Positions 1-58,680 of a DNA stretch of 58,680 nt are shown here, piece after piece (the first letter of the stretch is position 1; the number at the start of each line of letters is the position of its first letter). The stretch is from an uncultured virus (IMG/VR IMGVR_UViG_3300027582_000004) (lineage: Duplodnaviria; Heunggongvirae; Uroviricota; Caudoviricetes), in the IMG/VR virus record IMGVR_UViG_3300027582_000004; one strand, given 5' to 3'. The notes below the pieces were generated by a model. That model was not told the origin of the DNA. It saw only the letters and a program-made list of their open reading frames with translations, and did not search any database. Both the position numbers and the translations under genes were made by a program.

Positions 1-258
1 GGATTACCCGCTACAGCAGACTTAATGTTTGCACTTATATCAACAGAAGAACTAGAACAGCAAGGGCAACTATTAGTTAAACAATTAAAGAATAGATATA
101 ATGATCCAACTTCTAATAAGAGATTTGTTGTTGGTATTGATAGAGCAAAGATGCGCTTGGTAGATGTAGATAATTCAACCGAGGGTCTTGTACAAGATGT
201 GCCAGTGTTTGACAACTCTAAAGCACAAGACAAATTTAACAACTTTAAAATGGATTAA
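1..258 (+). CDS. 41: T4 gp41-like replicative DNA helicase, C-terminal part (truncated by window)
   Basis: Frame 1 is open from base 1: GLPATADLMFALISTEELEQQGQLLVKQLKNRYNDP...RFVVGIDRAKMRL, the typical gp41 C-terminus. Confidence 0.92.
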   Translation, partial: GLPATADLMFALISTEELEQQGQLLVKQLKNRYNDPTSNKRFVVGIDRAKMRLVDVDNSTEGLVQDVPVFDNSKAQDKFNNFKMD

Positions 259-261
259 TAA

Positions 262-924
262 ATGCAAGTAAAAATTGTAGGCTACACTCAACCACCTGAA
301 GGCGCTTTTATTGGATTAGATAATGTACAAGACATTATTGCATATTGTGCAAGAGTATCTAACCCTAGTAATCAAATTAATCAAGAGACTGCACCTAAAT
401 TACTTGCTTATCTTTCTAAACATAAACACTGGTCTCCCTTTGAAATGGCATCTGCTACCTTAGAAGTAGAAACGACACGTGATATTGCACGTCAGCTATT
501 ACGACATCGTTCTTTCTCTTTCCAAGAGTTTTCTCAAAGATATGCAGATCCAAGGGATATGGAAAATACATTTGTATTGCGTGAAGCCCGTCTGCAAGAT
601 CCTAAGAATCGTCAGAATAGTGTTGATGTAGATGATCGTGAACTAGAAACTCTGTGGCAGATTAAACAACAGATGGTTATTAATGCATCTAAGGAAGCAT
701 ATGCTTGGGCTATTGATAATGGTATTGCTAAAGAGCAAGCCAGAGCAGTCTTGCCAGAGGGTAATACAATTAGCCGTTTATATGTTAACGGAACTATTCG
801 TAGCTGGATCCATTATGCTGAACTAAGATCATCTAATGGTACTCAAAAAGAACACATGGAATTGGCTATTGCCATTGCCGAAGCTATCTCTAAAATTTAT
901 CAACCAATAAAGGAGTATGTTTAA
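262..924 (+). CDS. thyX: FAD-dependent thymidylate synthase
   Basis: HWSPFE, RHRSFSFQEFSQRY ThyX motif, AKEQARAVLP. Confidence 0.95.
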   Translation: MQVKIVGYTQPPEGAFIGLDNVQDIIAYCARVSNPSNQINQETAPKLLAYLSKHKHWSPFEMASATLEVETTRDIARQLLRHRSFSFQEFSQRYADPRDMENTFVLREARLQDPKNRQNSVDVDDRELETLWQIKQQMVINASKEAYAWAIDNGIAKEQARAVLPEGNTISRLYVNGTIRSWIHYAELRSSNGTQKEHMELAIAIAEAISKIYQPIKEYV

Positions 925-1136
925 TGGGTCGTAAACTAAGCACTTGGGAAGCACCACCAGGCAGAGGTCATTGTGAAGTGCATTTTGATTATAAAGAAGA
1001 ATATGCATATATCAAATACTTTGATGCAAATGGTAAGCAATTCTTTATTGAAGAGTTCCCTAATAAGGCTATTGGTTATGTCGAAGATGCTGCAGAGAAT
1101 TGGACCCTTGGTATTAAGAAACTAACCAATATGTAG
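924..1136 (+). CDS. hypothetical protein
   Basis: TAATG coupling to thyX, SD AAGGAG upstream. Confidence 0.7.
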   Translation: MGRKLSTWEAPPGRGHCEVHFDYKEEYAYIKYFDANGKQFFIEEFPNKAIGYVEDAAENWTLGIKKLTNM

Positions 1137-1149
1137 TAAATATGTAACA
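1132..1149. promoter_or_regulatory. TGT-N12-ACA box upstream of early promoter
   Basis: tgtagtaaatatgtaaca; related copies at 2207, 10979, 26884, 44883, 45952. Confidence 0.5.
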
Positions 1150-1194
1150 CTATTAGTTATTTTATAAAAAAATTAAAAAAAGTTAAAAAAACAC

Positions 1195-1248
1195 TTTACA
1201 TCTGTATTTGGATATGGTATAAGAGTTATAGAAACAATAATTAAGGAT
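1195..1248 (+). promoter_or_regulatory. sigma70-type early promoter cassette with SD
   Basis: TTTACA(1195)-N17-TATAAG(1218) followed by agttatagaaacaataattaagga; near-identical copies at 44947 and 46015. Confidence 0.85.
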
Positions 1249-1254
1249 TATAAA

Positions 1255-1476
1255 ATGACAAATGTATATACAGTTTACGGAAATGATGACGGCGTAATAG
1301 GTGTTTACGGTAGCTGGAAAAAAGCTACTGTTGCTGCAATGGATTACTGTGGTGATAATGCAGTTGAAGATCGTACTGATTACTCAATGGGTGATGACAA
1401 AGATCGCCGTTGGGATACTAGGTTCTTTGACGGTGATTCATCAGGTGCTAGTATATCTCGTTGGTTTGTAGAATAA
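1255..1476 (+). CDS. early hypothetical protein
   Basis: Follows the promoter cassette and SD. Confidence 0.75.
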   Translation: MTNVYTVYGNDDGVIGVYGSWKKATVAAMDYCGDNAVEDRTDYSMGDDKDRRWDTRFFDGDSSGASISRWFVE

Positions 1477-1480
1477 GGTT

Positions 1481-1933
1481 ATGAAAAATATGCTATCAAC
1501 ATCTATGAGTGTATTGTGCTTATTTGGCATTGTGTCTTGCTATAGTGTTCTTAATCATGAACAAACTACAGAAGCACAATGCATGGCATTAAATATATAC
1601 CATGAAGCCAGAGGAGAAAGTATTGAAGGGCAATATGCAATTGCTCACGTTACTTTAAACCGAGTTGCTTCAACTAGATGGCCTGATAGCATATGTGATG
1701 TTGTATATCAACCTTACCAATTCAGCTGGACGCATCAGATCCGAGATCAGAAACCTAGAGGTAATGCTTGGGCAGTTGCTAAACAAGCGGCAGCTCTTGT
1801 TCTATCTGGTGAACATAAAGATAATACTGGTGGAGCCGACCACTACCATGCAGACTATGTTAATCCTTACTGGTCTAAAGACATGGATTTGACTACTACT
1901 ATCGGCACACATTTATTCTATAAGGCAAGATAA
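1481..1933 (+). CDS. SleB-like cell wall hydrolase (Hydrolase_2) with N-terminal membrane anchor
   Basis: CMALNIYHEARGE, VTLNRV, ICDVVYQPYQFSW, GADHYHADYVNPYW, IGTHLFY. Confidence 0.9.
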   Translation: MKNMLSTSMSVLCLFGIVSCYSVLNHEQTTEAQCMALNIYHEARGESIEGQYAIAHVTLNRVASTRWPDSICDVVYQPYQFSWTHQIRDQKPRGNAWAVAKQAAALVLSGEHKDNTGGADHYHADYVNPYWSKDMDLTTTIGTHLFYKAR

Positions 1934-2211
1934 TGAAAGATATTGATTATAAATTTAATGAAGGTAATCTAATTGCCGAGTTTAAGAAATACATTGATTC
2001 GACATATGGTGGGCACTATGCTCAAAATAAGTTTCAATCAACAGAAGTGATTATCGAAAGAGGTCACGGAACTGGTTTCTGCATGGGTAATGTAGATAAG
2101 TATTCAAACAGATATGGTCGTAAGGGCACTAAAGCAGATGCTCGTAAAGACCTTATGAAAGTGTTGCATTATGCTCTCATACAGTTACATATCCATGATA
2201 ACGATTTGTAA
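1933..2211 (+). CDS. DUF3310-like conserved phage protein
   Basis: YIDSTYGGHY...GFCMGNVDKYSNRYGRKG...DLMKVLHYA. Confidence 0.7.
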   Translation: MKDIDYKFNEGNLIAEFKKYIDSTYGGHYAQNKFQSTEVIIERGHGTGFCMGNVDKYSNRYGRKGTKADARKDLMKVLHYALIQLHIHDNDL

Positions 2212-2282
2212 CATATATGTAACACTTTTGGAGAAACTTTCTCCATAAACTAATTTAGACTGATCTTTGGTCTAAATAAAAT

Positions 2283-2344
2283 GTAAACGATGAAGCAACG
2301 TGAACACATACTGGACTGGGGGGCAGTACCCCACAGCTCCACCA
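2283..2344 (+). ncRNA. ssrA: permuted tmRNA, upstream segment carrying the T-arm and the CCA-ending acceptor strand
   Basis: T-arm tgggg-GGCAGTA-cccca then CAGCTCC-A-CCA, complementary to GGGGCTG at 2462 with the G3.U70 alanine identity pair; 5' boundary approximate. Confidence 0.9.
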
Positions 2345-2364
2345 AAATCACTTAGGAGATTACA

Positions 2365-2454
2365 ATGATTAAATGGATTATTAATTCGTATAACAATTGG
2401 ATGGCTAAGAAAGAAGCAGAGGTACCAAAATACCTAGCTGGTACTGGTGAGTGA
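2365..2454 (+). CDS. 29-aa micro-ORF inside the tmRNA intervening segment (MIKWIINSYNNWMAKKEAEVPKYLAGTGE)
   Basis: AGGAG SD at 2354-2358, ATG 2365, TGA 2452-2454; absent from the ORF track. Confidence 0.55.
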   Translation: MIKWIINSYNNWMAKKEAEVPKYLAGTGE

Positions 2455-2461
2455 TTTTGAT

Positions 2462-2625
2462 GGGGCTGAACTAGGATCGACAGGTGTCGTAGTGAAGTGG
2501 AGTTTACCGGATGATCGCGTATAGATCAACTAAACTAAATGCAAATGAAAATTTCGCACCATCTGGTTACGCCCTAGCGGCATAACACAGGGAGCTGGCC
2601 ACTTGCTTAGCAACAGAAAAGTGGC
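2462..2625 (+). ncRNA. ssrA: permuted tmRNA, downstream segment with tag reading frame ANENFAPSGYALAA*
   Basis: GGGGCTGAACTAGGATCGAC start, resume codon GCA at 2541, stop 2583-2585, following hairpin gccactt...aagtggc. Confidence 0.9.
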
Positions 2626-2656
2626 ATTAACTATTCATCAATATAAGGAAATTAAG

Positions 2657-3025
2657 ATGAAAATTGCACTAACAGCAGCAGCCCTAGTATTGGCTGCATC
2701 TACAGCATCTGCTGGAGACCTAAACATTGGTGGCCAAACTATTTCAGCCGGCGGTGAATTTGATATGAACTATACAACTGGTACCGAACTGTGGGCTTTG
2801 GATTTTACTCCTAAGGCAGGTCTTAACGCCTTCGGTGTAGATTTCTCAGTAGATACAACATTTGATGTTCTATCTTTGAATGATGCATCTAAAGACGCAT
2901 TTACTGGTCTTGACTTTGTAGCTGGTTATACACTAGGTGGCGGTCTTCGTACTTACACTGAAGTTAGCACAAACTCAGACCTAGAATTTGGTGATGTGAC
3001 TATGGGCGCAACATTTAACTTCTAA
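2657..3025 (+). CDS. small exported porin-like/outer-membrane beta protein
   Basis: SD AAGGA, signal peptide MKIALTAAALVLAASTASA, alternating beta pattern, C-terminal ...MGATFNF (terminal Phe typical of OM barrels). Confidence 0.7.
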   Translation: MKIALTAAALVLAASTASAGDLNIGGQTISAGGEFDMNYTTGTELWALDFTPKAGLNAFGVDFSVDTTFDVLSLNDASKDAFTGLDFVAGYTLGGGLRTYTEVSTNSDLEFGDVTMGATFNF

Positions 3026-3062
3026 TAAATACGAATAAGGGTTGCTTACTTAATAAGCACGT

Positions 3063-3091
3063 GAGGAGCCATGGTTAGCTCCTCTTTTTTT
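3063..3091 (+). terminator. Rho-independent terminator
   Basis: gaggagc-catggtta-gctcctc followed by a T run. Confidence 0.8.
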
Positions 3092-3093
3092 AT

Positions 3094-3101
3094 TATAAAT
3101 A
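3094..3101 (+). promoter_or_regulatory. T4-type late promoter for the enzyme cluster
   Basis: TATAAATA about 20 nt upstream of ATG 3121, with SD GGAGAGG. Confidence 0.75.
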
Positions 3102-3120
3102 GGGATAGGAGAGGTGTATT

Positions 3121-3759
3121 ATGATTCTTTTTATTTCTGTCGTACTAGGGCTTTTGTGGTCACAAGTTATATCACACTTTGGTGCGTCAATACTATTACA
3201 TAGACATTATTGCCATAAACAATTTGAGGTACCTAAATGGTTTGAAGCCCTAGGTCTTTCAATGTTAATGGTCGCTTGTATTAGAACACCTATTGGTTGG
3301 ATTGCTTCTCATAGAATGCATCATAAACATTCTGATAGTGAAAAAGATCCACATTCTTGGAAGCATGTAGGATACTGGAAAGTTTTATTTACGACTTGGA
3401 ATATAAGAAAAATATCTCCAAAATATTCTCGTGACTTGTTTAAGAACCCTATGTTGGTATTTTGTCACCACCACTGGTTAAAAATTCTTATCATTACAAA
3501 TATAGTATCATTTATAATAAGCCCATACTTTTGGCTTGCTTTCTGTGCAATACCATTTGTATTTGCAAAAGTAGGATTTGGTTTATTAAATACTGTTGGT
3601 CATAATGAAGAAGGTGGTAGTGATGTCGCATGGCTAAATCTTTTTATTGCAGGTGAAGGTTATCATAGACAACATCATCTTAATTGGAAACAAGTCAGAT
3701 TGCATAAGTGGGATACAGCAGGTTGGATTGCTGAAAAATTATTTGTTAAAGGAAAGTAG
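3121..3759 (+). CDS. membrane fatty acid (acyl-lipid, delta-9 type) desaturase
   Basis: His boxes HRHYCH, HRMHH, EGYHRQHH; hydrophobic segments. Confidence 0.9.
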   Translation: MILFISVVLGLLWSQVISHFGASILLHRHYCHKQFEVPKWFEALGLSMLMVACIRTPIGWIASHRMHHKHSDSEKDPHSWKHVGYWKVLFTTWNIRKISPKYSRDLFKNPMLVFCHHHWLKILIITNIVSFIISPYFWLAFCAIPFVFAKVGFGLLNTVGHNEEGGSDVAWLNLFIAGEGYHRQHHLNWKQVRLHKWDTAGWIAEKLFVKGK

Positions 3760-4362
3760 ATGAAGAAAACTCAATTACCATCCATAATGAAACTAAATGT
3801 TAATATAGATTTAGATTTACTTAGAGATAATTGTAACACCCTTGCTGAAAAGTTTGTTGATGTAAGAACAGCAAATCCAGGGCTTTGTATGAATCATGAA
3901 GACCTTGTAAAAGATGTTTACGATAACTTCGAACAGATCAATCTTACAACACCATCAGAGATACTACCTCACACAACATCTATTAAGGAACGCTTGAGAC
4001 GCAGAGAAGAACATTTATATAATGTAGCAACCGAGGATTATACTGGTAGTTATATTGAAAAGATAGTTACACAGTGTAAAGCACCAGCATCTCGTATTCG
4101 TATTACTAAACTTGCACCAGGTAAAACTATTCCATTCCATGTGGACTATGATGTATCCTATGCGGTACGTTGTATTGTACCCATCTATGGTGATAATAAC
4201 ACTGTTAATCTGTTTAGACGAGACAATAAGGTTGAGGCATATAACCTTAAGTGTGGAACTGCCTATTTTTTAAACATCGGCTATCCCCATGCAGTAGTTA
4301 ACATGAGCGACAAACCACGAATTGCTTTAATGTTTAGTTTGGATGGTACAGATGACTTGTGA
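3760..4362 (+). CDS. Asp/Asn beta-hydroxylase-like Fe(II)/2OG oxygenase
   Basis: RIRITKLAPGKTIPFHVD...PHAVVNMSDKPRIAL (HxD...H, R). Confidence 0.8.
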   Translation: MKKTQLPSIMKLNVNIDLDLLRDNCNTLAEKFVDVRTANPGLCMNHEDLVKDVYDNFEQINLTTPSEILPHTTSIKERLRRREEHLYNVATEDYTGSYIEKIVTQCKAPASRIRITKLAPGKTIPFHVDYDVSYAVRCIVPIYGDNNTVNLFRRDNKVEAYNLKCGTAYFLNIGYPHAVVNMSDKPRIALMFSLDGTDDL

Positions 4363-5140
4363 TAGTAAACAGTATTATAACAAGTCACACCTTTGGCCTA
4401 TTGCACGTGAAGTACAAATAAAGGGTCACAAGATATTCTACGATCAAGAGTTTACTGAACAATCTTACATTGATTATATGAAAGGCTTTGGAGAACTTGA
4501 ACGACATGAGTTGTTTATGAATTCAAAGGAAGTGCCAGAACTATTTTATGTTACTGATAAACGAGATGAGTCTGGACAGAAAATTGGTATGTTCGGTGGT
4601 GGCGAATTAGGCTGGCACTCTAATGGTAATAGCAGGCACAAAATAGATAAGATATTAATCAGCCTTTATTGTGTAGAAGGTGATCCTAATACTACATTAT
4701 CTATATGTAATACCTCAGATCCTTTCTATGACTTGTCTGAAGAGGATCAGGAATACTTTAAGAATATAGTGATTAGGCTTAAATTTAAAAATAATACAAT
4801 GTATGAGTTAGATGATAACGATCCAGAACTTGAGTTTATGAGTAAGAACAAAGGTTCTATTCGACCGCTAGTCGGTAGACATCCTCATACAGATAAGTAT
4901 TATTTTTATTTTCCCTACCATTTTATTTGTAGAGCATGGCATGGGAAAACTCGCATAGATCATAATGAGCTTATTGAAAGATTAAAACCCATTATCTTTC
5001 AGAGCAAATATCAGACACATCATATCTTCCAAAAAGGTGATATGCTTCTAATGGATCAATTGACTTCTCTGCACAGACGAACACCTGTGATGGGAGACCG
5101 TATGTTATGGAGAGCTGCAGGTGACTATTCGAAAATCTGA
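4343..5140 (+). CDS. TauD/TfdA-family dioxygenase with HxN motif
   Basis: WHSNG, PLVGRHP, GDMLLMDQLTSLHRR, RMLWR. Confidence 0.8.
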   Translation: MVQMTCDSKQYYNKSHLWPIAREVQIKGHKIFYDQEFTEQSYIDYMKGFGELERHELFMNSKEVPELFYVTDKRDESGQKIGMFGGGELGWHSNGNSRHKIDKILISLYCVEGDPNTTLSICNTSDPFYDLSEEDQEYFKNIVIRLKFKNNTMYELDDNDPELEFMSKNKGSIRPLVGRHPHTDKYYFYFPYHFICRAWHGKTRIDHNELIERLKPIIFQSKYQTHHIFQKGDMLLMDQLTSLHRRTPVMGDRMLWRAAGDYSKI

Positions 5141-6029
5141 ATTAAGAAACTTTCCATATGTAAATGTACCTAGGTTTAAGTCTGTAGAAATATTACTGTT
5201 GGCTCAGACAGCGGCAGATACATATTTTAGCAGAGGTTCTGGGCAAGCAACAAAAGAACTAGATCACGTTGAGGCTACACATAGGCATTGGGTAAGCTCT
5301 ATGATTGATCTATCAGATTTTCCATATTGTTATTATACTCACGGTGTTACTGATGCCATACATCATTGGGAAATGACAGATAAAAGACCATGGCAGAAAT
5401 TATGTTATGGCGAATATGAATATAGAGATATAATAGGTTCTAAAGGATCCGTTACTTGTGATGTGCCAGGGCAGTACATGGATAAAGAAACTCACAGAGC
5501 TGCACTACCTGGTGTAGTTGATCCTAATAAGCCTTTATATATCTCAACACCTTCTGCGGCAGATGGTAATATATTTAACGCTCCTGTTGATAGTTGGAAA
5601 AACTCACCACCAGTTATATTAGATTGTACTTATGTATCATCCACTGCTATTAAAACAATAGAAGTACCTAAGACAACTGAGCAAGTGTTCTTTTCTTTCT
5701 CTAAAGGTTTTGGTCTTATTGGTAGTAGATTAGGATTAGTCTATACTAAAGAACCACACCCTACTCTACATAGATTAAAAGAATATGAGAACTGGAATTA
5801 TAGTGGTGTAAGAACGATGCAGCTTCTAATGAATAACTTTGCTGTAGATTCCATGCATACAAAATATAAAGATAAGCAACTTGCCATTTGTAAAGAATAC
5901 GATTTTACACCTTCTGATTGCTTTTACCTTGCAACTACACATGATAGATACTATACAAGACGCAGACGAATGCGTTGGAATGATTCTGCTAGAATATGCT
6001 TAACACCTTTATTTGAGGATTACTTATGA
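5121..6029 (+). CDS. PLP-dependent enzyme, aminotransferase class I/II-like
   Basis: VILDCTY and FSFSKGFGLIGSRLG (Schiff-base Lys motif). Confidence 0.75.
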   Translation: MTIRKSELRNFPYVNVPRFKSVEILLLAQTAADTYFSRGSGQATKELDHVEATHRHWVSSMIDLSDFPYCYYTHGVTDAIHHWEMTDKRPWQKLCYGEYEYRDIIGSKGSVTCDVPGQYMDKETHRAALPGVVDPNKPLYISTPSAADGNIFNAPVDSWKNSPPVILDCTYVSSTAIKTIEVPKTTEQVFFSFSKGFGLIGSRLGLVYTKEPHPTLHRLKEYENWNYSGVRTMQLLMNNFAVDSMHTKYKDKQLAICKEYDFTPSDCFYLATTHDRYYTRRRRMRWNDSARICLTPLFEDYL

Positions 6030-7492
6030 CTAAACAATTGATGGATTATACACAGGTAGAGCTTGAGCAATTAACTCAAAAGATTTTAGAGAATGGTCAT
6101 GCGGTTTTACATGATCAAGATTTAACAAGACAACAACTTGTAGAAACTTGTAGTCGTTTTGGAGAAATTGAAGAATTGGATTATTTTATGAATCCAAAGG
6201 ATAGCCCTCAGATAAGTATTGTGTCAGGTAAGGTTGTCGATGGTAAAGCATTAGGCATGTTTGGACCTACTGAGCTTGAATGGCATGCCAATGGTACTGG
6301 TAGATATAACTTTGATGAAATTTGTGTAGGATTATATTGCGTAGAAGAATGTATTGATACAGTACTGTCGTTGGTAGATCAGTGTAGAGCGTTTGAAGAA
6401 CTACCAGAGAAAGAAAAAGAGTATTATCGAGCTATTGATATTCATCTTGATAATTCTGGACCACGTGCCAGAATATGGAGAAATGATGGAGAGTATTCAA
6501 AAGCATATAAAAACCAAGGTGAACAAAATTTTAGAATTGGTCAAGAACACTACAAAGAAAAGTTGGATCGTAGACCTTTAGTTGCAAAGCATCCAGTGTC
6601 TGGTCGTGAATACTTTTATCCTATGTTTATTTACTTAACAAAAGCATGGCATAATGGTGTAGAGATAGAGGACTTTGAACACTTCTATGAAATTTTAAAT
6701 AGTAAAATTACCAGATCAAAATATATGAGCCACCATGTGTTTAGAAAAGGCGATCTACTCTTTATGGATCAGCTCACTACAAGTCATAGAAGGTCTGCTG
6801 TTAAGAATAAAGACAGACAACTATGGAGAACAGCATTTGATTATAAGAAAACATCAAAGCAGATACCATGGCCAGAGATTAAAACAAAAATAGAGAATGG
6901 TCAGAAAGTGCCTCTGAAGGAAGATTATGAATTTAGTGATATGGCTTATCTTGATTCACCAGAAGCATATGAGCTATTTGAAACTCAAGCAAATATTATT
7001 ATAGAAAAACAGTGTAAAGGTATTGTTGATGTTGGCTGTAGACATGGACCAGTATTAGATATATTACACTCAAAGGGCTATACTGATTTTGAGTATATGG
7101 GATTTGATACTTCTAAAGAGCCTATTGATATAGCAACAGAAAAGTGGAAAGATCATAGTAATATAGAATTTAGATGTGAGAGTTGGAATGATCCAGACTG
7201 TTTCTTTGTTGACTTTGATGTAGATCAAGTGATATGGAGCGGTGTATTACTATACAGACCAGATGATCACTTTGAGTTCTTTGATAAGATTACAAATAAA
7301 TTATACTCAAGCCCTAATGCTATCATACAAGAACCTATGCCATGGCAAAGACACTGGAAAGCTGGTCTTATTCTAAACACTATTGCAGATAGTATGGAAG
7401 AATATAAAGATGCATATAAAGAATTTAAAGAATATAAACTCGACCTTGATATATTTGCTGGTCGCAGATTAGTTGCGGATGTTACATTATGA
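6026..7492 (+). CDS. TauD-family dioxygenase fused to a class I SAM methyltransferase
   Basis: N-terminal WHANG...GDLLFMDQLTTSHRR...RQLWR; C-terminal IVDVGCRHG, YMGFD, WSGVLLY. Confidence 0.8.
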   Translation: MTKQLMDYTQVELEQLTQKILENGHAVLHDQDLTRQQLVETCSRFGEIEELDYFMNPKDSPQISIVSGKVVDGKALGMFGPTELEWHANGTGRYNFDEICVGLYCVEECIDTVLSLVDQCRAFEELPEKEKEYYRAIDIHLDNSGPRARIWRNDGEYSKAYKNQGEQNFRIGQEHYKEKLDRRPLVAKHPVSGREYFYPMFIYLTKAWHNGVEIEDFEHFYEILNSKITRSKYMSHHVFRKGDLLFMDQLTTSHRRSAVKNKDRQLWRTAFDYKKTSKQIPWPEIKTKIENGQKVPLKEDYEFSDMAYLDSPEAYELFETQANIIIEKQCKGIVDVGCRHGPVLDILHSKGYTDFEYMGFDTSKEPIDIATEKWKDHSNIEFRCESWNDPDCFFVDFDVDQVIWSGVLLYRPDDHFEFFDKITNKLYSSPNAIIQEPMPWQRHWKAGLILNTIADSMEEYKDAYKEFKEYKLDLDIFAGRRLVADVTL

Positions 7493-8073
7493 TATTAGCA
7501 CTCAGTACCTCACAAGCATCTAACAGTCTCAACTACAGAGGGCTAAAACTACTCAGCTGTGATTTTGATAGAATAGATTGCTTGGCTGACTATGATATAC
7601 CTGTAGTAAATGTTAATGGTATGGACGCAGATATACCTAAAGATGTTGCTGCTTTATTTCTTATGATGCATCAGTTTGATAAGTTTGTGTTTGCAATACC
7701 AGAGTTTACTGGAATGATGAGTTCAAGTACAAAGAACCTATTAGACTGGGCTGTTGTAATATCAAATATGAATTTAGATCATGGTAAAGGATACCCTTGG
7801 ACTGATAAACACGTCATACTTCTCACCTTTACTCCGAGTGGAAAAGAAGGTGGTGGCAGACATATGGAACAGACTAAAGATATATTTAAAAAACTTGGTG
7901 CAAATGTTGTATATACAGATGTATCTACATATGGTTGGCAGCATGTTATACCAGATAACCAAGAACACTTTACTGAGATGTCTGATAAGATAAACAACTA
8001 TCTACTATATAAAGCAGATAATAAAGAGTATTTTAAAAACAAATATAATGATTGGAATGAAAAATGGGATTAG
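7489..8073 (+). CDS. NAD(P)H-dependent FMN reductase (flavodoxin fold)
   Basis: FAIPEFTGMMSSSTKNLLDW, TPSGKEGG. Confidence 0.8.
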   Translation: MILALSTSQASNSLNYRGLKLLSCDFDRIDCLADYDIPVVNVNGMDADIPKDVAALFLMMHQFDKFVFAIPEFTGMMSSSTKNLLDWAVVISNMNLDHGKGYPWTDKHVILLTFTPSGKEGGGRHMEQTKDIFKKLGANVVYTDVSTYGWQHVIPDNQEHFTEMSDKINNYLLYKADNKEYFKNKYNDWNEKWD

Positions 8074-8468
8074 AAACTAAAGGTTTGTACATACTTAAAG
8101 ATGATGATTATGTACCTTATAATTTACCAATGGGTAAAGTGATTTTATGTGGTGTGCCTGGAGCATTTACACCAGGCTGCACTAAAAGACATCTGCCAGG
8201 ATTTGCAAAGAATTTAGACAAGTTAGATGCTAAGGTTGTGTTTGTTGCGGTTAATGATCCGAGTGTCATGCATGCATGGAATGTATTATATGGTCATCCT
8301 CACATTGATGCAGTCGCAGATCCATTAGCTGTATTCAGTAAATATATGGGTAAGGATGTTGACTTTGGTGATTATATGGGTATTAGATGTAAACGATATG
8401 CTATGCTTATAGAGGATGGTGTATTTGTAAAAGAATATGCAGATCCGTTTATTGAAGGTGTATTATGA
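8064..8468 (+). CDS. peroxiredoxin (Prx5/type II redoxin)
   Basis: VPGAFTPGCTKRHLPG, VAVNDPSVMHAW, RCKRYAMLIEDG. Confidence 0.9.
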   Translation: MGLETKGLYILKDDDYVPYNLPMGKVILCGVPGAFTPGCTKRHLPGFAKNLDKLDAKVVFVAVNDPSVMHAWNVLYGHPHIDAVADPLAVFSKYMGKDVDFGDYMGIRCKRYAMLIEDGVFVKEYADPFIEGVL

Positions 8469-9130
8469 TACCAGGCATTGCAGAGTATGTAGATGTTGAT
8501 CCTCAGCATGAATTATTACTTGACCTGTATGAAAAAGTAAAAGGTGTAAGGGCTGGGGAGGACTTTAATGTTTTTGGTAAGACACCATTTGAGAGTTATT
8601 CGTTAGAATATAATATGACTGGTAAGGATACTGGTTATGAAGAAATATATGACCCTATCTTATCTCAGCACAGAATGGTACATCCACATTATCAGTTTAG
8701 ATCAACTGGATTTAATACTGCTGATAGTACAGAGAAAGATGTATTCCCTCATACCGACATAGATCAGAATAGAGAACATAGTCAAGGGTATAATATCATA
8801 TATCCTGTACTTGGAGCAAGTCGTTTAGATTATTATGAAACACTAGAAGACGAAATATGCCTACCTGAAAAGAACGCTCAAGGATATTATTACTATCATG
8901 AGTTTAAAGCACAGAGTCAGATGGGTCAAGGCACACCAGAGTTTGAAAAGTTTTTAGCTGATCGTAAGATTGGTGAGATCATTATTGATAAGCCTTGTCT
9001 TATTGATACAGAAGTAATGCATAGAGTAATTATTACAGAGGCACCCAGATGTGCATTTGTGACAAGATGGAATAATATACCACCTATTGACTTCCATTCG
9101 TTTAAAGAAAGAGTTGAGTCTATATTATGA
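8465..9130 (+). CDS. putative Fe(II)/2OG oxygenase (DSBH fold)
   Basis: PHTD...LIDTEVMHRV...PRCAF. Confidence 0.55.
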   Translation: MIPGIAEYVDVDPQHELLLDLYEKVKGVRAGEDFNVFGKTPFESYSLEYNMTGKDTGYEEIYDPILSQHRMVHPHYQFRSTGFNTADSTEKDVFPHTDIDQNREHSQGYNIIYPVLGASRLDYYETLEDEICLPEKNAQGYYYYHEFKAQSQMGQGTPEFEKFLADRKIGEIIIDKPCLIDTEVMHRVIITEAPRCAFVTRWNNIPPIDFHSFKERVESIL

Positions 9131-9609
9131 ACTGGCAAACATCATATACTATAAATGATGATTTAAAAGAAAAAATATCTAATATATGCAATAAAAAATT
9201 AGAAGGTGAGCCAGACGATCAAGAAGTATGGCATAGAACATCTCATATAACTTTAAATTCCTACACGTGGTCCTTTTATAAAGCAGAGGGGCTTAACGAA
9301 GTTAAGGAACAACTTAAAATAATTACAGGCTTAGATACAATATATGAGCATGGATATACATGTATATGGAGATACAACCAAGAGTTTCCAAAGTGTCCAA
9401 TACATATAGATCATGAAGCTCAACATAAAGGATCTCTTTGTATATCTTTGTCTGGGTACCATAATATATTTTTACATGATATAAAAACAAAAGAAAAACT
9501 AGAAAAGATTACTGTGAAAGATAATAGTATTATGTTTATAAACAACTCAAAGTATTATCATAGCGTAGAAGGTAACGGCGATCTGTGGATACTAGGAGTA
9601 AAGAAGTGA
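9127..9609 (+). CDS. putative cupin/2OG oxygenase
   Basis: PIHID...FINNSKYYHSVEG. Confidence 0.5.
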   Translation: MNWQTSYTINDDLKEKISNICNKKLEGEPDDQEVWHRTSHITLNSYTWSFYKAEGLNEVKEQLKIITGLDTIYEHGYTCIWRYNQEFPKCPIHIDHEAQHKGSLCISLSGYHNIFLHDIKTKEKLEKITVKDNSIMFINNSKYYHSVEGNGDLWILGVKK

Positions 9610-10160
9610 GAATAGTTCCGTATATAAAAGATTCAAAGCCTACTTATGAGGAACCAGATCAATGCCATGATGCCTTTCTGCAACTACAGGTAGAGAAAGA
9701 CACTGATAGATTATCAGACAACTATTCTTATAAAAATTTAAACTTAGATAGAATGGTAATGTTTAACTTTGTATTTGATGGAAACAATCCAGTTTTATGT
9801 TCAGGTTGCGAGACCATATATCCTGGTGTTGTAAGAGTTATGTCTAGGTATTACCATTATAAAAATTATAGAACAGATGGTACGTCTATGTTTGAGAAGG
9901 TGGATAACTTTAAAGAGCTAAATTACTGTGTCGACAACCTTGATGCTCCTCTTATAATTTGGACACGTGAATTCAGTAAAGGTTTCTTTACTAAACTCAA
10001 AAGAGCACGCCCTGATATATTTGAAGATTGGCAAGTGTATCCAGATAAACTACAGATAGGAAGCCCACCTTTAAAGAAAGCAAATAATCTACAGTATGTA
10101 TTTTATAAAGGCGATATTAACTATCTACGCAACCCACAATATGAAGACGGTACTCCATAG
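9606..10160 (+). CDS. hypothetical protein, possibly GNAT-like fold
   Basis: GTGA overlap with the upstream stop; VVRVMSRYY and LIIWTRE weakly suggest an acyltransferase fold. Confidence 0.4.
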   Translation: MRIVPYIKDSKPTYEEPDQCHDAFLQLQVEKDTDRLSDNYSYKNLNLDRMVMFNFVFDGNNPVLCSGCETIYPGVVRVMSRYYHYKNYRTDGTSMFEKVDNFKELNYCVDNLDAPLIIWTREFSKGFFTKLKRARPDIFEDWQVYPDKLQIGSPPLKKANNLQYVFYKGDINYLRNPQYEDGTP

Positions 10161-10554
10161 AAGCATTTACAAATGTATGTTTCTTTCTGGTGTCGACTAG
10201 ATAGTGAGAACCATCTGCCGGATACCTGCTCACAACATCATCTATAACAAAAAAGTTATTCTCGTTAGTAAGTAATGGTATATGCATTCTTTGAGTAGGG
10301 TCACGGTGATATGTGTAGCATGACTTAGGTGCTAACTTCATAAGCCTCGATCTATACATTCCTAATGAATCTAATACAGAATTGGTATATGGCAGATCAT
10401 ATGCATATACATTAAAATCTTGTTCTGTATTAACAAGTTTAGTCAGACGACCTTCCCCACCAACATTATCTTTTGTAACCTGTAAGGACAATTGTTCTTC
10501 ATACTCAGGTAAGCCCTGTAGTTCTAATAGTATATGTTCTATGTCTATGCGCAT
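10117..10554 (-). CDS. Asp/Asn beta-hydroxylase-like Fe(II)/2OG oxygenase
   Basis: RSRLMKLAPKSCYTYHRD...RMHIPL...HTFVN...RLHIV; likely start MRIDIEH. Confidence 0.75.
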   Translation of the reverse strand: MRIDIEHILLELQGLPEYEEQLSLQVTKDNVGGEGRLTKLVNTEQDFNVYAYDLPYTNSVLDSLGMYRSRLMKLAPKSCYTYHRDPTQRMHIPLLTNENNFFVIDDVVSRYPADGSHYLVDTRKKHTFVNASMEYRLHIVGCVDS

Positions 10555-10967
10555 ACTGTTAATTCTTTCACATTGTATTCTTGAATAAGAACCCATTCGA
10601 TAACATCTATCACATAATCTAAAGGCATCTTTTCAACATCTTTATGTGCTGATCTTTCAGTATCAAAGTAACCAAAGTTCAGACACGTTGTTTTCTTACC
10701 AGCTATGAACAACTGGTTATTAGCTTCTCGCAAGGCTCTTTTCTCTACAGCATATTTGTGTAGATATGTAAAATCACTTGCGTGAGATCCTATGTTAATG
10801 ATACGTTTATTAAGAGCTGCTGCTTTGTATAGCATATCTACTTGTTCAAAGCCATCATGTTTACAATTAATGAATATATCGCATTCTTCTAATGTAGATA
10901 CAGTATCATATTTTTGTTTTAATGCTTCACCTAGACCTCGTCTAGTACCAGTAATATAAAATTTCAT
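10545..10967 (-). CDS. minimal short-chain dehydrogenase/reductase
   Basis: ITGTRRGLG, IINIGS, YAVEK (YxxxK). Confidence 0.75.
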   Translation of the reverse strand: MKFYITGTRRGLGEALKQKYDTVSTLEECDIFINCKHDGFEQVDMLYKAAALNKRIINIGSHASDFTYLHKYAVEKRALREANNQLFIAGKKTTCLNFGYFDTERSAHKDVEKMPLDYVIDVIEWVLIQEYNVKELTVCA

Positions 10968-10978
10968 CTTCGCCTCAT

Positions 10979-10996
10979 TGTAACATATTTGTTACA
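10979..10996. promoter_or_regulatory. palindromic TGTAACA-N4-TGTTACA box between divergent units
   Basis: tgtaacatatttgttaca. Confidence 0.55.
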
Positions 10997-11022
10997 CATT
11001 TGTATTATTATCAAATAAACAC

Positions 11023-11051
11023 TTTACAACCATATTTAGTTGTGTTATACT
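11023..11051 (+). promoter_or_regulatory. early promoter
   Basis: TTTACA-N17-TATACT with TG extension. Confidence 0.8.
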
Positions 11052-11078
11052 ACTTATATCAAATAACGGAGATACATT

Positions 11079-11258
11079 ATGATTAAAGTAAATGATATTC
11101 AAGACGCTCTATTAGTAGAGGATCTTATTCAAGGTGTGATCAGACGAGCTGATGGCTGTTCTAAAGAGCACGTGTTAATCGAGCTTGATATGATTTGTAC
11201 TACTCTTCAAAAAAATGTAACTCGCATGGAAAGCGAAATGGAAAAGGAAGCTGTATAA
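11079..11258 (+). CDS. early hypothetical protein, 59 aa
   Basis: SD GGAG, MIKVNDIQDALL...EKEAV*, TAATG-coupled to the next gene; below ORF-track cutoff. Confidence 0.7.
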   Translation: MIKVNDIQDALLVEDLIQGVIRRADGCSKEHVLIELDMICTTLQKNVTRMESEMEKEAV

Positions 11259-11653
11259 TGTATACTTACACAACTGATTTATTTTCTGATCTTCATAAAG
11301 ATGTTTATGGATATCGTCCTCGTGGTGAAGCTATGGATGAGTGGAACTCTCGTACTCCTCGCCAGAAGAATGAGCTATATAATGCTCTTTGTGATGAGCT
11401 TGAAGCAGTTACTCAAGATGATGAGCGGCGTGCTGCTCGTAATGTGTTTGAGTTCACTGGTGAAATACTTGATATGATTGAGCTAGGTGCTAAAGACAGA
11501 GAAACTGCTCTGCGCTGGATGACTCAAGAGGATAAGTTTTATTCTGAGCAATGTGTATCTCACTGGGTCTGGTCTCGTGGCATCTTGTTTACTGACTATG
11601 GTAAGCAGTTGGTTAAAGACCTTATGAACATTGTCGAGATAAAAGCAAATTAA
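11258..11653 (+). CDS. hypothetical phage protein
   Basis: Likely start MYTYTTDLFSDLHKDVYGYRPRG. Confidence 0.75.
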   Translation: MYTYTTDLFSDLHKDVYGYRPRGEAMDEWNSRTPRQKNELYNALCDELEAVTQDDERRAARNVFEFTGEILDMIELGAKDRETALRWMTQEDKFYSEQCVSHWVWSRGILFTDYGKQLVKDLMNIVEIKAN

Positions 11654-11676
11654 TTGAAAAAAAATCAAATTAGTTG

Positions 11677-11705
11677 TTTACATCTGTAATTGGATGTGTT
11701 ATACT
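11677..11705 (+). promoter_or_regulatory. early promoter
   Basis: TTTACA-tctgtaattggatgtgt-TATACT; spacer identical to that at 48013. Confidence 0.85.
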
Positions 11706-11741
11706 AATTTTAGAAACAAAAAATGGAATGGAGATTATATA

Positions 11742-12716
11742 ATGGCACATGAAGTAGAAATGATTGATGGTGTGGCTCAAATGGCTTTTGTTGGTGATAC
11801 ACCTTGGCATGGTCTTGGTACTCAAGTTCATAATGACTTGAGCCCTTTGCAGATGATGCAGAAAGCTGGTCTTGATTGGAACGTCAAGAAAGTAGATGCT
11901 TTTATCAATGTAGGTGATGAGCAAATCAAAACAGGACAACAAGCACTTGTTCGTTCTTCTGATAACTCAATTTTAACAAATGTAGGCAAAGGTTGGAATC
12001 CTGTTCAGAATGAGCAAGCATTTGAATTCTTTGCAGAATATGTGGCAGCTGGAGATATGGAAATGCATACAGCTGGTTCACTCAAGGGTGGTCAGCAAGT
12101 CTGGGCTCTTGCAAAGATAAAGGAATCTTTTGATGTATTTGGCGATGATACTGTTGAGTCTTATTTACTTTTTTCTAATCCCCATCAGTATGGCAAATCT
12201 ATTAATGTTAGGTTTACTCCTGTACGGGTTGTATGTAATAACACCCTCACAATGAGCCTAGAAAGCAAAGCTGATCGTGCTGTTGCTGTAGGTCACCGAA
12301 CAGAATTTAATCCTGATATGGTTAAAGAGCAACTAGGCATTGCACATGAGAAGTTTGCCAAGTATAAAGAAATGGCTCAGTTCCTTGGATCACGTAAGTT
12401 TAAAGTTGAAGATTTGTTGAACTACTATAACAATGTGTTCCCTCATACTCACACACCTAATAAGGTTTCTGAAGTAAAAGCTAAAGAGGAAATGTCTCGT
12501 ACAGCTCAGTTATGTTTAGATAACTTAGAAACACAACCTGGAGCACAGTATGGTGAAGGCTCATGGTGGCAGGCATTTAATTCTGTTACTTATGTTACAG
12601 ATCACTTACAGGGTCGCAATGCAGAGAATAGATTGCACAGCCAGTGGTTTGGACAGAACCAGCTTCGTAAAGTAAAAGCAGCAGAGCAAGCAGTCAAGTT
12701 TGCTCTGGCTGCCTAA
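11742..12716 (+). CDS. DUF932-family phage/plasmid protein
   Basis: PWHGLG, AGLDWNV, HTAGSLKGG, TPVRVVCNNTL; SD GGAG before MAHEVE. Confidence 0.85.
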   Translation: MAHEVEMIDGVAQMAFVGDTPWHGLGTQVHNDLSPLQMMQKAGLDWNVKKVDAFINVGDEQIKTGQQALVRSSDNSILTNVGKGWNPVQNEQAFEFFAEYVAAGDMEMHTAGSLKGGQQVWALAKIKESFDVFGDDTVESYLLFSNPHQYGKSINVRFTPVRVVCNNTLTMSLESKADRAVAVGHRTEFNPDMVKEQLGIAHEKFAKYKEMAQFLGSRKFKVEDLLNYYNNVFPHTHTPNKVSEVKAKEEMSRTAQLCLDNLETQPGAQYGEGSWWQAFNSVTYVTDHLQGRNAENRLHSQWFGQNQLRKVKAAEQAVKFALAA

Positions 12717-12727
12717 GGAGATATATC

Positions 12728-12910
12728 ATGCAACTTGTAAATGATAATAATGATGCTGAGTTAGTTGCCGTTAAAGCAACTAACGACGATGCAGTCACCA
12801 TTGGAAAAATGGTTGATAACATGAATAGGTCTCTAAAAGATGATGGATATGCCTATAGGTATATTACTGATCTTATTGGTGATAGGATTTATATCCGACA
12901 ACTCGTATAA
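12728..12910 (+). CDS. hypothetical protein
   Basis: SD AAGGAG. Confidence 0.65.
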   Translation: MQLVNDNNDAELVAVKATNDDAVTIGKMVDNMNRSLKDDGYAYRYITDLIGDRIYIRQLV

Positions 12911-12932
12911 TATTAACTTTCTCCCTTAACTG

Positions 12933-12957
12933 AGCCACCTTCGGGTGGCTTTTTTTT
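12933..12957 (+). terminator. Rho-independent terminator (UUCG loop)
   Basis: agccacc-ttcg-ggtggct followed by a T run. Confidence 0.9.
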
Positions 12958-12959
12958 AT

Positions 12960-12967
12960 TATAAATA
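12960..12967 (+). promoter_or_regulatory. late promoter
   Basis: TATAAATA upstream of 12994. Confidence 0.75.
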
Positions 12968-12993
12968 CTAGCAAATAATATCTGGAAAAGAGT

Positions 12994-13959
12994 ATGAAAA
13001 CATTTAAAGGGTTTATAACAGAAATGGCTTCTTTATCTCCAAAAGAAATGGTAAAATACAAATGGCGTATTGAGGTATTTCTTCGCAAGTATAAATCAAA
13101 GGATAAGAAAGAACGCACATTTGAATTAGCAAAAGGTAGTAGTAAAGTTACCTTTAAATATGAGCCAAAGGTAGCTGCAGTTGTAGCTAAAGGGAATCAA
13201 GCTACACTCAGAGATGTTCGTCTAACCGGTGATGATGGTAAAACGTATAGAATTAGTGCACTCGGAAAAACTGCAGAGTTTGGTGGTAAGGGTGCTGGAT
13301 CCGGTACAGCTAAAGAAGATGCTGAACTTGCAAGCTTGCGTAAACAATTAAATGATATTCGTACTAAAACAGCTATGGGTTATGTTCCTATAAAAGTTGG
13401 TAAAAAGATTTATAATGTTGCAGCTACTGAGACAACACCTGGTGTACCAAAGTCTGACTTCCATTTAATTGATGTTGATGGTAAAGAATGTGTTTGGATT
13501 TCTCATAAAGATGGTAAAGGTCCAAAAGACTTCCAACAATGGGGCGGTATCTCAAAGAGATCAGAACCTACAATTCACAATCATAAAGAAGTACAAGCAT
13601 TTATTAATGATTTAAAAACACAATATCCAGATGGCTTACCACGTGCCACTTCTTTATATCGCAAGATTAAAGATAAGAAATTAAAAAATCTAAGTGTATA
13701 TGGTAACCAATATGGTAGAGCACTAGGGCGACAGAATACTTCTATCCTTATTCAAGGACCAGTAAAGCTGGTTAAGAAAGGTAGAGCATACGAATTCCAA
13801 TCTAACCATATCCATTATAACGGAGATAAGGTTGACGATTTAGGATTTGAGCCTGTGTTATCAGCTATCTATAAAGGTGATCGTAGTGATGCTGGAGTAA
13901 AAGGTACTAGAATAGTAATCATGCCAATTCAAGGCAGAAAATTTAAAGGAACAGTTTAA
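12994..13959 (+). CDS. putative PD-(D/E)XK-like nuclease with capsid-targeting N-terminus
   Basis: MKTFKGFITE; E...PKSDF...WISHK resembles a restriction-endonuclease core. Confidence 0.55.
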   Translation: MKTFKGFITEMASLSPKEMVKYKWRIEVFLRKYKSKDKKERTFELAKGSSKVTFKYEPKVAAVVAKGNQATLRDVRLTGDDGKTYRISALGKTAEFGGKGAGSGTAKEDAELASLRKQLNDIRTKTAMGYVPIKVGKKIYNVAATETTPGVPKSDFHLIDVDGKECVWISHKDGKGPKDFQQWGGISKRSEPTIHNHKEVQAFINDLKTQYPDGLPRATSLYRKIKDKKLKNLSVYGNQYGRALGRQNTSILIQGPVKLVKKGRAYEFQSNHIHYNGDKVDDLGFEPVLSAIYKGDRSDAGVKGTRIVIMPIQGRKFKGTV

Positions 13960-14180
13960 TGGCTTGGGTAGCAATAACAAATAATACAGGTTGGCAATAC
14001 AATAACGCACCAGCAGATCCTGGTGTAGGTAGCCCTCTTCGACCACTGTGGCAAAAACAAACTAATGGTATTAGACAATTTAAAAATGGTACAGAAGTAT
14101 ATGTTGAGGTTCGTAAAGTAGGCGATACTAATAGAACCAGAGGTGAGATGAGCAAATCTTTTTGGGATAGCCGAACTTAA
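13959..14180 (+). CDS. hypothetical protein
   Basis: TAATG coupling. Confidence 0.65.
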   Translation: MAWVAITNNTGWQYNNAPADPGVGSPLRPLWQKQTNGIRQFKNGTEVYVEVRKVGDTNRTRGEMSKSFWDSRT

Positions 14181-14183
14181 CAC

Positions 14184-14212
14184 TTTACTTATTAAAACAA
14201 ATATGGTATAAT
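14184..14212 (+). promoter_or_regulatory. sigma70-type promoter, probably producing a leaderless mRNA
   Basis: TTTACT-N17-TATAAT with ATG 7 nt downstream. Confidence 0.7.
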
Positions 14213-14218
14213 CCAAGT

Positions 14219-15445
14219 ATGATAACATTTAAAGAAACACTTACTGAGCAAAAGAATACTCACATGACACACATCGAGGATAAGGTTCTCTATGGTGGTG
14301 TTAAGGGTACTCGTGAAGCTATCTTCGCCCTAAGAGATATGCGAGATATGCTAGGTGGTAAACACGCTGGTAGTGTATCAGTAAAATGGGATGGAGCACC
14401 TGCTATCTTTGCTGGTACAGATCCCCGTGATGGTAAATTCTTTGTTGCTAAGAAAGGTATCTTTAATAAGAACCCTAAGGTATACAAAACTAAAGCTGAT
14501 GTAGATGAAGACACAAGTGGAGACCTAGCTGTTAAGCTCAAAGAGGCTCTTAGATATTTGCCTGCATTAGGTATTAAAGGTATTGTACAGGGCGACTTTT
14601 TGTTTAGCTCTGGAGATGTAAAGAAGGAAAAAATTAATCGTGAAGCGTATCTCACTTTCCATCCTAATACTATTGTTTATGCTGTCCCTGTGGCAAGTGA
14701 ATCAGCAAAAGCCATTAAAGCAGCCAAAATTGGTGTCGTATGGCATACCACATATACAGGTAACGACTTTGCCTCCCTTAAAGCTAGTTACGGAGTCAAC
14801 GTGTCTGCTTTCAAGTCTACAAAGAATGTCTGGTCACAAGACGCCATGCTAAGAGATATGACAAAGTTTACTATGTCAAAGAAGGAAACAGATGAAGTTA
14901 ATAAGTACCTCAGTGAGTGCGGTAAGCTATTCAACCAAATCTCCAGTAGCACACTCAAAGAACTTGAATCAAAGCAAGACCTTGCACAACTCATCGAACA
15001 GTTCAACAATAAGTATGTTAGAAAAGGACAGATTGTCAAGGATACATCACGGCATACTGCCATGCTTATACGTTGGATCAAACTTAGGTTTGGTAAAGAA
15101 ATTAACAAAAGAAAATCGGAGAGAGGTAAAACCACTCAACGAGATAAGTTAAGTGCGACACTTGAATTCTTTTCAGATAAGAATAAAGCAAATCTAATAA
15201 AAATGTTTGAATTACAAAAGTTAATGGTACTTGCTAAATTAAAACTTATAAATAGACTTAACCAGTTGAGTATGACTAAGGCTTTTGTTAAAACTAAAAA
15301 CGGATTTAAAACCGTTGGTGCAGAAGGCTATGTTGCAATCGACAAACTTGGTGGTGATGCAGTGAAAATCGTTGATCGTATGGAGTTTTCATACAACAAC
15401 TTTTCACCCAATGTTGTTAAAGGATGGGAAAAGGCAGGTAAATAA
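14219..15445 (+). CDS. DUF6267-like protein, putative ATP-dependent ligase/nucleotidyltransferase fold
   Basis: MITFKETLTE, HMTHIED, SVKWDG (KxDG), QGDFLF, EGYV, AVKIVDR. Confidence 0.6.
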   Translation: MITFKETLTEQKNTHMTHIEDKVLYGGVKGTREAIFALRDMRDMLGGKHAGSVSVKWDGAPAIFAGTDPRDGKFFVAKKGIFNKNPKVYKTKADVDEDTSGDLAVKLKEALRYLPALGIKGIVQGDFLFSSGDVKKEKINREAYLTFHPNTIVYAVPVASESAKAIKAAKIGVVWHTTYTGNDFASLKASYGVNVSAFKSTKNVWSQDAMLRDMTKFTMSKKETDEVNKYLSECGKLFNQISSSTLKELESKQDLAQLIEQFNNKYVRKGQIVKDTSRHTAMLIRWIKLRFGKEINKRKSERGKTTQRDKLSATLEFFSDKNKANLIKMFELQKLMVLAKLKLINRLNQLSMTKAFVKTKNGFKTVGAEGYVAIDKLGGDAVKIVDRMEFSYNNFSPNVVKGWEKAGK

Positions 15446-15808
15446 ATGAAGAATTTTAAGACATTCTTAGAAGAAGGCTCAGGCGTTGACGAAGCGCTAT
15501 CTATTATGCAGCGAAGAAAAAAGGCTATTAGTCTTCGCAAGAACAAAGCTAAGTTAGCTATTGGTCGCAAAAAAGCCGCAAATAAAATAGCAAGTCACGG
15601 CGTGTTAAAGAAGCGTGCTCAAAGAGCAGCAAGAAACCAGATGGTTCGTAAGATTACTAAGGGTATTGGAAAAGGTGATCTAACTAATGCTCGTAAAGCC
15701 GAAATGGAAAAACGCTTAGATAAGATGAAACCACGTATTAATCGAATAGCAAAAAGATTAATTAAAGATGTTCGCAAAAAAGAAATCGCAAGGAAACGTG
15801 GTAAATAA
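15446..15808 (+). CDS. basic internal-head-like protein
   Basis: MKNFKTFLEE; very K/R rich; TATAAATA at 15247. Confidence 0.6.
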   Translation: MKNFKTFLEEGSGVDEALSIMQRRKKAISLRKNKAKLAIGRKKAANKIASHGVLKKRAQRAARNQMVRKITKGIGKGDLTNARKAEMEKRLDKMKPRINRIAKRLIKDVRKKEIARKRGK

Positions 15809-16938
15809 TGAGCGTCCCAAGTTTTAGTCAGTATCTAGTTGAAGAGGAAAGGTCCGTTTACTTTACGTTCGGACGAATGAATCCTCCTACGATTGGTCAT
15901 GAAAAGTTATTGAATTCACTAGCAGCTAAAGCTGGAAGAAATCCATATCGTGTATACCTATCACAATCTCAAGACAAGTCAAAGAATCCTCTAATGTATA
16001 TGGATAAGATTAAGATTGCAAGGAAGATGTTTCCTAAACATGCAAGACAAATTCTTATTAATAAGAAAGTTAAGTCTGCCATGGATGTGGCAGTTGCTTT
16101 ATATAATGAAGGCTTTAAACAGCTTGTTATGGTTGTTGGTTCAGATCGTATACGTGAGTTTGATATTCTATTAAATAAATATAATGGTAGTAAAGCTCGT
16201 CACGGGTTCTATAACTTTGAGAAAATTACAGTATTATCCGCTGGAGAAAGAGACCCTGATGCTGAGGGTGTCTCTGGTATGTCTGCATCTAAGATGAGAG
16301 CTGCAGCTAAAGCAAATGACTTTACTTCATTTGGTCAAGGTTTACCTAGAGCTATATCTAACAGTGATGCTAAGAAACTATTTAATAGCATTAGAACTGG
16401 TATGAATATTAAGGAAGAAGCATCATTTAAAAATCATGTTGAACTTGCTTCAGTATCAAAAGAGCGTGAAGCCTTTGTTGCTGGTGAGTTATTCAGAGAA
16501 GGTGATGAGGTTATTATTAAGAAAACTGATGAAGTTGGTACTATTACAATGTTAGGTGCTAACTATGTAATCGTAGAGACAGCTGATCGTAAGACACGTC
16601 AATGGTTAGATTCAGTAGAAAAGATTGTCGAAGAAGCTAAGTATGACTATGGTACAGATGCTTCAGTAAAATATATTAAGAAAACTACACCTGGCCAAAA
16701 TGAAAAGAAGAATGCAGAAGATCCTGATATTGGTGATCGCAAAGGTTCTCAGCCAGTCAATTATCATAAAGGGCTCAAGAAGTCAACTAAGGTTGCACGT
16801 GATGCTCACTTTAAAAAGAATGCTAAGAAAGCTGATGATGATAAAAGTGCTTACACACCGGCACCTGGTGATAAAAAAGCTAAAACTAAGCCTAGTAAGT
16901 ATACAAAAAGATTTAAGCAAATGTTCGGAGATGATTAA
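15808..16938 (+). CDS. HIGH-family nucleotidyltransferase (cytidylyl/adenylyltransferase-like) with C-terminal extension
   Basis: FGRMNPPTIGH, VVGSDR, SAGERDPDA, MSASKMR. Confidence 0.8.
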   Translation: MSVPSFSQYLVEEERSVYFTFGRMNPPTIGHEKLLNSLAAKAGRNPYRVYLSQSQDKSKNPLMYMDKIKIARKMFPKHARQILINKKVKSAMDVAVALYNEGFKQLVMVVGSDRIREFDILLNKYNGSKARHGFYNFEKITVLSAGERDPDAEGVSGMSASKMRAAAKANDFTSFGQGLPRAISNSDAKKLFNSIRTGMNIKEEASFKNHVELASVSKEREAFVAGELFREGDEVIIKKTDEVGTITMLGANYVIVETADRKTRQWLDSVEKIVEEAKYDYGTDASVKYIKKTTPGQNEKKNAEDPDIGDRKGSQPVNYHKGLKKSTKVARDAHFKKNAKKADDDKSAYTPAPGDKKAKTKPSKYTKRFKQMFGDD

Positions 16939-17174
16939 TGTTAAAATTTAGCCAATATATTAGTGAAGATGCTGGCAAGTCTCTTGCGGACAAAGCTGCA
17001 AAGTCTGGATACAGTGTAGGCAAACTTAAAAAGATTTATAATAGAGGCGTAGCTGCTTGGAAAACTGGCCATCGTCCTGGGACCACTCCTCAACAATGGG
17101 GTCATGCAAGAGTAAATGCATATATTGTTAAAAAGAAATCAGGTAAAAAACTTAATCACGATACGGATTTATAA
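16938..17174 (+). CDS. small internal-head-like protein
   Basis: MLKFSQYISE; YNRGVAAWKTGHRPG...WGHARVN. Confidence 0.65.
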   Translation: MLKFSQYISEDAGKSLADKAAKSGYSVGKLKKIYNRGVAAWKTGHRPGTTPQQWGHARVNAYIVKKKSGKKLNHDTDL

Positions 17175-17176
17175 AA

Positions 17177-18442
17177 ATGGGTAAACAAAGAGAAGCATTT
17201 GGACGTGCTAGGTTCAATCAACTATTAAAGAAAAAAGGCATCGACACTAATAAGATGCATTCAGACAACGAAAAAGATGCAGCAGCAGCTAAGAAAAGAA
17301 AAGATGCAGCTGGAAAAGATTTAGCATCTTTTAGAAAGCAAACTGGTATCACTTCTGAATCCGTAAATGAAGGTATTCTTAATAAAAGTACCTATAAGAG
17401 CAAGCTTGCTTGGTTTAAGGCACATAAAGAATTAAAAAAGATGAGAACATCGGTGGCTCCTGAAAAACAGAAAGCCTACAGAAACCTTCTAAATATGTTC
17501 TTTCATACATTAGACGATTTTGATCCAAAGATGATGGATAGATGGAACACTAAAACTTCTAATAAAAATAACCTTGGTAATGATTCAGTTGCTGATCTAA
17601 GATTTGAATTAAAAGATATTTTAGGAAAAGATGCAGGTAAAATTATGGAATCGGCAGAACCGATAAATGAAAAAAATTACTTTGGCCACAAAGTTGATCC
17701 AGGTAAGTTTGCTACATACATGAAATTCGTAAAAATAAATAAACTTGAAGAACCAACTGTTCGCATGATTCAGCAAATGGTTTTTGATGAAAAGGGCAAA
17801 AGGCTCTCGACTCCTATGCAATACATGTTAGATAGGTTAAAGCAAGACCTAAAGAATCCAAAGTATAAACAAGCTTTAAAATTATGGAATGATGCTAGGC
17901 TTAATGAATCTGTTTCAGTTAATATAGATGAAGCACTGACTATGGTATCTCGTAAGCCACACCCTACAGGTGGTCATATTGTTACCCTTAAAGATAAAGA
18001 CGGCAAGAAAGTTGTTCGTCATTTACATAAAGGTAAAGTAAAGACACTATCTAAAGAAGAAACTGAGCTTGATGAAAAGCGTAACATTAAAATCGCCAAG
18101 AGTGGTAAAGGCGAGAGAATGGTTAACAAGCAAGAGCTAAGAACATACCTTCAGATGGGCTGGAAAGAAGTCAAAGAAGGCAATGGCCTTTGGGCAAACA
18201 TTGCTGCTAAGAAAGCACGTGGAGAAAAGATGAGAAAGAAAGGTGCTAAAGGCGCACCTACAGATGCTCAGATTAAACATGCTCAAAGCACAAGTGAGAG
18301 TGTTGAACCTATTACTGAATTAACTGCAAAAGAAAAGCAACTTGTTAATCAAATGTATGATAAAAAAGGCAATCTAACACCACTTGGTAAGAAAGTTTTT
18401 AATCATAACAAGAAGCCTGGTGACAAGGGTTATGTAGAATGA
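17177..18442 (+). CDS. lysine-rich modular protein with multiple prohead-protease-like sites
   Basis: SVNE, PINE, RLNE, NIDE, ELDE, EVKE, PITE punctuate the sequence. Confidence 0.55.
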   Translation: MGKQREAFGRARFNQLLKKKGIDTNKMHSDNEKDAAAAKKRKDAAGKDLASFRKQTGITSESVNEGILNKSTYKSKLAWFKAHKELKKMRTSVAPEKQKAYRNLLNMFFHTLDDFDPKMMDRWNTKTSNKNNLGNDSVADLRFELKDILGKDAGKIMESAEPINEKNYFGHKVDPGKFATYMKFVKINKLEEPTVRMIQQMVFDEKGKRLSTPMQYMLDRLKQDLKNPKYKQALKLWNDARLNESVSVNIDEALTMVSRKPHPTGGHIVTLKDKDGKKVVRHLHKGKVKTLSKEETELDEKRNIKIAKSGKGERMVNKQELRTYLQMGWKEVKEGNGLWANIAAKKARGEKMRKKGAKGAPTDAQIKHAQSTSESVEPITELTAKEKQLVNQMYDKKGNLTPLGKKVFNHNKKPGDKGYVE

Positions 18443-18726
18443 AAAGTTTTAAGAGATTCACTGAAGGACGTGGAGCTGATGGCAAAGGCCATTACAGAGC
18501 TACAGAAAAAGGTGCTGGTCTCACTCAAAAAGGCAGAGATGCTATTAATAGAAAAACTGGTAGCAACTTAAAGGCTCCAGTTACAGGTAAAGCAAAAGCT
18601 GGTAGTAAAGCAGCTGGCCGTAGGAAATCATTCTGTGCACGTATGGGCGGAATGAAAGGTCCTATGAAAGACGAAAAAGGGAGACCTACTCGTAAGGCTA
18701 TGTCGCTCAGAAGATGGAAGTGTTAA
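18439..18726 (+). CDS. DUF6321-like basic protein
   Basis: MKSFKRFTE; GLTQKGR...GSNLKAPV...RRKSFCARMGG...SLRRWKC. Confidence 0.7.
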   Translation: MKSFKRFTEGRGADGKGHYRATEKGAGLTQKGRDAINRKTGSNLKAPVTGKAKAGSKAAGRRKSFCARMGGMKGPMKDEKGRPTRKAMSLRRWKC

Positions 18727-18729
18727 GTT

Positions 18730-19011
18730 ATGGCAGATGTAGACTGGAAGAAACGCCTCGACAGAATCGAAGAAAAGATGGATAAGATGAGTGAAGTCTT
18801 AATATCTTTGGCTCGATTCGAAGAAAAGATGGATGCTTATAACGAATATAGAGAACGTTCATGGGAACGAATGAATAAATTCTCAACTAAATTGGATAAT
18901 ATTGAAAAGAAGTGTGACGATAATGCTCGCACCGTACATACTATAAATAAACTATTCTGGGTAGCAATCGTTGCTATCGGGAGTGCAATCGCAGCTCAAC
19001 TTTGGATGTAA
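18730..19011 (+). CDS. coiled-coil protein with C-terminal TM helix
   Basis: RLDRIEEKMDKM... followed by hydrophobic FWVAIVAIGSAIAAQLWM. Confidence 0.65.
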   Translation: MADVDWKKRLDRIEEKMDKMSEVLISLARFEEKMDAYNEYRERSWERMNKFSTKLDNIEKKCDDNARTVHTINKLFWVAIVAIGSAIAAQLWM

Positions 19012-19021
19012 GGAGACACAA

Positions 19022-20110
19022 ATGAGCGACATAATGTCAAAGTTGGCGGCTAGATATGCTGAAGTCAACGAAAATAAAAAAATGACTAACCAAAAGGCCC
19101 TATCTAAAGCGTCTGCGGCAACACCTGCAGGTAAAGCTGCAGTAACATTACCTAAGGCACCTTGGGATAAAAAGAAAGAATCAAAAGAAGCCATGGATCC
19201 TGTCGATAAAAAGGAACTAAAAGGCAAGCATAAAGATCGTGATGACACAGATATTGATAACGATGGCGATACAGATTCATCAGATAAGTATCTACATAAA
19301 CGTCGTAAAGCTATCTCTAAGAAAATGGATGAAGCTGAAGATAAAACAACGCCTTGTCCTAAATGTGAAGGTTCTATGGAAAACCATTCTAAGGATTGTC
19401 CATCTGAAAAAGAAGCTAAATCAAAAGATGATACAGCTGTGATGAATCCTGGCAAGGGTAAAGAAGAACCCAAAATGGAAAAGAATGAGTCATATACATT
19501 TAAACAACTTGAAGCTATGTCTATCGAAGATTTGGATTCTCTATCAGAATCAATGGATAATGAGCAACTAGATGAGATCCTCGGCACACTAGCCAAAGGT
19601 GCAGCTAGCCTTGCAGGTAAAGGTGTAAAGAAAGCTGTTAATAGATTTTCTGTTTCTGGCAGAGCTGATGCTGCTCAAGCAAAGCTAAAGAAAATGACAA
19701 AGAAAAGAAATGATAGAAATCGTTTGAATAAAGCCAAAGCAGGTATTAGTAAACTTAGGGCAACAAAACCCGTGAGTGCAAGACCTCTTGCTGCAGGTGT
19801 AAAGGAAGGTAATGAAATGGCAGAACCAAAATGGCCAGTATATGCACGTATCTTAGAAAAAGCAATGGCTCCTAAGAAAGATGCAGAAAAACCTGAAGAG
19901 ATTGATGCTAAGGATTCAAAATCTTCAAAAGACTTTGTTGATGATCACGAAAAAAGTGATGATAAGAAACAAGGTGATAAAGTTGATATCGCAGTAGCAA
20001 TCAAAAAGAATGCATCTGCTTTAGCTAACCCAATGAAAGCTGCACCACTTCGCCCTGGTGATAACAAGCAAGGTGATAAAGTAGCTGATAAACCCGAAGG
20101 AAAAATGTAA
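19022..20110 (+). CDS. charged, low-complexity head-associated-like protein
   Basis: SD AAGGAG, late promoter at 18942, DIDNDGDTD motif, CPKC...HSKDC, repeated xxE sites. Confidence 0.6.
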   Translation: MSDIMSKLAARYAEVNENKKMTNQKALSKASAATPAGKAAVTLPKAPWDKKKESKEAMDPVDKKELKGKHKDRDDTDIDNDGDTDSSDKYLHKRRKAISKKMDEAEDKTTPCPKCEGSMENHSKDCPSEKEAKSKDDTAVMNPGKGKEEPKMEKNESYTFKQLEAMSIEDLDSLSESMDNEQLDEILGTLAKGAASLAGKGVKKAVNRFSVSGRADAAQAKLKKMTKKRNDRNRLNKAKAGISKLRATKPVSARPLAAGVKEGNEMAEPKWPVYARILEKAMAPKKDAEKPEEIDAKDSKSSKDFVDDHEKSDDKKQGDKVDIAVAIKKNASALANPMKAAPLRPGDNKQGDKVADKPEGKM

Positions 20111-20467
20111 ATGATTAAAGCCCCAGGCTGGTGTCCAAATGCTATTCCAACTCTGAAAGGTTGGAAGCATCATGTAAGACCAGAAATTCTTAAACCTGCT
20201 AAACTTACTCAAGAACAAATCGATGAGTATAATGGCGATACTGCTCAAGTGTTGATAGAAGCCGAACCAGCTCCTATCGCACCTACAGCTACTATGCTGT
20301 CATCTAATGATAAAATCTATGTAGATGTTGATGATATTGATGGTATGGAAGGTATGAGTAAAGCTGAACTTGAAGAAGTTGGTCGTGAACATGGTATTGA
20401 ACTTGACCGTAGGAAGAGTAGAAAAACTTTGATAGATACTTTGAAAGGCGCAATGCTAAAAGATTAA
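20111..20467 (+). CDS. hypothetical protein with C-terminal Rho-N/HeH-like motif
   Basis: MSKAELEEVGREHGIELDRRKSRKTLI. Confidence 0.55.
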   Translation: MIKAPGWCPNAIPTLKGWKHHVRPEILKPAKLTQEQIDEYNGDTAQVLIEAEPAPIAPTATMLSSNDKIYVDVDDIDGMEGMSKAELEEVGREHGIELDRRKSRKTLIDTLKGAMLKD

Positions 20468-20483
20468 CAAAGTTTGGGATATC

Positions 20484-20846
20484 ATGAATATTGAATTGAC
20501 TGAGGATAACCTTCCTCTGTATGCAGCAAAACATTACTATAATCCACTTGGTGCAGATCACGATGAATTCATAGAGGACCTTAAAAGGTTTAAATATGTA
20601 AAGAGATTGGTGAATAGGTATATTGAGACAGGCTATCTTGCAGATCGCCTTATTCTAAATCATCTTATCGTGCTTCACAATGTGTTTGGTGTTAAACCAA
20701 CAGTTGAGATGTTAAAGATAAGATTAGATGATCCTCAATGGCCTATCATCAAACCTTTTATATTATATTTAAGAATGATTGATAATACAGAAATAATTGA
20801 TGTAACTATGGACGAGACTGTAGTACAGGCACTAAGGAATATTTAA
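20484..20846 (+). CDS. conserved T4-like phage hypothetical protein
   Basis: YAAKHYYNP...EFIEDLKRFKYVKRL...RLILNHLIVLHNVFG. Confidence 0.75.
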   Translation: MNIELTEDNLPLYAAKHYYNPLGADHDEFIEDLKRFKYVKRLVNRYIETGYLADRLILNHLIVLHNVFGVKPTVEMLKIRLDDPQWPIIKPFILYLRMIDNTEIIDVTMDETVVQALRNI

Positions 20847-21407
20847 ATGGGACTTTTATCAAGAGCAGGTGATCTAGTTTACACCCTGAGGTTTCTCAGG
20901 TTGCTCACTACGCCGTTTGATAAAACTACAGCATTTGAGTTGGGTCTTATTGATGAAAAAGGTAAGAAACTTAAAAAGCCTGAAACAAAAGATGAAAAGG
21001 GAGCCTATAATACATTCCATAGGCTAGTATTTAATATTAAGAAACTAATCCCTGGTAAGAAAATTGGTTCTTATGCAGCTGCTCTTTACTTAATGAAAGA
21101 GAAATATGGCGTAAATAACTTTGATAAGATTTTAAGAGAAAGTAATATTGATCCACTTGATCTATTAGCTGAAAATAATGAATGGTTTATGTTAGAACAA
21201 AAGCAATTGTCGCCAGGTGTTTATAGAGTAAATGGTGATAAGGTTCTAAACAAGAACTGCGAAGAATTGGTAAAGACAAGAGATCAGGTAAGGATACCAG
21301 AGAACTGTTATCCTGTTGGTGATGTATTAGGTTTAGACATCTATGAAGTGACACATTTAAAATCTATGCAGAACATATACGTTACTGCAGGGGAACTAAT
21401 CAGATGA
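20847..21407 (+). CDS. conserved T4-like phage hypothetical protein
   Basis: YTLRFLRLLTTPFDKTTAFELGLIDEKG...FHRLVFNIKK. Confidence 0.75.
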   Translation: MGLLSRAGDLVYTLRFLRLLTTPFDKTTAFELGLIDEKGKKLKKPETKDEKGAYNTFHRLVFNIKKLIPGKKIGSYAAALYLMKEKYGVNNFDKILRESNIDPLDLLAENNEWFMLEQKQLSPGVYRVNGDKVLNKNCEELVKTRDQVRIPENCYPVGDVLGLDIYEVTHLKSMQNIYVTAGELIR

Positions 21408-21586
21408 AGAAAAAAGTTAAAGAGGATGCACCAACAAATTCAATAGCACATGGTGGTGTTGATATGGCTCCTAATACAGGTCCAAGAGTAAAAGAAATAT
21501 CTGTAACAGATAAGCGCAGAAGAAAGGATAAACATCCGGTTCTACTTAAAAGGTTCCGTAAGTTTATAAACCATCAAGATGATTAA
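21404..21586 (+). CDS. hypothetical protein
   Basis: ATGA overlap; VKEDAPTN. Confidence 0.6.
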   Translation: MKKKVKEDAPTNSIAHGGVDMAPNTGPRVKEISVTDKRRRKDKHPVLLKRFRKFINHQDD

Positions 21587-22025
21587 ACTTTACATCGCAC
21601 TTTTTATTCTTAGTATGATGGCTGCTGTTGGTTATGCTGGAAAATATTACTATGATACCACACAAGCAACGATAGCTACACTGAGAGAGAATAATGTCAA
21701 GCTAGTAAATGTAGCGGAAACTCTACAGAATACAGTTGAGACTATGGAAGCTGATGCTAAAAGAAATGAAGAATTAAATCGTAACCTTAGTAAGAGGTTA
21801 CAGCAATCGTCAAAACACCTTGATAAACTAAGAGGCGTCTTGGCTAAAATTGATCTAACTATGGAAGCAATCCAAGATCCAGAAGGCTTGGAAGAAAGAG
21901 TGAACAATGCGGTTAACAGACTTATCAAAAGAATTGAAAGCGAAACATCTCCTGATCCTATCACCGCTGATGCTGATGGGGTGTCTGGGGAGTCAAGCGG
22001 AACCGATAGTAGCAGTAAAGACTGA
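21579..22025 (+). CDS. putative inner-membrane spanin (Rz-like)
   Basis: N-terminal TM helix plus long coiled coil; overlaps a lipoprotein gene. Confidence 0.65.
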   Translation: MIKLYIALFILSMMAAVGYAGKYYYDTTQATIATLRENNVKLVNVAETLQNTVETMEADAKRNEELNRNLSKRLQQSSKHLDKLRGVLAKIDLTMEAIQDPEGLEERVNNAVNRLIKRIESETSPDPITADADGVSGESSGTDSSSKD

Positions 22026-22302
22026 ATACGTCGAACAAAGAATTCCTATTCAAGAAGCACCTAAAGGTGTTAACTTTCCACCTGTGGAATGGTTTATCTT
22101 GACGCCTGATAATATAGAAGCAAAGATTGCTGAGATCGAAGCATCTACTGGTTCAGCTGTACTCTTTGCCATTACACCAAAAGGATATGAAAACCTTGCA
22201 ATTGGTATTGGTGATCTTCGCAGATACATTAAAGATGAGCAAGCAATAGTTGGTTACTATGAGGAAGCACTAGCTCCTGAAGAGCCTGCAAAAGAAGAAT
22301 AG
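21907..22302 (+). CDS. putative outer-membrane spanin lipoprotein (Rz1-like)
   Basis: Lipobox LMGC followed by a Pro-rich region; start may be TTG 21934. Confidence 0.65.
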   Translation: MRLTDLSKELKAKHLLILSPLMLMGCLGSQAEPIVAVKTEYVEQRIPIQEAPKGVNFPPVEWFILTPDNIEAKIAEIEASTGSAVLFAITPKGYENLAIGIGDLRRYIKDEQAIVGYYEEALAPEEPAKEE

Positions 22303-22317
22303 ACTGTTTCAAAAAAA

Positions 22318-22393
22318 GATACAATATTTAGAAAATAATTGTTACATTTTACTACATTTAGCTATTTACAAGAAACCGGATATGATATATAAT
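22318..22393 (+). promoter_or_regulatory. nrd promoter with two NrdR-box-like sites
   Basis: CAATATTTAG (22322) and CTACATTTAG (22352), then TTTACA(22365)-N17-TATAAT(22388). Confidence 0.55.
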
Positions 22394-22446
22394 ACTACCT
22401 AATGAGATAAGGTATTTCCCTTATTCATATTTTCACGGAGTAATAT

Positions 22447-23418
22447 ATGCTATTTACGGAGCAAATCGCACGAAAGCCCGACCTCTATCCTTGGACCAAA
22501 CAATTTATAGAGGCCATATGGCAAGGCTTTTGGACACCAGAGGAGTTCAACTTTCGGTCCGACTATTCACAATTTAAAAATGATCTTACACCAGCAGAGC
22601 AACAAGTTGTTGTTAAGACAATGTCTGCCATTGGCCAGATTGAGATTGCAGTAAAATCTTTCTGGGCTGATGTAGGCAATCACTTACCACATCCATCAAT
22701 TAAAGACTTAGGTTATGCAATGGCCAACTCAGAGGTTATCCATAATATGGCCTATGAGAAAATTCTTGATGTGCTACATCTTACACACGTATTCGAAGAG
22801 AACCTTAATGTAGATGTAATCAAAGGGCGAGTTAATTACTTGCGCAAATATAATAAAAAAGTTTATAAAGACGAACGTAAACAATACATTTATTCCATTA
22901 TGTTGTTTACACTCTTTGTTGAAAATGTAAGTCTGTTTAGTCAATTCTATATTATTATGCATATGAACCGTAACAAAGCAGTAATGAAAGATTGTGCTCA
23001 GCAAGTACAATATACTCGCAATGAAGAGATGCTACACGCACAAGTAGGTATTAAACTAATTCAAACTCTCCGTGAAGAATACCCTGAGTTGTTTGATAAA
23101 GAATTAGAAGCACGTGTACAACAAGAATGTATCGACTCACTTAAAGCAGAAAGCAAAGTGATTGATTGGATTATGGACGGACATTCCGCACCAGGTCTGA
23201 GTGCTGATATTCTTAAATCATTTATTGCAAAGCGCATGGCAGATTCAATTGATGCTATTGGTTTTGATAATAGTGAAATTAAGTATGATCAAGAACACAT
23301 TGATCAAACATTCTGGTTCGATGAAGAACTATATGGAGCCAACATGACTGATTTCTTCCAGAAACGTCCTGTTGAATATGCAAAAGGTCAAGGCATTTCT
23401 GCTGACGACCTATTTTAA
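22447..23418 (+). CDS. nrdB: ribonucleotide reductase class I beta subunit
   Basis: FWTPEE, EVIHNMAY, ENVSLFSQF, NEEMLH, DFFQKRPVEY. Confidence 0.93.
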   Translation: MLFTEQIARKPDLYPWTKQFIEAIWQGFWTPEEFNFRSDYSQFKNDLTPAEQQVVVKTMSAIGQIEIAVKSFWADVGNHLPHPSIKDLGYAMANSEVIHNMAYEKILDVLHLTHVFEENLNVDVIKGRVNYLRKYNKKVYKDERKQYIYSIMLFTLFVENVSLFSQFYIIMHMNRNKAVMKDCAQQVQYTRNEEMLHAQVGIKLIQTLREEYPELFDKELEARVQQECIDSLKAESKVIDWIMDGHSAPGLSADILKSFIAKRMADSIDAIGFDNSEIKYDQEHIDQTFWFDEELYGANMTDFFQKRPVEYAKGQGISADDLF

Positions 23419-23428
23419 GGAGTAGATA

Positions 23429-25072
23429 ATGGGCTTTGAATGGGCTAACGATGAGTCACGGGTATTTTTATCCCGTGGCTACATTGACGGAAATATGACT
23501 GTCGAAGAAAGAGTAAGAAATATTGCTCAGACAGCAGAGATAATTTTAGATAGTGAAGGTTTTGCAGACAAGTTCTATGACTATATGAGTCGTGGTTTCT
23601 ATTCTCTGTCATCTCCTGTATGGTCAAACTTTGGTACTAAGAAAGGTTTACCTATTTCTTGTAATGGTGTCTTTATTAATGATAATATGGAATCCATTCT
23701 AAAGAAAACTGCAGAAGTTGGTATGCAGACTAAGATGGGCGCAGGCACTTCTGGCTACTATGGTGCGCTTCGCCCACGGGGTGAGCCAATTAAATCTGGT
23801 GGAACTGCTGATGGACCTGTACACTTTATGAACTTAACCGAAACAACAGTTGATGTTGTGGCACAGGGTAATGTTCGTAGAGGATCCTTTGCTGGCTATC
23901 TTGATATTGAGTCGCCAGATATTATGGAGTTCCTAGAGTGTCGTGAGGAAGGTTCTTCTATTATTAATATGAGCCTAGGTGTTTGTATTGGTGATGAGTG
24001 GATGCAATCCATGATTGATGGAGACGGAGATAAGAGAACCCTATGGGCACGTATCTTGCGTAAACGTCGTGAGAGTGGATACCCTTATCTGTTCTTTAAA
24101 GATACAGTAAATGATAGTGCACCACGTGTCTTGCGTGATAACAATATTAAAATCTGGGCATCTAATCTATGCTCTGAAATCTGCCTACCTTCTAATGAAG
24201 ATGAATCATTTGTTTGTAACCTAGCATCTATGAACTTGTTAACATATGACGAGTGGAAAGATACAGATGCTGTCGAGACAATGATCTATTTCTTAGATGC
24301 TGTTATGGAAGAATATATTGATAAGACACAAGGCATTCCGTTTATGGAGTCTGCATATAACTTTGCACTTCGTTGGCGTGCTCTTGGCTTAGGACAACTT
24401 GGTTGGCATTCTTATCTACAATCTAGTATGATTCCGTTTGAGTCATTTGAAGCTCATCTTAAAGCAACAGAAATCAGTAAATTTATTGATGAGCGTGCTA
24501 AGTTAGCATCACAAGAACTAGCAGAAGAATATGGTGAACCAGAAGGTATGCTAGGATATGGTATGCGCAATCTTACTACTTGTGCTATTGCTCCTACTAC
24601 AAGCTCATCATTTATTCTAGGTCAGGTATCACCATCTATCGAACCATTGGCATCTAATTACTTTACTAAAGACTTGGCAAAAGGTAAGTTTACTTATCGT
24701 AACCCATATCTAAAGAAAGTATTAGAACTACATGAGAAAGATGATGTTGAAACTTGGACGAATATTCTTAAACACGGTGGTTCTGTACAGCAACTAGACT
24801 TCTTGACTGAGAATGAAAAGAATGTATTTAAAACATTCTCAGAAATCTCACCATTGGTTATTGTTCAACAAGCAGCTGCAAGGCAGAAATATATAGACCA
24901 AGCACAAAGTTTAAACATTCTAATCCACCCTGATGTACCAGCTAAAGATGTAAATGCATTGATTATAGAAGGATGGAAACTAGGTGTAAAAACATTCTAT
25001 TATCAACGATCAGCTAACCCTGCTCAAGAATTGGTAAGAGATATTATGAATTGTGCAGCTTGTGAAGCATAG
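23429..25072 (+). CDS. nrdA: ribonucleotide reductase class I alpha subunit, short form without ATP cone
   Basis: PISC, SNLCSEI, VCNLAS, AIAPTTSSS, KTFYY, C-terminal CAACEA. Confidence 0.95.
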   Translation: MGFEWANDESRVFLSRGYIDGNMTVEERVRNIAQTAEIILDSEGFADKFYDYMSRGFYSLSSPVWSNFGTKKGLPISCNGVFINDNMESILKKTAEVGMQTKMGAGTSGYYGALRPRGEPIKSGGTADGPVHFMNLTETTVDVVAQGNVRRGSFAGYLDIESPDIMEFLECREEGSSIINMSLGVCIGDEWMQSMIDGDGDKRTLWARILRKRRESGYPYLFFKDTVNDSAPRVLRDNNIKIWASNLCSEICLPSNEDESFVCNLASMNLLTYDEWKDTDAVETMIYFLDAVMEEYIDKTQGIPFMESAYNFALRWRALGLGQLGWHSYLQSSMIPFESFEAHLKATEISKFIDERAKLASQELAEEYGEPEGMLGYGMRNLTTCAIAPTTSSSFILGQVSPSIEPLASNYFTKDLAKGKFTYRNPYLKKVLELHEKDDVETWTNILKHGGSVQQLDFLTENEKNVFKTFSEISPLVIVQQAAARQKYIDQAQSLNILIHPDVPAKDVNALIIEGWKLGVKTFYYQRSANPAQELVRDIMNCAACEA

Positions 25073-25081
25073 GAGAATAAA

Positions 25082-25234
25082 TTGAGCAGTAAACACCACG
25101 AGATAGAATGTCCAATGTGTGAGGCACATTGTTTTATCGAAGTAAGAAATTCGGAAGACTTTCCAGAACACTGTCCAATGTGTGGGCACCCTGTCGGCAT
25201 AGATGAGGATATGTTTGAGGATTTAGAGGACTAG
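25082..25234 (+). CDS. 50-aa zinc-ribbon/rubredoxin-like protein
   Basis: SD AGGAGA, TTG start, two CPMC motifs, acidic tail; absent from the ORF track. Confidence 0.7.
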   Translation: MSSKHHEIECPMCEAHCFIEVRNSEDFPEHCPMCGHPVGIDEDMFEDLED

Positions 25235-25516
25235 ATGTTAACAGTAACAGATGCAGCAAGAGAATACTTGGCAAGTGTAGGTAAACCTAACGTATCACTT
25301 TCCGTAAAAGGCGGTGGCTGCTCTGGTTTCCAATACGAGTGGGGAACTACCGATAAAAAACCTACAGTAGAAAATTTATGGCTGGATCCAATGGCAGAAA
25401 TGTTTGTGTTTGGATGTGAAGTAGATTATATCACTGAACTAGGTGGTAGTTATCTTACAGTTAAGAACCCTAATGCCACTGCTAGCTGTGGATGCGGAGA
25501 ATCATTTGCTGTATAA
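25235..25516 (+). CDS. A-type Fe-S carrier (IscA/HesB family)
   Basis: VKGGGCSGFQY, NPNATASCGCGESF. Confidence 0.9.
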   Translation: MLTVTDAAREYLASVGKPNVSLSVKGGGCSGFQYEWGTTDKKPTVENLWLDPMAEMFVFGCEVDYITELGGSYLTVKNPNATASCGCGESFAV

Positions 25517-25548
25517 ATAGTTCTAAGAATACTTGAACTGGATATATT

Positions 25549-26001
25549 ATGTGGCTATTTGAAGAAGAAAATTTTAATCCCACCCCGGAGGCATTAGCCA
25601 CTTGGGTGGGATTTGTATATGAAGTGAATGATACCGCTAACGGGAAAAAGTATATAGGCAAAAAAGGCTTCTGGTCTACACGTCGGTTGCAACCGTTAAA
25701 GGGTAAGAAAAGAAAAAGAGTAGTAAAGAAGGAATCTGATTGGAAGACATACTATGGTTCTAACGAGGAAATAAAGTTACTCGTTGAGGCGTCTGATCCA
25801 GAACGGTGGGAGAGGCGTATACTTAGATTATGTACGTCCAAAGGAGAAATGAGTTATTATGAAGCAAAGGAGCAGATTGAAAGAAATGTTCTCTTTGACG
25901 ATTCATACTATAATGAATTTATTGGTTTAAAAATCCATGCCAAACACGTTGGCCACCTAAAGGAGAAATTTATTGACGAACGGGACAAAGAGACAGAATG
26001 A
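25549..26001 (+). CDS. GIY-YIG nuclease (endonuclease II/Seg-like, catalytic domain only)
   Basis: GFVY...KKYIGKK...WKTYYGS...E...YYN; TATAAATA at 25512. Confidence 0.8.
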   Translation: MWLFEEENFNPTPEALATWVGFVYEVNDTANGKKYIGKKGFWSTRRLQPLKGKKRKRVVKKESDWKTYYGSNEEIKLLVEASDPERWERRILRLCTSKGEMSYYEAKEQIERNVLFDDSYYNEFIGLKIHAKHVGHLKEKFIDERDKETE

Positions 26002-26161
26002 GATATTCTATGCAGTCAAAGGTCACTTGATACCATTAACATACACATCTAATGATATAGAAAGTATGTACAATAGTTATTTTAAAAGATTATGGAATAA
26101 CCATGAGAGGCTAGTTAATTGCCAATTAGACTTTGAAGCCCTATGGAAGAATGCAATTTAA
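25973..26161 (+). CDS. hypothetical protein
   Basis: SD AAGGAG, TTG start. Confidence 0.55.
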   Translation: MTNGTKRQNEIFYAVKGHLIPLTYTSNDIESMYNSYFKRLWNNHERLVNCQLDFEALWKNAI

Positions 26162-26868
26162 AAATTTGTTATCTGTACATGCTTTTCAAATGTTGGGAAG
26201 GACCATAAGTCATCAAGATTTCCATTGCGGCGACTTTCTATTAGTATATCTCTGTTTAAGACATCTGGATGTGTTTTTCTGTCCATATTAGGATTTGGAT
26301 AACCGATCCCAACAATACACTTTGCAAATGTGTTTTTAATACCTAATACATCACCTTCTCTAAATGCAGAACAACAGCCTGTTCTATATCCTAATAAATT
26401 GGCTGTAAGTAATAATTGACCTATAGCTATTCCTGTACCAATATCCATTATTCTATTTTTAACTATATGAGTATACAGATCCTCTTTATGGGTCTCATCA
26501 TCAACAATCATATGAGTTCTTGCTCTGGCTTTAGACTGATCCCAATCGTCACAGAAAGCTATTATTAAATTTGCATTTAGCTGAGAATTAGTTACACAGT
26601 ATTCATCTGGTGTATCTCCATTACTACTTATAGGAATACTATCATCATACACAGCAAAGTATTTTGTTCTGCTATACACTTCCTCTATTTTAGACTGGTT
26701 AGAAGACCAATATATTTTGTAATTAGTTTCATTCTGTTTCGTAGGTGCATATTGAATAGAGGAGAGCATCAAATCGATGTCTTCTTGTGGGATATTTACA
26801 TCACTTTTCCAGTTTCTTTGACACGGATTAGTGTTTTTTATAGCTGAGAAAAGCTCATCTTTATCCAT
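26158..26868 (-). CDS. nitroreductase-family flavoprotein
   Basis: CQRNW, YAPTKQN, MDIGTGIAIGQLLLTANLLGYRTGCC, VGIGYP. Confidence 0.8.
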   Translation of the reverse strand: MDKDELFSAIKNTNPCQRNWKSDVNIPQEDIDLMLSSIQYAPTKQNETNYKIYWSSNQSKIEEVYSRTKYFAVYDDSIPISSNGDTPDEYCVTNSQLNANLIIAFCDDWDQSKARARTHMIVDDETHKEDLYTHIVKNRIMDIGTGIAIGQLLLTANLLGYRTGCCSAFREGDVLGIKNTFAKCIVGIGYPNPNMDRKTHPDVLNRDILIESRRNGNLDDLWSFPTFEKHVQITNF

Positions 26869-26947
26869 TATAGTCCTCTTTAGTGTATCTTTTATGTTAC
26901 ACTTTAGCGTTATTTTAAAAATAATTGTAAAAAAAGCAAATTAGTTG

Positions 26948-27008
26948 TTTACATCTATATCTATATGTGTTATATTGCTTATAGAAACAATAACTAAGGA
27001 ACTACATT
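26948..27008 (+). promoter_or_regulatory. early promoter cassette
   Basis: TTTACA-N17-TATATT followed by tatagaaacaataactaaggaactacatt; TGT-N12-ACA box at 26884. Confidence 0.8.
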
Positions 27009-27365
27009 ATGAAATATTCAGTTTACCAAATCACTCTTTCAAAATCAGATATCGCTGCTGTGAATGCAGAACAACCTAATTCAGCATATAAAGCTAAAAG
27101 AGATATGCAGTTTGACTTCGATGGCACAGGCATTGCTAATATAGCAGATGATGCTTGGACTGATGGTCATTATGGCAAAGTTTGTATGATCGAAGCTAAC
27201 AGCATGGATCAAGTATTTCATATCGGTAATGTTGGCCCTGAGTCAGCTATCGACCGTGGTCCTTTTAACACATCTATGGCTTCTATCTCAGTTGGTGATA
27301 TCATCGAAGATGAGACTGGTTCTAGGTTTGTTGTTTCTAACTTTGGTTTTCAGGAGGTAGCGTAA
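27009..27365 (+). CDS. early hypothetical protein
   Basis: Follows the cassette; SISVGDII motif. Confidence 0.75.
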   Translation: MKYSVYQITLSKSDIAAVNAEQPNSAYKAKRDMQFDFDGTGIANIADDAWTDGHYGKVCMIEANSMDQVFHIGNVGPESAIDRGPFNTSMASISVGDIIEDETGSRFVVSNFGFQEVA

Positions 27366-27366
27366 T

Positions 27367-27528
27367 ATGCAAATTAAAGGTGCAATGACTGTTTTAAATA
27401 AACAGTGTAAATTTCTCGGAATGGACTTCGATCAACTTATTGCTTTCATTCAACGTGCCCCTTTGGCACAAACTGATTTAACTATCAGAGCTTATAAAGT
27501 TTGGAGAATTAATAATGGCAGATCGTGA
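27367..27528 (+). CDS. hypothetical protein, 53 aa
   Basis: SD GGAGG, MQIKGAMTVLNKQCKFLG...; below ORF-track cutoff. Confidence 0.6.
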   Translation: MQIKGAMTVLNKQCKFLGMDFDQLIAFIQRAPLAQTDLTIRAYKVWRINNGRS

Positions 27529-27781
27529 ATACTTTGAATATGAAGGTACTATATATGATGTTACCTTTAATGAATCAGAAACGGTCCGTCATGGCGGACC
27601 TTTCGACCGTGGTTCAGCAGATAACTATTATCGCCGTTCGTCTCGTCCTCATTTCTTTATTGGCGATACTCATAATTCAGAACTTGTTGAATTAGAGAAT
27701 ATGACGGAAGACCAGATAAAAGAATATAATGCTGGTTGGGAATATAATGAAAATGTTAACAGAGATTGGAAGTGTTGGTAA
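27515..27781 (+). CDS. hypothetical phage protein
   Basis: HGGPFDRGSADNYY...EYNAGW. Confidence 0.7.
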   Translation: MADREYFEYEGTIYDVTFNESETVRHGGPFDRGSADNYYRRSSRPHFFIGDTHNSELVELENMTEDQIKEYNAGWEYNENVNRDWKCW

Positions 27782-28626
27782 TGATATTACTTGATTATAA
27801 TGCAATTGCTATTGGCAATTTTGTGGTACAGAAAGTAGCAGTAGATGAGAATATGATCCGTCATATGATCCTTAACTCTATTCGTATGTATCGTCAGAAG
27901 TTTGGCAAAGAATATGGCGAGATGGTTATTGTTGCCGATGGTATGAACAACTGGCGTAAAGATGTGTTTCCTAATTACAAGGTAAAGCGCAAGAAGAACC
28001 GAGAGGAATCGTCTATTGACTGGACTGAAGCCTTCCGTATTATTGGTATGGTCAGAGATGAGATCAGAGATAACTTTCCTTATAAGGTAGTGCATCAAGA
28101 TGGTTGCGAAGCAGACGATTCTATTGCTCACATTGCTATGTCGACACAAGAGTTTGGTCGCTACGAACCAGTAATGATTATATCTGCAGACGGTGACTTT
28201 AAACAGTTACAAGTTCATAAGAACATTCGGCAGTATTCTCCTCTCACTAAGAAACTGGTTGTAGAAAAGAACCCTAAATTAGAGTTAGCTAATAAGATCC
28301 TTAAAGGTGACTCTGGTGATGGCGTTCCTAATGTTATGTCTGATGATAATGTTTTTTTAGAGAGCAGGAGACAGAGTATCTTATCTGCCAAGAAAAGAGA
28401 AGCACTCCTTGACGATCCTAGGGCGCTTGGCGAAGAGGTTTATCGCAACTATTTGCGTAATAAGAAACTTATTGACTTGTCAGAGACACCAGCTTCTGTG
28501 GTTAATAATATTATAAATACCTATGATAGTCAAGATCCTTTATCTAATAAAGGTAAGGTTCTTAACTATCTTATTCAGAAACGATGTAAATTACTAATTG
28601 AAAGTGTAGGAGAATTTATTTTATGA
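27781..28626 (+). CDS. rnh: T4-like RNase H / 5'-3' flap exonuclease
   Basis: MILLD, NWRKDVFPNYK, EADD, ISADGDF, LKGDSGDGVPN. Confidence 0.92.
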   Translation: MILLDYNAIAIGNFVVQKVAVDENMIRHMILNSIRMYRQKFGKEYGEMVIVADGMNNWRKDVFPNYKVKRKKNREESSIDWTEAFRIIGMVRDEIRDNFPYKVVHQDGCEADDSIAHIAMSTQEFGRYEPVMIISADGDFKQLQVHKNIRQYSPLTKKLVVEKNPKLELANKILKGDSGDGVPNVMSDDNVFLESRRQSILSAKKREALLDDPRALGEEVYRNYLRNKKLIDLSETPASVVNNIINTYDSQDPLSNKGKVLNYLIQKRCKLLIESVGEFIL

Positions 28627-29042
28627 AACTTGTATATGAGGTTCTTGAAGAGTATAACAAGGCCCGAACAAAAGCAGACCGTGTAAGGATCTTGCAACAA
28701 AACGAAACTTGGGCTCTCAAGGACATTATTAGGGGCACTATGGATACTAGTGTAGAATGGAATTTGCCAGGAGGCGAACCACCTTATGTACCAAATCGCC
28801 CTGAAAGTACCCCGTCAAATCTTTTTAAAAGGCACAAAAGTTTTATTAACTTTGTTAAAGGAGGGCCAGGTGACAGCCTGCCCAAAGTAAAAAGAGAAAA
28901 GCTATTCATTGGCCTTCTTGAATCGATTGACCCAAATGACGCTAAACTCGTAATATCTATGATCAATAAGGAGAAACCTGTAAGACAGCTAACTAGGCCC
29001 ATTGTAAATGAAGCCTATCCTGGCTTACTCCGAGATGAGTAG
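28623..29042 (+). CDS. conserved T4-like hypothetical protein (DUF6433-like)
   Basis: LPGGEPPY...KREKLFIGLLESIDPNDA. Confidence 0.7.
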   Translation: MKLVYEVLEEYNKARTKADRVRILQQNETWALKDIIRGTMDTSVEWNLPGGEPPYVPNRPESTPSNLFKRHKSFINFVKGGPGDSLPKVKREKLFIGLLESIDPNDAKLVISMINKEKPVRQLTRPIVNEAYPGLLRDE

Positions 29043-29066
29043 TAATTACATCATAACTCAACTTCA

Positions 29067-29098
29067 AAGGCCCATTGCTTGCAGTGTTGGCCTTTTTT
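29067..29098 (+). terminator. probable terminator
   Basis: aaggcc...ggcctt followed by T run. Confidence 0.5.
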
Positions 29099-29118
29099 GC
29101 ATTAAGGAAACTAAAAAT

Positions 29119-29298
29119 ATGATTTCAGCACAAATTGAACGTCTACGAAAAGATTCGAGAGAATTAGGCTCATATATTAAGAAACTTGAAAAGAAAGGCA
29201 GAAGTGATCTCATTCATAAGGTCTCTAAGAAACAACAGTTCATTGACCAACATATCGAAGACGTCCTTACCGTGGTAGACAATCGGCGTGCAAATTAA
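29119..29298 (+). CDS. hypothetical protein
   Basis: SD AAGGA; likely start MISAQIERL. Confidence 0.65.
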   Translation: MISAQIERLRKDSRELGSYIKKLEKKGRSDLIHKVSKKQQFIDQHIEDVLTVVDNRRAN

Positions 29299-29311
29299 TT
29301 AAATTAGGGGG

Positions 29312-29365
29312 TTTACATCTCCACCAAGGTATGGTATAATAAATAAACTAATTTTGGTGGAGATG
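29312..29365 (+). promoter_or_regulatory. promoter embedded in an SD-sequestering inverted repeat
   Basis: TTTACA-N17-TATAAT; catctccaccaa (29316-29327) / ttggtggagatg (29354-29365). Confidence 0.7.
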
Positions 29366-29372
29366 GTATACC

Positions 29373-29939
29373 ATGAATATTTTTATCCTAGACAAAGACC
29401 CAGTGGTCTCAGCACAGCTACAGTGCGACAAACATGTAGTCAAGATGATTGTAGAGTCAGCTCAGATGCTATCTACAGCACACAGAATGTTAGATGGTTA
29501 CATGGAAACTCGTCCATCTAAATCTGGTAAACGCATGGTTAAATACTATGTACACCAAGATCCATACCTAGAAGAAAATCTATACAAGGCAGTTCATCAC
29601 TATCACCCTTGTACCGTATGGACTTGTGAAACTAATTCCAATTACAATTGGCACTACAAACACTTTATTGCTTTGTGTGACGAATATACTTATAGGTATG
29701 GCAAAGTACATGCTACAGATACTAAGATGCGTGACTTACTTAGACGTCCACCTGTAATGACTAACTACAGTAATGATGTTACACCATTCAGACTTGCCAT
29801 GGCAGACTATCCAGAATGTATTGCCCTTGGTGATCCAGTACAAGCATACCAAGCCTTCTATCAAACTAAACAAGACCGTTTTACAATGGCTTGGACTAAA
29901 CGTGATATACCGGAGTGGTTTAATGTTCGAGCAGCTTGA
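29373..29939 (+). CDS. pyrimidine dimer DNA glycosylase / endonuclease V-like protein
   Basis: MNIFILD...CDKHVVKMIVESAQMLST...HPCTVW...EYTYRYGKVH. Confidence 0.8.
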   Translation: MNIFILDKDPVVSAQLQCDKHVVKMIVESAQMLSTAHRMLDGYMETRPSKSGKRMVKYYVHQDPYLEENLYKAVHHYHPCTVWTCETNSNYNWHYKHFIALCDEYTYRYGKVHATDTKMRDLLRRPPVMTNYSNDVTPFRLAMADYPECIALGDPVQAYQAFYQTKQDRFTMAWTKRDIPEWFNVRAA

Positions 29940-30291
29940 GTACAAAGTTGTTGAAGAAATAAAATTTGGTGACCCTAAATCCCCAGGTACTTGGCTTCGA
30001 TTAGAAGTAAGTGAGAAGGGTAACCATGTTATAAGACTTTGGTCCGGAGCCGGTAAGCATAGGCAATGGAAAGTCATGTATAGATACAATGTTGAAGATA
30101 ATTGGAACTCATGGAAGAAACTATTTAATGCCAAGCTACACCCTAAAAAATCAAAAGGACGAAAGACACGATGTGATAATGTCGTGGACGGAACTCCAAA
30201 GTCACCTAGAAAAAAATCCAAACCTAAAGCTAGTGCCAAGCACACCAAAAATAGTAAGTCAGCAGGGAACAAATCTAGGAAAAACAAGTGA
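29923..30291 (+). CDS. hypothetical protein
   Basis: SD GGAG before MFEQLEY; basic tail overlaps the next gene. Confidence 0.5.
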   Translation: MFEQLEYKVVEEIKFGDPKSPGTWLRLEVSEKGNHVIRLWSGAGKHRQWKVMYRYNVEDNWNSWKKLFNAKLHPKKSKGRKTRCDNVVDGTPKSPRKKSKPKASAKHTKNSKSAGNKSRKNK

Positions 30292-30358
30292 CGGATATAA
30301 AGACTTGTTAAAAAATATGAAAGCACATGCTGGTGAAGGGGCTAATATAAAAACATGA
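30128..30358 (+). CDS. FmdB-like small protein
   Basis: MPSYTLKN..., a type often found upstream of phoH in T4-like phages. Confidence 0.55.
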   Translation: MPSYTLKNQKDERHDVIMSWTELQSHLEKNPNLKLVPSTPKIVSQQGTNLGKTSDGYKDLLKNMKAHAGEGANIKT

Positions 30359-31047
30359 GTAGAAAAACCACAAAGAGTATGCTGCTCCGTATCGATGATA
30401 TGTCTGAATTTAAACCTATTACAGAAAATCAAAAGCTTGCTGTAGAGGCATGGGACGAAGGTGATAATCTTATCTTGTCTGGTTCAGCTGGTACTGGTAA
30501 GACATTCTTGGCTATCTCACTTGGTCTTGAAGATGTATTAGATAAAGAGACAGAGTATGAGAAACTCACTATCGTAAGATCAATCGTACCTACACGTGAT
30601 ATTGGATTTCTACCAGGCAATGAGGAAGAAAAGAAAGATGCTTATACAGCACCGTATCGTGGCATTCTTACAGAAATCTTCCAAGATAAACTAGCATGGC
30701 AGAAATTAACTGTAGCTAATGCAATAGACTTTGAATCGACATCTTTTATAAGAGGTGTGACGTTTAGAGATACTGTCATTATTGTAGATGAAATGCAGAA
30801 CCTAACTTTCCATGAATTGGATTCTGTAATCACAAGAATTGGTGAAAACTGTAAGATTATATTCTGCGGTGACTTCCATCAATCAGACTTCCGCTTTGAA
30901 GATGAGCGTGACGGTCTGCCTAAATTTATTAATCTAATTGAACAACTAAAAGATTTCAGTACGATTAACTTTGACTGGAAAGATATAGTTAGGTCAGGTA
31001 TTGTTAGAGATTATATCATGACCAAGGAGATGCAAGGAAACTTCTAA
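30355..31047 (+). CDS. phoH: PhoH-family ATPase
   Basis: GSAGTGKT, IGFLPG, FIRGVTF, DEMQN, GDFHQSD. Confidence 0.92.
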   Translation: MSRKTTKSMLLRIDDMSEFKPITENQKLAVEAWDEGDNLILSGSAGTGKTFLAISLGLEDVLDKETEYEKLTIVRSIVPTRDIGFLPGNEEEKKDAYTAPYRGILTEIFQDKLAWQKLTVANAIDFESTSFIRGVTFRDTVIIVDEMQNLTFHELDSVITRIGENCKIIFCGDFHQSDFRFEDERDGLPKFINLIEQLKDFSTINFDWKDIVRSGIVRDYIMTKEMQGNF

Positions 31048-31052
31048 TTATT

Positions 31053-31733
31053 ATGAAAACATTTATTCACGAAAAGGTTGACTTAGGATATGATGATCTT
31101 AAAGCAATTACCCTACCGAGTGGTAGAACATATATCGACCCAGAAGGTAACCGATATCCTAGTATCACCACTGTACTCTCAGTACTTAGTAGAGATTCCA
31201 TACAAAAGTGGAGACAAAGAGTAGGTGAAGTTGAAGCTAATAAAATATCACACCGTGCTTCGACAAGAGGCACGGCAGTTCATGATATTGTTGAGAAGTA
31301 TCTTGATAATGAAGTTGATCTAACTAAATATACATTTGATGTAATACAAAGTTGGAAGAACTTGCAGCCTATTCTTGACGAACGCCTTAGTGTAATCTAT
31401 GAACAAGAATGCCCTCTGTACTCTAAATATCTTGGAGTTGCTGGTAGGGTTGACTGCGTTGGTGTGTTTGATGGAGTGCCTAGTATTATTGATTTTAAAA
31501 CATCACGTAAATTAAAAAAGCGTGAATGGGTAACAAACTACTTTCAACAGGAAGCCGCATATGCTATAATGTGGGAAGAACGCACTGGTATGCCTATTAC
31601 AAATCTTGTGACTATTATGGATGTTGATAATGAACAGCCCGTAGTATTTAAAGAACATAGAGATGAATGGGCACCAAAACTATTAGAAACTATTGAACTA
31701 TATCACGCAGAAGAAAGAAAAAAACCTTTATGA
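31053..31733 (+). CDS. PD-(D/E)XK (Cas4-like) exonuclease
   Basis: YPSITTVL, RGTAVH, AGRVD, IIDFKTS, QEAAY. Confidence 0.85.
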   Translation: MKTFIHEKVDLGYDDLKAITLPSGRTYIDPEGNRYPSITTVLSVLSRDSIQKWRQRVGEVEANKISHRASTRGTAVHDIVEKYLDNEVDLTKYTFDVIQSWKNLQPILDERLSVIYEQECPLYSKYLGVAGRVDCVGVFDGVPSIIDFKTSRKLKKREWVTNYFQQEAAYAIMWEERTGMPITNLVTIMDVDNEQPVVFKEHRDEWAPKLLETIELYHAEERKKPL

Positions 31734-31963
31734 ACATCTTCACTACACTTAATCTAAGAACTGAGTTTGAGTCAATCGTTGCGTTTGGTAAAAAATATGA
31801 TTTGCCTAACCACAATAGTGATATAAATAGTCTTGTATTCTTTGTTAATGAAGGGTATAAGAAAAATAGATTCCGCAAACATTATGATCGTGCACTTGAA
31901 ATAGCGGAGAGTATATTGAAAGAACACGATGGGCAAGACACTAGAAAAAGGCTCGATATTTGA
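31730..31963 (+). CDS. hypothetical protein
   Basis: ATGA overlap. Confidence 0.6.
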   Translation: MNIFTTLNLRTEFESIVAFGKKYDLPNHNSDINSLVFFVNEGYKKNRFRKHYDRALEIAESILKEHDGQDTRKRLDI

Positions 31964-32270
31964 AGCTGCAGACAAAGACGGTGATGGAGTAGTCACTGAC
32001 GCAGAGTTTGCACAACACGAGAGAATGATTCGCCTAGAAAATGAAGATAAGAAAGAAGACGCTCAAAGAGCCATGACTTGGTTTGCATTAATGGGTATGT
32101 TATTATATCCGTTTGCTGTTATGGGTGCAATTGCTCTCGGAGGTATGGAAGCTGCAAAGGTACTAGGTACTATGTCTGCTACATACTTTGTATCCGTTGC
32201 TGGTATTGTTGGCGTATTCTTTGGTTCACAAGCATACTCAAAAGGTAAAAGCGACACTCCTAAAAAATAG
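31929..32270 (+). CDS. EF-hand plus 2-TM membrane protein (holin-like topology)
   Basis: DKDGDGVVTDAE EF-hand loop followed by two hydrophobic helices. Confidence 0.6.
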   Translation: MGKTLEKGSIFEAADKDGDGVVTDAEFAQHERMIRLENEDKKEDAQRAMTWFALMGMLLYPFAVMGAIALGGMEAAKVLGTMSATYFVSVAGIVGVFFGSQAYSKGKSDTPKK

Positions 32271-32278
32271 GTTATATA

Positions 32279-33067
32279 ATGAAAAAAATGATATATCAAG
32301 TCTACACTGGCAAGTCCTCTAGGCTATATGATTGGTGTACTGATAGTGTAGAAGCATATGCAAAAAGAATTGGTGCTGACTACATACAGCTTAACGTACC
32401 TGTTCTTAAAATTAAACCAGATCCATTTGTTACTAATAGAAGTAAAGAGTCGTACGAGAAGTATGGTGGCTTTTTACCTATCTATGAGAAAGAGAATGCA
32501 TTTAAATACTTTGATAGATATGATCAGATTGCTATTATTGATGCAGACATCTATATCAGAGACACAGCTCCCAACATTTTTAAAGAACTAAAACCAGAAA
32601 CAGATTTTGCTGGTGTATATGAACGTGAGATGCCAGTCACGCCACAGTATGGTGCTAAGATCCGTAACTACTCTCACATGCAATATGGTAAGTTTGAGAA
32701 GCACTTTGACTTTAATCATGCATATGGTGCTCCGTTTATGAATATGGGTATGATGGTTATGAATAATTCCTTTAGTAAATATCTTGGTGGATTATCACCA
32801 AAAGACTGGCTTATGCAACCGGTCTTTAAAGATTTTATTGATGGCTTAGGAGCATGGAAATGGTCAACAGATCAGACATTACTTAATTGTTTTATACGCT
32901 CTAAGAATATGAATGTACAGCATCTAGGTTATGAGTGGAATGGTTTATACACAGCTATCCCAGATGATAAGATAAAGGACTGCCACTTTGTCCATTTCTT
33001 CTTAAAAGATAAACTACCTGCTGCCGGTGAAAATGTAGAGGAACTAAAACGTATATGCCAAATTTAA
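32279..33067 (+). CDS. GT-A glycosyltransferase
   Basis: IIDADIY, NMGMMV, TDQTLLN, HFVHF. Confidence 0.75.
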   Translation: MKKMIYQVYTGKSSRLYDWCTDSVEAYAKRIGADYIQLNVPVLKIKPDPFVTNRSKESYEKYGGFLPIYEKENAFKYFDRYDQIAIIDADIYIRDTAPNIFKELKPETDFAGVYEREMPVTPQYGAKIRNYSHMQYGKFEKHFDFNHAYGAPFMNMGMMVMNNSFSKYLGGLSPKDWLMQPVFKDFIDGLGAWKWSTDQTLLNCFIRSKNMNVQHLGYEWNGLYTAIPDDKIKDCHFVHFFLKDKLPAAGENVEELKRICQI

Positions 33068-33738
33068 TCTTACAACATTATGATGGTATCTTAGGTGAAC
33101 TAGAAAAGGCATCTGTGGCTAACATAAAAGCATATGCTAAAATGGTTGGTGCTGATTATAGACTTATTGTAGGAAGACCATTTAGAAAATGGTTAGAACC
33201 AGCTCCTCAGAAATGTTATATGATTAATGAAGAATATGACGAATACGATGATGTTCTTATGGTAGACATTGATATGTTTACACCAGTTGGTATGGAGATT
33301 AATGTATTTGATCAAGTTGGTGTTGGCATGTATAATCCTGTACAACAAATGCTGCACCGCAAAATAGTTAATATGTATCCAGATATTGCCAGTGCTGACT
33401 CTCCTTATTGGGGTGGTGCGATATACAAGATGGGTAAAGAGTTAAGAAAGACATTAAGATCAGCTGGCGAATCTTTTACTAATGATGACTGGCTCCAAAA
33501 CTTTACTCACTATCACTTTGCAGATGAGGGTATCTTTCATGCTTATGCTACAAGAGCAATGATACCTTTTACTAAAGATATGATTATTGATCAGAAGTGG
33601 TGTTACTGTAGTTACTTACCTAATGTTGAAGATGCTGGATTTATACACATGAGAACTAAGGTTACACCTCAAGGACCTAAAAGAGAAAAAATAGAAAACT
33701 ATCGTGATCTGGTAAAAAGAGGTATTATCAATGGCTAA
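33055..33738 (+). CDS. GT-A glycosyltransferase
   Basis: GADY, VLMVDIDMF, DEG. Confidence 0.65.
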   Translation: MPNLILQHYDGILGELEKASVANIKAYAKMVGADYRLIVGRPFRKWLEPAPQKCYMINEEYDEYDDVLMVDIDMFTPVGMEINVFDQVGVGMYNPVQQMLHRKIVNMYPDIASADSPYWGGAIYKMGKELRKTLRSAGESFTNDDWLQNFTHYHFADEGIFHAYATRAMIPFTKDMIIDQKWCYCSYLPNVEDAGFIHMRTKVTPQGPKREKIENYRDLVKRGIING

Positions 33739-34528
33739 TCTAATTTATCAAGTATGGGCAGGAGAACTAAGACCAGCTTGTAAACATAGTTCTAAGCTAA
33801 TGAAAGAATACGCTGATCGAATTGGTGCTGATTATAGATTAGATATTGATCCTAATATAGCATCAAATTCGTGTGATGTACCTATGTACTTTGAGTGGCT
33901 TAATCCTATGTTGGATAAAAGATTTTTAGAATATGACAAAGTGCTAGTTGTTGATTTAGATGTATTTCCTACACCAGATTGCCGTAATATATTTGAAGAG
34001 GAGATTGCTGATGTTGGTATTTGTACAGAACCATTCCAAGGTAAGTATAGAGCAAAATCTGTAGTTGGTGGTTCTATCTGTTCTGCTAATGATGAAATAT
34101 GGTCAAAGCATTGTAAAAGACTTTATAATGTAGATTTACCTAGAGATGATGAAGGGTATCTAAAAGTATATAATGCCGGTATGGTGCTATTCACTAAAGA
34201 AGGTTTACTCAAGTGTATAGAAAAGTTTGTAGAGTTTCAACAATATATTGATGCTATGAGAAGTTGTAAGCTAGGTAGATTTTATACTGTAGATCAGAAT
34301 TATTTCCATGCAATGATGGTAGCACATTTAGATTATACTGAAATGGATAATGATTGGAATTGTTATATACATTATGTAAGAGGACCTTTAGGTATTACTA
34401 ATCCTATACACGATGGTAGAGGTAGTGATCCACAGCTTGTACACATACAGTTAAGTGGCGCTGATTACTTTGAAGATGATATGATAGATAGAATAACTAA
34501 TAAACCACAAGGACAATGGAATTTATGA
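33731..34528 (+). CDS. GT-A glycosyltransferase
   Basis: VVDLDVF, YNAGMV, DQNY, WN. Confidence 0.75.
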   Translation: MANLIYQVWAGELRPACKHSSKLMKEYADRIGADYRLDIDPNIASNSCDVPMYFEWLNPMLDKRFLEYDKVLVVDLDVFPTPDCRNIFEEEIADVGICTEPFQGKYRAKSVVGGSICSANDEIWSKHCKRLYNVDLPRDDEGYLKVYNAGMVLFTKEGLLKCIEKFVEFQQYIDAMRSCKLGRFYTVDQNYFHAMMVAHLDYTEMDNDWNCYIHYVRGPLGITNPIHDGRGSDPQLVHIQLSGADYFEDDMIDRITNKPQGQWNL

Positions 34529-35094
34529 TTAATGCTGAATTAGGGCATGTGACAACCTTAAAGGAATTTTATAATGAAATCCGGTCACAACAAGAAGCCG
34601 CTCACGGAGATGATTATTGTGCTCAACATGATGCTTTAGTAAATCTTTTTAATAAAGAAGGTTGTACTTCATACAAAGAAATCGGTACACACCAAGGTGG
34701 TACAGCAGCTGCAGTTATGCAAACTGGTGTAGAATATATGGAACTGGTTGATATTGATATGGGTAAGTATCGTAAGTTCCTAGCTCCTATTGCTTCTAAG
34801 TATTGTAGAGATAATGATATTGAGTTAGTTGTAAAAGAAACAGATTCACTAGGGCTTGGTGCAATTGGTAAAGTGTGTGATGTAATGCTTATCGACTCTG
34901 TACATAAGCGACCCCATATGGAAAAAGAATTAGAAATGCATGCTCAATTTGCAAAAAGATATATTGTATTCCATGATACTAGTGCAGTACCTGCTCTATA
35001 TGCAGGTATCGTTGAATTTTGTAGACTAAATCCTTTTGAGATTATTGAACGTGGTACTGAGAATGTAGGTTATACAGTTATTAAGAGAAAGTAA
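34516..35094 (+). CDS. class I SAM methyltransferase (Methyltransf_24-like)
   Basis: EIGTHQGGT, LIDSVH, IVFHD; start may be 34525. Confidence 0.75.
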   Translation: MEFMINAELGHVTTLKEFYNEIRSQQEAAHGDDYCAQHDALVNLFNKEGCTSYKEIGTHQGGTAAAVMQTGVEYMELVDIDMGKYRKFLAPIASKYCRDNDIELVVKETDSLGLGAIGKVCDVMLIDSVHKRPHMEKELEMHAQFAKRYIVFHDTSAVPALYAGIVEFCRLNPFEIIERGTENVGYTVIKRK

Positions 35095-35801
35095 TGAAAG
35101 CCTTTGTTATTACAATTGATGGACACTCTGAGTCTGAAAGGGCTTCGCAAGTCTGTATTGAATCATCTTGGAAAGTTAAGAATGAATTTTCTATAAACAG
35201 ATATGAGGCATCTACACCGATAAATGCAATAGATCAGATGAAAGAATTTGATATAGATTGGAATTATCCATGGCAAGGTAAAGTACACGACTTTGCTTCA
35301 GGTCTCATTAAGAGTGCATATCAGACAGCAAATCCAAAAGCACGTATTGCTTGTGCTATGAGCCATTTTAGATTATGGACAGACTGCTATGACATTGGAC
35401 AAGACTTTCTTATACTAGAACATGATGCATACTTTACCGCAGGGCTCAAACAATCAAAAATAGATGCAATACTTGCTTCAAGATTTGATGTTATTGGTAT
35501 TAATAATCCTTTAGGTGCTACTCGTAAATCACAACAATATTATGATCAGATGCAATCAAGTAAGAATGACGTATTAGATGTTCCTATAATTGATGCATTT
35601 AATATACCACAAGGGCTTGCTGGAAATAGTGCCTATATACTTAAACCAGAGGGAGCTGAAAGGCTTCTCAGATTAGTTTACCAATATGGCTTATGGCCCA
35701 ATGATTCTATTATGTGTAGACAATTAATGCCTAGTCAACTAGGTGTTACTAAAACGTCCTATACTGCAATACAACATACACGGAGTACGACTACACAATG
35801 A
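35094..35801 (+). CDS. GT25-like glycosyltransferase
   Basis: MKAFVITI, ACAMSHFRLW, LILEHDA, AYILKPEGA, WPND. Confidence 0.8.
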   Translation: MKAFVITIDGHSESERASQVCIESSWKVKNEFSINRYEASTPINAIDQMKEFDIDWNYPWQGKVHDFASGLIKSAYQTANPKARIACAMSHFRLWTDCYDIGQDFLILEHDAYFTAGLKQSKIDAILASRFDVIGINNPLGATRKSQQYYDQMQSSKNDVLDVPIIDAFNIPQGLAGNSAYILKPEGAERLLRLVYQYGLWPNDSIMCRQLMPSQLGVTKTSYTAIQHTRSTTTQ

Positions 35802-36448
35802 AGGCTTTTGTAATTACAATAATGAGTGAAAATAAATCCGTTGAAATGGCGCAGAGATGTTGTGCAACATTTAAGAGACATAACCCTGATCACGAAATAG
35901 AAGTATTTACTGCTATTACTCCAAAAGATCAACCATTTAGTTTGGCTGATAAATGGAAAATACCATTAAGAAATTTTATGGAAAAGTATTCCAGATATGA
36001 TAGATGTGTTTCTGCCTTTCTGTCACATATGTCTTTATGGAAAAGATGTATTGTTCTGAATGAACCAATCATTATATTTGAACACGATGCCATTACAGTC
36101 GCACCTATACGCATACCTTATCCTAGAGGCATTATTAATATAGGTAAGCCTTCTTATGGTAAGTTTAAAACTCCTCAACTAGGTATAGGTCCTTTGATCT
36201 CAAAGCAATATCTACCTGGTGCTCACGCTTATGTTATCACACCACAATATGCTAAGTTACTATGCGAGATGGCTATAATGGAAGCTGGACCAACAGACGT
36301 ATATATTAATAACAATAGATTTGCTGGGCTACAAGAAATGTATCCATGGCCAGTAGAATGTGATGATAGCTTTACTACGATACAGAACGAGACTGGTTGT
36401 TTGGCTAAACATAATTATGGCGGCGGTAGTTCCTATGAAATCATCTAA
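35798..36448 (+). CDS. GT25-like glycosyltransferase
   Basis: MKAFVITI, FLSHMSLW, IFEHDA, GAHAYVITP, PTD. Confidence 0.8.
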   Translation: MKAFVITIMSENKSVEMAQRCCATFKRHNPDHEIEVFTAITPKDQPFSLADKWKIPLRNFMEKYSRYDRCVSAFLSHMSLWKRCIVLNEPIIIFEHDAITVAPIRIPYPRGIINIGKPSYGKFKTPQLGIGPLISKQYLPGAHAYVITPQYAKLLCEMAIMEAGPTDVYINNNRFAGLQEMYPWPVECDDSFTTIQNETGCLAKHNYGGGSSYEII

Positions 36449-37049
36449 ACTTTTTATTACAGGTTGTAACCAAACACACTCTTGGATGTTACCTTGGTTT
36501 AAAGAAAACTTTTACAAACATAATCCAGATGCAGAGTTAATGGTATTTGACTTTGATGTATTGTATACAGATATAGAAGGATGGTTTAAGAAGCCAGCAG
36601 TAATGCTCCATGCTTCTACTCTTGCCGAGAAAGTATGTTGGCTCGATACTGACTGTGAAGTAAAGGGTAACTTAGATGGCATTTTTAATTATATTCTACC
36701 AAATAAACTTACAATGGCTATTGATCAACCATGGACTACAAGAAGACCAGATCGTGGTAACTGGTACAATTCTGGCGTTGTAGCATTTCAAGGTCAACCA
36801 ATTATTTTATCTGAATGGCATAGACATATTGCAGAAAAAATTACTAATGAAGTTGGTGATCAAGAAGTATTAAATTGGATGCTAGGTGGAGACACACTTA
36901 GGGAATTACAATATATTGCACATATGCCTCGACTATATAACACACTAAGAATAGATTTTATTGATAATACAGCCCCTAAAAACCATAAGATAGCACACTG
37001 GACTGGTCACAAGGGAAAAGAAAAGATAAGAGAATTGATGAATGGTTGA
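36435..37049 (+). CDS. GT-A (GT8-like) glycosyltransferase
   Basis: GWFKKP, WLDTDC, YNSGVV, GDQEVLN, HWTG. Confidence 0.75.
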   Translation: MKSSKLFITGCNQTHSWMLPWFKENFYKHNPDAELMVFDFDVLYTDIEGWFKKPAVMLHASTLAEKVCWLDTDCEVKGNLDGIFNYILPNKLTMAIDQPWTTRRPDRGNWYNSGVVAFQGQPIILSEWHRHIAEKITNEVGDQEVLNWMLGGDTLRELQYIAHMPRLYNTLRIDFIDNTAPKNHKIAHWTGHKGKEKIRELMNG

Positions 37050-37638
37050 TGTTGCACACGTAATTGGTAATGGTAAATCCGCAGGATACTTTGATCACAA
37101 TGCAAAGGGAGTGAGAATTACATGTAATCTGCCTCCTATGGCTGTGCAGAATGTATTTGCAACTGTTATGGTAGACTTTAAGATGATGAGAGCTATTCAA
37201 GAGGGTAGTGTTCAGGTACCAGGCAATTGGGTTTTAGGTCAAAGGCCTAAGATGCATATGGAACAAAATAGTTCATTCCATATTAGACACGCAAGGCAGA
37301 TCCGTGAATTTTATACTACCCTACCTGAATATGTAAGAAACTATACAGATTTTAATTGCGGGCATATGGCAACACATTACACTTGTTCTAAGTTCACACC
37401 TAAAGAGTGTCATATGTATGGATTTAATTCTATCTTTGACTTTGATGTAAGTAGCAGTACTGATCTATACATGGAGTCTGATCGTAGTGATATGAATAAT
37501 AATAGACTTGTGAACAACTGGCGAGGTGTATGGCCAAATATATTCAAGGAATTTAGTGATACTGAATTTAAGATATATCACAAGCATGATCAAATTAAGT
37601 TTAAATTACCAGAAAATGTTAAAATAGTCATACCATAG
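37042..37638 (+). CDS. sialyltransferase/Maf-like Rossmann protein
   Basis: HVIGNGKS, TCN, NCGH, MYGF pattern resembling CST-II/DUF115. Confidence 0.45.
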   Translation: MVDVAHVIGNGKSAGYFDHNAKGVRITCNLPPMAVQNVFATVMVDFKMMRAIQEGSVQVPGNWVLGQRPKMHMEQNSSFHIRHARQIREFYTTLPEYVRNYTDFNCGHMATHYTCSKFTPKECHMYGFNSIFDFDVSSSTDLYMESDRSDMNNNRLVNNWRGVWPNIFKEFSDTEFKIYHKHDQIKFKLPENVKIVIP

Positions 37639-37640
37639 TG

Positions 37641-37669
37641 TTTACATTACTGCTGAAATAGTTTATAAT
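37641..37669 (+). promoter_or_regulatory. early-type promoter
   Basis: TTTACA-N17-TATAAT. Confidence 0.7.
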
Positions 37670-37704
37670 AAATACTATAATGAGCAATAATAGAAGGACA
37701 TCAT

Positions 37705-37842
37705 ATGATTAATACTATACCACCTTCGGATAGTGACGATCCATGTGATGATTGGTCGGGAAATGACATTAACACAAAAACGTCAAAAACGCAAGAAAAG
37801 ATCAAAAGCACAAATGGAAAGGACCATGCTACAAATATGTAG
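37705..37842 (+). CDS. hypothetical protein, 45 aa
   Basis: SD AAGGA, MINTIPPSDSDDPCDDWSG... Confidence 0.45.
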   Translation: MINTIPPSDSDDPCDDWSGNDINTKTSKTQEKIKSTNGKDHATNM

Positions 37843-38101
37843 TGAGAACATCAATATGTATGTTCCTTGGTATATCATGGCAGCGTATGCTTATTATGTA
37901 GACGATGATCCAATCTTAGAAGACTATACGTTTGATAAGATGGCAACAAAAATATTAAATCACTATGATGAAATAGAACACATACACAAACATCTATTAA
38001 CTAAAGATGCTTTGACTGCTGGAACATATCTTGGAGAATATCCATCAAGAATAAAAGGAGCCTTAGATGAAGTCAGACACATCGCAGATGTTGTATCATG
38101 A
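37826..38101 (+). CDS. stand-alone NAD-dependent DNA ligase domain Ia-like protein
   Basis: AYAYYVDDDPILEDYTFD; SD AAAGGA before MLQIC. Confidence 0.6.
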   Translation: MLQICSENINMYVPWYIMAAYAYYVDDDPILEDYTFDKMATKILNHYDEIEHIHKHLLTKDALTAGTYLGEYPSRIKGALDEVRHIADVVS

Positions 38102-38156
38102 ATGGTTGTTAGTGAAAGAAAAAGAGCTTCGTGAAGAAAAAGAAGCAAAAAAACAC

Positions 38157-38185
38157 TTTACAACCAAATCAAAGTGTGTTATACT
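38157..38185 (+). promoter_or_regulatory. early promoter
   Basis: TTTACA-N17-TATACT. Confidence 0.75.
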
Positions 38186-38209
38186 AAATAAGTCAGAAGG
38201 AGATATTTA

Positions 38210-38350
38210 ATGACTGTAGAGGCTACTCGGCTAGAAGAACTAAAAAAAGTCTTATCCAAGAATGGATTTGATTATATGGTAAAATTTCAAGACGGTGGTC
38301 TCGCACAAGTGAATATTTGGATAGGAGAAAGCAATGGAATTCAATCCTGA
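38210..38350 (+). CDS. hypothetical protein, 46 aa
   Basis: SD AAGGAG, MTVEATRLEELKK... Confidence 0.6.
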   Translation: MTVEATRLEELKKVLSKNGFDYMVKFQDGGLAQVNIWIGESNGIQS

Positions 38351-38498
38351 AAACATGACTGAGCAAGAGAAAGAAGTCAATAAAGACATTCTTTTATGGG
38401 CTGCACAACAGCCTGCTGAAAAGTTACAGGGCAAGCTTGGTGATAAAAGACTTATTGCTGAAGCATATTGGAAAGAAAAGCTAGGAGATACATTATGA
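38334..38498 (+). CDS. hypothetical protein, 54 aa
   Basis: SD AGGAG, MEFNPENM...; ATGA overlap with the next gene. Confidence 0.6.
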   Translation: MEFNPENMTEQEKEVNKDILLWAAQQPAEKLQGKLGDKRLIAEAYWKEKLGDTL

Positions 38499-38953
38499 AA
38501 ACACTAACACTTATTACTGCACTAGTTGCAGCCACCCCTGCAGTAGCGGATAAAGTTACTGCAAATGTTACAGATCGTTTTAAAACTGTCTATGAAGATG
38601 TCCCTTACACAAAGAATGAATGTGTATTGGTTGATAAGCCTATATATGGTACAACAGTTAAAGAAGGTGATGCCGCTGGTGGCGCCCTACTAGGTATGAT
38701 CCTAGGTGGACTTGTTGGTAAAGGTGTTTCTGGTGACGACGGCGGTGCTGCAGCTGGTGCAGTAATCGGTGGTCTAATTGGTGCGGATAAAGGTTCTAAG
38801 CCTCAGCGCAATAGACGAATTGTTGGTTATGAGACAAAGCAGCAATGCACTGATGTCACATATTATCGTTCAGTAGAGCGTACGGTTTATGATTACTCTG
38901 TAATGGAATTCGAATATAAAGGTGAAGACATTACTCTCACCTTTCGTAAGTAA
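38495..38953 (+). CDS. exported glycine-zipper 2TM protein (YcfJ-like)
   Basis: Signal peptide; GALLGMILGGLVG...AAAGAVIGGLIG; flanking Cys residues. Confidence 0.8.
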   Translation: MKTLTLITALVAATPAVADKVTANVTDRFKTVYEDVPYTKNECVLVDKPIYGTTVKEGDAAGGALLGMILGGLVGKGVSGDDGGAAAGAVIGGLIGADKGSKPQRNRRIVGYETKQQCTDVTYYRSVERTVYDYSVMEFEYKGEDITLTFRK

Positions 38954-38959
38954 ACAATA

Positions 38960-39036
38960 GGATACGTAGCTCAGCAGGATAGAGCAAGTGCCTTCTAAGC
39001 ACTAGGTCAGAGGTTCGAATCCTCTCGTATTCGCCA
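38960..39036 (+). tRNA. tRNA-Arg(UCU)
   Basis: Cloverleaf: GGATACG/CGTATTC acceptor, agtgc-CTTCTAA-gcact anticodon arm, GGTTCGAATCC, encoded CCA. Confidence 0.95.
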
Positions 39037-39053
39037 TAATAAAGGAAAAGAAA

Positions 39054-39416
39054 ATGGAATTAGCATTCCTACTTTTTGTACTAATGGGTACAAATGCCGA
39101 ATTAGAAAAAGCTAATGCAGGGTTAGAACAACTTAATATTGAGGTAATAGAACTTGCATTAGAAAATCAAGAGATGTCTGATGATATTGCTTTAATGCAA
39201 GCAGACATAGAAGCACTTAAAATTGCTGATGCCAAATTAAATGAAGAAATGAATGATTCGTTTATAAATCATGCAACATCAATTGCTCTTAACCATGCTA
39301 ATATAGCACATTGGAGAAACGAGCAAGATGAATGGCAAAAAAGATTCGCGCTTGATTTTCAAATCTATAAAGACGAGCACGGTATAGATCACATTAAAGA
39401 TGATCCTACTGAGTAA
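39054..39416 (+). CDS. coiled-coil protein with hydrophobic N-terminus
   Basis: SD AAGGA; lies between two tRNA genes. Confidence 0.65.
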   Translation: MELAFLLFVLMGTNAELEKANAGLEQLNIEVIELALENQEMSDDIALMQADIEALKIADAKLNEEMNDSFINHATSIALNHANIAHWRNEQDEWQKRFALDFQIYKDEHGIDHIKDDPTE

Positions 39417-39493
<77 letters not shown>

Positions 39494-39512
39494 ATAAAGA
39501 AAGGATATATTC

Positions 39513-39758
39513 ATGGTTGATGATATATTTGATTTTGGCTTTACAGCCGTTGATGAAGATGAATTAGAAACGGTTCAAGTCACACAGAAAAAAGCAGAGA
39601 ATACAGATGAGAGGTTGAATGGCCTCTATAATGCTATCGTACCTTTGTTAACAAATCTAAAGAAAAATCCAGAAAAGGATTATATTCTTTGGCCTAATCG
39701 TCTCGATAAGATAGAAGAATTCGAGACACTACTATTAAAAATTTACAAAGGAGGATAA
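39513..39758 (+). CDS. conserved phage hypothetical protein
   Basis: FDFGFTAVDEDE...PLLTNLKKNPEKDYILWPNR. Confidence 0.75.
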   Translation: MVDDIFDFGFTAVDEDELETVQVTQKKAENTDERLNGLYNAIVPLLTNLKKNPEKDYILWPNRLDKIEEFETLLLKIYKGG

Positions 39759-39759
39759 T

Positions 39760-39981
39760 ATGTTTACTGCAGGTATTATGATGTGTCTGCTAGGCGAACC
39801 AATGAACTATATAAATTGTTCTATTATACAATCTGACTTTAGATACCCAACAGAAGAAAGATGTTGGGACGCTATAAACAATCAGATGGCTATGTTACCA
39901 TTTCAAGATTTATCTGATAGGTATCAGCCACGTTATGCACAATGTATTATGTGGATCGAACCTAAGGGTAATACAACTTAA
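39760..39981 (+). CDS. small Cys-containing hypothetical protein
   Basis: SD AGGAGG. Confidence 0.65.
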   Translation: MFTAGIMMCLLGEPMNYINCSIIQSDFRYPTEERCWDAINNQMAMLPFQDLSDRYQPRYAQCIMWIEPKGNTT

Positions 39982-39994
39982 ATAGGAATATATT

Positions 39995-40138
39995 ATGAAT
40001 TACAGTGAAAATGCTAAAAGATTAAAAGAGGCTTTGGCTTTGGATAATCTAAACACTAAATGGTCTCAAGCTGGTGATAACTACGTTAGAGTAGCACTAG
40101 AAATAAGACAAGAACAACTTGAAAGGAAAACAGTATGA
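39995..40138 (+). CDS. hypothetical protein, 47 aa
   Basis: SD AGGA; ATGA overlap with the next gene. Confidence 0.55.
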   Translation: MNYSENAKRLKEALALDNLNTKWSQAGDNYVRVALEIRQEQLERKTV

Positions 40139-40425
40139 CAAGTTTTATTATGGATTGGTGGAATTTAATAATGGATCACGAAAAAAATCCATTGGCAAAT
40201 ATCAAAGATTTAAGAGTAAGGCATCTTGTTATGCAGATCCTTGCTTGGATGTGGTGTATTGTCTTTACTGCAATGACTGGTACTTGGATGTATCTAGGTA
40301 TTAATATTCTATTTCATGCCCTATTACTATGTGGCGTTTTCATAACTGTATCAGTATTTGAAGCAGCTAAACGTAAGCCTCAAATCTTTTATACACTACG
40401 TGGTGAAGGAGGCGAACATGAATAA
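40135..40425 (+). CDS. 2-TM membrane protein
   Basis: NPLANI...RHLVMQILAWMWCIVF. Confidence 0.7.
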   Translation: MTSFIMDWWNLIMDHEKNPLANIKDLRVRHLVMQILAWMWCIVFTAMTGTWMYLGINILFHALLLCGVFITVSVFEAAKRKPQIFYTLRGEGGEHE

Positions 40426-40537
40426 GATAATGCTTGCAATCGTTATTGGGTTTCTACTAGCAGTAGGTACATATCAATGGAAAGATTGTTTAGGAGAAAA
40501 TTCATTTATGACTTGTGCAAGAATGTTAAATAAATAG
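40418..40537 (+). CDS. small membrane protein, 39 aa
   Basis: SD AAGGAGG, TM segment, two Cys. Confidence 0.55.
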   Translation: MNKIMLAIVIGFLLAVGTYQWKDCLGENSFMTCARMLNK

Positions 40538-41299
40538 GTGTTTAAATTGTTTAAATCTCAATATGAATATCGTATGGAGTATGAACAGGTATATTCTGAA
40601 GAAGTTGAACCACAATTAAACTCAGCTGAAGATTGCCACCACCATGCGATGTTTATACAAGGCAATCTTCACTTTGATAATGGTCGTACATATGTATTTA
40701 AAGATGACTTTGGAAGATATGTATCTACCTTTGTAAGTCAGTATTCTGATATTATGGAAAGAAACTTAGAGCCAGGTGTAAAAGATGGCGTACTGGCTCT
40801 ACAGAAAAAAGGCTATCTAACCTTTACCAGTTGCCAAGGTCATGACGATTCTAGGCACAGGTACATTGGTGTTGTATTTAATACAAAAGAACAAAAGGCA
40901 CAGTTCATGAAGGAGCTGAAAGCCTTAAAGTGCGATACACATTTTTATGATAATGTTATTAATACAGAAGAAAGACCCTGTAAGGAAGTCCCTTGGTGGT
41001 CTGAAGGTGGCATTACATTACATATTGTTTATGATGATCAAACTTATAATAACACAAGTCAGATGGAACGGCGAGAAAAGCCTTACACTGACAGCGATCT
41101 AACTAAATTTTGGAACATACAAATGTGGCGCAACTATGCACACTATGAATGTATTGTTTTTAGTTTTGGTTATCCTATGTTAGAAAAGACTTTATGGCAA
41201 AGAATACATAAGCATTTGTTTTATAATCATTATAGAGTTACCAGTTCATATTACTCTTTTCTAAATAAAGTTAATAAATTATCAGAGTACCTAGCCTAA
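40538..41299 (+). CDS. hypothetical protein
   Basis: GYLTFTSCQGH motif. Confidence 0.65.
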   Translation: MFKLFKSQYEYRMEYEQVYSEEVEPQLNSAEDCHHHAMFIQGNLHFDNGRTYVFKDDFGRYVSTFVSQYSDIMERNLEPGVKDGVLALQKKGYLTFTSCQGHDDSRHRYIGVVFNTKEQKAQFMKELKALKCDTHFYDNVINTEERPCKEVPWWSEGGITLHIVYDDQTYNNTSQMERREKPYTDSDLTKFWNIQMWRNYAHYECIVFSFGYPMLEKTLWQRIHKHLFYNHYRVTSSYYSFLNKVNKLSEYLA

Positions 41300-41316
41300 C
41301 TGGTGAATAGAAAAGA

Positions 41317-41324
41317 TATAAATA
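41317..41324 (+). promoter_or_regulatory. late promoter of the exported-protein operon
   Basis: TATAAATA. Confidence 0.7.
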
Positions 41325-41358
41325 AGGCATATACAATCTTTTTTGACTGGATTTTAAT

Positions 41359-41940
41359 ATGTTACAACGACTAGGTTACCTAGCGGTTTTGATCTTTCTA
41401 ATTGCCGCTAATACTTTACATGCACAAGATGCGACAGATGATATTATCTACACAGATAATACCAATGATAGCACTGTAGATAGCACAAGTCGATCTACAA
41501 CGACTGTTAAGTCACCTCCACCTTCTGCTATTTCCCCCTCAATCAATTCTGCTAACTCTGACCTCTGTACTACAGGTGTGACGGGTGCTGTTCAAACTCA
41601 GATACTTGGTATTTCAGCTGGTAAGATGGTTCGTGATATGAACTGTGAGAAGCTAAAGAATGCTAAGGTATTATATGATATGGGTATGAAGGTGGCAGCT
41701 GTTTCAGTAATGTGCCAAGATGAACGTGTCTTTGATGCTATGATGAATGCAGGTACTCCTTGCCCATTTGATGGTAAGATTGGTGCTGAAGCAAAGGCAG
41801 CATGGTTGGCAAATAAAGAATTACAACCAGACACAGATACTGGTTCACTCAACCCTTTAAAGGACTTAGATGAAGATGAGAAATCAACTTTATTTGGCGG
41901 CGCTACTGTTGGGGGTCTCCTCCTCCTACTGTTACTCTGA
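41359..41940 (+). CDS. exported Cys-containing protein with C-terminal TM anchor
   Basis: Signal peptide; four Cys; PPPSAISP; C-terminal GGLLLLLLL. Confidence 0.7.
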   Translation: MLQRLGYLAVLIFLIAANTLHAQDATDDIIYTDNTNDSTVDSTSRSTTTVKSPPPSAISPSINSANSDLCTTGVTGAVQTQILGISAGKMVRDMNCEKLKNAKVLYDMGMKVAAVSVMCQDERVFDAMMNAGTPCPFDGKIGAEAKAAWLANKELQPDTDTGSLNPLKDLDEDEKSTLFGGATVGGLLLLLLL

Positions 41941-42784
41941 TACGACGTACGGAGGAACAACTAACGCAGCCATAGCTGGCCTATCTTGGGGTATGGGAAC
42001 TATCTTACCTGACACAAGTGGCCCTTATATTAGCGTACAGATCCATGGTCTGACGTATAGGTATAAAATGGTTAAGGATCCAAGTGCGGATGCTACAGTT
42101 TATGTGCGTAATGAAGATGCAGTAAATGGTGGTTATGTGTTTGAAGAAGTAGATGATTGGGATGGAATTCCTGGAGGTACAGTACAGAAATATTTTAGAT
42201 TTCCGTATATAGATTCCTCAAGATGGGGTAATGGATCAATGTCTGTAGAAGGCGATGGTCAGATTGAAGATCCTTTTATGGTTTATAATTACAGACAAGT
42301 CATTGATGAAGAGCTTCAGAAGTGTTATCTAACACCATTAGCTGATCCTCAATGCCCTGGATTTGATGATGCGCTTCTAAATTATCTAAATACTATGGAA
42401 GAGCCTACAGCAGACGATCCTTTTTATGATGAATGGGTACAAGCTAACTTATCATTAGATGAGGAAGTAGAAACTAAAGAAGAAATCGAAGTAGAAGAAC
42501 CTGAAGAGGAAGAAGCTAACTTTGAAAAAAGAATGGGAGCAGAAAGTTCAATTGATGAAATGGTTAATACTACAGAACAAGCTTCTATATTGGCAGCTCT
42601 GGCACAAGTGCCAAAAATTGAGCCTTACTATATAATAACAATACCAGGTGGTGAATATAACGATGTGTTACAATTTGAAAGTACAGATATACCTGACAAC
42701 CCTCGTGCGATGCGGAGCTTTGCGACTGATACAAAACATCAGTCAATGGTTCGGTCGCAATATAATAAAGAACAACAGGAGTAA
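41870..42784 (+). CDS. exported acidic protein
   Basis: Signal peptide; CYLTPLADPQCPG; Glu-rich linker. Confidence 0.7.
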   Translation: MKMRNQLYLAALLLGVSSSYCYSDTTYGGTTNAAIAGLSWGMGTILPDTSGPYISVQIHGLTYRYKMVKDPSADATVYVRNEDAVNGGYVFEEVDDWDGIPGGTVQKYFRFPYIDSSRWGNGSMSVEGDGQIEDPFMVYNYRQVIDEELQKCYLTPLADPQCPGFDDALLNYLNTMEEPTADDPFYDEWVQANLSLDEEVETKEEIEVEEPEEEEANFEKRMGAESSIDEMVNTTEQASILAALAQVPKIEPYYIITIPGGEYNDVLQFESTDIPDNPRAMRSFATDTKHQSMVRSQYNKEQQE

Positions 42785-42787
42785 CTT

Positions 42788-43297
42788 ATGTTCAAACAAA
42801 CACTAACTTTAGGTGCTATCGGTGTTGTGTGTTCAGTAGGGGCAATTGCTCAAGCTAACAACACACCAATTACTGGCAACGTATCATCTAAATGTTCAAT
42901 TTTCACAGACACATCTGGTGTGTATGGTAACCCTACACCTGATGAACTAAGCACTAAAACAGCTGACGGTGGTATAGATCCAGTAGTCCGTTATGATGTT
43001 ACAGTTGCTGACAAATATAAAGCTAAGATTTCTTGGCCTAACTCATTCTCAACAGCACCTAATCTTTCAGATGGAGTAAACTGGGATGGAGAAACAACAG
43101 TTAAGAGCCATTCTGTATCAGGTATGTCTGCTTATGAAGCAGCTAAAGTAGAGTACGACAACGTAACAGAGTTTGATTTAACACTTGCAGGATCTACATG
43201 GTTCTCAGTTGAGTCAGAAGCTAAGTATGGTGTTGGTAAATCACTACCAGGTGGCGAATACAAAGCTAACGTAGTTGCTGAGTGTATCGCAGATTGA
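42788..43297 (+). CDS. fimbrial/pilin-like exported subunit
   Basis: Signal peptide; PITGNVSSKCSI start and LPGGEYKANVVAEC end, as in chaperone-usher pilins. Confidence 0.55.
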   Translation: MFKQTLTLGAIGVVCSVGAIAQANNTPITGNVSSKCSIFTDTSGVYGNPTPDELSTKTADGGIDPVVRYDVTVADKYKAKISWPNSFSTAPNLSDGVNWDGETTVKSHSVSGMSAYEAAKVEYDNVTEFDLTLAGSTWFSVESEAKYGVGKSLPGGEYKANVVAECIAD

Positions 43298-43394
43298 AAT
43301 GGTGGCAGTAGTTCATCCAGTAGCTCCAGCGGCAGTATGACGTGTAGAAGGCTAGGTGGGTGTCCGTAAAACTGTACGAAGGTAGAATATTAAG

Positions 43395-43772
43395 ATGATG
43401 AAATATAAATTCGCTGCGGCACTAATACTATTTGCTAATAGTGCCGCAGCTCATGAACTGACACCAACCTATCCTGAGATAGAACCAGCTTATGTTGAAG
43501 GTGTATCAGTTATAAAAATGAAGATGTGGAATAGACGAAGTGATGCAAGTTATTACGAAATAAATGTGTATGATGATGAATGGAAATCAGTACCATTTGC
43601 AGCACCAGAGAAAGTTATGAAGATAGGGTATCTGGAACATAAATCTTTTGAGTTGTATGTAAGAGATGCTGATTGTGACAAGGTAACTTATATCTGTACC
43701 ACTTCTAAGCAATTGAAACAAGATGTGCAATCGACAGGAATTAAATCAAGGATTTGTTCGAGAGTAAAGTGA
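43395..43772 (+). CDS. putative periplasmic pilus chaperone-like Ig domain
   Basis: Signal peptide; HELTPTY...MWNRRSDASYYEINV pattern similar to the PapD N-domain. Confidence 0.5.
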   Translation: MMKYKFAAALILFANSAAAHELTPTYPEIEPAYVEGVSVIKMKMWNRRSDASYYEINVYDDEWKSVPFAAPEKVMKIGYLEHKSFELYVRDADCDKVTYICTTSKQLKQDVQSTGIKSRICSRVK

Positions 43773-43780
43773 GATGACAT

Positions 43781-44185
43781 ATGAGAATACTAACACTATT
43801 GTTTATTATGATTGGAGTTTCAGCACACGCTGATTCATCATCATTAAACTTACAATTGCCAGGATCTGGTGGTAATTATCAATCGGACAAGTTTAGAGCC
43901 GGTGAACTAGATTGTACTAATGCAATTGGATCAGCAACAAACTTAGAGTTTGGTGTAACTGGTATTATTGATAAAGAGTATTATGATCCTCAAAGAGATT
44001 TTACTGTAGGTCAACAAACTGATGTAGGTGTATTTGCTAGAATAACAATACCACTTGGTAAGAGAACTAAATCAAGAATTGATTGTAACAGATTATATGA
44101 ATTGGAATTAAGAAAGAAACAATTAGAAGTTATGAAACTCGAGAAAGAGTTACAGCAACTTAAAGAACTAACATTCGAGGATTAA
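43781..44185 (+). CDS. exported protein with beta hairpin and C-terminal coiled coil
   Basis: Signal peptide; NLEFGVTG...VGVFARITIPLG; two Cys. Confidence 0.65.
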   Translation: MRILTLLFIMIGVSAHADSSSLNLQLPGSGGNYQSDKFRAGELDCTNAIGSATNLEFGVTGIIDKEYYDPQRDFTVGQQTDVGVFARITIPLGKRTKSRIDCNRLYELELRKKQLEVMKLEKELQQLKELTFED

Positions 44186-44186
44186 A

Positions 44187-44882
44187 ATGGCAGAGTTTGA
44201 ATTTGCGGGTACAACTTTTAGAGGCGGTAAGATGTTTGCAATTCTTACAGCACTCTCAACCTTAGGCGGTGGTGCCTGGGGTGGCTTTGAAATCTATAAA
44301 GATTATATGGATATGAAAGAGATTATCCAAGAGATTGACATTGATGAAATTAATGCAGCTAATGCGTTACAAGTTCAGAAGTTGGAAGATGCTATTGGTT
44401 ACACTCAAGACATTAAACAGGATTTAAAAGCCGACATCGATAGGTTAGAGGCTCTGGTCGAGTCACTGGAGGGTTCTGTAGAAACATCAGAGAGTAAAGT
44501 GCGTTCATTGCGTACAGAAATATATGCAAAGATAGATGCCTTTGAAGAAAGGTTCCGCCTTACACTTAAAGATAACCAAGATGTAATGGCTAACTTGAGA
44601 GACAAGATCGCAAGTGAGCTAAGTCTATCAGAAGCAAGAATTAAAACAACTCAATCTGATATTGGTACTACACTAGAAGGTGTTCGTACTGAGATGAATA
44701 CTGTACAGAATAGTGTTACTAAATCAATTCGTGAAGTCGAATCTGTTATACGAGAGACAGAAAAAGATGTACGAGACACTATGAGAGCTACAGAAGAAAG
44801 AATAGAGCTGGATCAATCTAATTTAGAAGAAAGAATGCGTACTCAACTACAAGAAGCATTGGATAATCCACTATCTAATTAG
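44187..44882 (+). CDS. membrane-anchored long coiled-coil protein
   Basis: N-terminal TM ...TLGGGAWGGFE; heptad repeats; ends ALDNPLSN. Confidence 0.7.
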   Translation: MAEFEFAGTTFRGGKMFAILTALSTLGGGAWGGFEIYKDYMDMKEIIQEIDIDEINAANALQVQKLEDAIGYTQDIKQDLKADIDRLEALVESLEGSVETSESKVRSLRTEIYAKIDAFEERFRLTLKDNQDVMANLRDKIASELSLSEARIKTTQSDIGTTLEGVRTEMNTVQNSVTKSIREVESVIRETEKDVRDTMRATEERIELDQSNLEERMRTQLQEALDNPLSN

Positions 44883-45000
44883 TGTAACATATATGTAACA
44901 GAATAGAAGAAAGTGCATTTATTTGCACTTTTTTTGCATTTAGGGGTTTACATCTGTGTTTGGATGTGTTATAAGAGTTATAGAAACAATAATTAAGGAA
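44883..45000 (+). promoter_or_regulatory. TGT-N12-ACA box, palindrome and early promoter cassette
   Basis: tgtaacatatatgtaaca; aaagtgca/tgcacttt; TTTACA(44947)-N17-TATAAG. Confidence 0.85.
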
Positions 45001-45006
45001 TATAAT

Positions 45007-45264
45007 ATGTCAACAGATTTAAGAAATGTACCTAACTTGGATTCAAATGCCGAATTAACTCAAACTCGTTTTTGGGGCGGACAAGATCGCAAGCAGTGTG
45101 TTCAGATAACACAGAAAAAACCTCGTGGATGGGAAAAGCCTACTACATCAAATGGCTTTTTTAACCATATAGATTTGACTCGTGAGCAAGCTCGTGAGTT
45201 AGCAGTTGAATTAATGTTATTCGCAGAAGGTCGCGAATTAGAAGCTGAATTTGAAGGAGTATAA
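45007..45264 (+). CDS. early hypothetical protein
   Basis: Start MSTDLRNV after the cassette SD. Confidence 0.75.
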   Translation: MSTDLRNVPNLDSNAELTQTRFWGGQDRKQCVQITQKKPRGWEKPTTSNGFFNHIDLTREQARELAVELMLFAEGRELEAEFEGV

Positions 45265-45265
45265 T

Positions 45266-45457
45266 ATGTTAGATTTTAAAACACTTAAAAAATCAATGTC
45301 AACAGACAATTGGATTGTCAAGGCTTACCACCATATTGATGGTAAAGCCACAATGGTTGAATTCGCTTCTGGTCTGAGTCACAGACATGCTAAAGAATAC
45401 TTTGCTCGTTTACGTGATACTAATCAGTTTTCTCAAATAACTATGAAGGAGATATAA
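45266..45457 (+). CDS. hypothetical protein
   Basis: SD AAGGAG before MLDFK. Confidence 0.65.
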   Translation: MLDFKTLKKSMSTDNWIVKAYHHIDGKATMVEFASGLSHRHAKEYFARLRDTNQFSQITMKEI

Positions 45458-45458
45458 T

Positions 45459-45956
45459 ATGACAGTATATTTAGATATGGATGGAGTCATTGCAGACTTT
45501 TTTGGTAAACTTGAAGACAACTATAATGTTGATCATTGGAAATCAATTAAGAATATCACCAAGACATTGGCAGATATTGCTTGTACTGATTTCTTTTATC
45601 AGATAGAACCATTTCCAGAAACTGGTCAAATAGTTGCTCTTGTCGAAAGTCTCTCAGATGGAGATTGGGGTATCTGTTCTTCACCTCTCAGAGGCGATGA
45701 ATATAACTCTGCTTATTGGAAGCGTAAATGGTTAGAAGATACTGGCTGTATGCCACATGATCTTGAAAAACTTATCTTTACCCATGAGAAACATCTCTGG
45801 GCTATTGATCGTATTACTGGTAAGCCTAATGTCTTAATTGATGATAAGCCTAGTAATATCAATGAGTGGATAAATGCCGGTGGTATCGGTATCTTGTTCC
45901 AGTGTAATAAAGATGATGTCGAATGGTTAGAGGATGTGCTTCTATCCTATGTGTAA
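45459..45956 (+). CDS. HAD-family 5'(3')-deoxyribonucleotidase
   Basis: YLDMDGVIADF, K..W, LIDDKPSN. Confidence 0.85.
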   Translation: MTVYLDMDGVIADFFGKLEDNYNVDHWKSIKNITKTLADIACTDFFYQIEPFPETGQIVALVESLSDGDWGICSSPLRGDEYNSAYWKRKWLEDTGCMPHDLEKLIFTHEKHLWAIDRITGKPNVLIDDKPSNINEWINAGGIGILFQCNKDDVEWLEDVLLSYV

Positions 45957-46075
45957 CATTATTGTAACACTTTTGCTGTTTTTGAAATTAATTTAAAAAA
46001 AGTTAAATTAGTTGTTTACATCTGGTATTAGATGTGTTATAAGAGTTATAGAAACAATAATTAAGGAACTACATT
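45952..46075 (+). promoter_or_regulatory. TGT-N12-ACA box plus early promoter cassette
   Basis: tgtaacattattgtaaca; TTTACA(46015)-N17-TATAAG-agttatagaaacaataattaagga. Confidence 0.85.
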
Positions 46076-46315
46076 ATGTCAAAGATTATCACAGCATTAA
46101 ATAACTCAATCCGTAACGCAATCGTTAACCCAGAAAATTTAGATATCGATGGTAAGATCATCTGGAATTTTGTAGATGCTGATGCTTACCACGAGTGCTT
46201 TAAGTTTTATGCAAGCACAGAAGGCTTCTATAAAGACTTCGATAAAATCGCTCTTGAAATTCGTGCAGAGTTGCAAGAAGAAACTATGTCTAACAATTTT
46301 AGACCTCAAGTATAA
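46076..46315 (+). CDS. early hypothetical protein
   Basis: NPEN...IIWNFVDADAY. Confidence 0.75.
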   Translation: MSKIITALNNSIRNAIVNPENLDIDGKIIWNFVDADAYHECFKFYASTEGFYKDFDKIALEIRAELQEETMSNNFRPQV

Positions 46316-46343
46316 AAAACTTTTAAAAAGGCGATAATAATAC

Positions 46344-46372
46344 TTTACATCGCCTTTCTTATATGCTATACT
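46344..46372 (+). promoter_or_regulatory. early promoter
   Basis: TTTACA-N17-TATACT; inverted repeat aaaggcgat/atcgccttt around the -35. Confidence 0.75.
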
Positions 46373-46401
46373 ACTTAAAGAAACAACATTGGAGATTACA
46401 T

Positions 46402-46671
46402 ATGACTATGACAGCAACTCAAAAAGCAGATCGTTTGGCCCTAATTAAAAAGATTGGTGATCGCCGTAACAAAATGGCTAAGATCAAAGCCAACTCTGCT
46501 CGCACTATGCAAAATGTAAAGCATACTAATATCAAGCCTAAGCGTAAGTCTGTGGAAGCTCCTAAAGAAACCCACAACATTTATCAGTGGACTGATGCTT
46601 CTAAGTATGCTGCTGAGTATTATGGCGAGACATTGTATCACACAACGAAATTCGATAACGATTGGGATTAA
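46402..46671 (+). CDS. early hypothetical protein
   Basis: SD GGAG before MTMTATQK. Confidence 0.7.
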   Translation: MTMTATQKADRLALIKKIGDRRNKMAKIKANSARTMQNVKHTNIKPKRKSVEAPKETHNIYQWTDASKYAAEYYGETLYHTTKFDNDWD

Positions 46672-46698
46672 TTTAGTTTAGTTAATTGTTATCGAAAA

Positions 46699-46935
46699 AC
46701 CTATCAAGCATGTACAAGTTCTGATAGGTGGGTATAGACAGCTGGTACCGAATAGAAACCCAGACGTTGGCTGCTAACGATAATGCAGATAAGGGGAGAG
46801 GTTCTGCAGTAAGCCTCTCCCACGAAAACTATTTTAACTAGCGTCTGGTACGGAGGGCATTCTTTCTATCAAAGGGTTATTGCCTAAAAGTACACTTCCT
46901 TGTAGTTGTTTCTCAGGCGCTACTTTAAATAGTTT
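46699..46935 (+). ncRNA. candidate structured RNA (ncRNA or cis-regulatory leader)
   Basis: Several hairpins and a long closing helix in a ~270-nt intergenic gap; family not recognised. Confidence 0.45.
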
Positions 46936-46945
46936 GGAGATTTAT

Positions 46946-47275
46946 ATGAGTATGCACATGATACAGGGCGTTCAGGTCCATGGTAAATCTAAGAAGAAAA
47001 AAGCACCAGGTTGGAAACAACGTGCAGCTGACCATGAAGCCTTTCTAAAAAAGATGGGTGTTGGTAAAGTTAAGGCTGATGCTGGTAATTCTATTCCAAA
47101 TTATAACACTGGTCCTAGAATGACTTCTGATAAGGTTGCTGGTAATGGTACTAAGAAAGATGCCACACAATATACTGGTGATTATATTATCGGTATTGGT
47201 CAGATGCATAAGTCTAATGGTGTTCCTATTACTCGTAAAGAGGATGCTGTTGCTATAGCAAATATGCGCCGTTAA
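46946..47275 (+). CDS. conserved T4-like hypothetical protein
   Basis: YTGDYIIGIGQMHKSNGVP...IANMRR; SD GGAG. Confidence 0.75.
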   Translation: MSMHMIQGVQVHGKSKKKKAPGWKQRAADHEAFLKKMGVGKVKADAGNSIPNYNTGPRMTSDKVAGNGTKKDATQYTGDYIIGIGQMHKSNGVPITRKEDAVAIANMRR

Positions 47276-47508
47276 TGTTTACGATAGAACATGAGGAAGA
47301 CGAAACTATCATTACTATCCTAGATGAGGAAGGCGAACTTGAAGATGTTGGTATTCTGATGTGGGATGATAGAGTATATATTCGTCAGTGGAATGATTAC
47401 CGACACAGATTTGATTTAATTGCCATGAATGCAGGTATGTACTATAAGTTAATGCAAGCATGGACTCTGCCGGAAGGCGCATATGTTATAGAAAGGAAAA
47501 ACGTATGA
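47275..47508 (+). CDS. hypothetical protein
   Basis: TAATG coupling. Confidence 0.65.
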   Translation: MFTIEHEEDETIITILDEEGELEDVGILMWDDRVYIRQWNDYRHRFDLIAMNAGMYYKLMQAWTLPEGAYVIERKNV

Positions 47509-47762
47509 TTACTAGAAGTGAAATGATTGAACAGTTAAGCACAAGCACTTGCCGTGTTGTCTTTAAAAAGGTAAATGGTGACGAACGTGATATGCAGTGT
47601 ACTCTCCGAGAGGATATTATTCCTGCTGCAACTAAAGATGAACCTATTACACAGAAAAAGGTTCGTAATATTAATGAAGAGGTTCTTCCTGTCTATGATA
47701 TTAATGCTGAGGGCTGGCGCTCTTTCCGTGTTGAGAATGTAGTCTCATTTGACTGTGTATAA
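47505..47762 (+). CDS. WYL_2/Sm-like SH3 beta-barrel protein
   Basis: VVFKKVNGDERDMQCTL...VYDINAEGWRSFR. Confidence 0.75.
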   Translation: MITRSEMIEQLSTSTCRVVFKKVNGDERDMQCTLREDIIPAATKDEPITQKKVRNINEEVLPVYDINAEGWRSFRVENVVSFDCV

Positions 47763-47783
47763 ATAACACTAAAGGAGAATTAT

Positions 47784-47993
47784 ATGTGGATTGATCCCGT
47801 AGTTATAAACTGGTTATTCTTTGGTGGCTCTGCTTTCATTGGTTATATGATTGGAAAGCTATGGGGAGTTGGCGAACGAGATGTTATAGTCGGCGACACA
47901 ATCACATATCTCTGCGAGCAAGGATATATAAAACATCGTTACATTGATGACGGTGAAGAGATTGAAATTATCCTTCTCGACGAAAAAAAATAA
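47784..47993 (+). CDS. small membrane protein
   Basis: TATAAATA at 47758, SD AAGGAG, N-terminal TM. Confidence 0.65.
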   Translation: MWIDPVVINWLFFGGSAFIGYMIGKLWGVGERDVIVGDTITYLCEQGYIKHRYIDDGEEIEIILLDEKK

Positions 47994-48012
47994 AAAATAA
48001 CGAAAATAATGC

Positions 48013-48041
48013 TTTACATCTGTAATTGGATGTGTTATAAT
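48013..48041 (+). promoter_or_regulatory. early promoter
   Basis: TTTACA-N17-TATAAT. Confidence 0.85.
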
Positions 48042-48068
48042 ACTTATATCAAATGAAGGAGATTTGTT

Positions 48069-48569
48069 ATGGTTAAAGAAGTAAAGCGTAAGAAGTTTAA
48101 GAAAGCTCGTAAACCAATGTCTGCCGAGAATAAAGCAGCAGCTATTGCAAGATTAGCAGAAGCACGTGAGAAACGTATGGCAGCTAATCCGCCTACCTTT
48201 AAGAACATTCATGAGAGTGTATTAAATCGTAGTGAAGATGACATCTTTTACTTCCGTAAGGTCCAGAAATGGATTAAAACTCAAAAAGAGTTGGTTGCAT
48301 CAGCACGACAAGAAGTTCGTAAGAATGTAAAAGGTGCTGAGAGTAAATTGGCCAATCGTCAGAAGTACGTCAGTAACTTGGAAAAGTTTTTACGTGACGG
48401 AGTATTTGTTGATATGTTCTATGGTGAGCATGGAGAACATAAAATTAAATATCGTTGCATTAAGCCATCCTTTGATAAAGATGGTATGATCAAGCGAACT
48501 CATGGAGTATTTTATAATGATATTGGAACAATCTATCTCGGAGAAAACACTGTCTATGCCAGTGCCTGA
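48069..48569 (+). CDS. conserved hypothetical protein upstream of gp33
   Basis: SD AAGGAG; basic N-terminus. Confidence 0.7.
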   Translation: MVKEVKRKKFKKARKPMSAENKAAAIARLAEAREKRMAANPPTFKNIHESVLNRSEDDIFYFRKVQKWIKTQKELVASARQEVRKNVKGAESKLANRQKYVSNLEKFLRDGVFVDMFYGEHGEHKIKYRCIKPSFDKDGMIKRTHGVFYNDIGTIYLGENTVYASA

Positions 48570-48798
48570 TAAACCAAACTTCCTAAATAAATCTGGCTTC
48601 TCAACTCTTGTTGAGAAAGCCGTATTCAAGAAAAAAATATCCTATATGGAAGCAATACTTCTTATCTGTGATAAGAACAATATTGAACCAGAGGATGTTA
48701 AGAAATTTCTCAACGGTGTTATCGTTGAGAAAGTAGAGGCAGAAGCTATGAATTTGAACTTCTTACCTCGGCAGAATATGTTAATCTTTGAAGATTAA
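48556..48798 (+). CDS. 33: late promoter transcription coactivator gp33
   Basis: FSTLVEK...ISYMEAILLICDKNNIEPE...KVEAEAMNLNFL. Confidence 0.85.
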   Translation: MPVPDKPNFLNKSGFSTLVEKAVFKKKISYMEAILLICDKNNIEPEDVKKFLNGVIVEKVEAEAMNLNFLPRQNMLIFED

Positions 48799-48801
48799 GG
48801 G

Positions 48802-48830
48802 TTTACATTCTGCCTAATTTATGTTATGAT
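48802..48830 (+). promoter_or_regulatory. promoter for gene 32
   Basis: TTTACA-N17-TATGAT. Confidence 0.65.
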
Positions 48831-48867
48831 ATTACAGTACACTTCAGCAAATATAAAGGAAATATAA

Positions 48868-49782
48868 ATGTCTTTTGCAAATCTAAAACGTAATAAATCA
48901 AACATCTCCAAACTTATCCAAGCAGCAGAAAGTGCTGGTGGTGGTAATGAAAAGAAATCATATGGAGATGATCGTCTGTGGAAGCCCACTGTGGATAAAG
49001 CAGGAAATGGTTTTGCTATTCTCCGTTTTTTACCGGCAGCAGAGGGAGCCGAACTACCATGGGTCCGTTATTGGGATCATGGGTTCAAGGGCCCTACAGG
49101 TCAATGGTACATTGAGAAGTCTTTGACTTCAATTGGCCAACAAGACCCTGTCTCTGAGCATAACTCAGAGCTGTGGAACACTGGTATCGAAGCGAACAAA
49201 GATACTGTTCGTAGACAGAAACGGCGTTTACACTATGTGGTTAATGCACTTGTTGTATCTGATCCAGCTAACCCTCAGAACGAGGGTAAAGTAATGCTTT
49301 ATCAGTTCGGTAAGAAAATCTTTGATAAGATCATGGATGTAATGCAACCACAATTTCAGGATGAAGATCCTATCAACCCATTTGATTTCTGGGCTGGTGC
49401 AAACTTTAAACTCAAGATCCGTCAAGTAGAAGGTTATCGTAATTATGATAAGTCAGAGTTTGCCTCAGGTACTGCTCTATCTCAAGATGATGACGAGCTG
49501 GAGGGTTACTACAACTCTATGCATGATCTAACTGAGTTTACTGATGCTAAGAACTATAAGACATACGATGAGCTAAAAACCAAACTTGATCGTGTTCTTG
49601 GTAATCAAACCATGACTACAGCAGCGGCAGTCTCCTTGGATACCGCAGAACCAGCACCAGTCATGGCTAGTATGGAAGCAACTTCTCCTTCAGAAACTAT
49701 TGCTCCTACTACAGCTGCAGAGATGTCGGAAGACAATGATGACACTATGTCCTACTTTGCTAAACTTGCAGCTGAAGGTTAA
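48868..49782 (+). CDS. 32: single-stranded DNA-binding protein gp32
   Basis: DDRLWKP, GNGFAILRFLP, FGKKIFDKI, GANFKLKIR, acidic tail. Confidence 0.95.
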   Translation: MSFANLKRNKSNISKLIQAAESAGGGNEKKSYGDDRLWKPTVDKAGNGFAILRFLPAAEGAELPWVRYWDHGFKGPTGQWYIEKSLTSIGQQDPVSEHNSELWNTGIEANKDTVRRQKRRLHYVVNALVVSDPANPQNEGKVMLYQFGKKIFDKIMDVMQPQFQDEDPINPFDFWAGANFKLKIRQVEGYRNYDKSEFASGTALSQDDDELEGYYNSMHDLTEFTDAKNYKTYDELKTKLDRVLGNQTMTTAAAVSLDTAEPAPVMASMEATSPSETIAPTTAAEMSEDNDDTMSYFAKLAAEG

Positions 49783-49807
49783 TAACTAAGACCATTGTTA
49801 TTATGAG

Positions 49808-49832
49808 AAAGGGAGCTTCGGCTCCCTTTTTT
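49808..49832. terminator. bidirectional terminator between convergent genes
   Basis: aaagggagc-ttcg-gctcccttttt. Confidence 0.9.
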
Positions 49833-51849
49833 ACATGAATCGTTGGTATTCATTTGACCAACCAATTGCTTCATCTGCAGTGGCTACAGAAGAACCTTTT
49901 TCATTCTGAATGTTTATCTGTTTAGCGCCTTCTATGTTTGTAACTACTGAAGATGCATCAACAATATTAGCGCCTGCTTGAGCTCGTTTTTCTCTTATTT
50001 CGCTTACTACTGCGTCTAATGTTTTCATAGCTGGTTCTAATTGTTTTTCTACATCTGATATAGGCTCAGCTGTTGGTACTGGTGGTACTTGTACACCTAA
50101 TGCCTTATATAAACCATCGACACCTTCCTTAAGTGTTTTTAAATCTTCAGCTTTAAGATTTTTAAGACCTCCACCAAAGTCAGCAACAACACCTCTATCA
50201 GTACCAAGGATACCTGATAACCAGTTTTGTGTACCATCCATAACTTTACCACCATTAATAAGAGCAGGTAAAACATTAAGCACAAAACCTAAATCATTAA
50301 CCATTGAAGCCATATTTTTTCCAAAATTGCCTACAGATCCAATTGACGCAATATTGCTAAATGATGTAAATAATTTATCAAGGGCTTCACTTAATGTATT
50401 GGCATTTGTAATAGTGTTCTCGTTTAATGATTCAAGAGGAGCCATTGCTTTTAAAATGTTTGCTATTGGTCCTGTGGCTTCTGTGGTTTCTTCTTTACCT
50501 GTAATCCAATTCCATACATTTTTAAGTGCAGTAAGACCTGCGTCACCTAGACTGGTAACAGTACCTAGACCTTGGGCTCCAAAAAACTTAAACATAGCAC
50601 CGCCCATGGCACTAATAGCACCAGCAGCAGCAGTAACCTTTTCGGCATTAATCTCACCTAACTCTGTTAGTGATGCAGCCATACTTTTAGCAGTGGCTCT
50701 TAAACCCTCACCATTGGAATCTCCAGTTAGATATGCGGTAACGCCATCTACAGCCGCAAAGCCAGCAAAGAATGCACCAATTGCAGCACCAATACCAAAG
50801 GTTACCATATTAGCACCTACGACAGCTCCACCAGCAGCCAATAATCCACCACCAGTTCCACCAGCAACAGCACCTAAGATCCCACCAGCGGCTATGAGAG
50901 GTGTGATCCATGTCATATCTTTAAATACTTCAAGGGTTCCTTTTAAATTCTCTGCCACTTTCTTAATTGTGCTGCCGTCGCCTATCTTTTCTGTTCCTGA
51001 ATCAACTGCAGCAAAGCCAGCGAAGAAAGAACCAAGTGCTGCACCAATACCAAAGGTAACCATATTAGAGCCAATCATTCCACTGGCGCCTCTTACTAGA
51101 CCTAAAGCACCACGTCTACCACCACCTACTGCAGCGCCTAGAAGACCACCGGCTCCAACTAAACCTCCAAGAGCAAGCCCAACATTATCCTTTGTAAAGA
51201 TAGAGATTGTATCATAGATATTTTTAGCAATAATTGGTAAGTTAGCACCATTAGATCCAGTCTTTTCTATTGCAAAGTCTGCTACACTAAAGCCTGTAAG
51301 AAAAGCACCTAGACCAAAACCCATAGCACCCATACCAATAGCTGCATATCCAGTCCTTCTAGGTCCAGCAACAGCACCGAATAATGCACCACCAGCTAAC
51401 AAAGCACCAAACTTTAACATCTCTGGTGCAGCAAAGGCTTTAAGACCCTCGGCTGTATTAATCATCAAGTTTTTTATATTCTCGCCGCCACTATCTGCAG
51501 CAAACTTGCCCATGATAGCCTCAGCTCCAGCCATACCTAAGAAGAATGCACCAATGCCAGCACCCATAACTCCAAGACCTTTGGCTGCAGCACCTACACC
51601 AAAACCAGCTAATGGGCTTGCAAGACCTTTAAGTAAACTATTTTGTTTTTTCTCTTGTGGTTCTGCAGCTGGTGTCGACTCTGCTTTAGCCTGATATGCT
51701 GTTTTCTTGGCTTCTCTATCTTTTTCTAACTGATCAAGCCTACTACGTTCTTGAGTCTTAAACCATTTTTCAAAACTGTCAGCTACACGTTCCGTGGCTA
51801 CACGTGAGCCTCGGACTTCTTTTGCTAGATCATTGAGCGATGATGCCAT
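49831..51849 (-). CDS. tape measure / baseplate hub gp29-like protein
   Basis: 672 aa, Ala/Gly-rich repeated hydrophobic units (GAFFAGFAAVD); lies downstream of gp26/gp51. Confidence 0.7.
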   Translation of the reverse strand: MASSLNDLAKEVRGSRVATERVADSFEKWFKTQERSRLDQLEKDREAKKTAYQAKAESTPAAEPQEKKQNSLLKGLASPLAGFGVGAAAKGLGVMGAGIGAFFLGMAGAEAIMGKFAADSGGENIKNLMINTAEGLKAFAAPEMLKFGALLAGGALFGAVAGPRRTGYAAIGMGAMGFGLGAFLTGFSVADFAIEKTGSNGANLPIIAKNIYDTISIFTKDNVGLALGGLVGAGGLLGAAVGGGRRGALGLVRGASGMIGSNMVTFGIGAALGSFFAGFAAVDSGTEKIGDGSTIKKVAENLKGTLEVFKDMTWITPLIAAGGILGAVAGGTGGGLLAAGGAVVGANMVTFGIGAAIGAFFAGFAAVDGVTAYLTGDSNGEGLRATAKSMAASLTELGEINAEKVTAAAGAISAMGGAMFKFFGAQGLGTVTSLGDAGLTALKNVWNWITGKEETTEATGPIANILKAMAPLESLNENTITNANTLSEALDKLFTSFSNIASIGSVGNFGKNMASMVNDLGFVLNVLPALINGGKVMDGTQNWLSGILGTDRGVVADFGGGLKNLKAEDLKTLKEGVDGLYKALGVQVPPVPTAEPISDVEKQLEPAMKTLDAVVSEIREKRAQAGANIVDASSVVTNIEGAKQINIQNEKGSSVATADEAIGWSNEYQRFM

Positions 51850-51850
51850 T

Positions 51851-52033
51851 TTACTTATTCCGTTCCGCTTCTTGTTTTTGTTCTTTTAACCAATTAGTCA
51901 GCATTCCCAAATAAACTTCTCTTTCCCATGGTATCATTTGGTCTATCTCTGTCAAACTATATTTGTGATGCTGCATTAGGGCAAAGTTTGTTTGGTAGTA
52001 TGCAACAAGACTATTATGAGACAGACCTATGAG
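51851..52033 (-). CDS. 51: gp51-like baseplate hub assembly chaperone frame, probably reached by -1 frameshift from gp26
   Basis: LSHNSLVAYYQTNFALMQHHKYSLTEIDQMIPWEREVY; absent from the ORF track. Confidence 0.8.
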   Translation of the reverse strand, partial: LIGLSHNSLVAYYQTNFALMQHHKYSLTEIDQMIPWEREVYLGMLTNWLKEQKQEAERNK

Positions 52034-52734
52034 AAAAAAGCTTGTATCCCTGATAAAATTCTTTCATTGTCTTTATTACAACTATCACAAGTCCAATTCA
52101 TAGTATGTTTCATGGTAGGAACACCTTCAACATATTCTCTAATCTTAGTAAACTGTTCACTATTCATAGAGTCAATAAAGGCATCCACGTCAGCTTGACT
52201 TTCGTCTTTCATTTCTGTTCTTGAATCTTCGGTAAGAACAGCCTTAACACATGATCTCATCATAGCAAATGCAACTTCTGATTCTGTTTGTTCTGAATTA
52301 GTTTCTGCTTTAATTGTTTGGTATGAAGGGTATTCTAATTCAATTGAAATATCATCTGTAAGTGGTACCATATTTGGAACATCTCCACCTTCCATAACAA
52401 TATTATCAACATTTAATTTATATTCTGTTTTACCCTCACAGTGTTCACAGATAGCATTGATTTGAATTGTTTCACCAACTGACTTACCTCTGAGTTGAGT
52501 AAACAAATATTCAATATCAAAAGATGTAAGATTATTCTTGTCAATCTTACCCATCGAACATGTTTCAATAGTTTCTGCAATAGCAGATAACATTTCTCTT
52601 TCATCATTTGTCTCAAGTGCAATTAAGAGAACCTTTTCTTCTTTCACAAGAAAGGGTCTAAATCGTTCTGTCTTCTTTGTCGAAGGGATAATAAGATCAA
52701 ACTTAGGTTGATCATTTAGTTTAGGTAGTGCCAT
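52027..52734 (-). CDS. 26: baseplate hub assembly protein gp26
   Basis: MALPKL, FRPFLVKEEKVLL, FDIEYLFTQLRGKSVGE, two CxxC, GIQAFF. Confidence 0.9.
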   Translation of the reverse strand: MALPKLNDQPKFDLIIPSTKKTERFRPFLVKEEKVLLIALETNDEREMLSAIAETIETCSMGKIDKNNLTSFDIEYLFTQLRGKSVGETIQINAICEHCEGKTEYKLNVDNIVMEGGDVPNMVPLTDDISIELEYPSYQTIKAETNSEQTESEVAFAMMRSCVKAVLTEDSRTEMKDESQADVDAFIDSMNSEQFTKIREYVEGVPTMKHTMNWTCDSCNKDNERILSGIQAFFS

Positions 52735-52745
52735 TATTTACTCCA

Positions 52746-53342
52746 TTAAATAGATTCCCAGTTGTCGTAAGACATCTGGACGTTTAGTTCAAGCAATCCG
52801 TTTTGCTCATTGTTAAGTTGTAAAGCATTCATAGTTGTTGGGAATGCTCGTCTCAGTCTACATTTATAAATTTCTATATCGGTTCTGATACTTAGATCAA
52901 ACATCTCGGCAAGCGAATTAGCACTTAGATCAATGTTGAAGTTAATATCTATACCATCTTTTTTTCTTTTGGCAAGCTGTGTGATCATAATATCTCTACA
53001 ATAATCATCTTTGTATTTAATGCCTTGTGTGTCAAAATTAATAATCATTTTCTGCCATGCTTCAAAGTATTCTTTTATGCCATAATCATTTAAGAGTAAG
53101 AATGTCATAGCAACATCTTCCTCACCATATGCATAGGCAACTTTCTTAGGCTTCATACCGATAACACGCTCTTGTGTTATAATCTGTCTGCCTGGAAGTT
53201 GTACATCTTTACATAAAACATTTAACTCACGAGAGCTTTGTACACCAGGCAATGGAGGTAGATGTACCTTCCACATATTAGCTTGAGCTATACCGCCTTT
53301 TCGTGATATAAGAGATTTTAATTGTTCTACGTTATAGCTCAT
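52746..53342 (-). CDS. tail tube-like protein (gp54/gp19 family)
   Basis: CKDVQLPG, YFEAWQ, AFPTTMNALQL, VQMSY. Confidence 0.7.
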   Translation of the reverse strand: MSYNVEQLKSLISRKGGIAQANMWKVHLPPLPGVQSSRELNVLCKDVQLPGRQIITQERVIGMKPKKVAYAYGEEDVAMTFLLLNDYGIKEYFEAWQKMIINFDTQGIKYKDDYCRDIMITQLAKRKKDGIDINFNIDLSANSLAEMFDLSIRTDIEIYKCRLRRAFPTTMNALQLNNEQNGLLELNVQMSYDNWESI

Positions 53343-53923
53343 ACCATTTTCCTTGAATCTCTATAAACTTGTGTACTTGATGATTTCTTCCATTGAGCCA
53401 TAGGTAAGAATGTGGCGATCTCCCATTCAGCTGCTGGTACCATAGAGAATTGAGACCGGACTTGAGATGTAAGATATTGTTTAAAGCAAGGCTTAAAGAG
53501 TGAATGCTTAGATGAGTTATTTAAAACATCATAACTAAGTCTTAACTTGGTAGATGCATTATACTTATCATTAGATTTTAGATCAATTAATGATCCTAGT
53601 AATTTAGCTCGTAGTGTTGGTGGCAAATAATGTAGATTTAAACCAGTAAAACCACCCTTGGCATCACCAACAATAAAGACAAGAGGGAACTGATCGTAGT
53701 ATGGTAGTGTATCTTTATGCTTTGGATCATAGAAGAACATATACATGTTACCAATAACACTTTTACTACCTTGTATTACCTCATTACTTTTCATCAGCTG
53801 TTCGCGATTAACCCTACGAATGTTTCTTGCACGTTGACGAAACCACTCACGAGACTGATCTGTCCTTGGTGTAATGCCAGCTTTAAATGCTTCGATTTCT
53901 AGGTTTTGGAATAGTTTACTCAT
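53339..53923 (-). CDS. 2: DNA end protector gp2
   Basis: YDPKHKDTLPYYDQFPLV, GLNLHYLPP; minus-strand TATAAATA at 53929-53936. Confidence 0.9.
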   Translation of the reverse strand: MSKLFQNLEIEAFKAGITPRTDQSREWFRQRARNIRRVNREQLMKSNEVIQGSKSVIGNMYMFFYDPKHKDTLPYYDQFPLVFIVGDAKGGFTGLNLHYLPPTLRAKLLGSLIDLKSNDKYNASTKLRLSYDVLNNSSKHSLFKPCFKQYLTSQVRSQFSMVPAAEWEIATFLPMAQWKKSSSTQVYRDSRKMV

Positions 53924-53936
53924 AATGTTATTTATA

Positions 53937-54419
53937 TCACTTTTTCTTCTTGCGTGAATATGGTTTTAGTTTCTTAGTAGATTTAGGCTTTATGCCCATG
54001 GATTCTAAAGTGTTCTCTGTCCAAATCTGAAAACCCCACCCACGATCTGCTGCGAACGTCTGGGCAGCACTCCACTTGTTCATATTCTTTACATAGGTCA
54101 TACCCTCGGTAATATACCTTTTGGTCTTTCTACCTTTAAATTCTGGTGGTTTGGTTTCTTTTTCTGGTTTAATCTCAATTAGATCAACCTTACCAGTCTT
54201 CCATGTTATCTTTAGATCCATAAAGTACCTATGATACTTCTTATCAACTTCATAGAAGTATGGTATTACTACCTCTTCACTAGACCAGTTCTTAACCATA
54301 GGGTTCTCGTCACACCATTTAAAGCAATGTCTTTCCCACATGGATCTGTAGATTACTTTTGTATGATCACCTTTATACTTTGCTGGGTTTTTTGGTTTAT
54401 ATTTACCAGAGTATGCCAT
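53937..54419 (-). CDS. 4: head completion nuclease gp4
   Basis: MAYSGKYKPKNPAKYKGD, YRSMWE, WSSEE, HRYFMD, IEIKP. Confidence 0.92.
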   Translation of the reverse strand: MAYSGKYKPKNPAKYKGDHTKVIYRSMWERHCFKWCDENPMVKNWSSEEVVIPYFYEVDKKYHRYFMDLKITWKTGKVDLIEIKPEKETKPPEFKGRKTKRYITEGMTYVKNMNKWSAAQTFAADRGWGFQIWTENTLESMGIKPKSTKKLKPYSRKKKK

Positions 54420-54428
54420 AATTTACCT

Positions 54429-54463
54429 TATAAATAATAATGAAAACTTCTACTCTATTTATT
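54429..54463. promoter_or_regulatory. divergent late promoters
   Basis: TATAAATA on + at 54429; AATAAATA on - at 54456-54463. Confidence 0.65.
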
Positions 54464-54474
54464 AGGTATTTACA

Positions 54475-55518
54475 ATGACTAACAGCCGTTCACCATCATC
54501 CTTTCTTTTAGCATTTCCACTAGGTAATGATCCGAAAGAATATCCAGGAAAGATAACCTTTGAACAAATTAAGATAACAGCTCTCAATGCAGGCAGATTA
54601 TTTGCCTTAGGTGAGCAAATTGTTGTTGATAAAGAGACTAATGAAAAAATTTCATTTGATTCACGTGCTCAAGGTATTGGTACTGGCGCTAATGAATTAA
54701 CTGGATTAGATCAACTTGCCGAGACAAATAGAGGTGCTATTGATGTTGCTACTACTACTAACAAAGCGGTAGCACTACAAACCGTAAAAAGAACACCAAG
54801 AGCAGGCAATACAGCAACTAGCCCTGATACACCAAAGATACAATTATATCTTCCGCCAAACATTAACTTCCGTGATGGTATTTCATATAGTGATACAACT
54901 AATCTCGGTGCTATTGGTGCAAGTGTCCAAGGTTCTGTTGAATCAGGATCAACTGTTGGTAAAGCTGCCTTTGATGCATTTAAGACCAGCTCAAAGGGTT
55001 TGATTGATGGTATGGTAAAAGGTATGGCAGATGAAGCTGGTGCTGTTGCTGCAGTAAGAGTTGCAAATAGATTTTCAAGTTTTGAAAAAACAAATGCTGC
55101 CTTAGGTGCAGCTACACGTGTAGCAATGAACCCTAATACAAGAACACAATTCCAATCTGTTCCGGTTCGTAGTTTTGCATTCCAATTTAAAATGATACCT
55201 AATAGTGCAACAGAAGTTAAACAAATCGAAGCAATCATTAAAAGATTCCGTACAGTTATGTACCCTGATGAGATTGGTGCAGATGCAATCAGTCTTGGTT
55301 ATAGATTTCCTGATCCGTTTGAGATTAAGATGTTCTATAATAATTCAGAAGTCTTTACCAGAATACTCCCATCTTATTTAAGAGATATTAATGTAACATA
55401 TAACACAAGTGGTATGGGTTTCCATGAAGATGGTGGATTTACAGATGTTGATGTCTCACTTACATTTACAGAATCAAGACCTCTTAACAAAGATGATGTA
55501 GTCAGAGGAGGTTACTAA
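54475..55518 (+). CDS. 48: baseplate tail tube cap gp48
   Basis: IQLYLPP, NPNTRTQF...RSFAFQFKMIPNS..E, LTFTE. Confidence 0.8.
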   Translation: MTNSRSPSSFLLAFPLGNDPKEYPGKITFEQIKITALNAGRLFALGEQIVVDKETNEKISFDSRAQGIGTGANELTGLDQLAETNRGAIDVATTTNKAVALQTVKRTPRAGNTATSPDTPKIQLYLPPNINFRDGISYSDTTNLGAIGASVQGSVESGSTVGKAAFDAFKTSSKGLIDGMVKGMADEAGAVAAVRVANRFSSFEKTNAALGAATRVAMNPNTRTQFQSVPVRSFAFQFKMIPNSATEVKQIEAIIKRFRTVMYPDEIGADAISLGYRFPDPFEIKMFYNNSEVFTRILPSYLRDINVTYNTSGMGFHEDGGFTDVDVSLTFTESRPLNKDDVVRGGY

Positions 55519-56249
55519 TGTTTTTTAAAAACTTAAATAAAACTGTTTATAACTTTGGTGATAATGAGTCAGGTGTTCTCTTTCAAGTATTAAATACATA
55601 CGCAGATTTACTAGGTAATATTTCTGATGATGTAACATTCTATGAGAAATATACTGTACCGCAGGGCGATAGACCAGATACACTATCATATAAACTATAT
55701 GGTACAACCGATTACTATTGGACATTCTTTCTTCTCAATCAAAAGCTACGAGAAGGTGGTTGGCCATTAGATCAGAATACGTTGTTTGAAACAGCAAAGA
55801 AAAACTATCCATATCGTATGCTCACTACAGCTACTAACATTGGCAATACAAACTTTAAGATTGGTCAAGTTGTTACTGGATCAATCTCTGGTGTTGGTGG
55901 TATGATTAAAGAAGTGTTACTTGATTTAGGACAATTAGTAGTAGATACAGGTGGGGAAAATAACTTTAATGTTGGCGAGAGTGTAAATACAGGTGAGGGT
56001 GGTGAAACACAAACACTTATATGTTCGGGAGACGGACCCCAATATACTGCAGTACACCACTACGAGAATGCAGATGGCGAGTGGGTAGATATAGATCCTC
56101 ATACACAATCAATACCTGCAGGGTACAGTGCTGTTTCATATCTGGATAGACTTATTAGGTTCAATGAAAATCAATCTGAAATCGTAGTATTAAATGCTAA
56201 AGTCGTACAAGAAGTTGCATCTCAATTTGAATCAATCATTAAAGGTTAA
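55518..56249 (+). CDS. 53: baseplate wedge subunit gp53
   Basis: GDRPDTLSYKLYG...YYWTFFLLN...WP, HHYE. Confidence 0.85.
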   Translation: MFFKNLNKTVYNFGDNESGVLFQVLNTYADLLGNISDDVTFYEKYTVPQGDRPDTLSYKLYGTTDYYWTFFLLNQKLREGGWPLDQNTLFETAKKNYPYRMLTTATNIGNTNFKIGQVVTGSISGVGGMIKEVLLDLGQLVVDTGGENNFNVGESVNTGEGGETQTLICSGDGPQYTAVHHYENADGEWVDIDPHTQSIPAGYSAVSYLDRLIRFNENQSEIVVLNAKVVQEVASQFESIIKG

Positions 56250-56252
56250 CCA

Positions 56253-57518
56253 ATGGCTGGTATTACACAAACTCAGTATGGTTATAATACTGTAAAATTT
56301 ATTACAAAAGATGAGTATAGTAATAATACTGTGGTTGATATTACAGCAGTAATCGCTAACCTACATTTTTTTGAGAGTTTAGGCAGAGAAGGTATTGTTG
56401 GTAGAATTTTAGTAGTAGATACCGAAAACATATTTGCACAGTTACAGATTACTGGTGTTGAAAAAATTAGAATTGATATGAACATAATTGTAGGTGAAAA
56501 GAATGTTACACCTATTCGAAGAGAATTTATGCTTACTTCTGTTTTATCTAAAGAAGTTGTAAACGATTCTACAATATCATATGTGTTTGAGTTACAAGAG
56601 CCACATATGTTTAGAGGTAAGATTGAAAAAATATCTAAAAGTTTTGTCGGAACACCATTACAGATTATAAGAAGAATTGCCAGTGGCTACTTAGCAAAGA
56701 AAGTTGATGTTACTTTAGAACCAGTACAGTCTGTTATGTCTGTAATCACACCTTATTTAACACCTCTTGGTGCAATGAAATGGATAGGCTATAGAGCAAC
56801 AGATAAAGATGGCTTTCCATATTATTTATATTCTACACTCAACAGCGAGAACCTACAGTTTAAATCATTAAGTGAGATGATGAATGCAAGGTCACATCCG
56901 TCAGACTTGAATAACAATACATATACACATAGCGGACCTACTGCACATCAAGAGAATGCTAATGAAGCAATACGTTCTATTGAATATCTAGCAGGTAATG
57001 CTGGTGGTACTACTCTTTCTTCCGTTATAAAGGGTGCTGTAGGGCAAAGGTATGAGGTTCTTGATCTTACATTCAACGAAAAGAATAACGATCCACAAGT
57101 AAGAGTAAAAGATTATTATGATGGCAATCTATACAATAAATGGGTTACCATAGACAACAAATTTATAGATGACTATGAGTCAGCCTTTACATTTGATATA
57201 CAAACACCTAGTATGACATTCGGTAACAGTTATGGATATGACGAAGATGATCTAAATAGACTTGTTACAAAGGTAGTGCGTAGAGCTATTATCACGGCAG
57301 TACAAACAGGCACCCTACAGATTAGTGTAAATGCTCATGGTTTTATGGCTAATAATATAAGAACAATTGGTCATAAAATAAATATTGTGGTATTGCAGAT
57401 GAAAGATGGTAAGATGGTTCGTGATAAGAAACAATCAGGAGAGTATCTTATTGTAGAAGCAAAACACAATTTCTATGACGAGAAACATGACCTATCATTG
57501 AAAGTGGTGAAAGTATGA
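56253..57518 (+). CDS. putative baseplate hub protein (gp27-like)
   Basis: Position between gp53 and gp5; FFESL, SGEYLIVEAKH. Confidence 0.6.
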   Translation: MAGITQTQYGYNTVKFITKDEYSNNTVVDITAVIANLHFFESLGREGIVGRILVVDTENIFAQLQITGVEKIRIDMNIIVGEKNVTPIRREFMLTSVLSKEVVNDSTISYVFELQEPHMFRGKIEKISKSFVGTPLQIIRRIASGYLAKKVDVTLEPVQSVMSVITPYLTPLGAMKWIGYRATDKDGFPYYLYSTLNSENLQFKSLSEMMNARSHPSDLNNNTYTHSGPTAHQENANEAIRSIEYLAGNAGGTTLSSVIKGAVGQRYEVLDLTFNEKNNDPQVRVKDYYDGNLYNKWVTIDNKFIDDYESAFTFDIQTPSMTFGNSYGYDEDDLNRLVTKVVRRAIITAVQTGTLQISVNAHGFMANNIRTIGHKINIVVLQMKDGKMVRDKKQSGEYLIVEAKHNFYDEKHDLSLKVVKV

Positions 57519-58369
57519 TTACTGATTTCTATGGAGACGACCTTAGATGGTGGACCGGAATTGTTGTTGATACTGCAGATCCTTATAGGGTAGGCAGAGT
57601 CAAGGTTAGAATTTATGGTATTCATAATGAAGATAAGAATGAAGTACCCGATGCAGCACTACCTTGGGCTTCTGTTACAATACCAGCCACTGAAGGTGGT
57701 GTATCAGGTGTGGGTAGACAGATGCGTTTACTACCAGGTGCGATAGTGATGGGTGTCTTTCTGGATGGTAAAAACTCCCAACAGCCTTGCGTTGTAGGTT
57801 CAATACCTAAGATAGAAAGAAGTCAACCAAGCAGTTCATCTCAAGCAGTAAGTGATCCATCAGTACCTAATATTGGTACTAGACCAAAACTTCGACCATG
57901 GACTGTATCTGATGTTGCACTCTCAGGTAATTCTAATACACAAAAAGCATATAACTTTCTTATTTCAATGGGTACCTTTACACCAATAACCGCTTCTGCT
58001 GTTATAGGAAACTTTCTAAAAGAATCCGGTATGAGAACACACGTTGTGTCAGAAGCTGTAGGTGAGTTTTCATATGGTATTGCTCAATGGAATCCAGATG
58101 CTGGAAGACTACAACAACTTGAAGAATTTGCTGCTGAAAGAAATCTACATATTAGTAATCTCAGTACACAGTTACAATTCTTTATACATGACTTTTCATC
58201 TATAGCTCCACGTTTCTATCGTTACAATGAATTTCTTGCGATGACTAACATTAATCAAGCTACAGATTTCTTCTGCGATAACTACGAGAGACCGAATGCA
58301 GCCGCAGCTGATAAACCTTCACGCAGAACATTTGCAAGACAAACTTTGGAGACATATAATGGCAGTTGA
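57515..58369 (+). CDS. 5: gp5-like OB-fold fused to a phage tail lysozyme domain
   Basis: WWTGIV..DP..GRVKVRIYG, LPWA, GVFLDG; C-terminal GNFLKES, GIAQW, QLQF, YERP. Confidence 0.8.
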   Translation: MITDFYGDDLRWWTGIVVDTADPYRVGRVKVRIYGIHNEDKNEVPDAALPWASVTIPATEGGVSGVGRQMRLLPGAIVMGVFLDGKNSQQPCVVGSIPKIERSQPSSSSQAVSDPSVPNIGTRPKLRPWTVSDVALSGNSNTQKAYNFLISMGTFTPITASAVIGNFLKESGMRTHVVSEAVGEFSYGIAQWNPDAGRLQQLEEFAAERNLHISNLSTQLQFFIHDFSSIAPRFYRYNEFLAMTNINQATDFFCDNYERPNAAAADKPSRRTFARQTLETYNGS

Positions 58370-58680
58370 TCTAGGAATCCTTAATGCCCAGTTAGGTAGT
58401 ATTACAAAAAACTCTAACATAGGTGACATTCTTGTAAAAGCACAACCAGCAGCTGATCAAGTAATAGCACAATTCCAAACTACACTCACAGAGGCTGAAA
58501 CAGTTGTAGATGGCATAAAGGCTTTATCACAAGCAACAGATATACCAAACCAAGAACTAGGTGATGCAGTAGATGCTATTGTAGAGATTACAGGAGATGT
58601 CCCAGGATTAGCTGATAAACTTATTGGTGATGTTTCAAGTGCTTCAACAGATTTAGAAAAAATTACTGGTACAGCACCAT
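58359..58680 (+). CDS. structural protein, partial (runs off the window)
   Basis: SD GGAG, MAVDLGILNAQLGSITK...; frame open to the end. Confidence 0.6.
   Translation, partial: MAVDLGILNAQLGSITKNSNIGDILVKAQPAADQVIAQFQTTLTEAETVVDGIKALSQATDIPNQELGDAVDAIVEITGDVPGLADKLIGDVSSASTDLEKITGTAP

Follow-up and report, generated by a model that had tools for sequence, protein, structure and literature searches.

The spacer of two-piece tmRNA genes is not part of the mature RNA (PMC11915505, in the part of the text that was accessible), and two-piece tmRNAs are already known from phages, the accessible part of a second paper giving the ssrA of the OM43 phage Melnitz and pelagimyophages as cases (PMC9004378). 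In the available portions of both papers the spacer is treated as non-coding (PMC11915505, PMC9004378), whereas the spacer analysed here holds a protein gene under selection. Spacer contents are mentioned in the available sections of the tmRNA database paper, which names only a tRNA gene in one spacer and a repetitive element in another (PMC11915505); the word 'intervening' does not occur in the available text of the Melnitz paper (PMC9004378). Searches of the accessible full-text literature returned no published account of a permuted tmRNA whose spacer contains a protein gene, and this matches the initial annotation of the locus, which was aware of no described case.

Among known systems, the nearest parallel is the intervening sequence (IVS) of 23S rRNA that carries an ORF. 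The IVS with an S23p ORF in Coxiella burnetii, as described in the available text of PMC4990558, is likewise bounded by a stem, excised from the precursor of a stable RNA and furnished with an ORF inside; it is horizontally acquired and dispensable for the host RNA, in which it resembles the tmRNA-spacer cassette. According to the same text, S23p is apparently not made in vivo, the region upstream is decaying and the ORF is under reductive evolution (PMC4990558). In contrast, the substitution pattern of the tmRNA-spacer ORF indicates purifying selection, its Shine-Dalgarno sequence (SD) is conserved, and no sequence relation to S23p was found with Pfam. A second parallel is given by homing-endonuclease genes in group I introns within tmRNA genes, where a protein gene also lies in a segment removed from the tmRNA precursor; these introns, as far as the available sections describe them, are self-splicing, are located in the T-loop and carry an ORF that serves intron mobility (PMC11915505). 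The segment analysed here differs from them in that it is a permutation spacer, has no intron fold (no Rfam match) and encodes a product of 29 aa that is no endonuclease. In SgrS/SgrT and RNAIII/delta-haemolysin, one transcript is both a functional RNA and the messenger of a micro-protein, and both functions reside in one mature molecule; at the present locus, by contrast, the coding part would be the piece that is removed by maturation, as judged by homology. A protein gene within the excised part of a stable-RNA gene is of a known kind; the tmRNA-spacer micro-protein family is new.

The window (the whole stretch of DNA that was analysed, 58,680 nucleotides) is part of the genome of an uncultured marine myophage of the T4-like type. 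Among the encoded products are gp32, baseplate proteins, a gp5 lysozyme, RNase H, RNR, PhoH and ThyX, and the gp32 was ~54–57% identical to the gp32 proteins of Melnitz, HTVC008M, phage C48C1 and cyanomyophages. When the window DNA was compared with the INPHARED phages, the sole match was a 38-nt stretch of the T-arm; in the nearest record (G001) the tmRNA gave no match and the only match was 18 nt long. No match to the SmpB family was found among the 94 ORFs of at least 60 aa in the window. The features of the tmRNA region, all on the + strand, are as follows:

2254..2282, + strand: promoter-like site of the tmRNA precursor, TTTAGA-17-TAAAAT, including TCTAAATA at 2271–2278 (consensus match only)
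2283..2344, + strand: acceptor piece of the tmRNA, i.e. T-arm, 3' strand of the acceptor stem, discriminator A and CCA (Rfam alignments, ARAGORN)
2345..2461, + strand: spacer (intervening segment), a stem-closed cassette that carries the micro-gene and is not in the mature tmRNA (sequence reading, Rfam, folding)
2343..2352, + strand: left arm of the closing stem, caaaatcact (sequence reading)
2354..2358, + strand: SD, AGGAG, 6 nt 5' of the ATG (sequence reading)
2365..2454, + strand: micro-protein gene, 29 codons and TGA, MIKWIINSYNNWMAKKEAEVPKYLAGTGE (translation, comparative evidence)
2450..2459, + strand: right arm of the closing stem, agtgattttg, containing the stop codon (sequence reading)
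2462..2628, + strand: coding piece of the tmRNA, i.e. 5' strand of the acceptor stem, GGGGCTG, and the tag frame at 2541–2585 (ANENFAPSGYALAA, stop) (ARAGORN, Rfam)
2657..3025, + strand: downstream gene of 122 aa with a signal-peptide-like N-terminus, ending in FNF (ORF translation; no Pfam family)
3063..3084, + strand: terminator-like hairpin with a T run behind it, the first after the tmRNA

A permuted (two-piece) tmRNA gene was located at ~2283–2628 of the window with ARAGORN and Rfam. The ARAGORN call was a permuted tmRNA at 2250–2676 with the tag ANENFAPSGYALAA, and Rfam scored the gene with 104.6 bits for RF04321 tmRNA_permuted (threshold 47) and 94.5 bits for RF01849 alpha_tmRNA (threshold 50). 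The 5' acceptor strand (GGGG) is preceded by the T-arm, the 3' acceptor strand and CCA, the third pair is the G-U that serves alanine charging, and the order of CCA piece, spacer and GGGG piece with an ...ALAA tag is the same as in the alphaproteobacterial and marine-myophage two-piece tmRNAs (RF01849, RF04321). The tag frame at 2541–2585 runs to a hydrophobic ...ALAA end and is then closed by a stop. In all 20 relatives compared, every pair of the acceptor stem was formed (100%); two pairs covaried and the third G-U pair was invariant. In both Rfam alignments, positions 2345–2461 were an unaligned insertion between ...CUCCACCA and GGGGCUGA, and no Rfam family other than these two tmRNA models covered the window spacer. 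By homology to two-piece tmRNAs, this segment would be excised from the precursor. A glutamine riboswitch (Rfam RF01739/RF01704) gave no match in the window and none in 20 related loci at E <= 0.05.

The spacer itself was read as proposed in the initial annotation: 117 nt separate the CCA, whose last nucleotide is 2344, from GGGGCTG, which starts at 2462; the inverted repeat that closes the segment consists of arms that are perfect 10-nt reverse complements in the window; and an AGGAG SD with a 29-codon ORF fills the spacer, as confirmed by reading and translation, with the stop TGA (2452–2454) inside the right arm, ending 7 nt 5' of G1 of the coding piece. When the spacer was folded (-29 kcal/mol), the closing stem was paired and the SD was unpaired. 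A test against chance was performed with dinucleotide shuffles of the spacer interior; an ATG ORF of at least 25 codons that was led by an SD and ended inside the spacer arose in 40 of 20 000 shuffles, and in 677 of 20 000 (3.4%) when the SD was not required.

For comparative analysis, relatives were gathered by the exact T-arm/CCA 32-mer (47 viral contigs) and by a peptide pattern (17 viral and 37 metagenome loci). These marine viral and metagenome contigs contained 31 distinct intact nucleotide variants of the ORF and one variant with a nonsense codon, counts that do not stand for independent events, as the variants are related and some metagenome and IMG/VR contigs are one record in both collections. 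The initial annotation had proposed that ORF conservation and dN/dS be determined in related permuted tmRNA genes; the ORF was found intact in 19 of 20 spacer variants, and the substitutions pointed to purifying selection. By Fitch parsimony on a FastTree tree, without correction for transitions and transversions, dN/dS was 0.24 in the ORF frame and 0.85 and 1.65 in the shifted frames (30 distinct sequences of 26 codons); third codon positions took 79 of the 147 changes inferred on this tree. When the copies residing in spacers were analysed alone (18 intact), dN/dS was 0.30 with a binomial p of 1.3e-8 for the synonymous excess, and the shifted frames gave 1.2 and 1.5. The VPKYL core was written with different codons across the copies, four for Val, three for Pro, two each for Lys and Tyr and five for Leu. 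GGAG was kept in all 20 distinct spacer variants at 5–9 nt 5' of the ATG, and the ATG and stop were kept in 19 of them, the exception being the nonsense copy (L092, TGG to TGA at codon 12), which is due either to decay or to sequencing error. Spacers in which the ORF was intact from GGAG to stop had a length of 109–120 nt, and the ORFs had 27 or 29 codons and differed by whole codons. Taken together, the frame-specific purifying selection, the retained SD, start and stop, the length changes by whole codons and the free-standing copies described below strongly support the ORF at 2365–2454 as a real, evolutionarily conserved protein gene, as far as sequence comparison can tell, and the proposal of a protein-coding micro-gene in the spacer was thereby upheld.

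These data also bear on the explanation that the spacer is merely a structured RNA element or neutral filler in which the open frame arose by chance. In its favour, the fold of the spacer is more stable than that of its shuffles (z = -2.95), pairing in the closing stem reaches 96.7% across the 20 variants and two of its pairs change in a compensatory manner, and open frames are not rare in 117 nt, as the 3.4% of shuffles obtained irrespective of an SD indicate. This explanation is nevertheless contradicted by the substitution pattern, since dN/dS is as low as 0.24–0.30 in the ORF frame only; in addition, SD, start and stop are conserved but the interior hairpin is not, free-standing copies without the arms retain the protein, and the window spacer matches no Rfam family beyond the two tmRNA models. 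We regard it as scarcely credible. An origin of the selection pattern in conserved RNA structure fails on the sequences compared, the internal hairpin being broken and the peptide being kept in armless free-standing copies. The hairpin in question (AGGTA/TACCT, inside the ORF) was considered as a conserved structure and rejected, one of its pairs being broken in 11 of 20 variants.

The ORF is probably an accessory micro-protein gene, under selection and carried in the spacer, transcribed with the tmRNA and translated, with a peptide that would act in trans. The tmRNA promoter ~80 nt upstream of the ORF would drive a precursor in which the acceptor piece, the spacer and the coding piece follow one another. 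The spacer would be a self-contained cassette with a closing stem of 9–10 bp, SD and start in the loop, the stop in the right arm and this stop placed 7 nt before the putative RNase P site. The template for translation of the ORF may be the precursor, the excised spacer RNA or both, and the product would be a peptide of 27–29 residues with a predicted N-terminal helix and a (V/I)PKYLxG tail, acting in trans. The spacer as such is a fast-exchanging slot that in relatives holds a bare hairpin, RNAs or other small genes.

With respect to transcription, TCTAAATA in the promoter-like site is one mismatch away from the T4-type late motif TATAAATA, and among the regions upstream of related tmRNA genes, 39 of the 62 distinct ones had T[ACT]TAAATA at the matching place, many of them with TTGACA 17 nt earlier. 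With a promoter of its own directly upstream of the tmRNA gene, the ORF would begin ~80 nt into a dedicated transcript. The downstream gene at 2657..3025 probably shares the transcription unit with the tmRNA. Contigs from metatranscriptome libraries were inspected for the region; these are given without ends or strand, may include DNA carry-over, and their depth is not comparable between contigs. A contig of 969 nt from run X2, corresponding to 2150–2510, spanned the ORF together with the acceptor and coding pieces (a 111-nt variant), and a contig from run X3 contained the 3' part of the ORF and the coding piece. In runs X1 and X4, positions 2360–2443 were uncovered and contigs ended at 2350 and 2355, for which breaks in assembly at the hypervariable spacer are the simplest explanation. 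The contigs are a hint that the ORF is transcribed with the tmRNA. If a stable-RNA precursor doubles as an mRNA in this manner, the question arises of how ribosomes and RNase P compete on one molecule.

The exchange of spacer contents was followed in the loci with the identical 32-mer, where 25 distinct spacers of 25–164 nt were present in 45 loci and the window, each closed by an inverted repeat of its own. An ORF of at least 27 codons with SD and ATG was found in 12 of the 45 loci, corresponding to 6 of the 25 distinct spacers. In one locus (L037), identity to the window was 96.3% over 400 nt of one flank and 95.6% over 450 nt of the other, and the spacer was just 25 nt long; the tmRNA therefore does not need the micro-gene. 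From the sequences compared, the micro-gene is shown to be dispensable accessory cargo, with spacer content exchanged among relatives. An unrelated second family (MNWDWHWISWF..., 43–51 aa) fills the spacer slot in many lineages and has free-standing copies as well; its stop lies inside the mature tmRNA in most copies. In G005, a spacer of 109 nt is filled by a third SD-led ORF, and two tandem cassettes are contained in one spacer in L070 and L073/74. An Rfam search over 20 loci of many spacer types returned tmRNA only, and the cassettes of L005/L038/L014, L027 and L008 were without a match.

The genomic context of the micro-gene was determined for the 32 distinct variants that the peptide searches had yielded: 21 were in a spacer, two just upstream of a tmRNA and eight free-standing, the remaining one being a chimera. 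In the operon context (L060, L087, L090/91, L093-95), the preceding gene, of 80 aa, has a stop that overlaps with the ORF (TAATG), and the following gene begins 2 nt past the ORF stop. Copies with their own terminator comprise L098 and also a large sub-family of 26 aa, MKW[LI]xxW[FY]KKWLAKKEAxVPKYLGRK. In L058 and L078, the ORF lies just before a tmRNA gene that has a short spacer of its own, and at the end of a unit (G007/L203, also L076/77) the tmRNA is followed by a 262-aa signal-peptide protein, the micro-ORF and a terminator. The downstream gene of the window showed no detectable homology to the 262-aa gene of G007 (tblastn E 0.37). The chimera (L054, in which the ORF abuts the coding piece without an upstream acceptor piece) was considered as a separate context and rejected as such, since it is an L078-like/L081-like chimera joined within the ORF, arising either from real recombination or from an assembly artefact. 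A scan with the C-terminal motif, which is less biased, gave 61 matches, of which 35 were family-like micro-ORFs (14 in spacers and 21 elsewhere); the remaining 26 were in part longer ORF calls that may hide distant relatives and in part unrelated proteins. The tmRNA genes that carry the micro-gene had seven different T-arm/acceptor sequences.

These contexts are relevant to a tie between the peptide and ribosome rescue, which may take two forms: the peptide could act on SmpB, tmRNA or the ribosome, or ribosomes that pass through the right arm and stop 7 nt before G1 could open the acceptor stem transiently, by which RNase P processing would be gated; in both versions, the output of peptide is coupled to tmRNA maturation. 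The micro-gene occurs in three positions relative to tmRNA, namely inside the spacer (21 of 32), just upstream (L058, L078) and at the unit end (G007/L203), which is a hint in this direction, and the stop is always 7 nt from the processing site, the distance from the end of the stop to G1 being 7 nt in every distinct spacer version. From general ribosome geometry, the footprint of a terminating ribosome would be expected to cover GGGGCUG. Against such coupling, no tmRNA was found within 450–700 nt of the free-standing copies (0 of 8 and 0 of 16), a tmRNA was ~14 kb away from the free-standing copy in G003 and G005, an 18.4-kb record that carries the micro-gene contained no tmRNA, and 21 of the 35 family-like ORFs of the motif scan lay outside spacers. 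The same slot is also filled by unrelated genes and plain hairpins, the nearly identical phage background of L037 lacks the micro-gene, and tmRNA genes are in any case common in this phage group (PMC9004378, available text). We consider coupling to rescue unlikely. The initial annotation had interpreted the locus as a coding gene whose mini-mRNA is released or controlled by tmRNA maturation and whose peptide is linked to trans-translation; the coding gene in the spacer was supported, and the further steps are conjectural: the micro-gene is dispensable, unlinked copies exist and unrelated inserts occupy the slot.

A further elaboration would make the spacer a purpose-built mini-messenger, in which RNase P and 3' trimming at CCA free a stem-capped mRNA of 117 nt and the peptide acts on the rescue machinery or the ribosome, so that tmRNA maturation is coupled to a modulator peptide. 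If this were true, the recurrence of the micro-gene before, inside and after tmRNA genes would follow from selection for co-expression with tmRNA. We judge it decidedly doubtful.

It was also considered that the ORF might be a cis-acting leader or arrest frame, in which the act of translation or the nascent chain in the exit tunnel matters and not the free peptide. W12 and P21 are invariant and a C-terminal block near the stop is conserved, in resemblance to arrest peptides such as TnaC; the start of the next gene 2 nt after the ORF stop in the operon context also fits a leader. Many of the free-standing copies, however, lie directly before an intrinsic terminator with nothing downstream to regulate, and conservation of the peptide extends over widely differing surroundings on the downstream side, which makes a leader function highly improbable.

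For the accessory micro-protein favoured here, the family consensus is MIKWIxTSYxNWxAKKEAxVPKYLxGK, with the tail (V/I)PKYLxG invariant in the family. AlphaFold2 on the family alignment (mean pLDDT 78) predicted a helix at residues 2–19 (pLDDT 85–89) and a tail of low confidence. An amphipathic character of the N-terminal half, as suggested in the initial annotation, was not borne out, the hydrophobic moment being 0.22, a value reached by 45% of shuffles. A profile search of 1.84 billion protein representatives gave 11 matches at E <= 0.001, ten of which start with the family motif; eight of these ten have 26–34 aa, one is a 53-aa call that reaches upstream through the acceptor piece, and one has 87 aa. 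The 87-aa form has a Cys-rich C-terminal extension. In the source records, family matches are named only 'hypothetical protein'. Pfam hmmscan of three family members gave no family at E <= 1, S23p included; in PHROGs, the best match of the window peptide was phrog_35323 (E 0.24), and L093 and L061 had no match; the ESM Atlas contained no family for the peptide. Among cultured phages (INPHARED), no close copy was found by peptide at E <= 1 beyond two matches at chance level (E 0.7–0.8). No relative was found by protein patterns or a degenerate DNA pattern in 185,579 bacterial and archaeal species genomes (one each), in scans for exact pattern matches that distant relatives could escape. As judged from viral and marine metagenome contigs, the family (27–31 aa) appears so far to be confined to phages, and would be a new micro-protein that is abundant among ocean myophages and absent from the cellular genomes searched. 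Such proteins are systematically missed by annotation pipelines in which tmRNA genes are masked or ORFs of <30 codons are dropped, and none is annotated in the GenBank record of Melnitz.

Two cultured phages with two-piece tmRNAs were compared at the spacer. That of Pelagibacter phage HTVC008M has 49 nt and no ORF. In the record of the Methylophilales phage Melnitz (MZ577097.1), SsrA is annotated at 45984–46436 with no CDS annotated within; its spacer of 142 nt contains GGAG and an ATG with the open frame MFKWLSKTRLVVITRDYFRERNRKADAKIPKYLSGT..., which runs on into the mature tmRNA. Against the family profile, this frame matched at both ends (16.4 bits, E 2.5e-7 with a single target), and it is probably a relative of the micro-protein, as suggested by the sequence match. 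Melnitz and OM43 strain H5P1 thus form a cultured system that holds a probable relative. A glutamine riboswitch has been reported for the Melnitz ssrA (PMC9004378, available text); it was located just 3' of the tmRNA, outside the spacer.

The spacer of the two-piece tmRNA gene, which in the window holds the 29-codon ORF, is used by other small genes as well. A second micro-protein family (MNWDWHWISWF[KR]G[TV]PFQWG..., 43–51 amino acids, with a Shine–Dalgarno sequence and an ATG start), with no relation to the micro-protein family of the window, occupies the spacer across many T-arm lineages; its carriers are the viral contig loci L103–L141 and also L001 and L024. The reading frame of most copies stops 13 nt within the mature tmRNA, and that of some others (L103 type) ends at a stop codon of its own; members were also found away from tmRNA genes (L126, L138 and L139). 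A third candidate spacer gene was seen in the 109-nt spacer of locus L204 (record G005:C1, tmRNA 1369–1635), where AAGGAG is followed after 7 nt by an ATG opening the frame MDEVLLWQFRQKCVEYICINNYSIYHARLIMMGAK, whose end falls just within the mature tmRNA; about 14 kb from this spacer, the same record carries a free-standing member of the window's family. The cultured Methylophilales phage Melnitz (L209/L211, MZ577097.1 about 46076–46220) contains an unannotated ORF with Shine–Dalgarno sequence and ATG inside the 142-nt spacer of its annotated SsrA, and this ORF probably belongs to the window's family as a distant member. Directly 3′ of the Melnitz tmRNA lies a glutamine riboswitch (RF01739, 52.8 bits; L211 699–747), followed by about 250 nt without an annotated plus-strand gene.

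Long spacers (72–164 nt) from L005/L038/L014, L027, L006/L044, L008, L011, L012, L036/L046, L039 and L041 were assigned to no Rfam family at E ≤ 0.05. Several of them are rich in G+C and hairpins, and those of L036/L046 contain a frame with a TTG start that continues into the tmRNA.

Possibly rearranged, decayed or extended copies of the window's family were also recorded. At three loci (L070, L073 and L074) the spacer measures 252 nt and is a tandem pair, the ORF cassette being followed by another insert, closed by a stem and about 115 nt long; the junction, GATGG...CAGCTCCATCA, looks like a remnant of tmRNA body deleted between two tandem genes. At L054 (= L188) the ORF immediately precedes the tmRNA coding piece, and the upstream sequence is without an acceptor piece. 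Positions 521–771 of this locus match L078 at 99.2% and positions 682–955 match L081 at 97.8%; L054 is therefore either recombinant or a chimera made in assembly, with the join inside the ORF common to both. The L092 spacer has TGA in place of TGG at the invariant W12 codon and a changed left arm, reflecting either decay or a sequencing error. P0006, a protein of 87 amino acids from one contig, combines the family motif with a Cys-rich C-terminal extension (CPYC...CDEC), gave a single weak sub-threshold Pfam match (DUF7351, E 8.7e-4) and could be a true fusion or a read-through call.

In a set of 62 loci and at 2254–2282 of the window, a near-consensus element, TTGACA-N17-TATAAATA, was located immediately upstream of many of the phage tmRNA genes and is, as judged from its sequence, a putative sigma-70-like promoter and T4 late motif in one.

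Further genes of the window were as follows.

3121–3756: fatty-acid-desaturase-like gene, adjoining the oxygenase cluster
3760–7489 and 10120–10596: cluster of 2-oxoglutarate-type oxygenase genes (two Asp/Arg hydroxylase-like and two TauD-like, one of the latter fused to a methyltransferase)
7489–8465: FMN reductase and redoxin, adjoining the same cluster
25549–25998: SegE-type GIY-YIG endonuclease gene, after the RNR genes
38960–39036 and 39417–39493: two phage tRNA genes, Arg-TCT and Pro-TGG
53940–54419: TnsA-like endonuclease N-terminal domain gene, amid baseplate genes

The SegE-type and TnsA-like genes are both probably mobile or homing elements.

Follow-up and report, generated by a model that had tools for sequence, protein, structure and literature searches.

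The stretch of DNA analyzed here in its entirety (58,680 nucleotides from an uncultured virus, hereafter the window) is that of a T4-like myophage, as seen from its gp32, gp2, gp4, gp5, gp48, gp53, RNR, ThyX and PhoH families; its presumably lytic lifestyle is deduced from this type alone. Twelve enzyme ORFs occupy positions 3121-10967. Ten of them, g1 to g10, lie on the plus strand (3121-10160), where neighbors abut or overlap by 0 to 25 nt, while g11 (10117-10596) and g12 (10545-10967) are carried by the minus strand, convergent to the first ten. A terminator-like hairpin (3063-3084, plus strand; 7-bp stem with 5 GC pairs, then the T-run TTTTTTTATT) closes the upstream gene at 2657-3025 and is followed by a T4-type late-promoter-like box, TATAAATA (3094-3101, plus strand), located 19 nt before the ATG of g1 at 3121. 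The ORF list and the sequence thus confirmed the layout given in an earlier note on this DNA, namely ten coupled genes and a convergent pair with a late-promoter-like box in front. The TATAAATA motif was not enriched across the window (12 matches versus 8.97 expected, with 12 reached in 21 of 100 shuffles). In 12 of 28 non-redundant related loci its core, ATAAATA, did occur in the 60 nt preceding the desaturase gene, compared with 1.5% of random 60-nt windows. The gene set is probably switched on from this putative late promoter.

The first gene, g1 (3121-3759, plus strand; 212 aa; Pfam FA_desaturase, 1.8e-11), encodes a membrane di-iron desaturase of the stearoyl-CoA/Delta9 (SCD) type whose only PDB relatives were SCD1 4ZYO (E 1.8e-6) and 4YMK (E 8.1e-6). 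Residues H27, H32, H64, H67, H68, H161, H182, H185, H186 and N157 were invariant in the 23 sequences aligned. Hydrophobic 19-mers were present in g1 alone among the proteins of the set, all other members being soluble. Two redox proteins are encoded further downstream: g6 (7489-8073, plus strand; 194 aa; Pfam FMN_red, 7.1e-16), a flavodoxin-like, NAD(P)H-dependent FMN reductase that would act as electron donor, and g7 (8064-8468, plus strand; 134 aa; Pfam Redoxin, 2.7e-16; PHROG 2281 'peroxyredoxin antioxidant', 5.8e-18), a Prx5-type peroxiredoxin whose translation contains the motif PGAFTPGC.

Six members of the set are mononuclear-iron oxygenases, consisting of two AspH-type, two TauD-type and two further HxD...H proteins. 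The AspH-family (cupin) Fe/2OG oxygenases are g2 (3760-4362, plus strand; 200 aa; Pfam Asp_Arg_Hydrox, 7.9e-7, 29.5 versus 22.6 bits) and g11 (159 aa; same family, 2.1e-7, 31.4 versus 22.6 bits); the hhalign comparison of g2 with the g11 family gave 98.2%, and g2 had 1047 homologues at E ≤ 0.001, with identities of at least 78% throughout the best 120. The TauD/TfdA-family oxygenase g3 (4343-5140, plus strand; 265 aa; Pfam TauD, 7.3e-18) found its best PDB relative in ScoE (E 3.2e-6), the substrate of which is a (carboxymethyl)amino fatty acid; the H-S-N of g3, replacing the usual H-x-D, aligned to H-A-D in ScoE, and H92, N94, H244, R253 and R257 were invariant (22 sequences). Its paralogue g5 (6026-7492, plus strand) is a fusion of a TauD-family oxygenase (residues 9-269; Pfam TauD, 1.5e-22) bearing H-A-N, with N89 invariant in 12 sequences, to a class-I SAM methyltransferase (residues 333-423; Methyltransf_25, 3.8e-6). 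In both TauD paralogues, then, His-x-Asn replaces the His-x-Asp/Glu iron ligand, so that neither can be assumed to perform ordinary hydroxylase chemistry. The predicted model of g8 (8465-9130, plus strand; 221 aa; pLDDT 88.5) adopts the DSBH Fe/2OG-oxygenase fold, and its Foldseek matches in the PDB were all 2OG oxygenases (proline 3-hydroxylase at 3.3e-4, PHD2, FIH, JMJD5/7, ALKBH, KanJ and AspH), at TM scores of only 0.35-0.49; H96, T97, D98, H186, R195 and R201 were invariant (14 sequences). Finally, g9 (9127-9609, plus strand; 160 aa), a small HxD...H protein with H93 and H145 invariant and D95 present in at least 90% of 17 sequences, is probably a cupin-type iron oxygenase. An optional member of the set, it is skipped in a contig of run X16, which joins 9120 to 9606, and occurs as tandem paralogues in other loci.

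The remaining members are a PLP enzyme, a methyltransferase domain, an acyltransferase-like protein and a dehydrogenase/reductase. A short fold-type-I PLP enzyme resembling HisC and CobD is encoded by g4 (5121-6029, plus strand; GTG start; 302 aa), in the alignment of which S194-K195 within FSFSKGFG (the PLP-lysine motif), D168 and N150 were conserved; its best PDB profile matches were histidinol-phosphate aminotransferase and threonine-phosphate decarboxylase (E 7e-4), and its Aminotran_1_2 score fell below the Pfam cut-off (13.1 versus 19.7 bits). The methyltransferase half of g5 barely exceeded its own cut-off (28 versus 27 bits) and best matched juvenile-hormone-acid methyltransferase (7.4e-5) and phosphoethanolamine N-methyltransferase in the PDB. 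The predicted model of g10 (9585-10160, plus strand; GTG start; 191 aa; pLDDT 83.2) is that of a GNAT-fold, acyl-CoA N-acyltransferase-like protein: its best Foldseek matches were all GNATs (26 with E ≤ 0.001, top 5.5e-5), and a VIA-align search of 48,161 chains gave a top Z of 9.7, at which GNATs and acyl-HSL synthases tied. A minimal short-chain dehydrogenase/reductase (SDR), g12 (140 aa), displays the TGxxxGxG and S/Y/K signatures, with ITGTRRGLG, S61, Y72 and K76 invariant in 11 sequences, weak best PDB profile matches to RhlG (0.0018) and FabG-type reductases, and an NCBIfam SDR match (0.0017) far under the cut-off. Pfam matches above the curated cut-off were obtained for g1, g2, g3, both halves of g5, g6, g7 and g11, and none for g4, g8, g9, g10 and g12; with profile, motif or fold evidence added to family membership, each enzyme label proposed earlier was backed. 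A nitroreductase-family gene at 26158-26868 (minus strand; Pfam Nitroreductase, 1.1e-5; 33% identity and 6e-19 in tblastn from the accessory family), homologues of which flank the gene set in Pelagibacter phage Mosig (Mosig_00082 adjoins the cluster) and other loci, is a possible, albeit uncertain, detached member.

The earlier note named a lack of co-occurrence in other genomes as part of what would speak against its proposal; the genes do occur together elsewhere. Thirteen families were counted within the fetched flanks of 33 non-redundant viral groups; at least five were found in 29 groups and at least eight in 20. The PLP enzyme (29 groups), desaturase (27), methyltransferase (27), g3 (25) and g2 (24) were the most constant, followed by the FMN reductase (20), g8 (19) and the peroxiredoxin (18); the recurrence of the two redox genes agrees with the cassette's 'own redox support' suggested by the earlier note. 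Less constant were g10 (14), g12 (11) and g9 (7). Amino acid identity of the related loci to the window ranged from about 30% to 97%, and gene order was shuffled between loci while the set was kept together. TauD and methyltransferase, fused in the window, are encoded apart from each other in Mosig and in the majority of the other loci; conversely, FMN reductase is fused to methyltransferase in two loci (L011:9209-10492 and L017:10981-12264), AspH (g11) to the g12 homologue in another (L033:4003-5007, 334 aa), and methyltransferase in L051 and L057 to an unmatched N-terminal domain of ~200 aa in which an H-x-D...H pattern was discerned by eye, the methyltransferase protein of L007/L059 being similarly long. 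Co-occurrence in 29 of 33 groups despite reordering, together with the fusions, indicates that the gene set is a functional unit. We regard the gene set, its families and folds, its co-inheritance and its fusions as established; judged from these sequence comparisons, marine T4-like (pelagimyophage-type) phages inherit the twelve genes together as one cassette.

A loose set of independent auxiliary genes serving oxidative-stress relief, membrane fluidity and sulfonate use, gathered in a variable genome region, might produce a similar picture. Peroxiredoxin and TauD have PHROG families of their own as stand-alone auxiliary genes, membership varies for g9, g12 and g10, single viral Delta9 desaturases act alone as auxiliary genes in cyanophages according to PMC5776448, and PMC7029224 describes hypervariable islands in pelagimyophage genomes, which favors such a collection. 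This explanation is nonetheless improbable, as the core of g1, g4, g3, methyltransferase and g2 holds together through many rearrangements down to about 30% identity, members are joined by four kinds of fusion, and bacterial chromosomes carry this combination as well. Moreover, among 50,697 GenBank phage records the cassette was found only in Mosig; g4 was confined to that phage, g1 was matched there and in two Acinetobacter phage records (22.7% identity), and no stand-alone copy of either gene was found elsewhere in these records.

The bacterial versions are divergent and reside in chromosomes of some predatory bacteria, the Bdellovibrionota; the PLP marker was detected in 12 of 301 sampled genomes of this phylum. 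One cluster lies on a 398-kb contig (L064), 85 kb from a class-I tRNA synthetase gene, with an OlsE-like FA_hydroxylase beside it and carbamoyltransferase and sugar-type aminotransferase genes adjoining. Another, on a 349-kb contig (L074), comprises three TauD proteins, two desaturases, two AspH proteins, a PLP enzyme, a GNAT+SET fusion, a radical SAM enzyme and a PP-loop protein. No phage genes were found within the 20 kb examined around the bacterial clusters.

The company kept by the related clusters also fits maturation of a ribosomal peptide, of a virion or tail-fiber protein or of a host protein, whereby the oxygenases would hydroxylate side chains while methyltransferase and GNAT cap lysines or N-termini. 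Aspartyl/asparaginyl beta-hydroxylases, the namesakes of Pfam PF05118, act on proteins, and two copies of this family are present in the cassette; PHD2, FIH, JMJD5 and JMJD7 are among the fold neighbors of g8. Peptide maturation would also suit several proteins found in related loci, among them SPASM/twitch radical SAM enzymes and a B12 radical SAM C-methyltransferase of the KedN5 family, along with a SET domain, PP-loop ATPases and a P4H-like 2OG-FeII_Oxy_3 protein. The Mosig cluster lies beside tail-fiber genes, an Mtd_N protein is encoded just upstream of the cluster in L046, and the late-promoter box is compatible with virion assembly. Against this stand the distance of the window's cluster from the tail genes and the lack of room for a precursor gene between the abutting or overlapping g1 to g10, no conserved small ORF family having been found inside the cluster span. 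We know of no protein-maturation role for a membrane acyl desaturase, a PLP aminotransferase-fold enzyme or an FMN reductase, and the desaturase, with its intact SCD site, and the PLP enzyme are among the most constant members. Peptide or protein maturation is therefore, in our estimation, doubtful.

In phages, the gene clusters behind hypermodified thymidine and cytosine draw on PLP and radical SAM enzymes, flavoenzymes, acetyltransferases, TET-type 2OG oxygenases and carbamoyltransferases. Radical SAM and carbamoyltransferase genes adjoin the cluster in Mosig, and ALKBH-type enzymes figure among the fold neighbors of g8. It is nevertheless highly improbable that phage DNA or nucleotides are the target of hypermodification here, given that Pfam revealed no kinase, DNA glycosylase/transferase, DNA methyltransferase or hydroxymethylase in the cluster, that its anchor gene is a membrane desaturase, that the phage has an ordinary ThyX, that the set also exists in bacterial chromosomes, with no phage genes within the 20 kb inspected there, and that a late-promoter box poorly fits a replication-time function.

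Amino acid tailoring pathways repeatedly combine TauD-type, PLP, methyltransferase, GNAT and small-cupin enzymes. All five families were matched in the cassette, which might make or convert a soluble amino acid-derived molecule (metallophore, osmolyte, signal or antibiotic), the desaturase acting on a hydrophobic side chain or being peripheral. The solubility of every member but g1 agrees with such a product, as do the carbamoyltransferase and sugar-type aminotransferase genes next to the clusters of Mosig and L064, and the TonB-dependent receptor and DUF6580 membrane protein genes inside the cluster span of L012/L013/L015 type loci. Transporter genes were, however, seen in three groups only, no exporter was found, scaffold-forming enzymes (NRPS, NIS synthetase, ATP-grasp or PKS) were detected neither in the window nor in the 33 viral groups, and g1 is among the most constant members. 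We consider a soluble product unlikely.

The reading that we favor, and to which we would grant somewhat less than an even chance, is a single oxidative pathway, expressed late, that tailors a molecule of the infected cell bearing both a fatty-acyl chain and an amine. This molecule might be a lipid of the membrane, a lipoamino acid or an acyl-thioester intermediate; the step order, substrate class, electron route and timing are those that we infer. Using electrons from g6, g1 would introduce a double bond or oxygen function into the acyl chain, and the soluble iron oxygenases g2, g3, g5a, g8, g9 and g11 would hydroxylate additional positions. The SDR g12 would oxidize a hydroxyl to a ketone; g4 would convert the ketone to an amine or decarboxylate an amino acid head; and g10 and the methyltransferase g5b would cap amine, hydroxyl or carboxyl groups, with g7 clearing peroxide arising from uncoupled turnover. 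Of the three outputs proposed by the earlier note (remodeling of amino-lipids, modification of the virion and a small molecule), the lipid one draws some support from the intact SCD metal site of g1. Further pointers to an acyl chain may be seen in the SCD-only PDB matches of g1, in the closest relatives of g3 (ScoE), the methyltransferase (juvenile-hormone-acid methyltransferase) and the SDR (RhlG/FabG), and in the OlsE-like FA_hydroxylase of L064, and pointers to an amine in the PLP aminotransferase-fold enzyme, the GNAT and methyltransferase of the phages and the GNAT+SET protein of L074; none of the substrate hints taken from the closest solved structures is strong (E 1e-6 to 1e-3), and they could simply mirror PDB content. 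Several observations count against tailoring of an acyl-chain amine. Apart from g1, every member is soluble; neither g2 nor g11 has a membrane segment or anchor, or an NCBIfam match at E ≤ 0.05; the radical SAM, SET and PP-loop proteins of related clusters would suit peptide maturation too; the nearest fold neighbors of g8 include protein and nucleic acid hydroxylases; and both TauD paralogues miss the carboxylate iron ligand. An acyl carrier protein, an acyl-CoA ligase, a lipid acyltransferase and a head-group synthase were all missing from the Pfam matches in the cassette and among its neighbors, and metatranscriptome contigs over the cluster are patchy, with DNA carry-over as a possible source.

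Our literature search found no paper describing the cassette; the pathway may thus still be called undescribed, as the earlier note had it, but not its single genes, which are already named in the GenBank record of Mosig. With regard to known enzymes, g2 and g11 are placed at the level of the AspH family, no specific kinship to LpxO or OlsC having emerged; g1 retains the complete metal site of stearoyl-CoA desaturase, nine histidines and one asparagine. Cyanophage Delta9 desaturases of the same kind as g1 are active on C16 chains, as reported in PMC5776448, which likewise points to an acyl chain.

The twelve genes of the cassette (g1-g12) encode a conserved set of enzymes comprising a membrane acyl desaturase, six mononuclear-iron oxygenases, an SDR, a PLP enzyme, an acyl-CoA-type transferase, a methyltransferase (MT), a flavin reductase and a peroxiredoxin. 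In the ORF list, g1 to g10 lie on the plus strand, each gene abutting or overlapping its neighbour (0 to 25 nt). The last two genes lie on the minus strand: g11 is convergent to g10, with which it shares a 44-nt overlap at the 3' end, and g12 overlaps g11 by 52 nt. Since gaps are absent, no intergenic ORF of at least 50 aa exists inside the cluster. Upstream, a hairpin followed by a T-run (3063-3084) terminates the preceding gene (2657-3025), and the octamer TATAAATA is found at 3094-3101, 19 nt 5' of the g1 start. Across the window, the octamer is not above chance (12 occurrences vs 8.97 expected, with 21 of 100 shuffles reaching 12). Its core, ATAAATA, nonetheless precedes the desaturase gene by no more than 60 nt in 12 of the 28 non-redundant loci related to the window, compared with 1.5% of 60-nt windows drawn at random from the same loci; in 6 of the 28, the complete octamer is found within 160 nt of that gene on its 5' side. 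The significance of this putative late-promoter box is in its position rather than in its window-wide count. Because the rest of the window encodes T4-type proteins, it represents a T4-like myophage. These proteins include a gp32-like SSB, a DNA end protector, proteins for head closure and for the baseplate hub, wedge and tube, a gp5-like hub/lysozyme, ribonucleotide reductase, ThyX and PhoH. The G+C content of the window is ~36%, and that given for Pelagibacter phage Mosig EXVC030M (MT647606; hereafter Mosig), a GenBank isolate carrying the cassette, is 30% (PMC7892664).

Several other features surround the cassette. Directly upstream, at 2235-2628 (plus strand), lies a permuted two-piece tmRNA of alphaproteobacterial type, detected by ARAGORN and by Rfam models RF04321 (104.6 bits) and RF01849 (94.5 bits), with the tag peptide ANENFAPSGYALAA; in RNA-library contigs from two runs of one study, positions 2345-2454 are swapped for 18 other letters. 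The plus-strand gene at 2657-3025 encodes a small protein with a signal-peptide-like N-terminus, MKIALTAAALVLAASTASA, a beta-rich body and a C-terminal end (...GATFNF) resembling that of outer-membrane proteins. This protein matched no family in Pfam, PHROG or NCBIfam, its homologues adjoin the cassette in four groups of related loci, and one metatranscriptome contig covers it at a word depth of 216. On the other side, a DUF932 protein (11694-12716, plus strand; 1e-39), a homologue of which is close to the cassette in several other loci, is located just 3' of the cluster, followed downstream by a DUF6267 protein (14219-15445, plus strand; 3e-101). A second tightly packed run of eight genes at 32279-37638 (plus strand) includes two GT25 glycosyltransferases (E 1.4e-11 and 1.6e-11) and weak GT8 and methyltransferase matches, and is consistent with the LPS-type glycosyltransferase clusters described from pelagimyophages in the available part of a survey (PMC7029224). 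Genes for tRNA-Arg(TCT) and tRNA-Pro(TGG) are found at 38960-39036 and 39417-39493, both on the plus strand.

The desaturase gene, g1 (3121-3759, plus strand), encodes a 212-residue protein, shorter than stearoyl-CoA desaturase 1 (SCD1), that scores 44.7 bits with Pfam FA_desaturase (PF00487; cut-off 29.7). When a profile of 23 g1 sequences was searched against the PDB, the only matches were human and mouse SCD1 (4ZYO and 4YMK; E 1.8e-6 and 8.1e-6), and the alignment spans all histidine boxes. The di-iron site of SCD1 is formed by nine histidines and a water molecule held by an Asn. In g1, the HxxxxH, HxxHH and HxxHH boxes are present together with the extra His and the Asn of this site, and H27, H32, H64, H67, H68, N157, H161, H182, H185 and H186 are invariant among the 23 orthologues. 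With hydrophobic 19-mers at residues 1-21 and 119-157, g1 qualifies as an integral membrane protein and is the sole cluster protein with membrane-spanning hydrophobic stretches. The intact SCD-type site constitutes the strongest single pointer to a long-acyl-chain substrate.

Two genes, g3 (4343-5140, plus strand) and g5 (6026-7492, plus strand), the latter encoding a TauD half (g5a) and an MT half, belong to the TauD family (PF02668, cut-off 27 bits; 65.8 and 81.2 bits, respectively). The 2-His-1-carboxylate triad of the family is, however, incomplete in both, Asn occupying the position of the carboxylate. This residue is invariant in g3 (W-H-S-N, N94; 22 of 22 orthologues) and in g5a (W-H-A-N, N89; 12 of 12), and HMMER aligned the H-S-N of g3 to the H-A-D of ScoE. 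Across all loci, 51 of 55 TauD-like ORFs displayed WH[SAC]N at the first WH and two displayed WHSD; the cellular TauD-like ORFs of loci L063 and L064 carry WHAN at the second WH, and the bacterial TauD homologue in L062 carries WHSN. The distal His is kept in g3 and g5a and is followed by invariant Arg residues (R253 and R257 in g3; R264 and R268 in g5a) that are candidate 2OG ligands. We know of no characterized TauD-fold enzyme with a His-x-Asn triad. A word search of the accessible part of a review of atypical non-haem iron sites (PMC4019311) found no word beginning with Asn or asparagine, which is not proof of absence. Because g3 and g5a match the fold family and lack the 2-His-1-carboxylate, ordinary hydroxylase chemistry is not to be assumed for either.

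Among the other iron oxygenases, both g2 (3760-4362, plus strand) and g11 (10117-10596, minus strand) match Asp_Arg_Hydrox (PF05118, cut-off 22.6 bits) at 29.5 and 31.4 bits, respectively, and their families are related to one another (hhalign, 98.2%); neither matched an NCBIfam family at E <= 0.05, and relatives of g2 numbered 1047 in public data. LpxO, of the same family, is membrane-anchored; hydrophobic 19-mers are absent from g2 and g11, which thus lack LpxO-type anchoring. Five ORFs without a Pfam match above the curated cut-off (g4, g8, g9, g10 and g12) were examined through alignments of their orthologues. The structural model of g8 (8465-9130, plus strand; pLDDT 88.5) retrieved only 2OG-oxygenase folds in Foldseek (TM 0.35-0.49), among them proline 3-hydroxylase, PHD2, JMJD5/7, ALKBH2/6, KanJ and AspH, and this predicted structure combines a jelly-roll fold with an H-x-D ... 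H motif; H96-T97-D98, H186, R195 and R201 are invariant, and a sequence-profile search of the PDB with g8 yielded nothing meaningful (best E 0.49). The assignment of g9 (9127-9609, plus strand) to the DSBH Fe/2OG superfamily is by motif only: among 17 sequences, H93 and H145 are invariant and D95 is kept in at least 90%. Profile comparison did not connect g9 with any other cassette family. This family often occurs as tandem paralogues, with four copies in L062. In a contig of RNA-library run X16 (depth 3.9), position 9120 is joined to 9606 via six other letters, a junction that fits a natural variant precisely devoid of g9 and is consistent with this gene being optional.

Fold-type-I PLP enzymes hold their Schiff-base Lys in an SxSK motif and pair an Asp with the pyridine nitrogen. 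In an alignment of 26 sequences, g4 (5121-6029, plus strand) displays the motif FSFSKGFGxxGxRxG, with S194-K195 in at least 90% of sequences and D168 invariant. The profile built from these sequences matched histidinol-phosphate aminotransferases and the threonine-phosphate decarboxylase CobD at E 7e-4, over a region that spans the lysine motif and aligns it to the FSKAF of 1H1C. While g4 itself scores 13.1 bits with PF00155 (cut-off 19.7 bits), its homologue in the bacterial locus L074 reaches 20.2. In the ESM Atlas, the clusters nearest to g4 are viral only, with PF00155 on 20% of members. Judging from these motifs, g4 is predicted to be a fold-type-I PLP enzyme, albeit a short and divergent one. 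The MT half of g5 matches Pfam Methyltransf_25 barely over the cut-off, and the PDB entries nearest to the MT profile are a juvenile-hormone-acid MT and a phosphoethanolamine MT. The structural model of g10 (9585-10160, plus strand; pLDDT 83.2) has a GNAT fold according to Foldseek (best E 5.5e-5; 26 matches at E <= 0.001, TM 0.40-0.53). VIA-align against 48,161 chains gave Z scores of 9.7 to 7.7 among the 50 entries listed; acetyltransferases, an acyl-CoA N-acyltransferase and acyl-homoserine-lactone synthases that depend on CoA scored within 1 Z unit of one another. Neither Pfam nor a PDB sequence-profile search (best E 0.19) returned a meaningful match for g10, which we take as a predicted GNAT acyl-CoA N-acyltransferase-like protein. 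The 'N-acetyltransferase' family of Mosig (fam10) showed no detectable kinship with g10 (hhalign <50%).

SDRs are recognized by a TGxxxGxG nucleotide motif and catalytic Ser, Tyr and Lys residues. The product of g12 (10545-10967, minus strand) bears the sequence ITGTRRGLG, and G7, G11, S61, Y72 and K76 are invariant in 11 sequences; weak PDB matches were to SDRs, with RhlG first (E 0.0018) and FabG-type enzymes next. The SDR family was absent from the Pfam scan of g12 even at E <= 10, the NCBIfam SDR score was 17.8 vs 249 bits, and at 140 aa vs ~250 aa the protein falls short of a full-length SDR Rossmann domain. Of the redox members, g6 (7489-8073, plus strand) matches FMN_red (PF03358) at 58.6 vs 24 bits, and g7 (8064-8468, plus strand) matches Redoxin (PF08534) at 60.1 vs 26.6 bits and presents the peroxidatic Cys in its PxxxTxxC context (PGAFTPGC). 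NCBIfam gave only generic names for the cassette proteins and nothing more at the family level.

Scans of IMG/VR with g1 and g5 retrieved 28 and 32 loci, respectively, with one in common, and merging of near-identical or overlapping loci yielded 32 viral groups, or 33 with Mosig. With g5 split into its two halves, the twelve genes define 13 families. The PLP enzyme g4 was present in 29 of the 33 groups, g1 and MT in 27 each, g3 in 25, g2 in 24, g6 in 20, g8 in 19, g7 in 18, g5a in 16, g11 in 15, g10 in 14, g12 in 11 and g9 in 7. At least 5 of the 13 families occur together in 29 groups, and at least 8 in 20. These counts are lower bounds because many contigs end inside the cluster; group L028 scores 0 as the contig end cuts its g1 match. 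Since the loci were fetched with g1 and g5, whose presence is therefore by construction, the test of co-inheritance rests on the other families. Homologues are about 30% to 97% identical to the window proteins, and gene order varies widely, reading g1-g4-g6-g7-g8-g3-MT-g2 in Mosig, g12-g11-g1-g4-g5a-g6-g7-g8-g3-MT-g2 in L036 and g4-g2-g3-MT-g6-g7-g8-g12-g11-g10, with g1 inverted, in L057. Members of the set are also found fused to one another: TauD to MT in the window (g5), FMN reductase to MT in L011 and L017, and AspH to SDR in L033. In L051 and L057, MT follows an unmatched N-terminal domain in which an H-x-D...H pattern can be seen by eye, and the MT protein of L007/L059 is of similar length to these fusions. 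Both the fusions and a co-occurrence kept through rearrangement contradict the notion that the cassette is a collection of unlinked auxiliary genes, which we consider quite improbable.

Related loci carry further genes inside or beside the cluster, including additional AspH-like families, P4H-like 2OG-FeII_Oxy_3 proteins, radical SAM and SPASM/twitch radical SAM proteins, a PP-loop/QueC-like ATPase and a nitroreductase; three groups additionally encode a TonB-dependent receptor accompanied by a DUF6580 protein. One accessory family (family 8) gave in the ESM Atlas a lead to Asp_Arg_Hydrox, on 27% of members. The window homologue of the nitroreductase lies at 26158-26868 (minus strand), 15 kb from the cassette; in Mosig (as Mosig_00082) and five further groups, nitroreductase homologues adjoin the cassette. 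The radical SAM/SPASM proteins and the PP-loop ATPase, together with the SET domain proteins of bacterial clusters, the typing of g2 and g11 to the AspH family, the fold neighbours of g8, the late-promoter-like box and the tail fibres adjoining the cluster in Mosig, would be in keeping with maturation of a protein or RiPP by the cassette. That explanation gives no account of the desaturase, the PLP enzyme or the reductase, a precursor gene is absent, and we hold it to be unlikely.

The TonB-dependent receptor of L015 (2302-4513, minus strand; 602 aa) comprises Plug and beta-barrel domains and is also found in loci of the L012/L013 type; in L012, L013 and L015, the receptor and the DUF6580 membrane protein sit between AspH-like cassette genes. 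Such a receptor is unusual on a phage contig and hints that a small molecule or cofactor is imported. Its occurrence in three groups would agree with a soluble amino-acid-derived metabolite as the product of the cassette, as would the solubility of every enzyme except g1. No scaffold-forming enzyme was seen in the window or the 33 viral groups, and we assign this possibility a low probability. DNA hypermodification, for which only analogies could be adduced, appears to us very improbable.

We favor, with a confidence that stays a little short of even, an acyl-chain-bearing amine as the substrate, be it a lipid, a lipoamino acid or an acyl-thioester, because the hints to this effect, although weak, are concordant. 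They consist of the similarity of g1 to SCD1 and of g3 to ScoE, the juvenile-hormone-acid and phosphoethanolamine MTs nearest to MT, the RhlG and FabG matches of g12, and an OlsE-like neighbor in L064. Against this reading stand the absence of an acyl carrier, a ligase and a lipid synthase, the soluble nature of all enzymes other than g1, and nearest-structure hints of only E 1e-6 to 1e-3. In a simple chemical reading, the cassette would functionalize C-H bonds stepwise: desaturation and hydroxylation would come first, the SDR would then oxidize an alcohol to a ketone, the PLP enzyme would carry out a transamination or decarboxylation, and acyl or methyl capping would follow, the MT being repeatedly fused to an oxygenase. 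The flavin reductase may supply electrons to the di-iron enzyme, and the peroxiredoxin may clear peroxide. In its most far-reaching form, which we regard as rather doubtful, the proposal is that abundant marine phages of SAR11-type hosts and some predatory bacteria possess a complete new pathway, deployed late in infection, that would turn host acyl chains into a new class of oxidized, aminated and methylated or acylated lipids or lipoamino acids by means of a new His-x-Asn subclass of TauD-fold enzymes with non-standard chemistry, the product serving to remodel the envelope or as a signal.

To look beyond viral contigs, one genome per species was scanned with the g4 profile, yielding five loci. 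Two of these, L061 and L065, were set aside as probably mis-binned phage DNA: they are MAG contigs that measure 7 and 8.5 kb, and the proteins they encode reach 80% identity to those of the phages. The remaining three are divergent (25-54% identity). A Phage_pRha gene lies near L062, which may be a phage or prophage. L064 is located on a 398-kb contig of a Pseudobdellovibrionaceae MAG (G002:C1), which is chromosomal, as a full class-I aminoacyl-tRNA synthetase is encoded on the same contig, 85 kb from the cluster; ribosomal protein L2 was absent from the contigs carrying bacterial clusters. Within 20 kb, L064 combines a PLP enzyme, TauD, a 2OG oxygenase, a desaturase and an SDR with a KedN5-family B12 radical SAM methyltransferase, a SET domain protein, a NodU-like carbamoyltransferase and an OlsE-like FA_hydroxylase, the last matching NF052566 at 2.1e-23, far below the cut-off. 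The PLP marker was detected at E <= 1e-10 in 12 of 301 sampled Bdellovibrionota genomes. Among these 12, L074, on a 349-kb contig (G154:C34), has three TauD proteins, two desaturases, two AspH proteins and a PLP enzyme, along with a GNAT+SET fusion, a radical SAM enzyme and a PP-loop ATPase. Such clusters show the enzyme combination to be older and more widespread than a single phage lineage. In two other Bdellovibrionota genomes, a g4-like PLP domain is embedded in proteins of 601 aa (L072:9309-11114, minus strand) and 709 aa (L073:8218-10347, plus strand), in which Pfam matched nothing, the g4-like part included; an ABC transporter ATPase and an OPT oligopeptide transporter are among the proteins encoded next to them.

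In marine and viral metagenomes, the segment 3094-10967 recurs in near-identical form (at least 0.91 of the words sampled) in 14 DNA runs, which belong to about ten studies; one of these runs may itself be the sample from which the window derives. Of the metatranscriptomes, three libraries from two studies contained 0.22-0.54 of the words and a fourth a small share, their contigs covering parts of the cluster and its flanks. Such contigs can reveal neither transcription nor its strand or start points, and DNA may have been carried over; expression is therefore not concluded from them, and the uncovered parts of the cluster carry no meaning. The T4-like phages that infect SAR11-type bacteria rank with the most numerous marine viruses, and the cassette is common. 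For a streamlined virus in iron-poor water, it is costly to maintain seven oxygen-activating iron enzymes, along with redox helpers, as one set across deep divergence. Should the product be a lipid or a signal, phages would rebuild the envelope chemistry of their hosts far past single desaturase genes, and the His-x-Asn TauD proteins could be catalytically novel within an enzyme family that has been studied extensively. Mosig grown on Pelagibacter HTCC1062 provides a cultured test system.

Mosig is the only isolate with the set and, among 50,697 GenBank phage records, the sole one with DNA similarity to the cluster (70.2% nucleotide identity over 40% of the query). Mosig_00072-Mosig_00081 share with the window the desaturase, two Asp_Arg_Hydrox proteins, TauD, an 'aminotransferase', a methylase, an FMN reductase, a peroxiredoxin, a g8 homologue and an N-acetyltransferase-like gene, at 33-74% protein identity. 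Gene order differs, however, the MT of Mosig is not fused to TauD, only one TauD paralogue is present, and homologues of g9, g11 and g12 are absent by tblastn. The Mosig cluster is flanked on one side by radical SAM, nitroreductase, sugar aminotransferase and carbamoyltransferase genes and on the other by tail fibres. Single cassette genes are already named in its GenBank record; the accessible part of its genome announcement does not mention the cluster (PMC7892664). The Bdellovibrionota clusters L064 and L074 likewise bring together a desaturase, a HisC-like PLP enzyme, TauD and AspH or 2OG oxygenases. To these, L064 adds an SDR and L074 adds GNAT and methyltransferase functions; the TauD H-x-N recurs in L062, L063 and L064. 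L064 and L074 differ from the window in being only 25-40% identical and larger, with many unknown proteins, in using a SET domain in place of the class-I MT, and in possessing a PP-loop ATPase, the KedN5-type B12 radical SAM C-methyltransferase, the NodU-like carbamoyltransferase and the OlsE-like FA_hydroxylase.

OlsC and LpxO, of the AspH family, OlsE and OlsG are tailoring enzymes of ornithine lipids or lipid A. The logic of these pathways, in which an AspH-family hydroxylase, a membrane di-iron hydroxylase or desaturase and an N-methyltransferase act on an amino-lipid, is similar to that of the cassette, yet the latter lacks a synthase of the OlsB/OlsA/OlsF type, and its TauD, PLP, GNAT and SDR members have no counterpart in them. 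ScoE, a TauD-fold enzyme of isonitrile lipopeptide pathways (ScoE/Rv0097-type) that acts on an amino fatty acid, is the nearest solved relative of g3, although the match is weak (E 3.2e-6), the motif is H-A-D in ScoE vs H-S-N in g3, the NCBIfam ScoE model matches g5 (4.4e-5) rather than g3, and partners of the ScoA-D type are absent from the cassette. Membrane desaturases are also known from marine T4-like phages as the cyanophage vFAD, shown by Roitman et al. 2018 (PMC5776448) to be Delta9 desaturases acting on C16 chains, a likeness drawn by description rather than sequence. Unlike vFAD, the desaturase of the window anchors a set of twelve genes, and the words 2OG, dioxygenase, hydroxylase and neighbor were absent from a word search of that paper. 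In its accessible part, the pelagimyophage survey names a core aspartyl/asparaginyl beta-hydroxylase and, in freshwater genomes, a desaturase, and nothing further (PMC7029224); a word search of two of its supplementary files, as far as available, returned no match. No paper describing the cassette was found in a search of openly accessible literature. Every enzyme family of the cassette, and the existence of multi-gene auxiliary clusters in phages, were known already; what is new is how these families are combined, the distribution of the set across phages and Bdellovibrionota, and the variant form of TauD.

Follow-up and report, generated by a model that had tools for sequence, protein, structure and literature searches.

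Gram-negative pili built by donor-strand exchange are taken to need an usher, and in the classical chaperone-usher geometry the strand lent by the chaperone lies parallel to the last strand of the subunit. Donor-strand filaments that are free of an usher, namely Pyrodictium cannulae, archaeal bundling pili and Bacillus TasA, belong to hosts that have no outer membrane. Pilin, chaperone and usher are given as the three minimal parts of CupE-type pili in the excerpted account of that system (PMC10104325), in which the CupE1 disulfide is C41-C85. Pelagiphages encode curli export operons that are missing from their hosts (PMC9599517, PMC7029224; excerpts), and for such phage operons the excerpted reports propose 'sibling capture', superinfection defence or lysis timing, and state that no clumping was seen with Melnitz (PMC7029224, PMC9599517, PMC9004378). 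The phage cassette described here resembles the early steps of the chaperone-usher pathway but falls outside it. It is a real, conserved and unnamed system; the full-text literature, with subscription journals and supplements lying outside the search, gave no description, in the parts of it seen, of the cassette or of an usher-free chaperone-pilin trio.

The window (the whole stretch of DNA analysed, 58,680 nucleotides) is part of a T4-like phage genome, with gp32, late coactivator, RNase H, ribonucleotide reductase, baseplate and gp5 genes, and close sequence matches come from marine and estuarine runs. The cassette comprises six ORFs, A to F, all on the + strand at 41359-44882, with these features:

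41317-41324, + strand: late promoter motif TATAAATA, T4-type, a motif match that is conserved before A in relatives
41359-41940, + strand: A, 193 aa; signal peptide, Ser/Thr/Asn-rich arm, Cys-bracketed glycine-rich beta-hairpin (70-96), helical domain and C-terminal hydrophobic tail
41870-42784, + strand: B, 304 aa; signal peptide, jelly-roll head (24-145), Cys motif, acidic helical stalk and conserved C-terminal segment
42788-43297, + strand: C, 169 aa; pilin-like Ig sandwich with an N-terminal extension I28-x-G30-x-V32 and invariant C36/C166
43395-43772, + strand: D, 125 aa; one-domain PapD-like chaperone with a C-terminal strand (116-123) and invariant C101/C121
43781-44185, + strand: E, 134 aa; signal peptide, Cys-clamped amphipathic beta-hairpin (53-63, 82-92) with a variable loop, and C-terminal helix
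44187-44882, + strand: F, 231 aa; N-terminal membrane segment, variable-length coiled coil and C-terminal NPL motif
44910-44931, no strand assigned: inverted repeat 3' of F, a candidate terminator, with a T run next to it on the + strand

The preliminary description had reported five successive proteins with signal peptides and Cys residues plus a membrane-anchored coiled coil, and a crude hydrophobicity test agrees with this: in each of A to E the N-terminus contains a hydrophobic 11-mer (Kyte-Doolittle 1.87-2.97), a lipobox is missing and the mature part contains Cys, and F has a single modest hydrophobic segment starting at residue 16 and no Cys. The same test for a hydrophobic N-terminus was also passed by 12 of the 87 other ORFs of the window. 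In alignments the Cys pairs of the cassette proteins are invariant or nearly so. Pfam and NCBIfam searches named no family for A to F, F giving weak coiled-coil matches only, and likewise gave no match for the bacterial and cultured-phage homologues; the lack of any such match for C, D and E sets them apart from chaperone-usher pili. PHROGs families of unknown function are matched by A, C, D and E, and PDB profile searches with A to E returned nothing useful.

Relatives were collected as 191 viral loci, made up of 33 with C, the best 80 of 186 with D (two shared with the C set) and the best 80 of at least 596 with A. A is carried by 188 of them; 121 are non-redundant, and 91 of these reach at least 4.3 kb past A. 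The order A-B-C-D-E-F is kept in 90 of the 91, the remaining one being A-B-F, and the 80 loci chosen by A alone consist of 26 that are too short, 53 with all six genes and one A-B-F. These counts say nothing on distant relatives, because the loci taken are the closest ones. In 40 of the 91 loci, E and F are separated by unrelated genes. The cassette is composed of two modules, C-D-E and A-B-F, each of which is found without the other; the gene set and order of the six-protein operon proposed earlier are real, but the picture of one phage-built unit did not hold, since the modules each occur separately and C-D-E is also bacterial. A gene for a small PagP-like beta-barrel lies inside or beside the cassette in 11 of the 121 loci, and between E and F in seven of them (for example L016:7314-7652).

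The motif TATAAATA, which we take to be the T4 late promoter, occurs in the window alone at chance level, with 12 matches against 9.0 +/- 2.8 expected and 21 of 100 shuffles as high. Its position before A is nonetheless conserved, as 58 of 119 non-redundant related loci have the motif within -120 to +80 of the A ORF start against 3.5 expected; the same interval at the other starts gave 0/114 for B, 0/111 for C, 3/105 for D, 0/102 for E and 0/98 for F. The cassette does sit behind this motif, as had been claimed. The terminator candidate after F is weak, because two inverted repeats of terminator type were found against 1.9 in shuffles, the one at 44910-44931 being scored on the - strand. Metatranscriptome contigs from run X1 cover 40140-42035 and 42112-44248; since the flanks are also covered and DNA carry-over is possible, they are no evidence for transcription of the cassette or for its level.

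C is the candidate fibre subunit. Its model (pLDDT 89.7) is all beta, with residues 24-35 lying outside the sheet, and its top Foldseek matches are CfaB (E 7e-4), chain F of the type 1 pilus tip, the PapG pilin domain, archaeal cannulae and bundling pili. An Ig-like sandwich is thus present in the protein earlier likened to a fimbrial subunit, and pilins lead in Foldseek; VIA-align, however, ranks generic Ig domains above pilins, and the likeness holds to that extent. The best BFVD hit for C was an entry without a name (E 1.4e-3), and in one Atlas cluster near C the SCPU domain (PF05229) occurs in 39% of members. As an exported Ig-like subunit with an N-terminal extension, C resembles the subunits of chaperone-usher pili (CFA/I CfaA-CfaB, type 1 Fim, P pili, and archaic Csu/CupE); its Cys pair (36/166) joins the first and last strands, in contrast to the C41-C85 pair of CupE1. 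In profile comparisons (hhalign), C scored 95.6% (E 1e-8) against bacterial and Vibrio-phage subunits but 9.5% against those of a Vibrio chromosome and of Klebsiella and Erwinia phages, and because of this latter score we call those subunits C-like by position and Cys pattern only. A tblastn search of cultured phages with B, C and D gave no match.

D appears to correspond to only the N-terminal of the two domains of PapD-like chaperones. Its full-length homologues have 112-156 aa, and the single domain of about 105 residues is a departure from the chaperone-usher systems. The preliminary description had placed a PapD-like Ig domain next to the pilin and asked for a model of the complex; in the model obtained D docks on C with a score of 0.79, against 0.00 for the best control, at least 96% of contacts shared between runs and a partner pLDDT of at least 86. 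The C+D mark is reached by 116 of 157 solved pairs and by 2 of 215 mismatched pairs. Residues D117-123 are predicted to run parallel to C162-168, the last strand of C, as in chaperone-usher pili, and antiparallel to C36-38. D is thus predicted to complete C by a donor strand in chaperone-pilin geometry, a result that may reflect likeness to solved complexes. C has I or V at position 28, G at 30 (73 of 73) and V or I at 32; D has V or I at 116, S or T at 118 and I or V at 120. Since these I-x-G-x-V and I-x-S-x-I patterns match, strand exchange between C subunits may also take place.

The claim that E has an amphipathic beta-hairpin is borne out by the alignment, in which hydrophobic and polar columns alternate over 62 phage and bacterial rows and are followed by a C-terminal helix. 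We regard E as a candidate oligomeric outer-membrane pore or anchor. It matches proteins of Vibrio and Erwinia phages, and with the Erwinia-phage E as query, 205 of 50,697 phage records were matched (Vibrio 181, Klebsiella 13, Serratia 6, Erwinia 3, and two others). In the five E-carrying phages inspected, the neighbours of E are a Cys-bracketed subunit and a small exported protein, with A, B and F absent; HMMs find C and D in three Vibrio phages and not in the Erwinia and Klebsiella phages. E-like clusters in marine viral sequence numbered 4,274 among 7,999 candidates scored. No longer, fused forms of E were seen among the roughly 8,000 candidates scored, which is weak evidence.

Synteny with bacterial operons, a check suggested in the preliminary description, was found. 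E occurs in 9 of 401 bacterial genomes of a single phylum, from which G002, the centre genome, was excluded as a bin containing phage contigs. By iterated HMM, D adjoins E in eight of the nine loci and C in six, a C-like gene being recognisable by eye in two further loci, and C and D HMMs run over 1,013 reading-frame segments gave no match away from E. Five of the loci have the order C-D-E-C', and one of their subunits shares 73% identity with a Mesorhizobium record. A further locus is degenerate (L151:6212-7084, genome G348), with E-like and C-like genes that have no conserved Cys pairs and no D found. The order D-E-C occurs on a Vibrio record of the size of a second chromosome and on a Vibrio plasmid. 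As it is also found in bacteria, where its neighbours are housekeeping genes, the C-D-E core is not phage-specific. Six further loci, picked up by a pattern scan of species genomes as bacterial copies, were rejected: all lie in metagenome-assembled bins, and the three inspected hold the whole phage-type cassette with phage-like neighbours, for which reason the bins were taken as misbinned phage and G002 was left out of the bacterial count. The bins concerned (L120-L125) bear the labels Melainabacteria, Bathyarchaeia and Rhodobacteraceae; the phage-type cassette, present four times in one of them, probably lies there on misbinned phage contigs.

The absence of an usher, also claimed at the outset, extends beyond the window. 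No usher was matched among the ORFs scanned in the window (itself part of a genome), the longest of which has 672 aa, in any of five related phage records with the cassette (66-100% complete), or within about 7 kb of the nine bacterial loci. A search with PF00577 found no usher in seven of the nine E-carrying bacterial genomes, taking the assemblies as they stand and possibly partial, and found one in the other two at about 0.44 Mb and 0.92 Mb from C-D-E; the same search also matched in 1 of 14 controls. The cassette differs from chaperone-usher pili in this respect and in the small hairpin protein E that always accompanies the C-D pair, and it differs from the usher-free filaments of Pyrodictium, archaea and Bacillus in having a PapD-like partner and a hairpin protein. 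With the curli (type VIII secretion) operons of pelagiphages and Melnitz (CsgG, CsgF, CsgA/B) it shares the character of a marine-phage envelope export module swapped between phage families, but it encodes an Ig-fold subunit and a chaperone in place of amyloid repeats; CsgG was matched in none of the five related phage records and, by Pfam, in none of A to F.

In the second module, the C-terminal hydrophobic tail of A (175-193, with a Leu run) shares its DNA, at 41870-41940, with the signal peptide of B in another frame, and this overlap of roughly 70 bases is kept across relatives. The A proteins of pelagiphages have no overlap with the next gene and no hydrophobic tail. A matches phrog_20531 (E 6e-13) and 13 cultured-phage records, of which five were inspected. 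In the pelagiphages Mosig, HTVC202P and HTVC023P, A is followed by a large exported protein, then none or one small gene, then a short protein with a membrane segment, a coiled coil and an NPL end like that of F; CRP-810 has another gene in the middle, between A and F; and RSP15 has only A, with long Asn/Gln/Gly repeats and no B or F. By profile comparison the tails of the pelagiphage-type large exported proteins match B (95%, 51 columns) and the third genes of those loci match F (99%), but both alignments are small and the score may be due to locus L213, which each of them contains. L213 is an A-B-F locus with no C-D-E, and its B homologue (5198-6445) has four tandem Cys repeats of the motif that is single in B. 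The labels OmpA and 'lysozyme' on the A and F homologues of CRP-810 are not borne out by the sequences. A and E have a common Cys-hairpin-Cys-helix layout, yet no homology between them was detectable (hhalign 3.9%).

We consider A a candidate membrane anchor or small pore of this module, B a candidate adhesin and F a candidate periplasmic rod anchored in the inner membrane. The modelled head of B resembles jelly rolls of capsid, cement, turret and tail-knob proteins, and also lectins. A homologues occur in 2 of the 401 bacterial genomes (L243:6069-7656 and L244:4430-6241, in G378 and G125), flanked in each case on one side by an Ala/Ser/Gly-rich low-complexity protein and on the other by a small protein, both exported. 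Together with the repeats of the RSP15 A these loci are possibly another undescribed fibre-export set.

Our main reading, to which we give a probability of about one half, is that two mobile envelope modules have been fused into one late-expressed cassette, which equips the infected cell with a fibre or adhesin. C, D and E would cross the inner membrane by Sec, judging from their hydrophobic N-termini; D would lend its last strand to the open edge of C, as modelled; C subunits would exchange this strand for the N-terminal extension of the next subunit; and an oligomer of the E hairpin could form the outer-membrane exit or anchor that replaces the usher. In A-B-F, the jelly-roll head of B would be displayed, A would be the membrane anchor and F would serve as a rod in the periplasm. 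The likeliest purpose would be a sticky infected cell whose progeny are freed beside new hosts, or masking from other phages, as proposed for pelagiphage curli.

The same proteins might instead form an internal complex that bridges or braces the periplasm and outer membrane (F as rod, A and E as anchors, C-D as strut) and times lysis or blocks superinfection with no external fibre. Its appeal lies in F, in which a membrane segment and coiled coil are laid out as in the inner-membrane member of a two-component spanin (Rz/Rz1), and in the late promoter; endolysin-like genes of two families also lie within 3 kb of the cassette in 20 and 8 of the 121 loci, a small membrane protein is the commonest neighbour (43/121), and lysis timing is proposed for phage CsgGF in the excerpted report (PMC9004378). 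We nevertheless think such a complex unlikely: unlike Rz/Rz1 none of A to F has a lipobox, the window already has a separate Rz-like spanin pair at 21579-22302, some 19 kb away, F matches no spanin family in PHROGs, most loci (many of them incomplete) have no annotated lysis gene within 3 kb, and a lysis function would be senseless for C-D-E among the housekeeping genes of bacterial chromosomes. In the window, 31822-32270 encodes a membrane protein of 113 aa that starts with an acidic, EF-hand-like stretch and has its own upstream TATAAATA and no Pfam or PHROG match; by eye it resembles the commonest-neighbour family of the relatives.

Alternatively, C and D could form a donor-strand polymer for which E is merely an anchor or terminator, with exit through a host pore or release at lysis. 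The small size of E, with two candidate strands in 134 aa, would suit this, as would the usher-like gene elsewhere in two of the nine bacterial genomes; against it, E is present with C and D at every inspected C-D locus and seven of the nine genomes gave no usher, and we judge it distinctly unlikely. Decoration of virions, by disulfide-bonded fibres or jelly-roll knobs that fold in the periplasm and join particles at lysis, seems to us very unlikely. The late promoter and the virion-protein likenesses of the B head agree with it, as does the position of C-D-E in three Vibrio phages after a gene of 770-864 aa that may be structural; no virion proteome of any carrier phage was found.

On the reading of a fibre or adhesin exposed on the infected cell, the recurring usher-less three-gene core suggests an undescribed way to build surface fibres. 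At about 1.4 kb it is a small, testable candidate for another assembly route, and it turns up repeatedly, in bacterial chromosomes as well as in T4-like, T5-like, rV5-like and jumbo phages; cultured phages with the core allow experiments. For phage ecology it offers a second, non-curli candidate for the hypothetical 'sibling capture', and one that is common in marine viral sequence. A bolder proposal, tentative and with the odds against it, is that C-D-E represents a new and minimal class of Gram-negative pilus, in which a one-domain chaperone feeds donor-strand subunits to a pore of about a dozen 115-residue hairpin copies, and which, present in bacterial chromosomes, was acquired by several unrelated groups of lytic phages for late fibres that catch the next host; A-B-F would then be a second undescribed export-and-anchor device.

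Elsewhere in the window, an eight-gene run at 32279-37638 includes two GT25 glycosyltransferases and probably serves host surface modification. A metabolic block at 3121-10967 and 26161-26868 encodes a fatty-acid desaturase, two TauD proteins, two Asp/Asn hydroxylase-like dioxygenases, an FMN reductase, a peroxiredoxin and a nitroreductase. Further exported or membrane proteins are encoded at 2603-3025 and 38468-40537, including a small one that resembles porins, one with a glycine zipper and, immediately before the cassette, several small membrane proteins.
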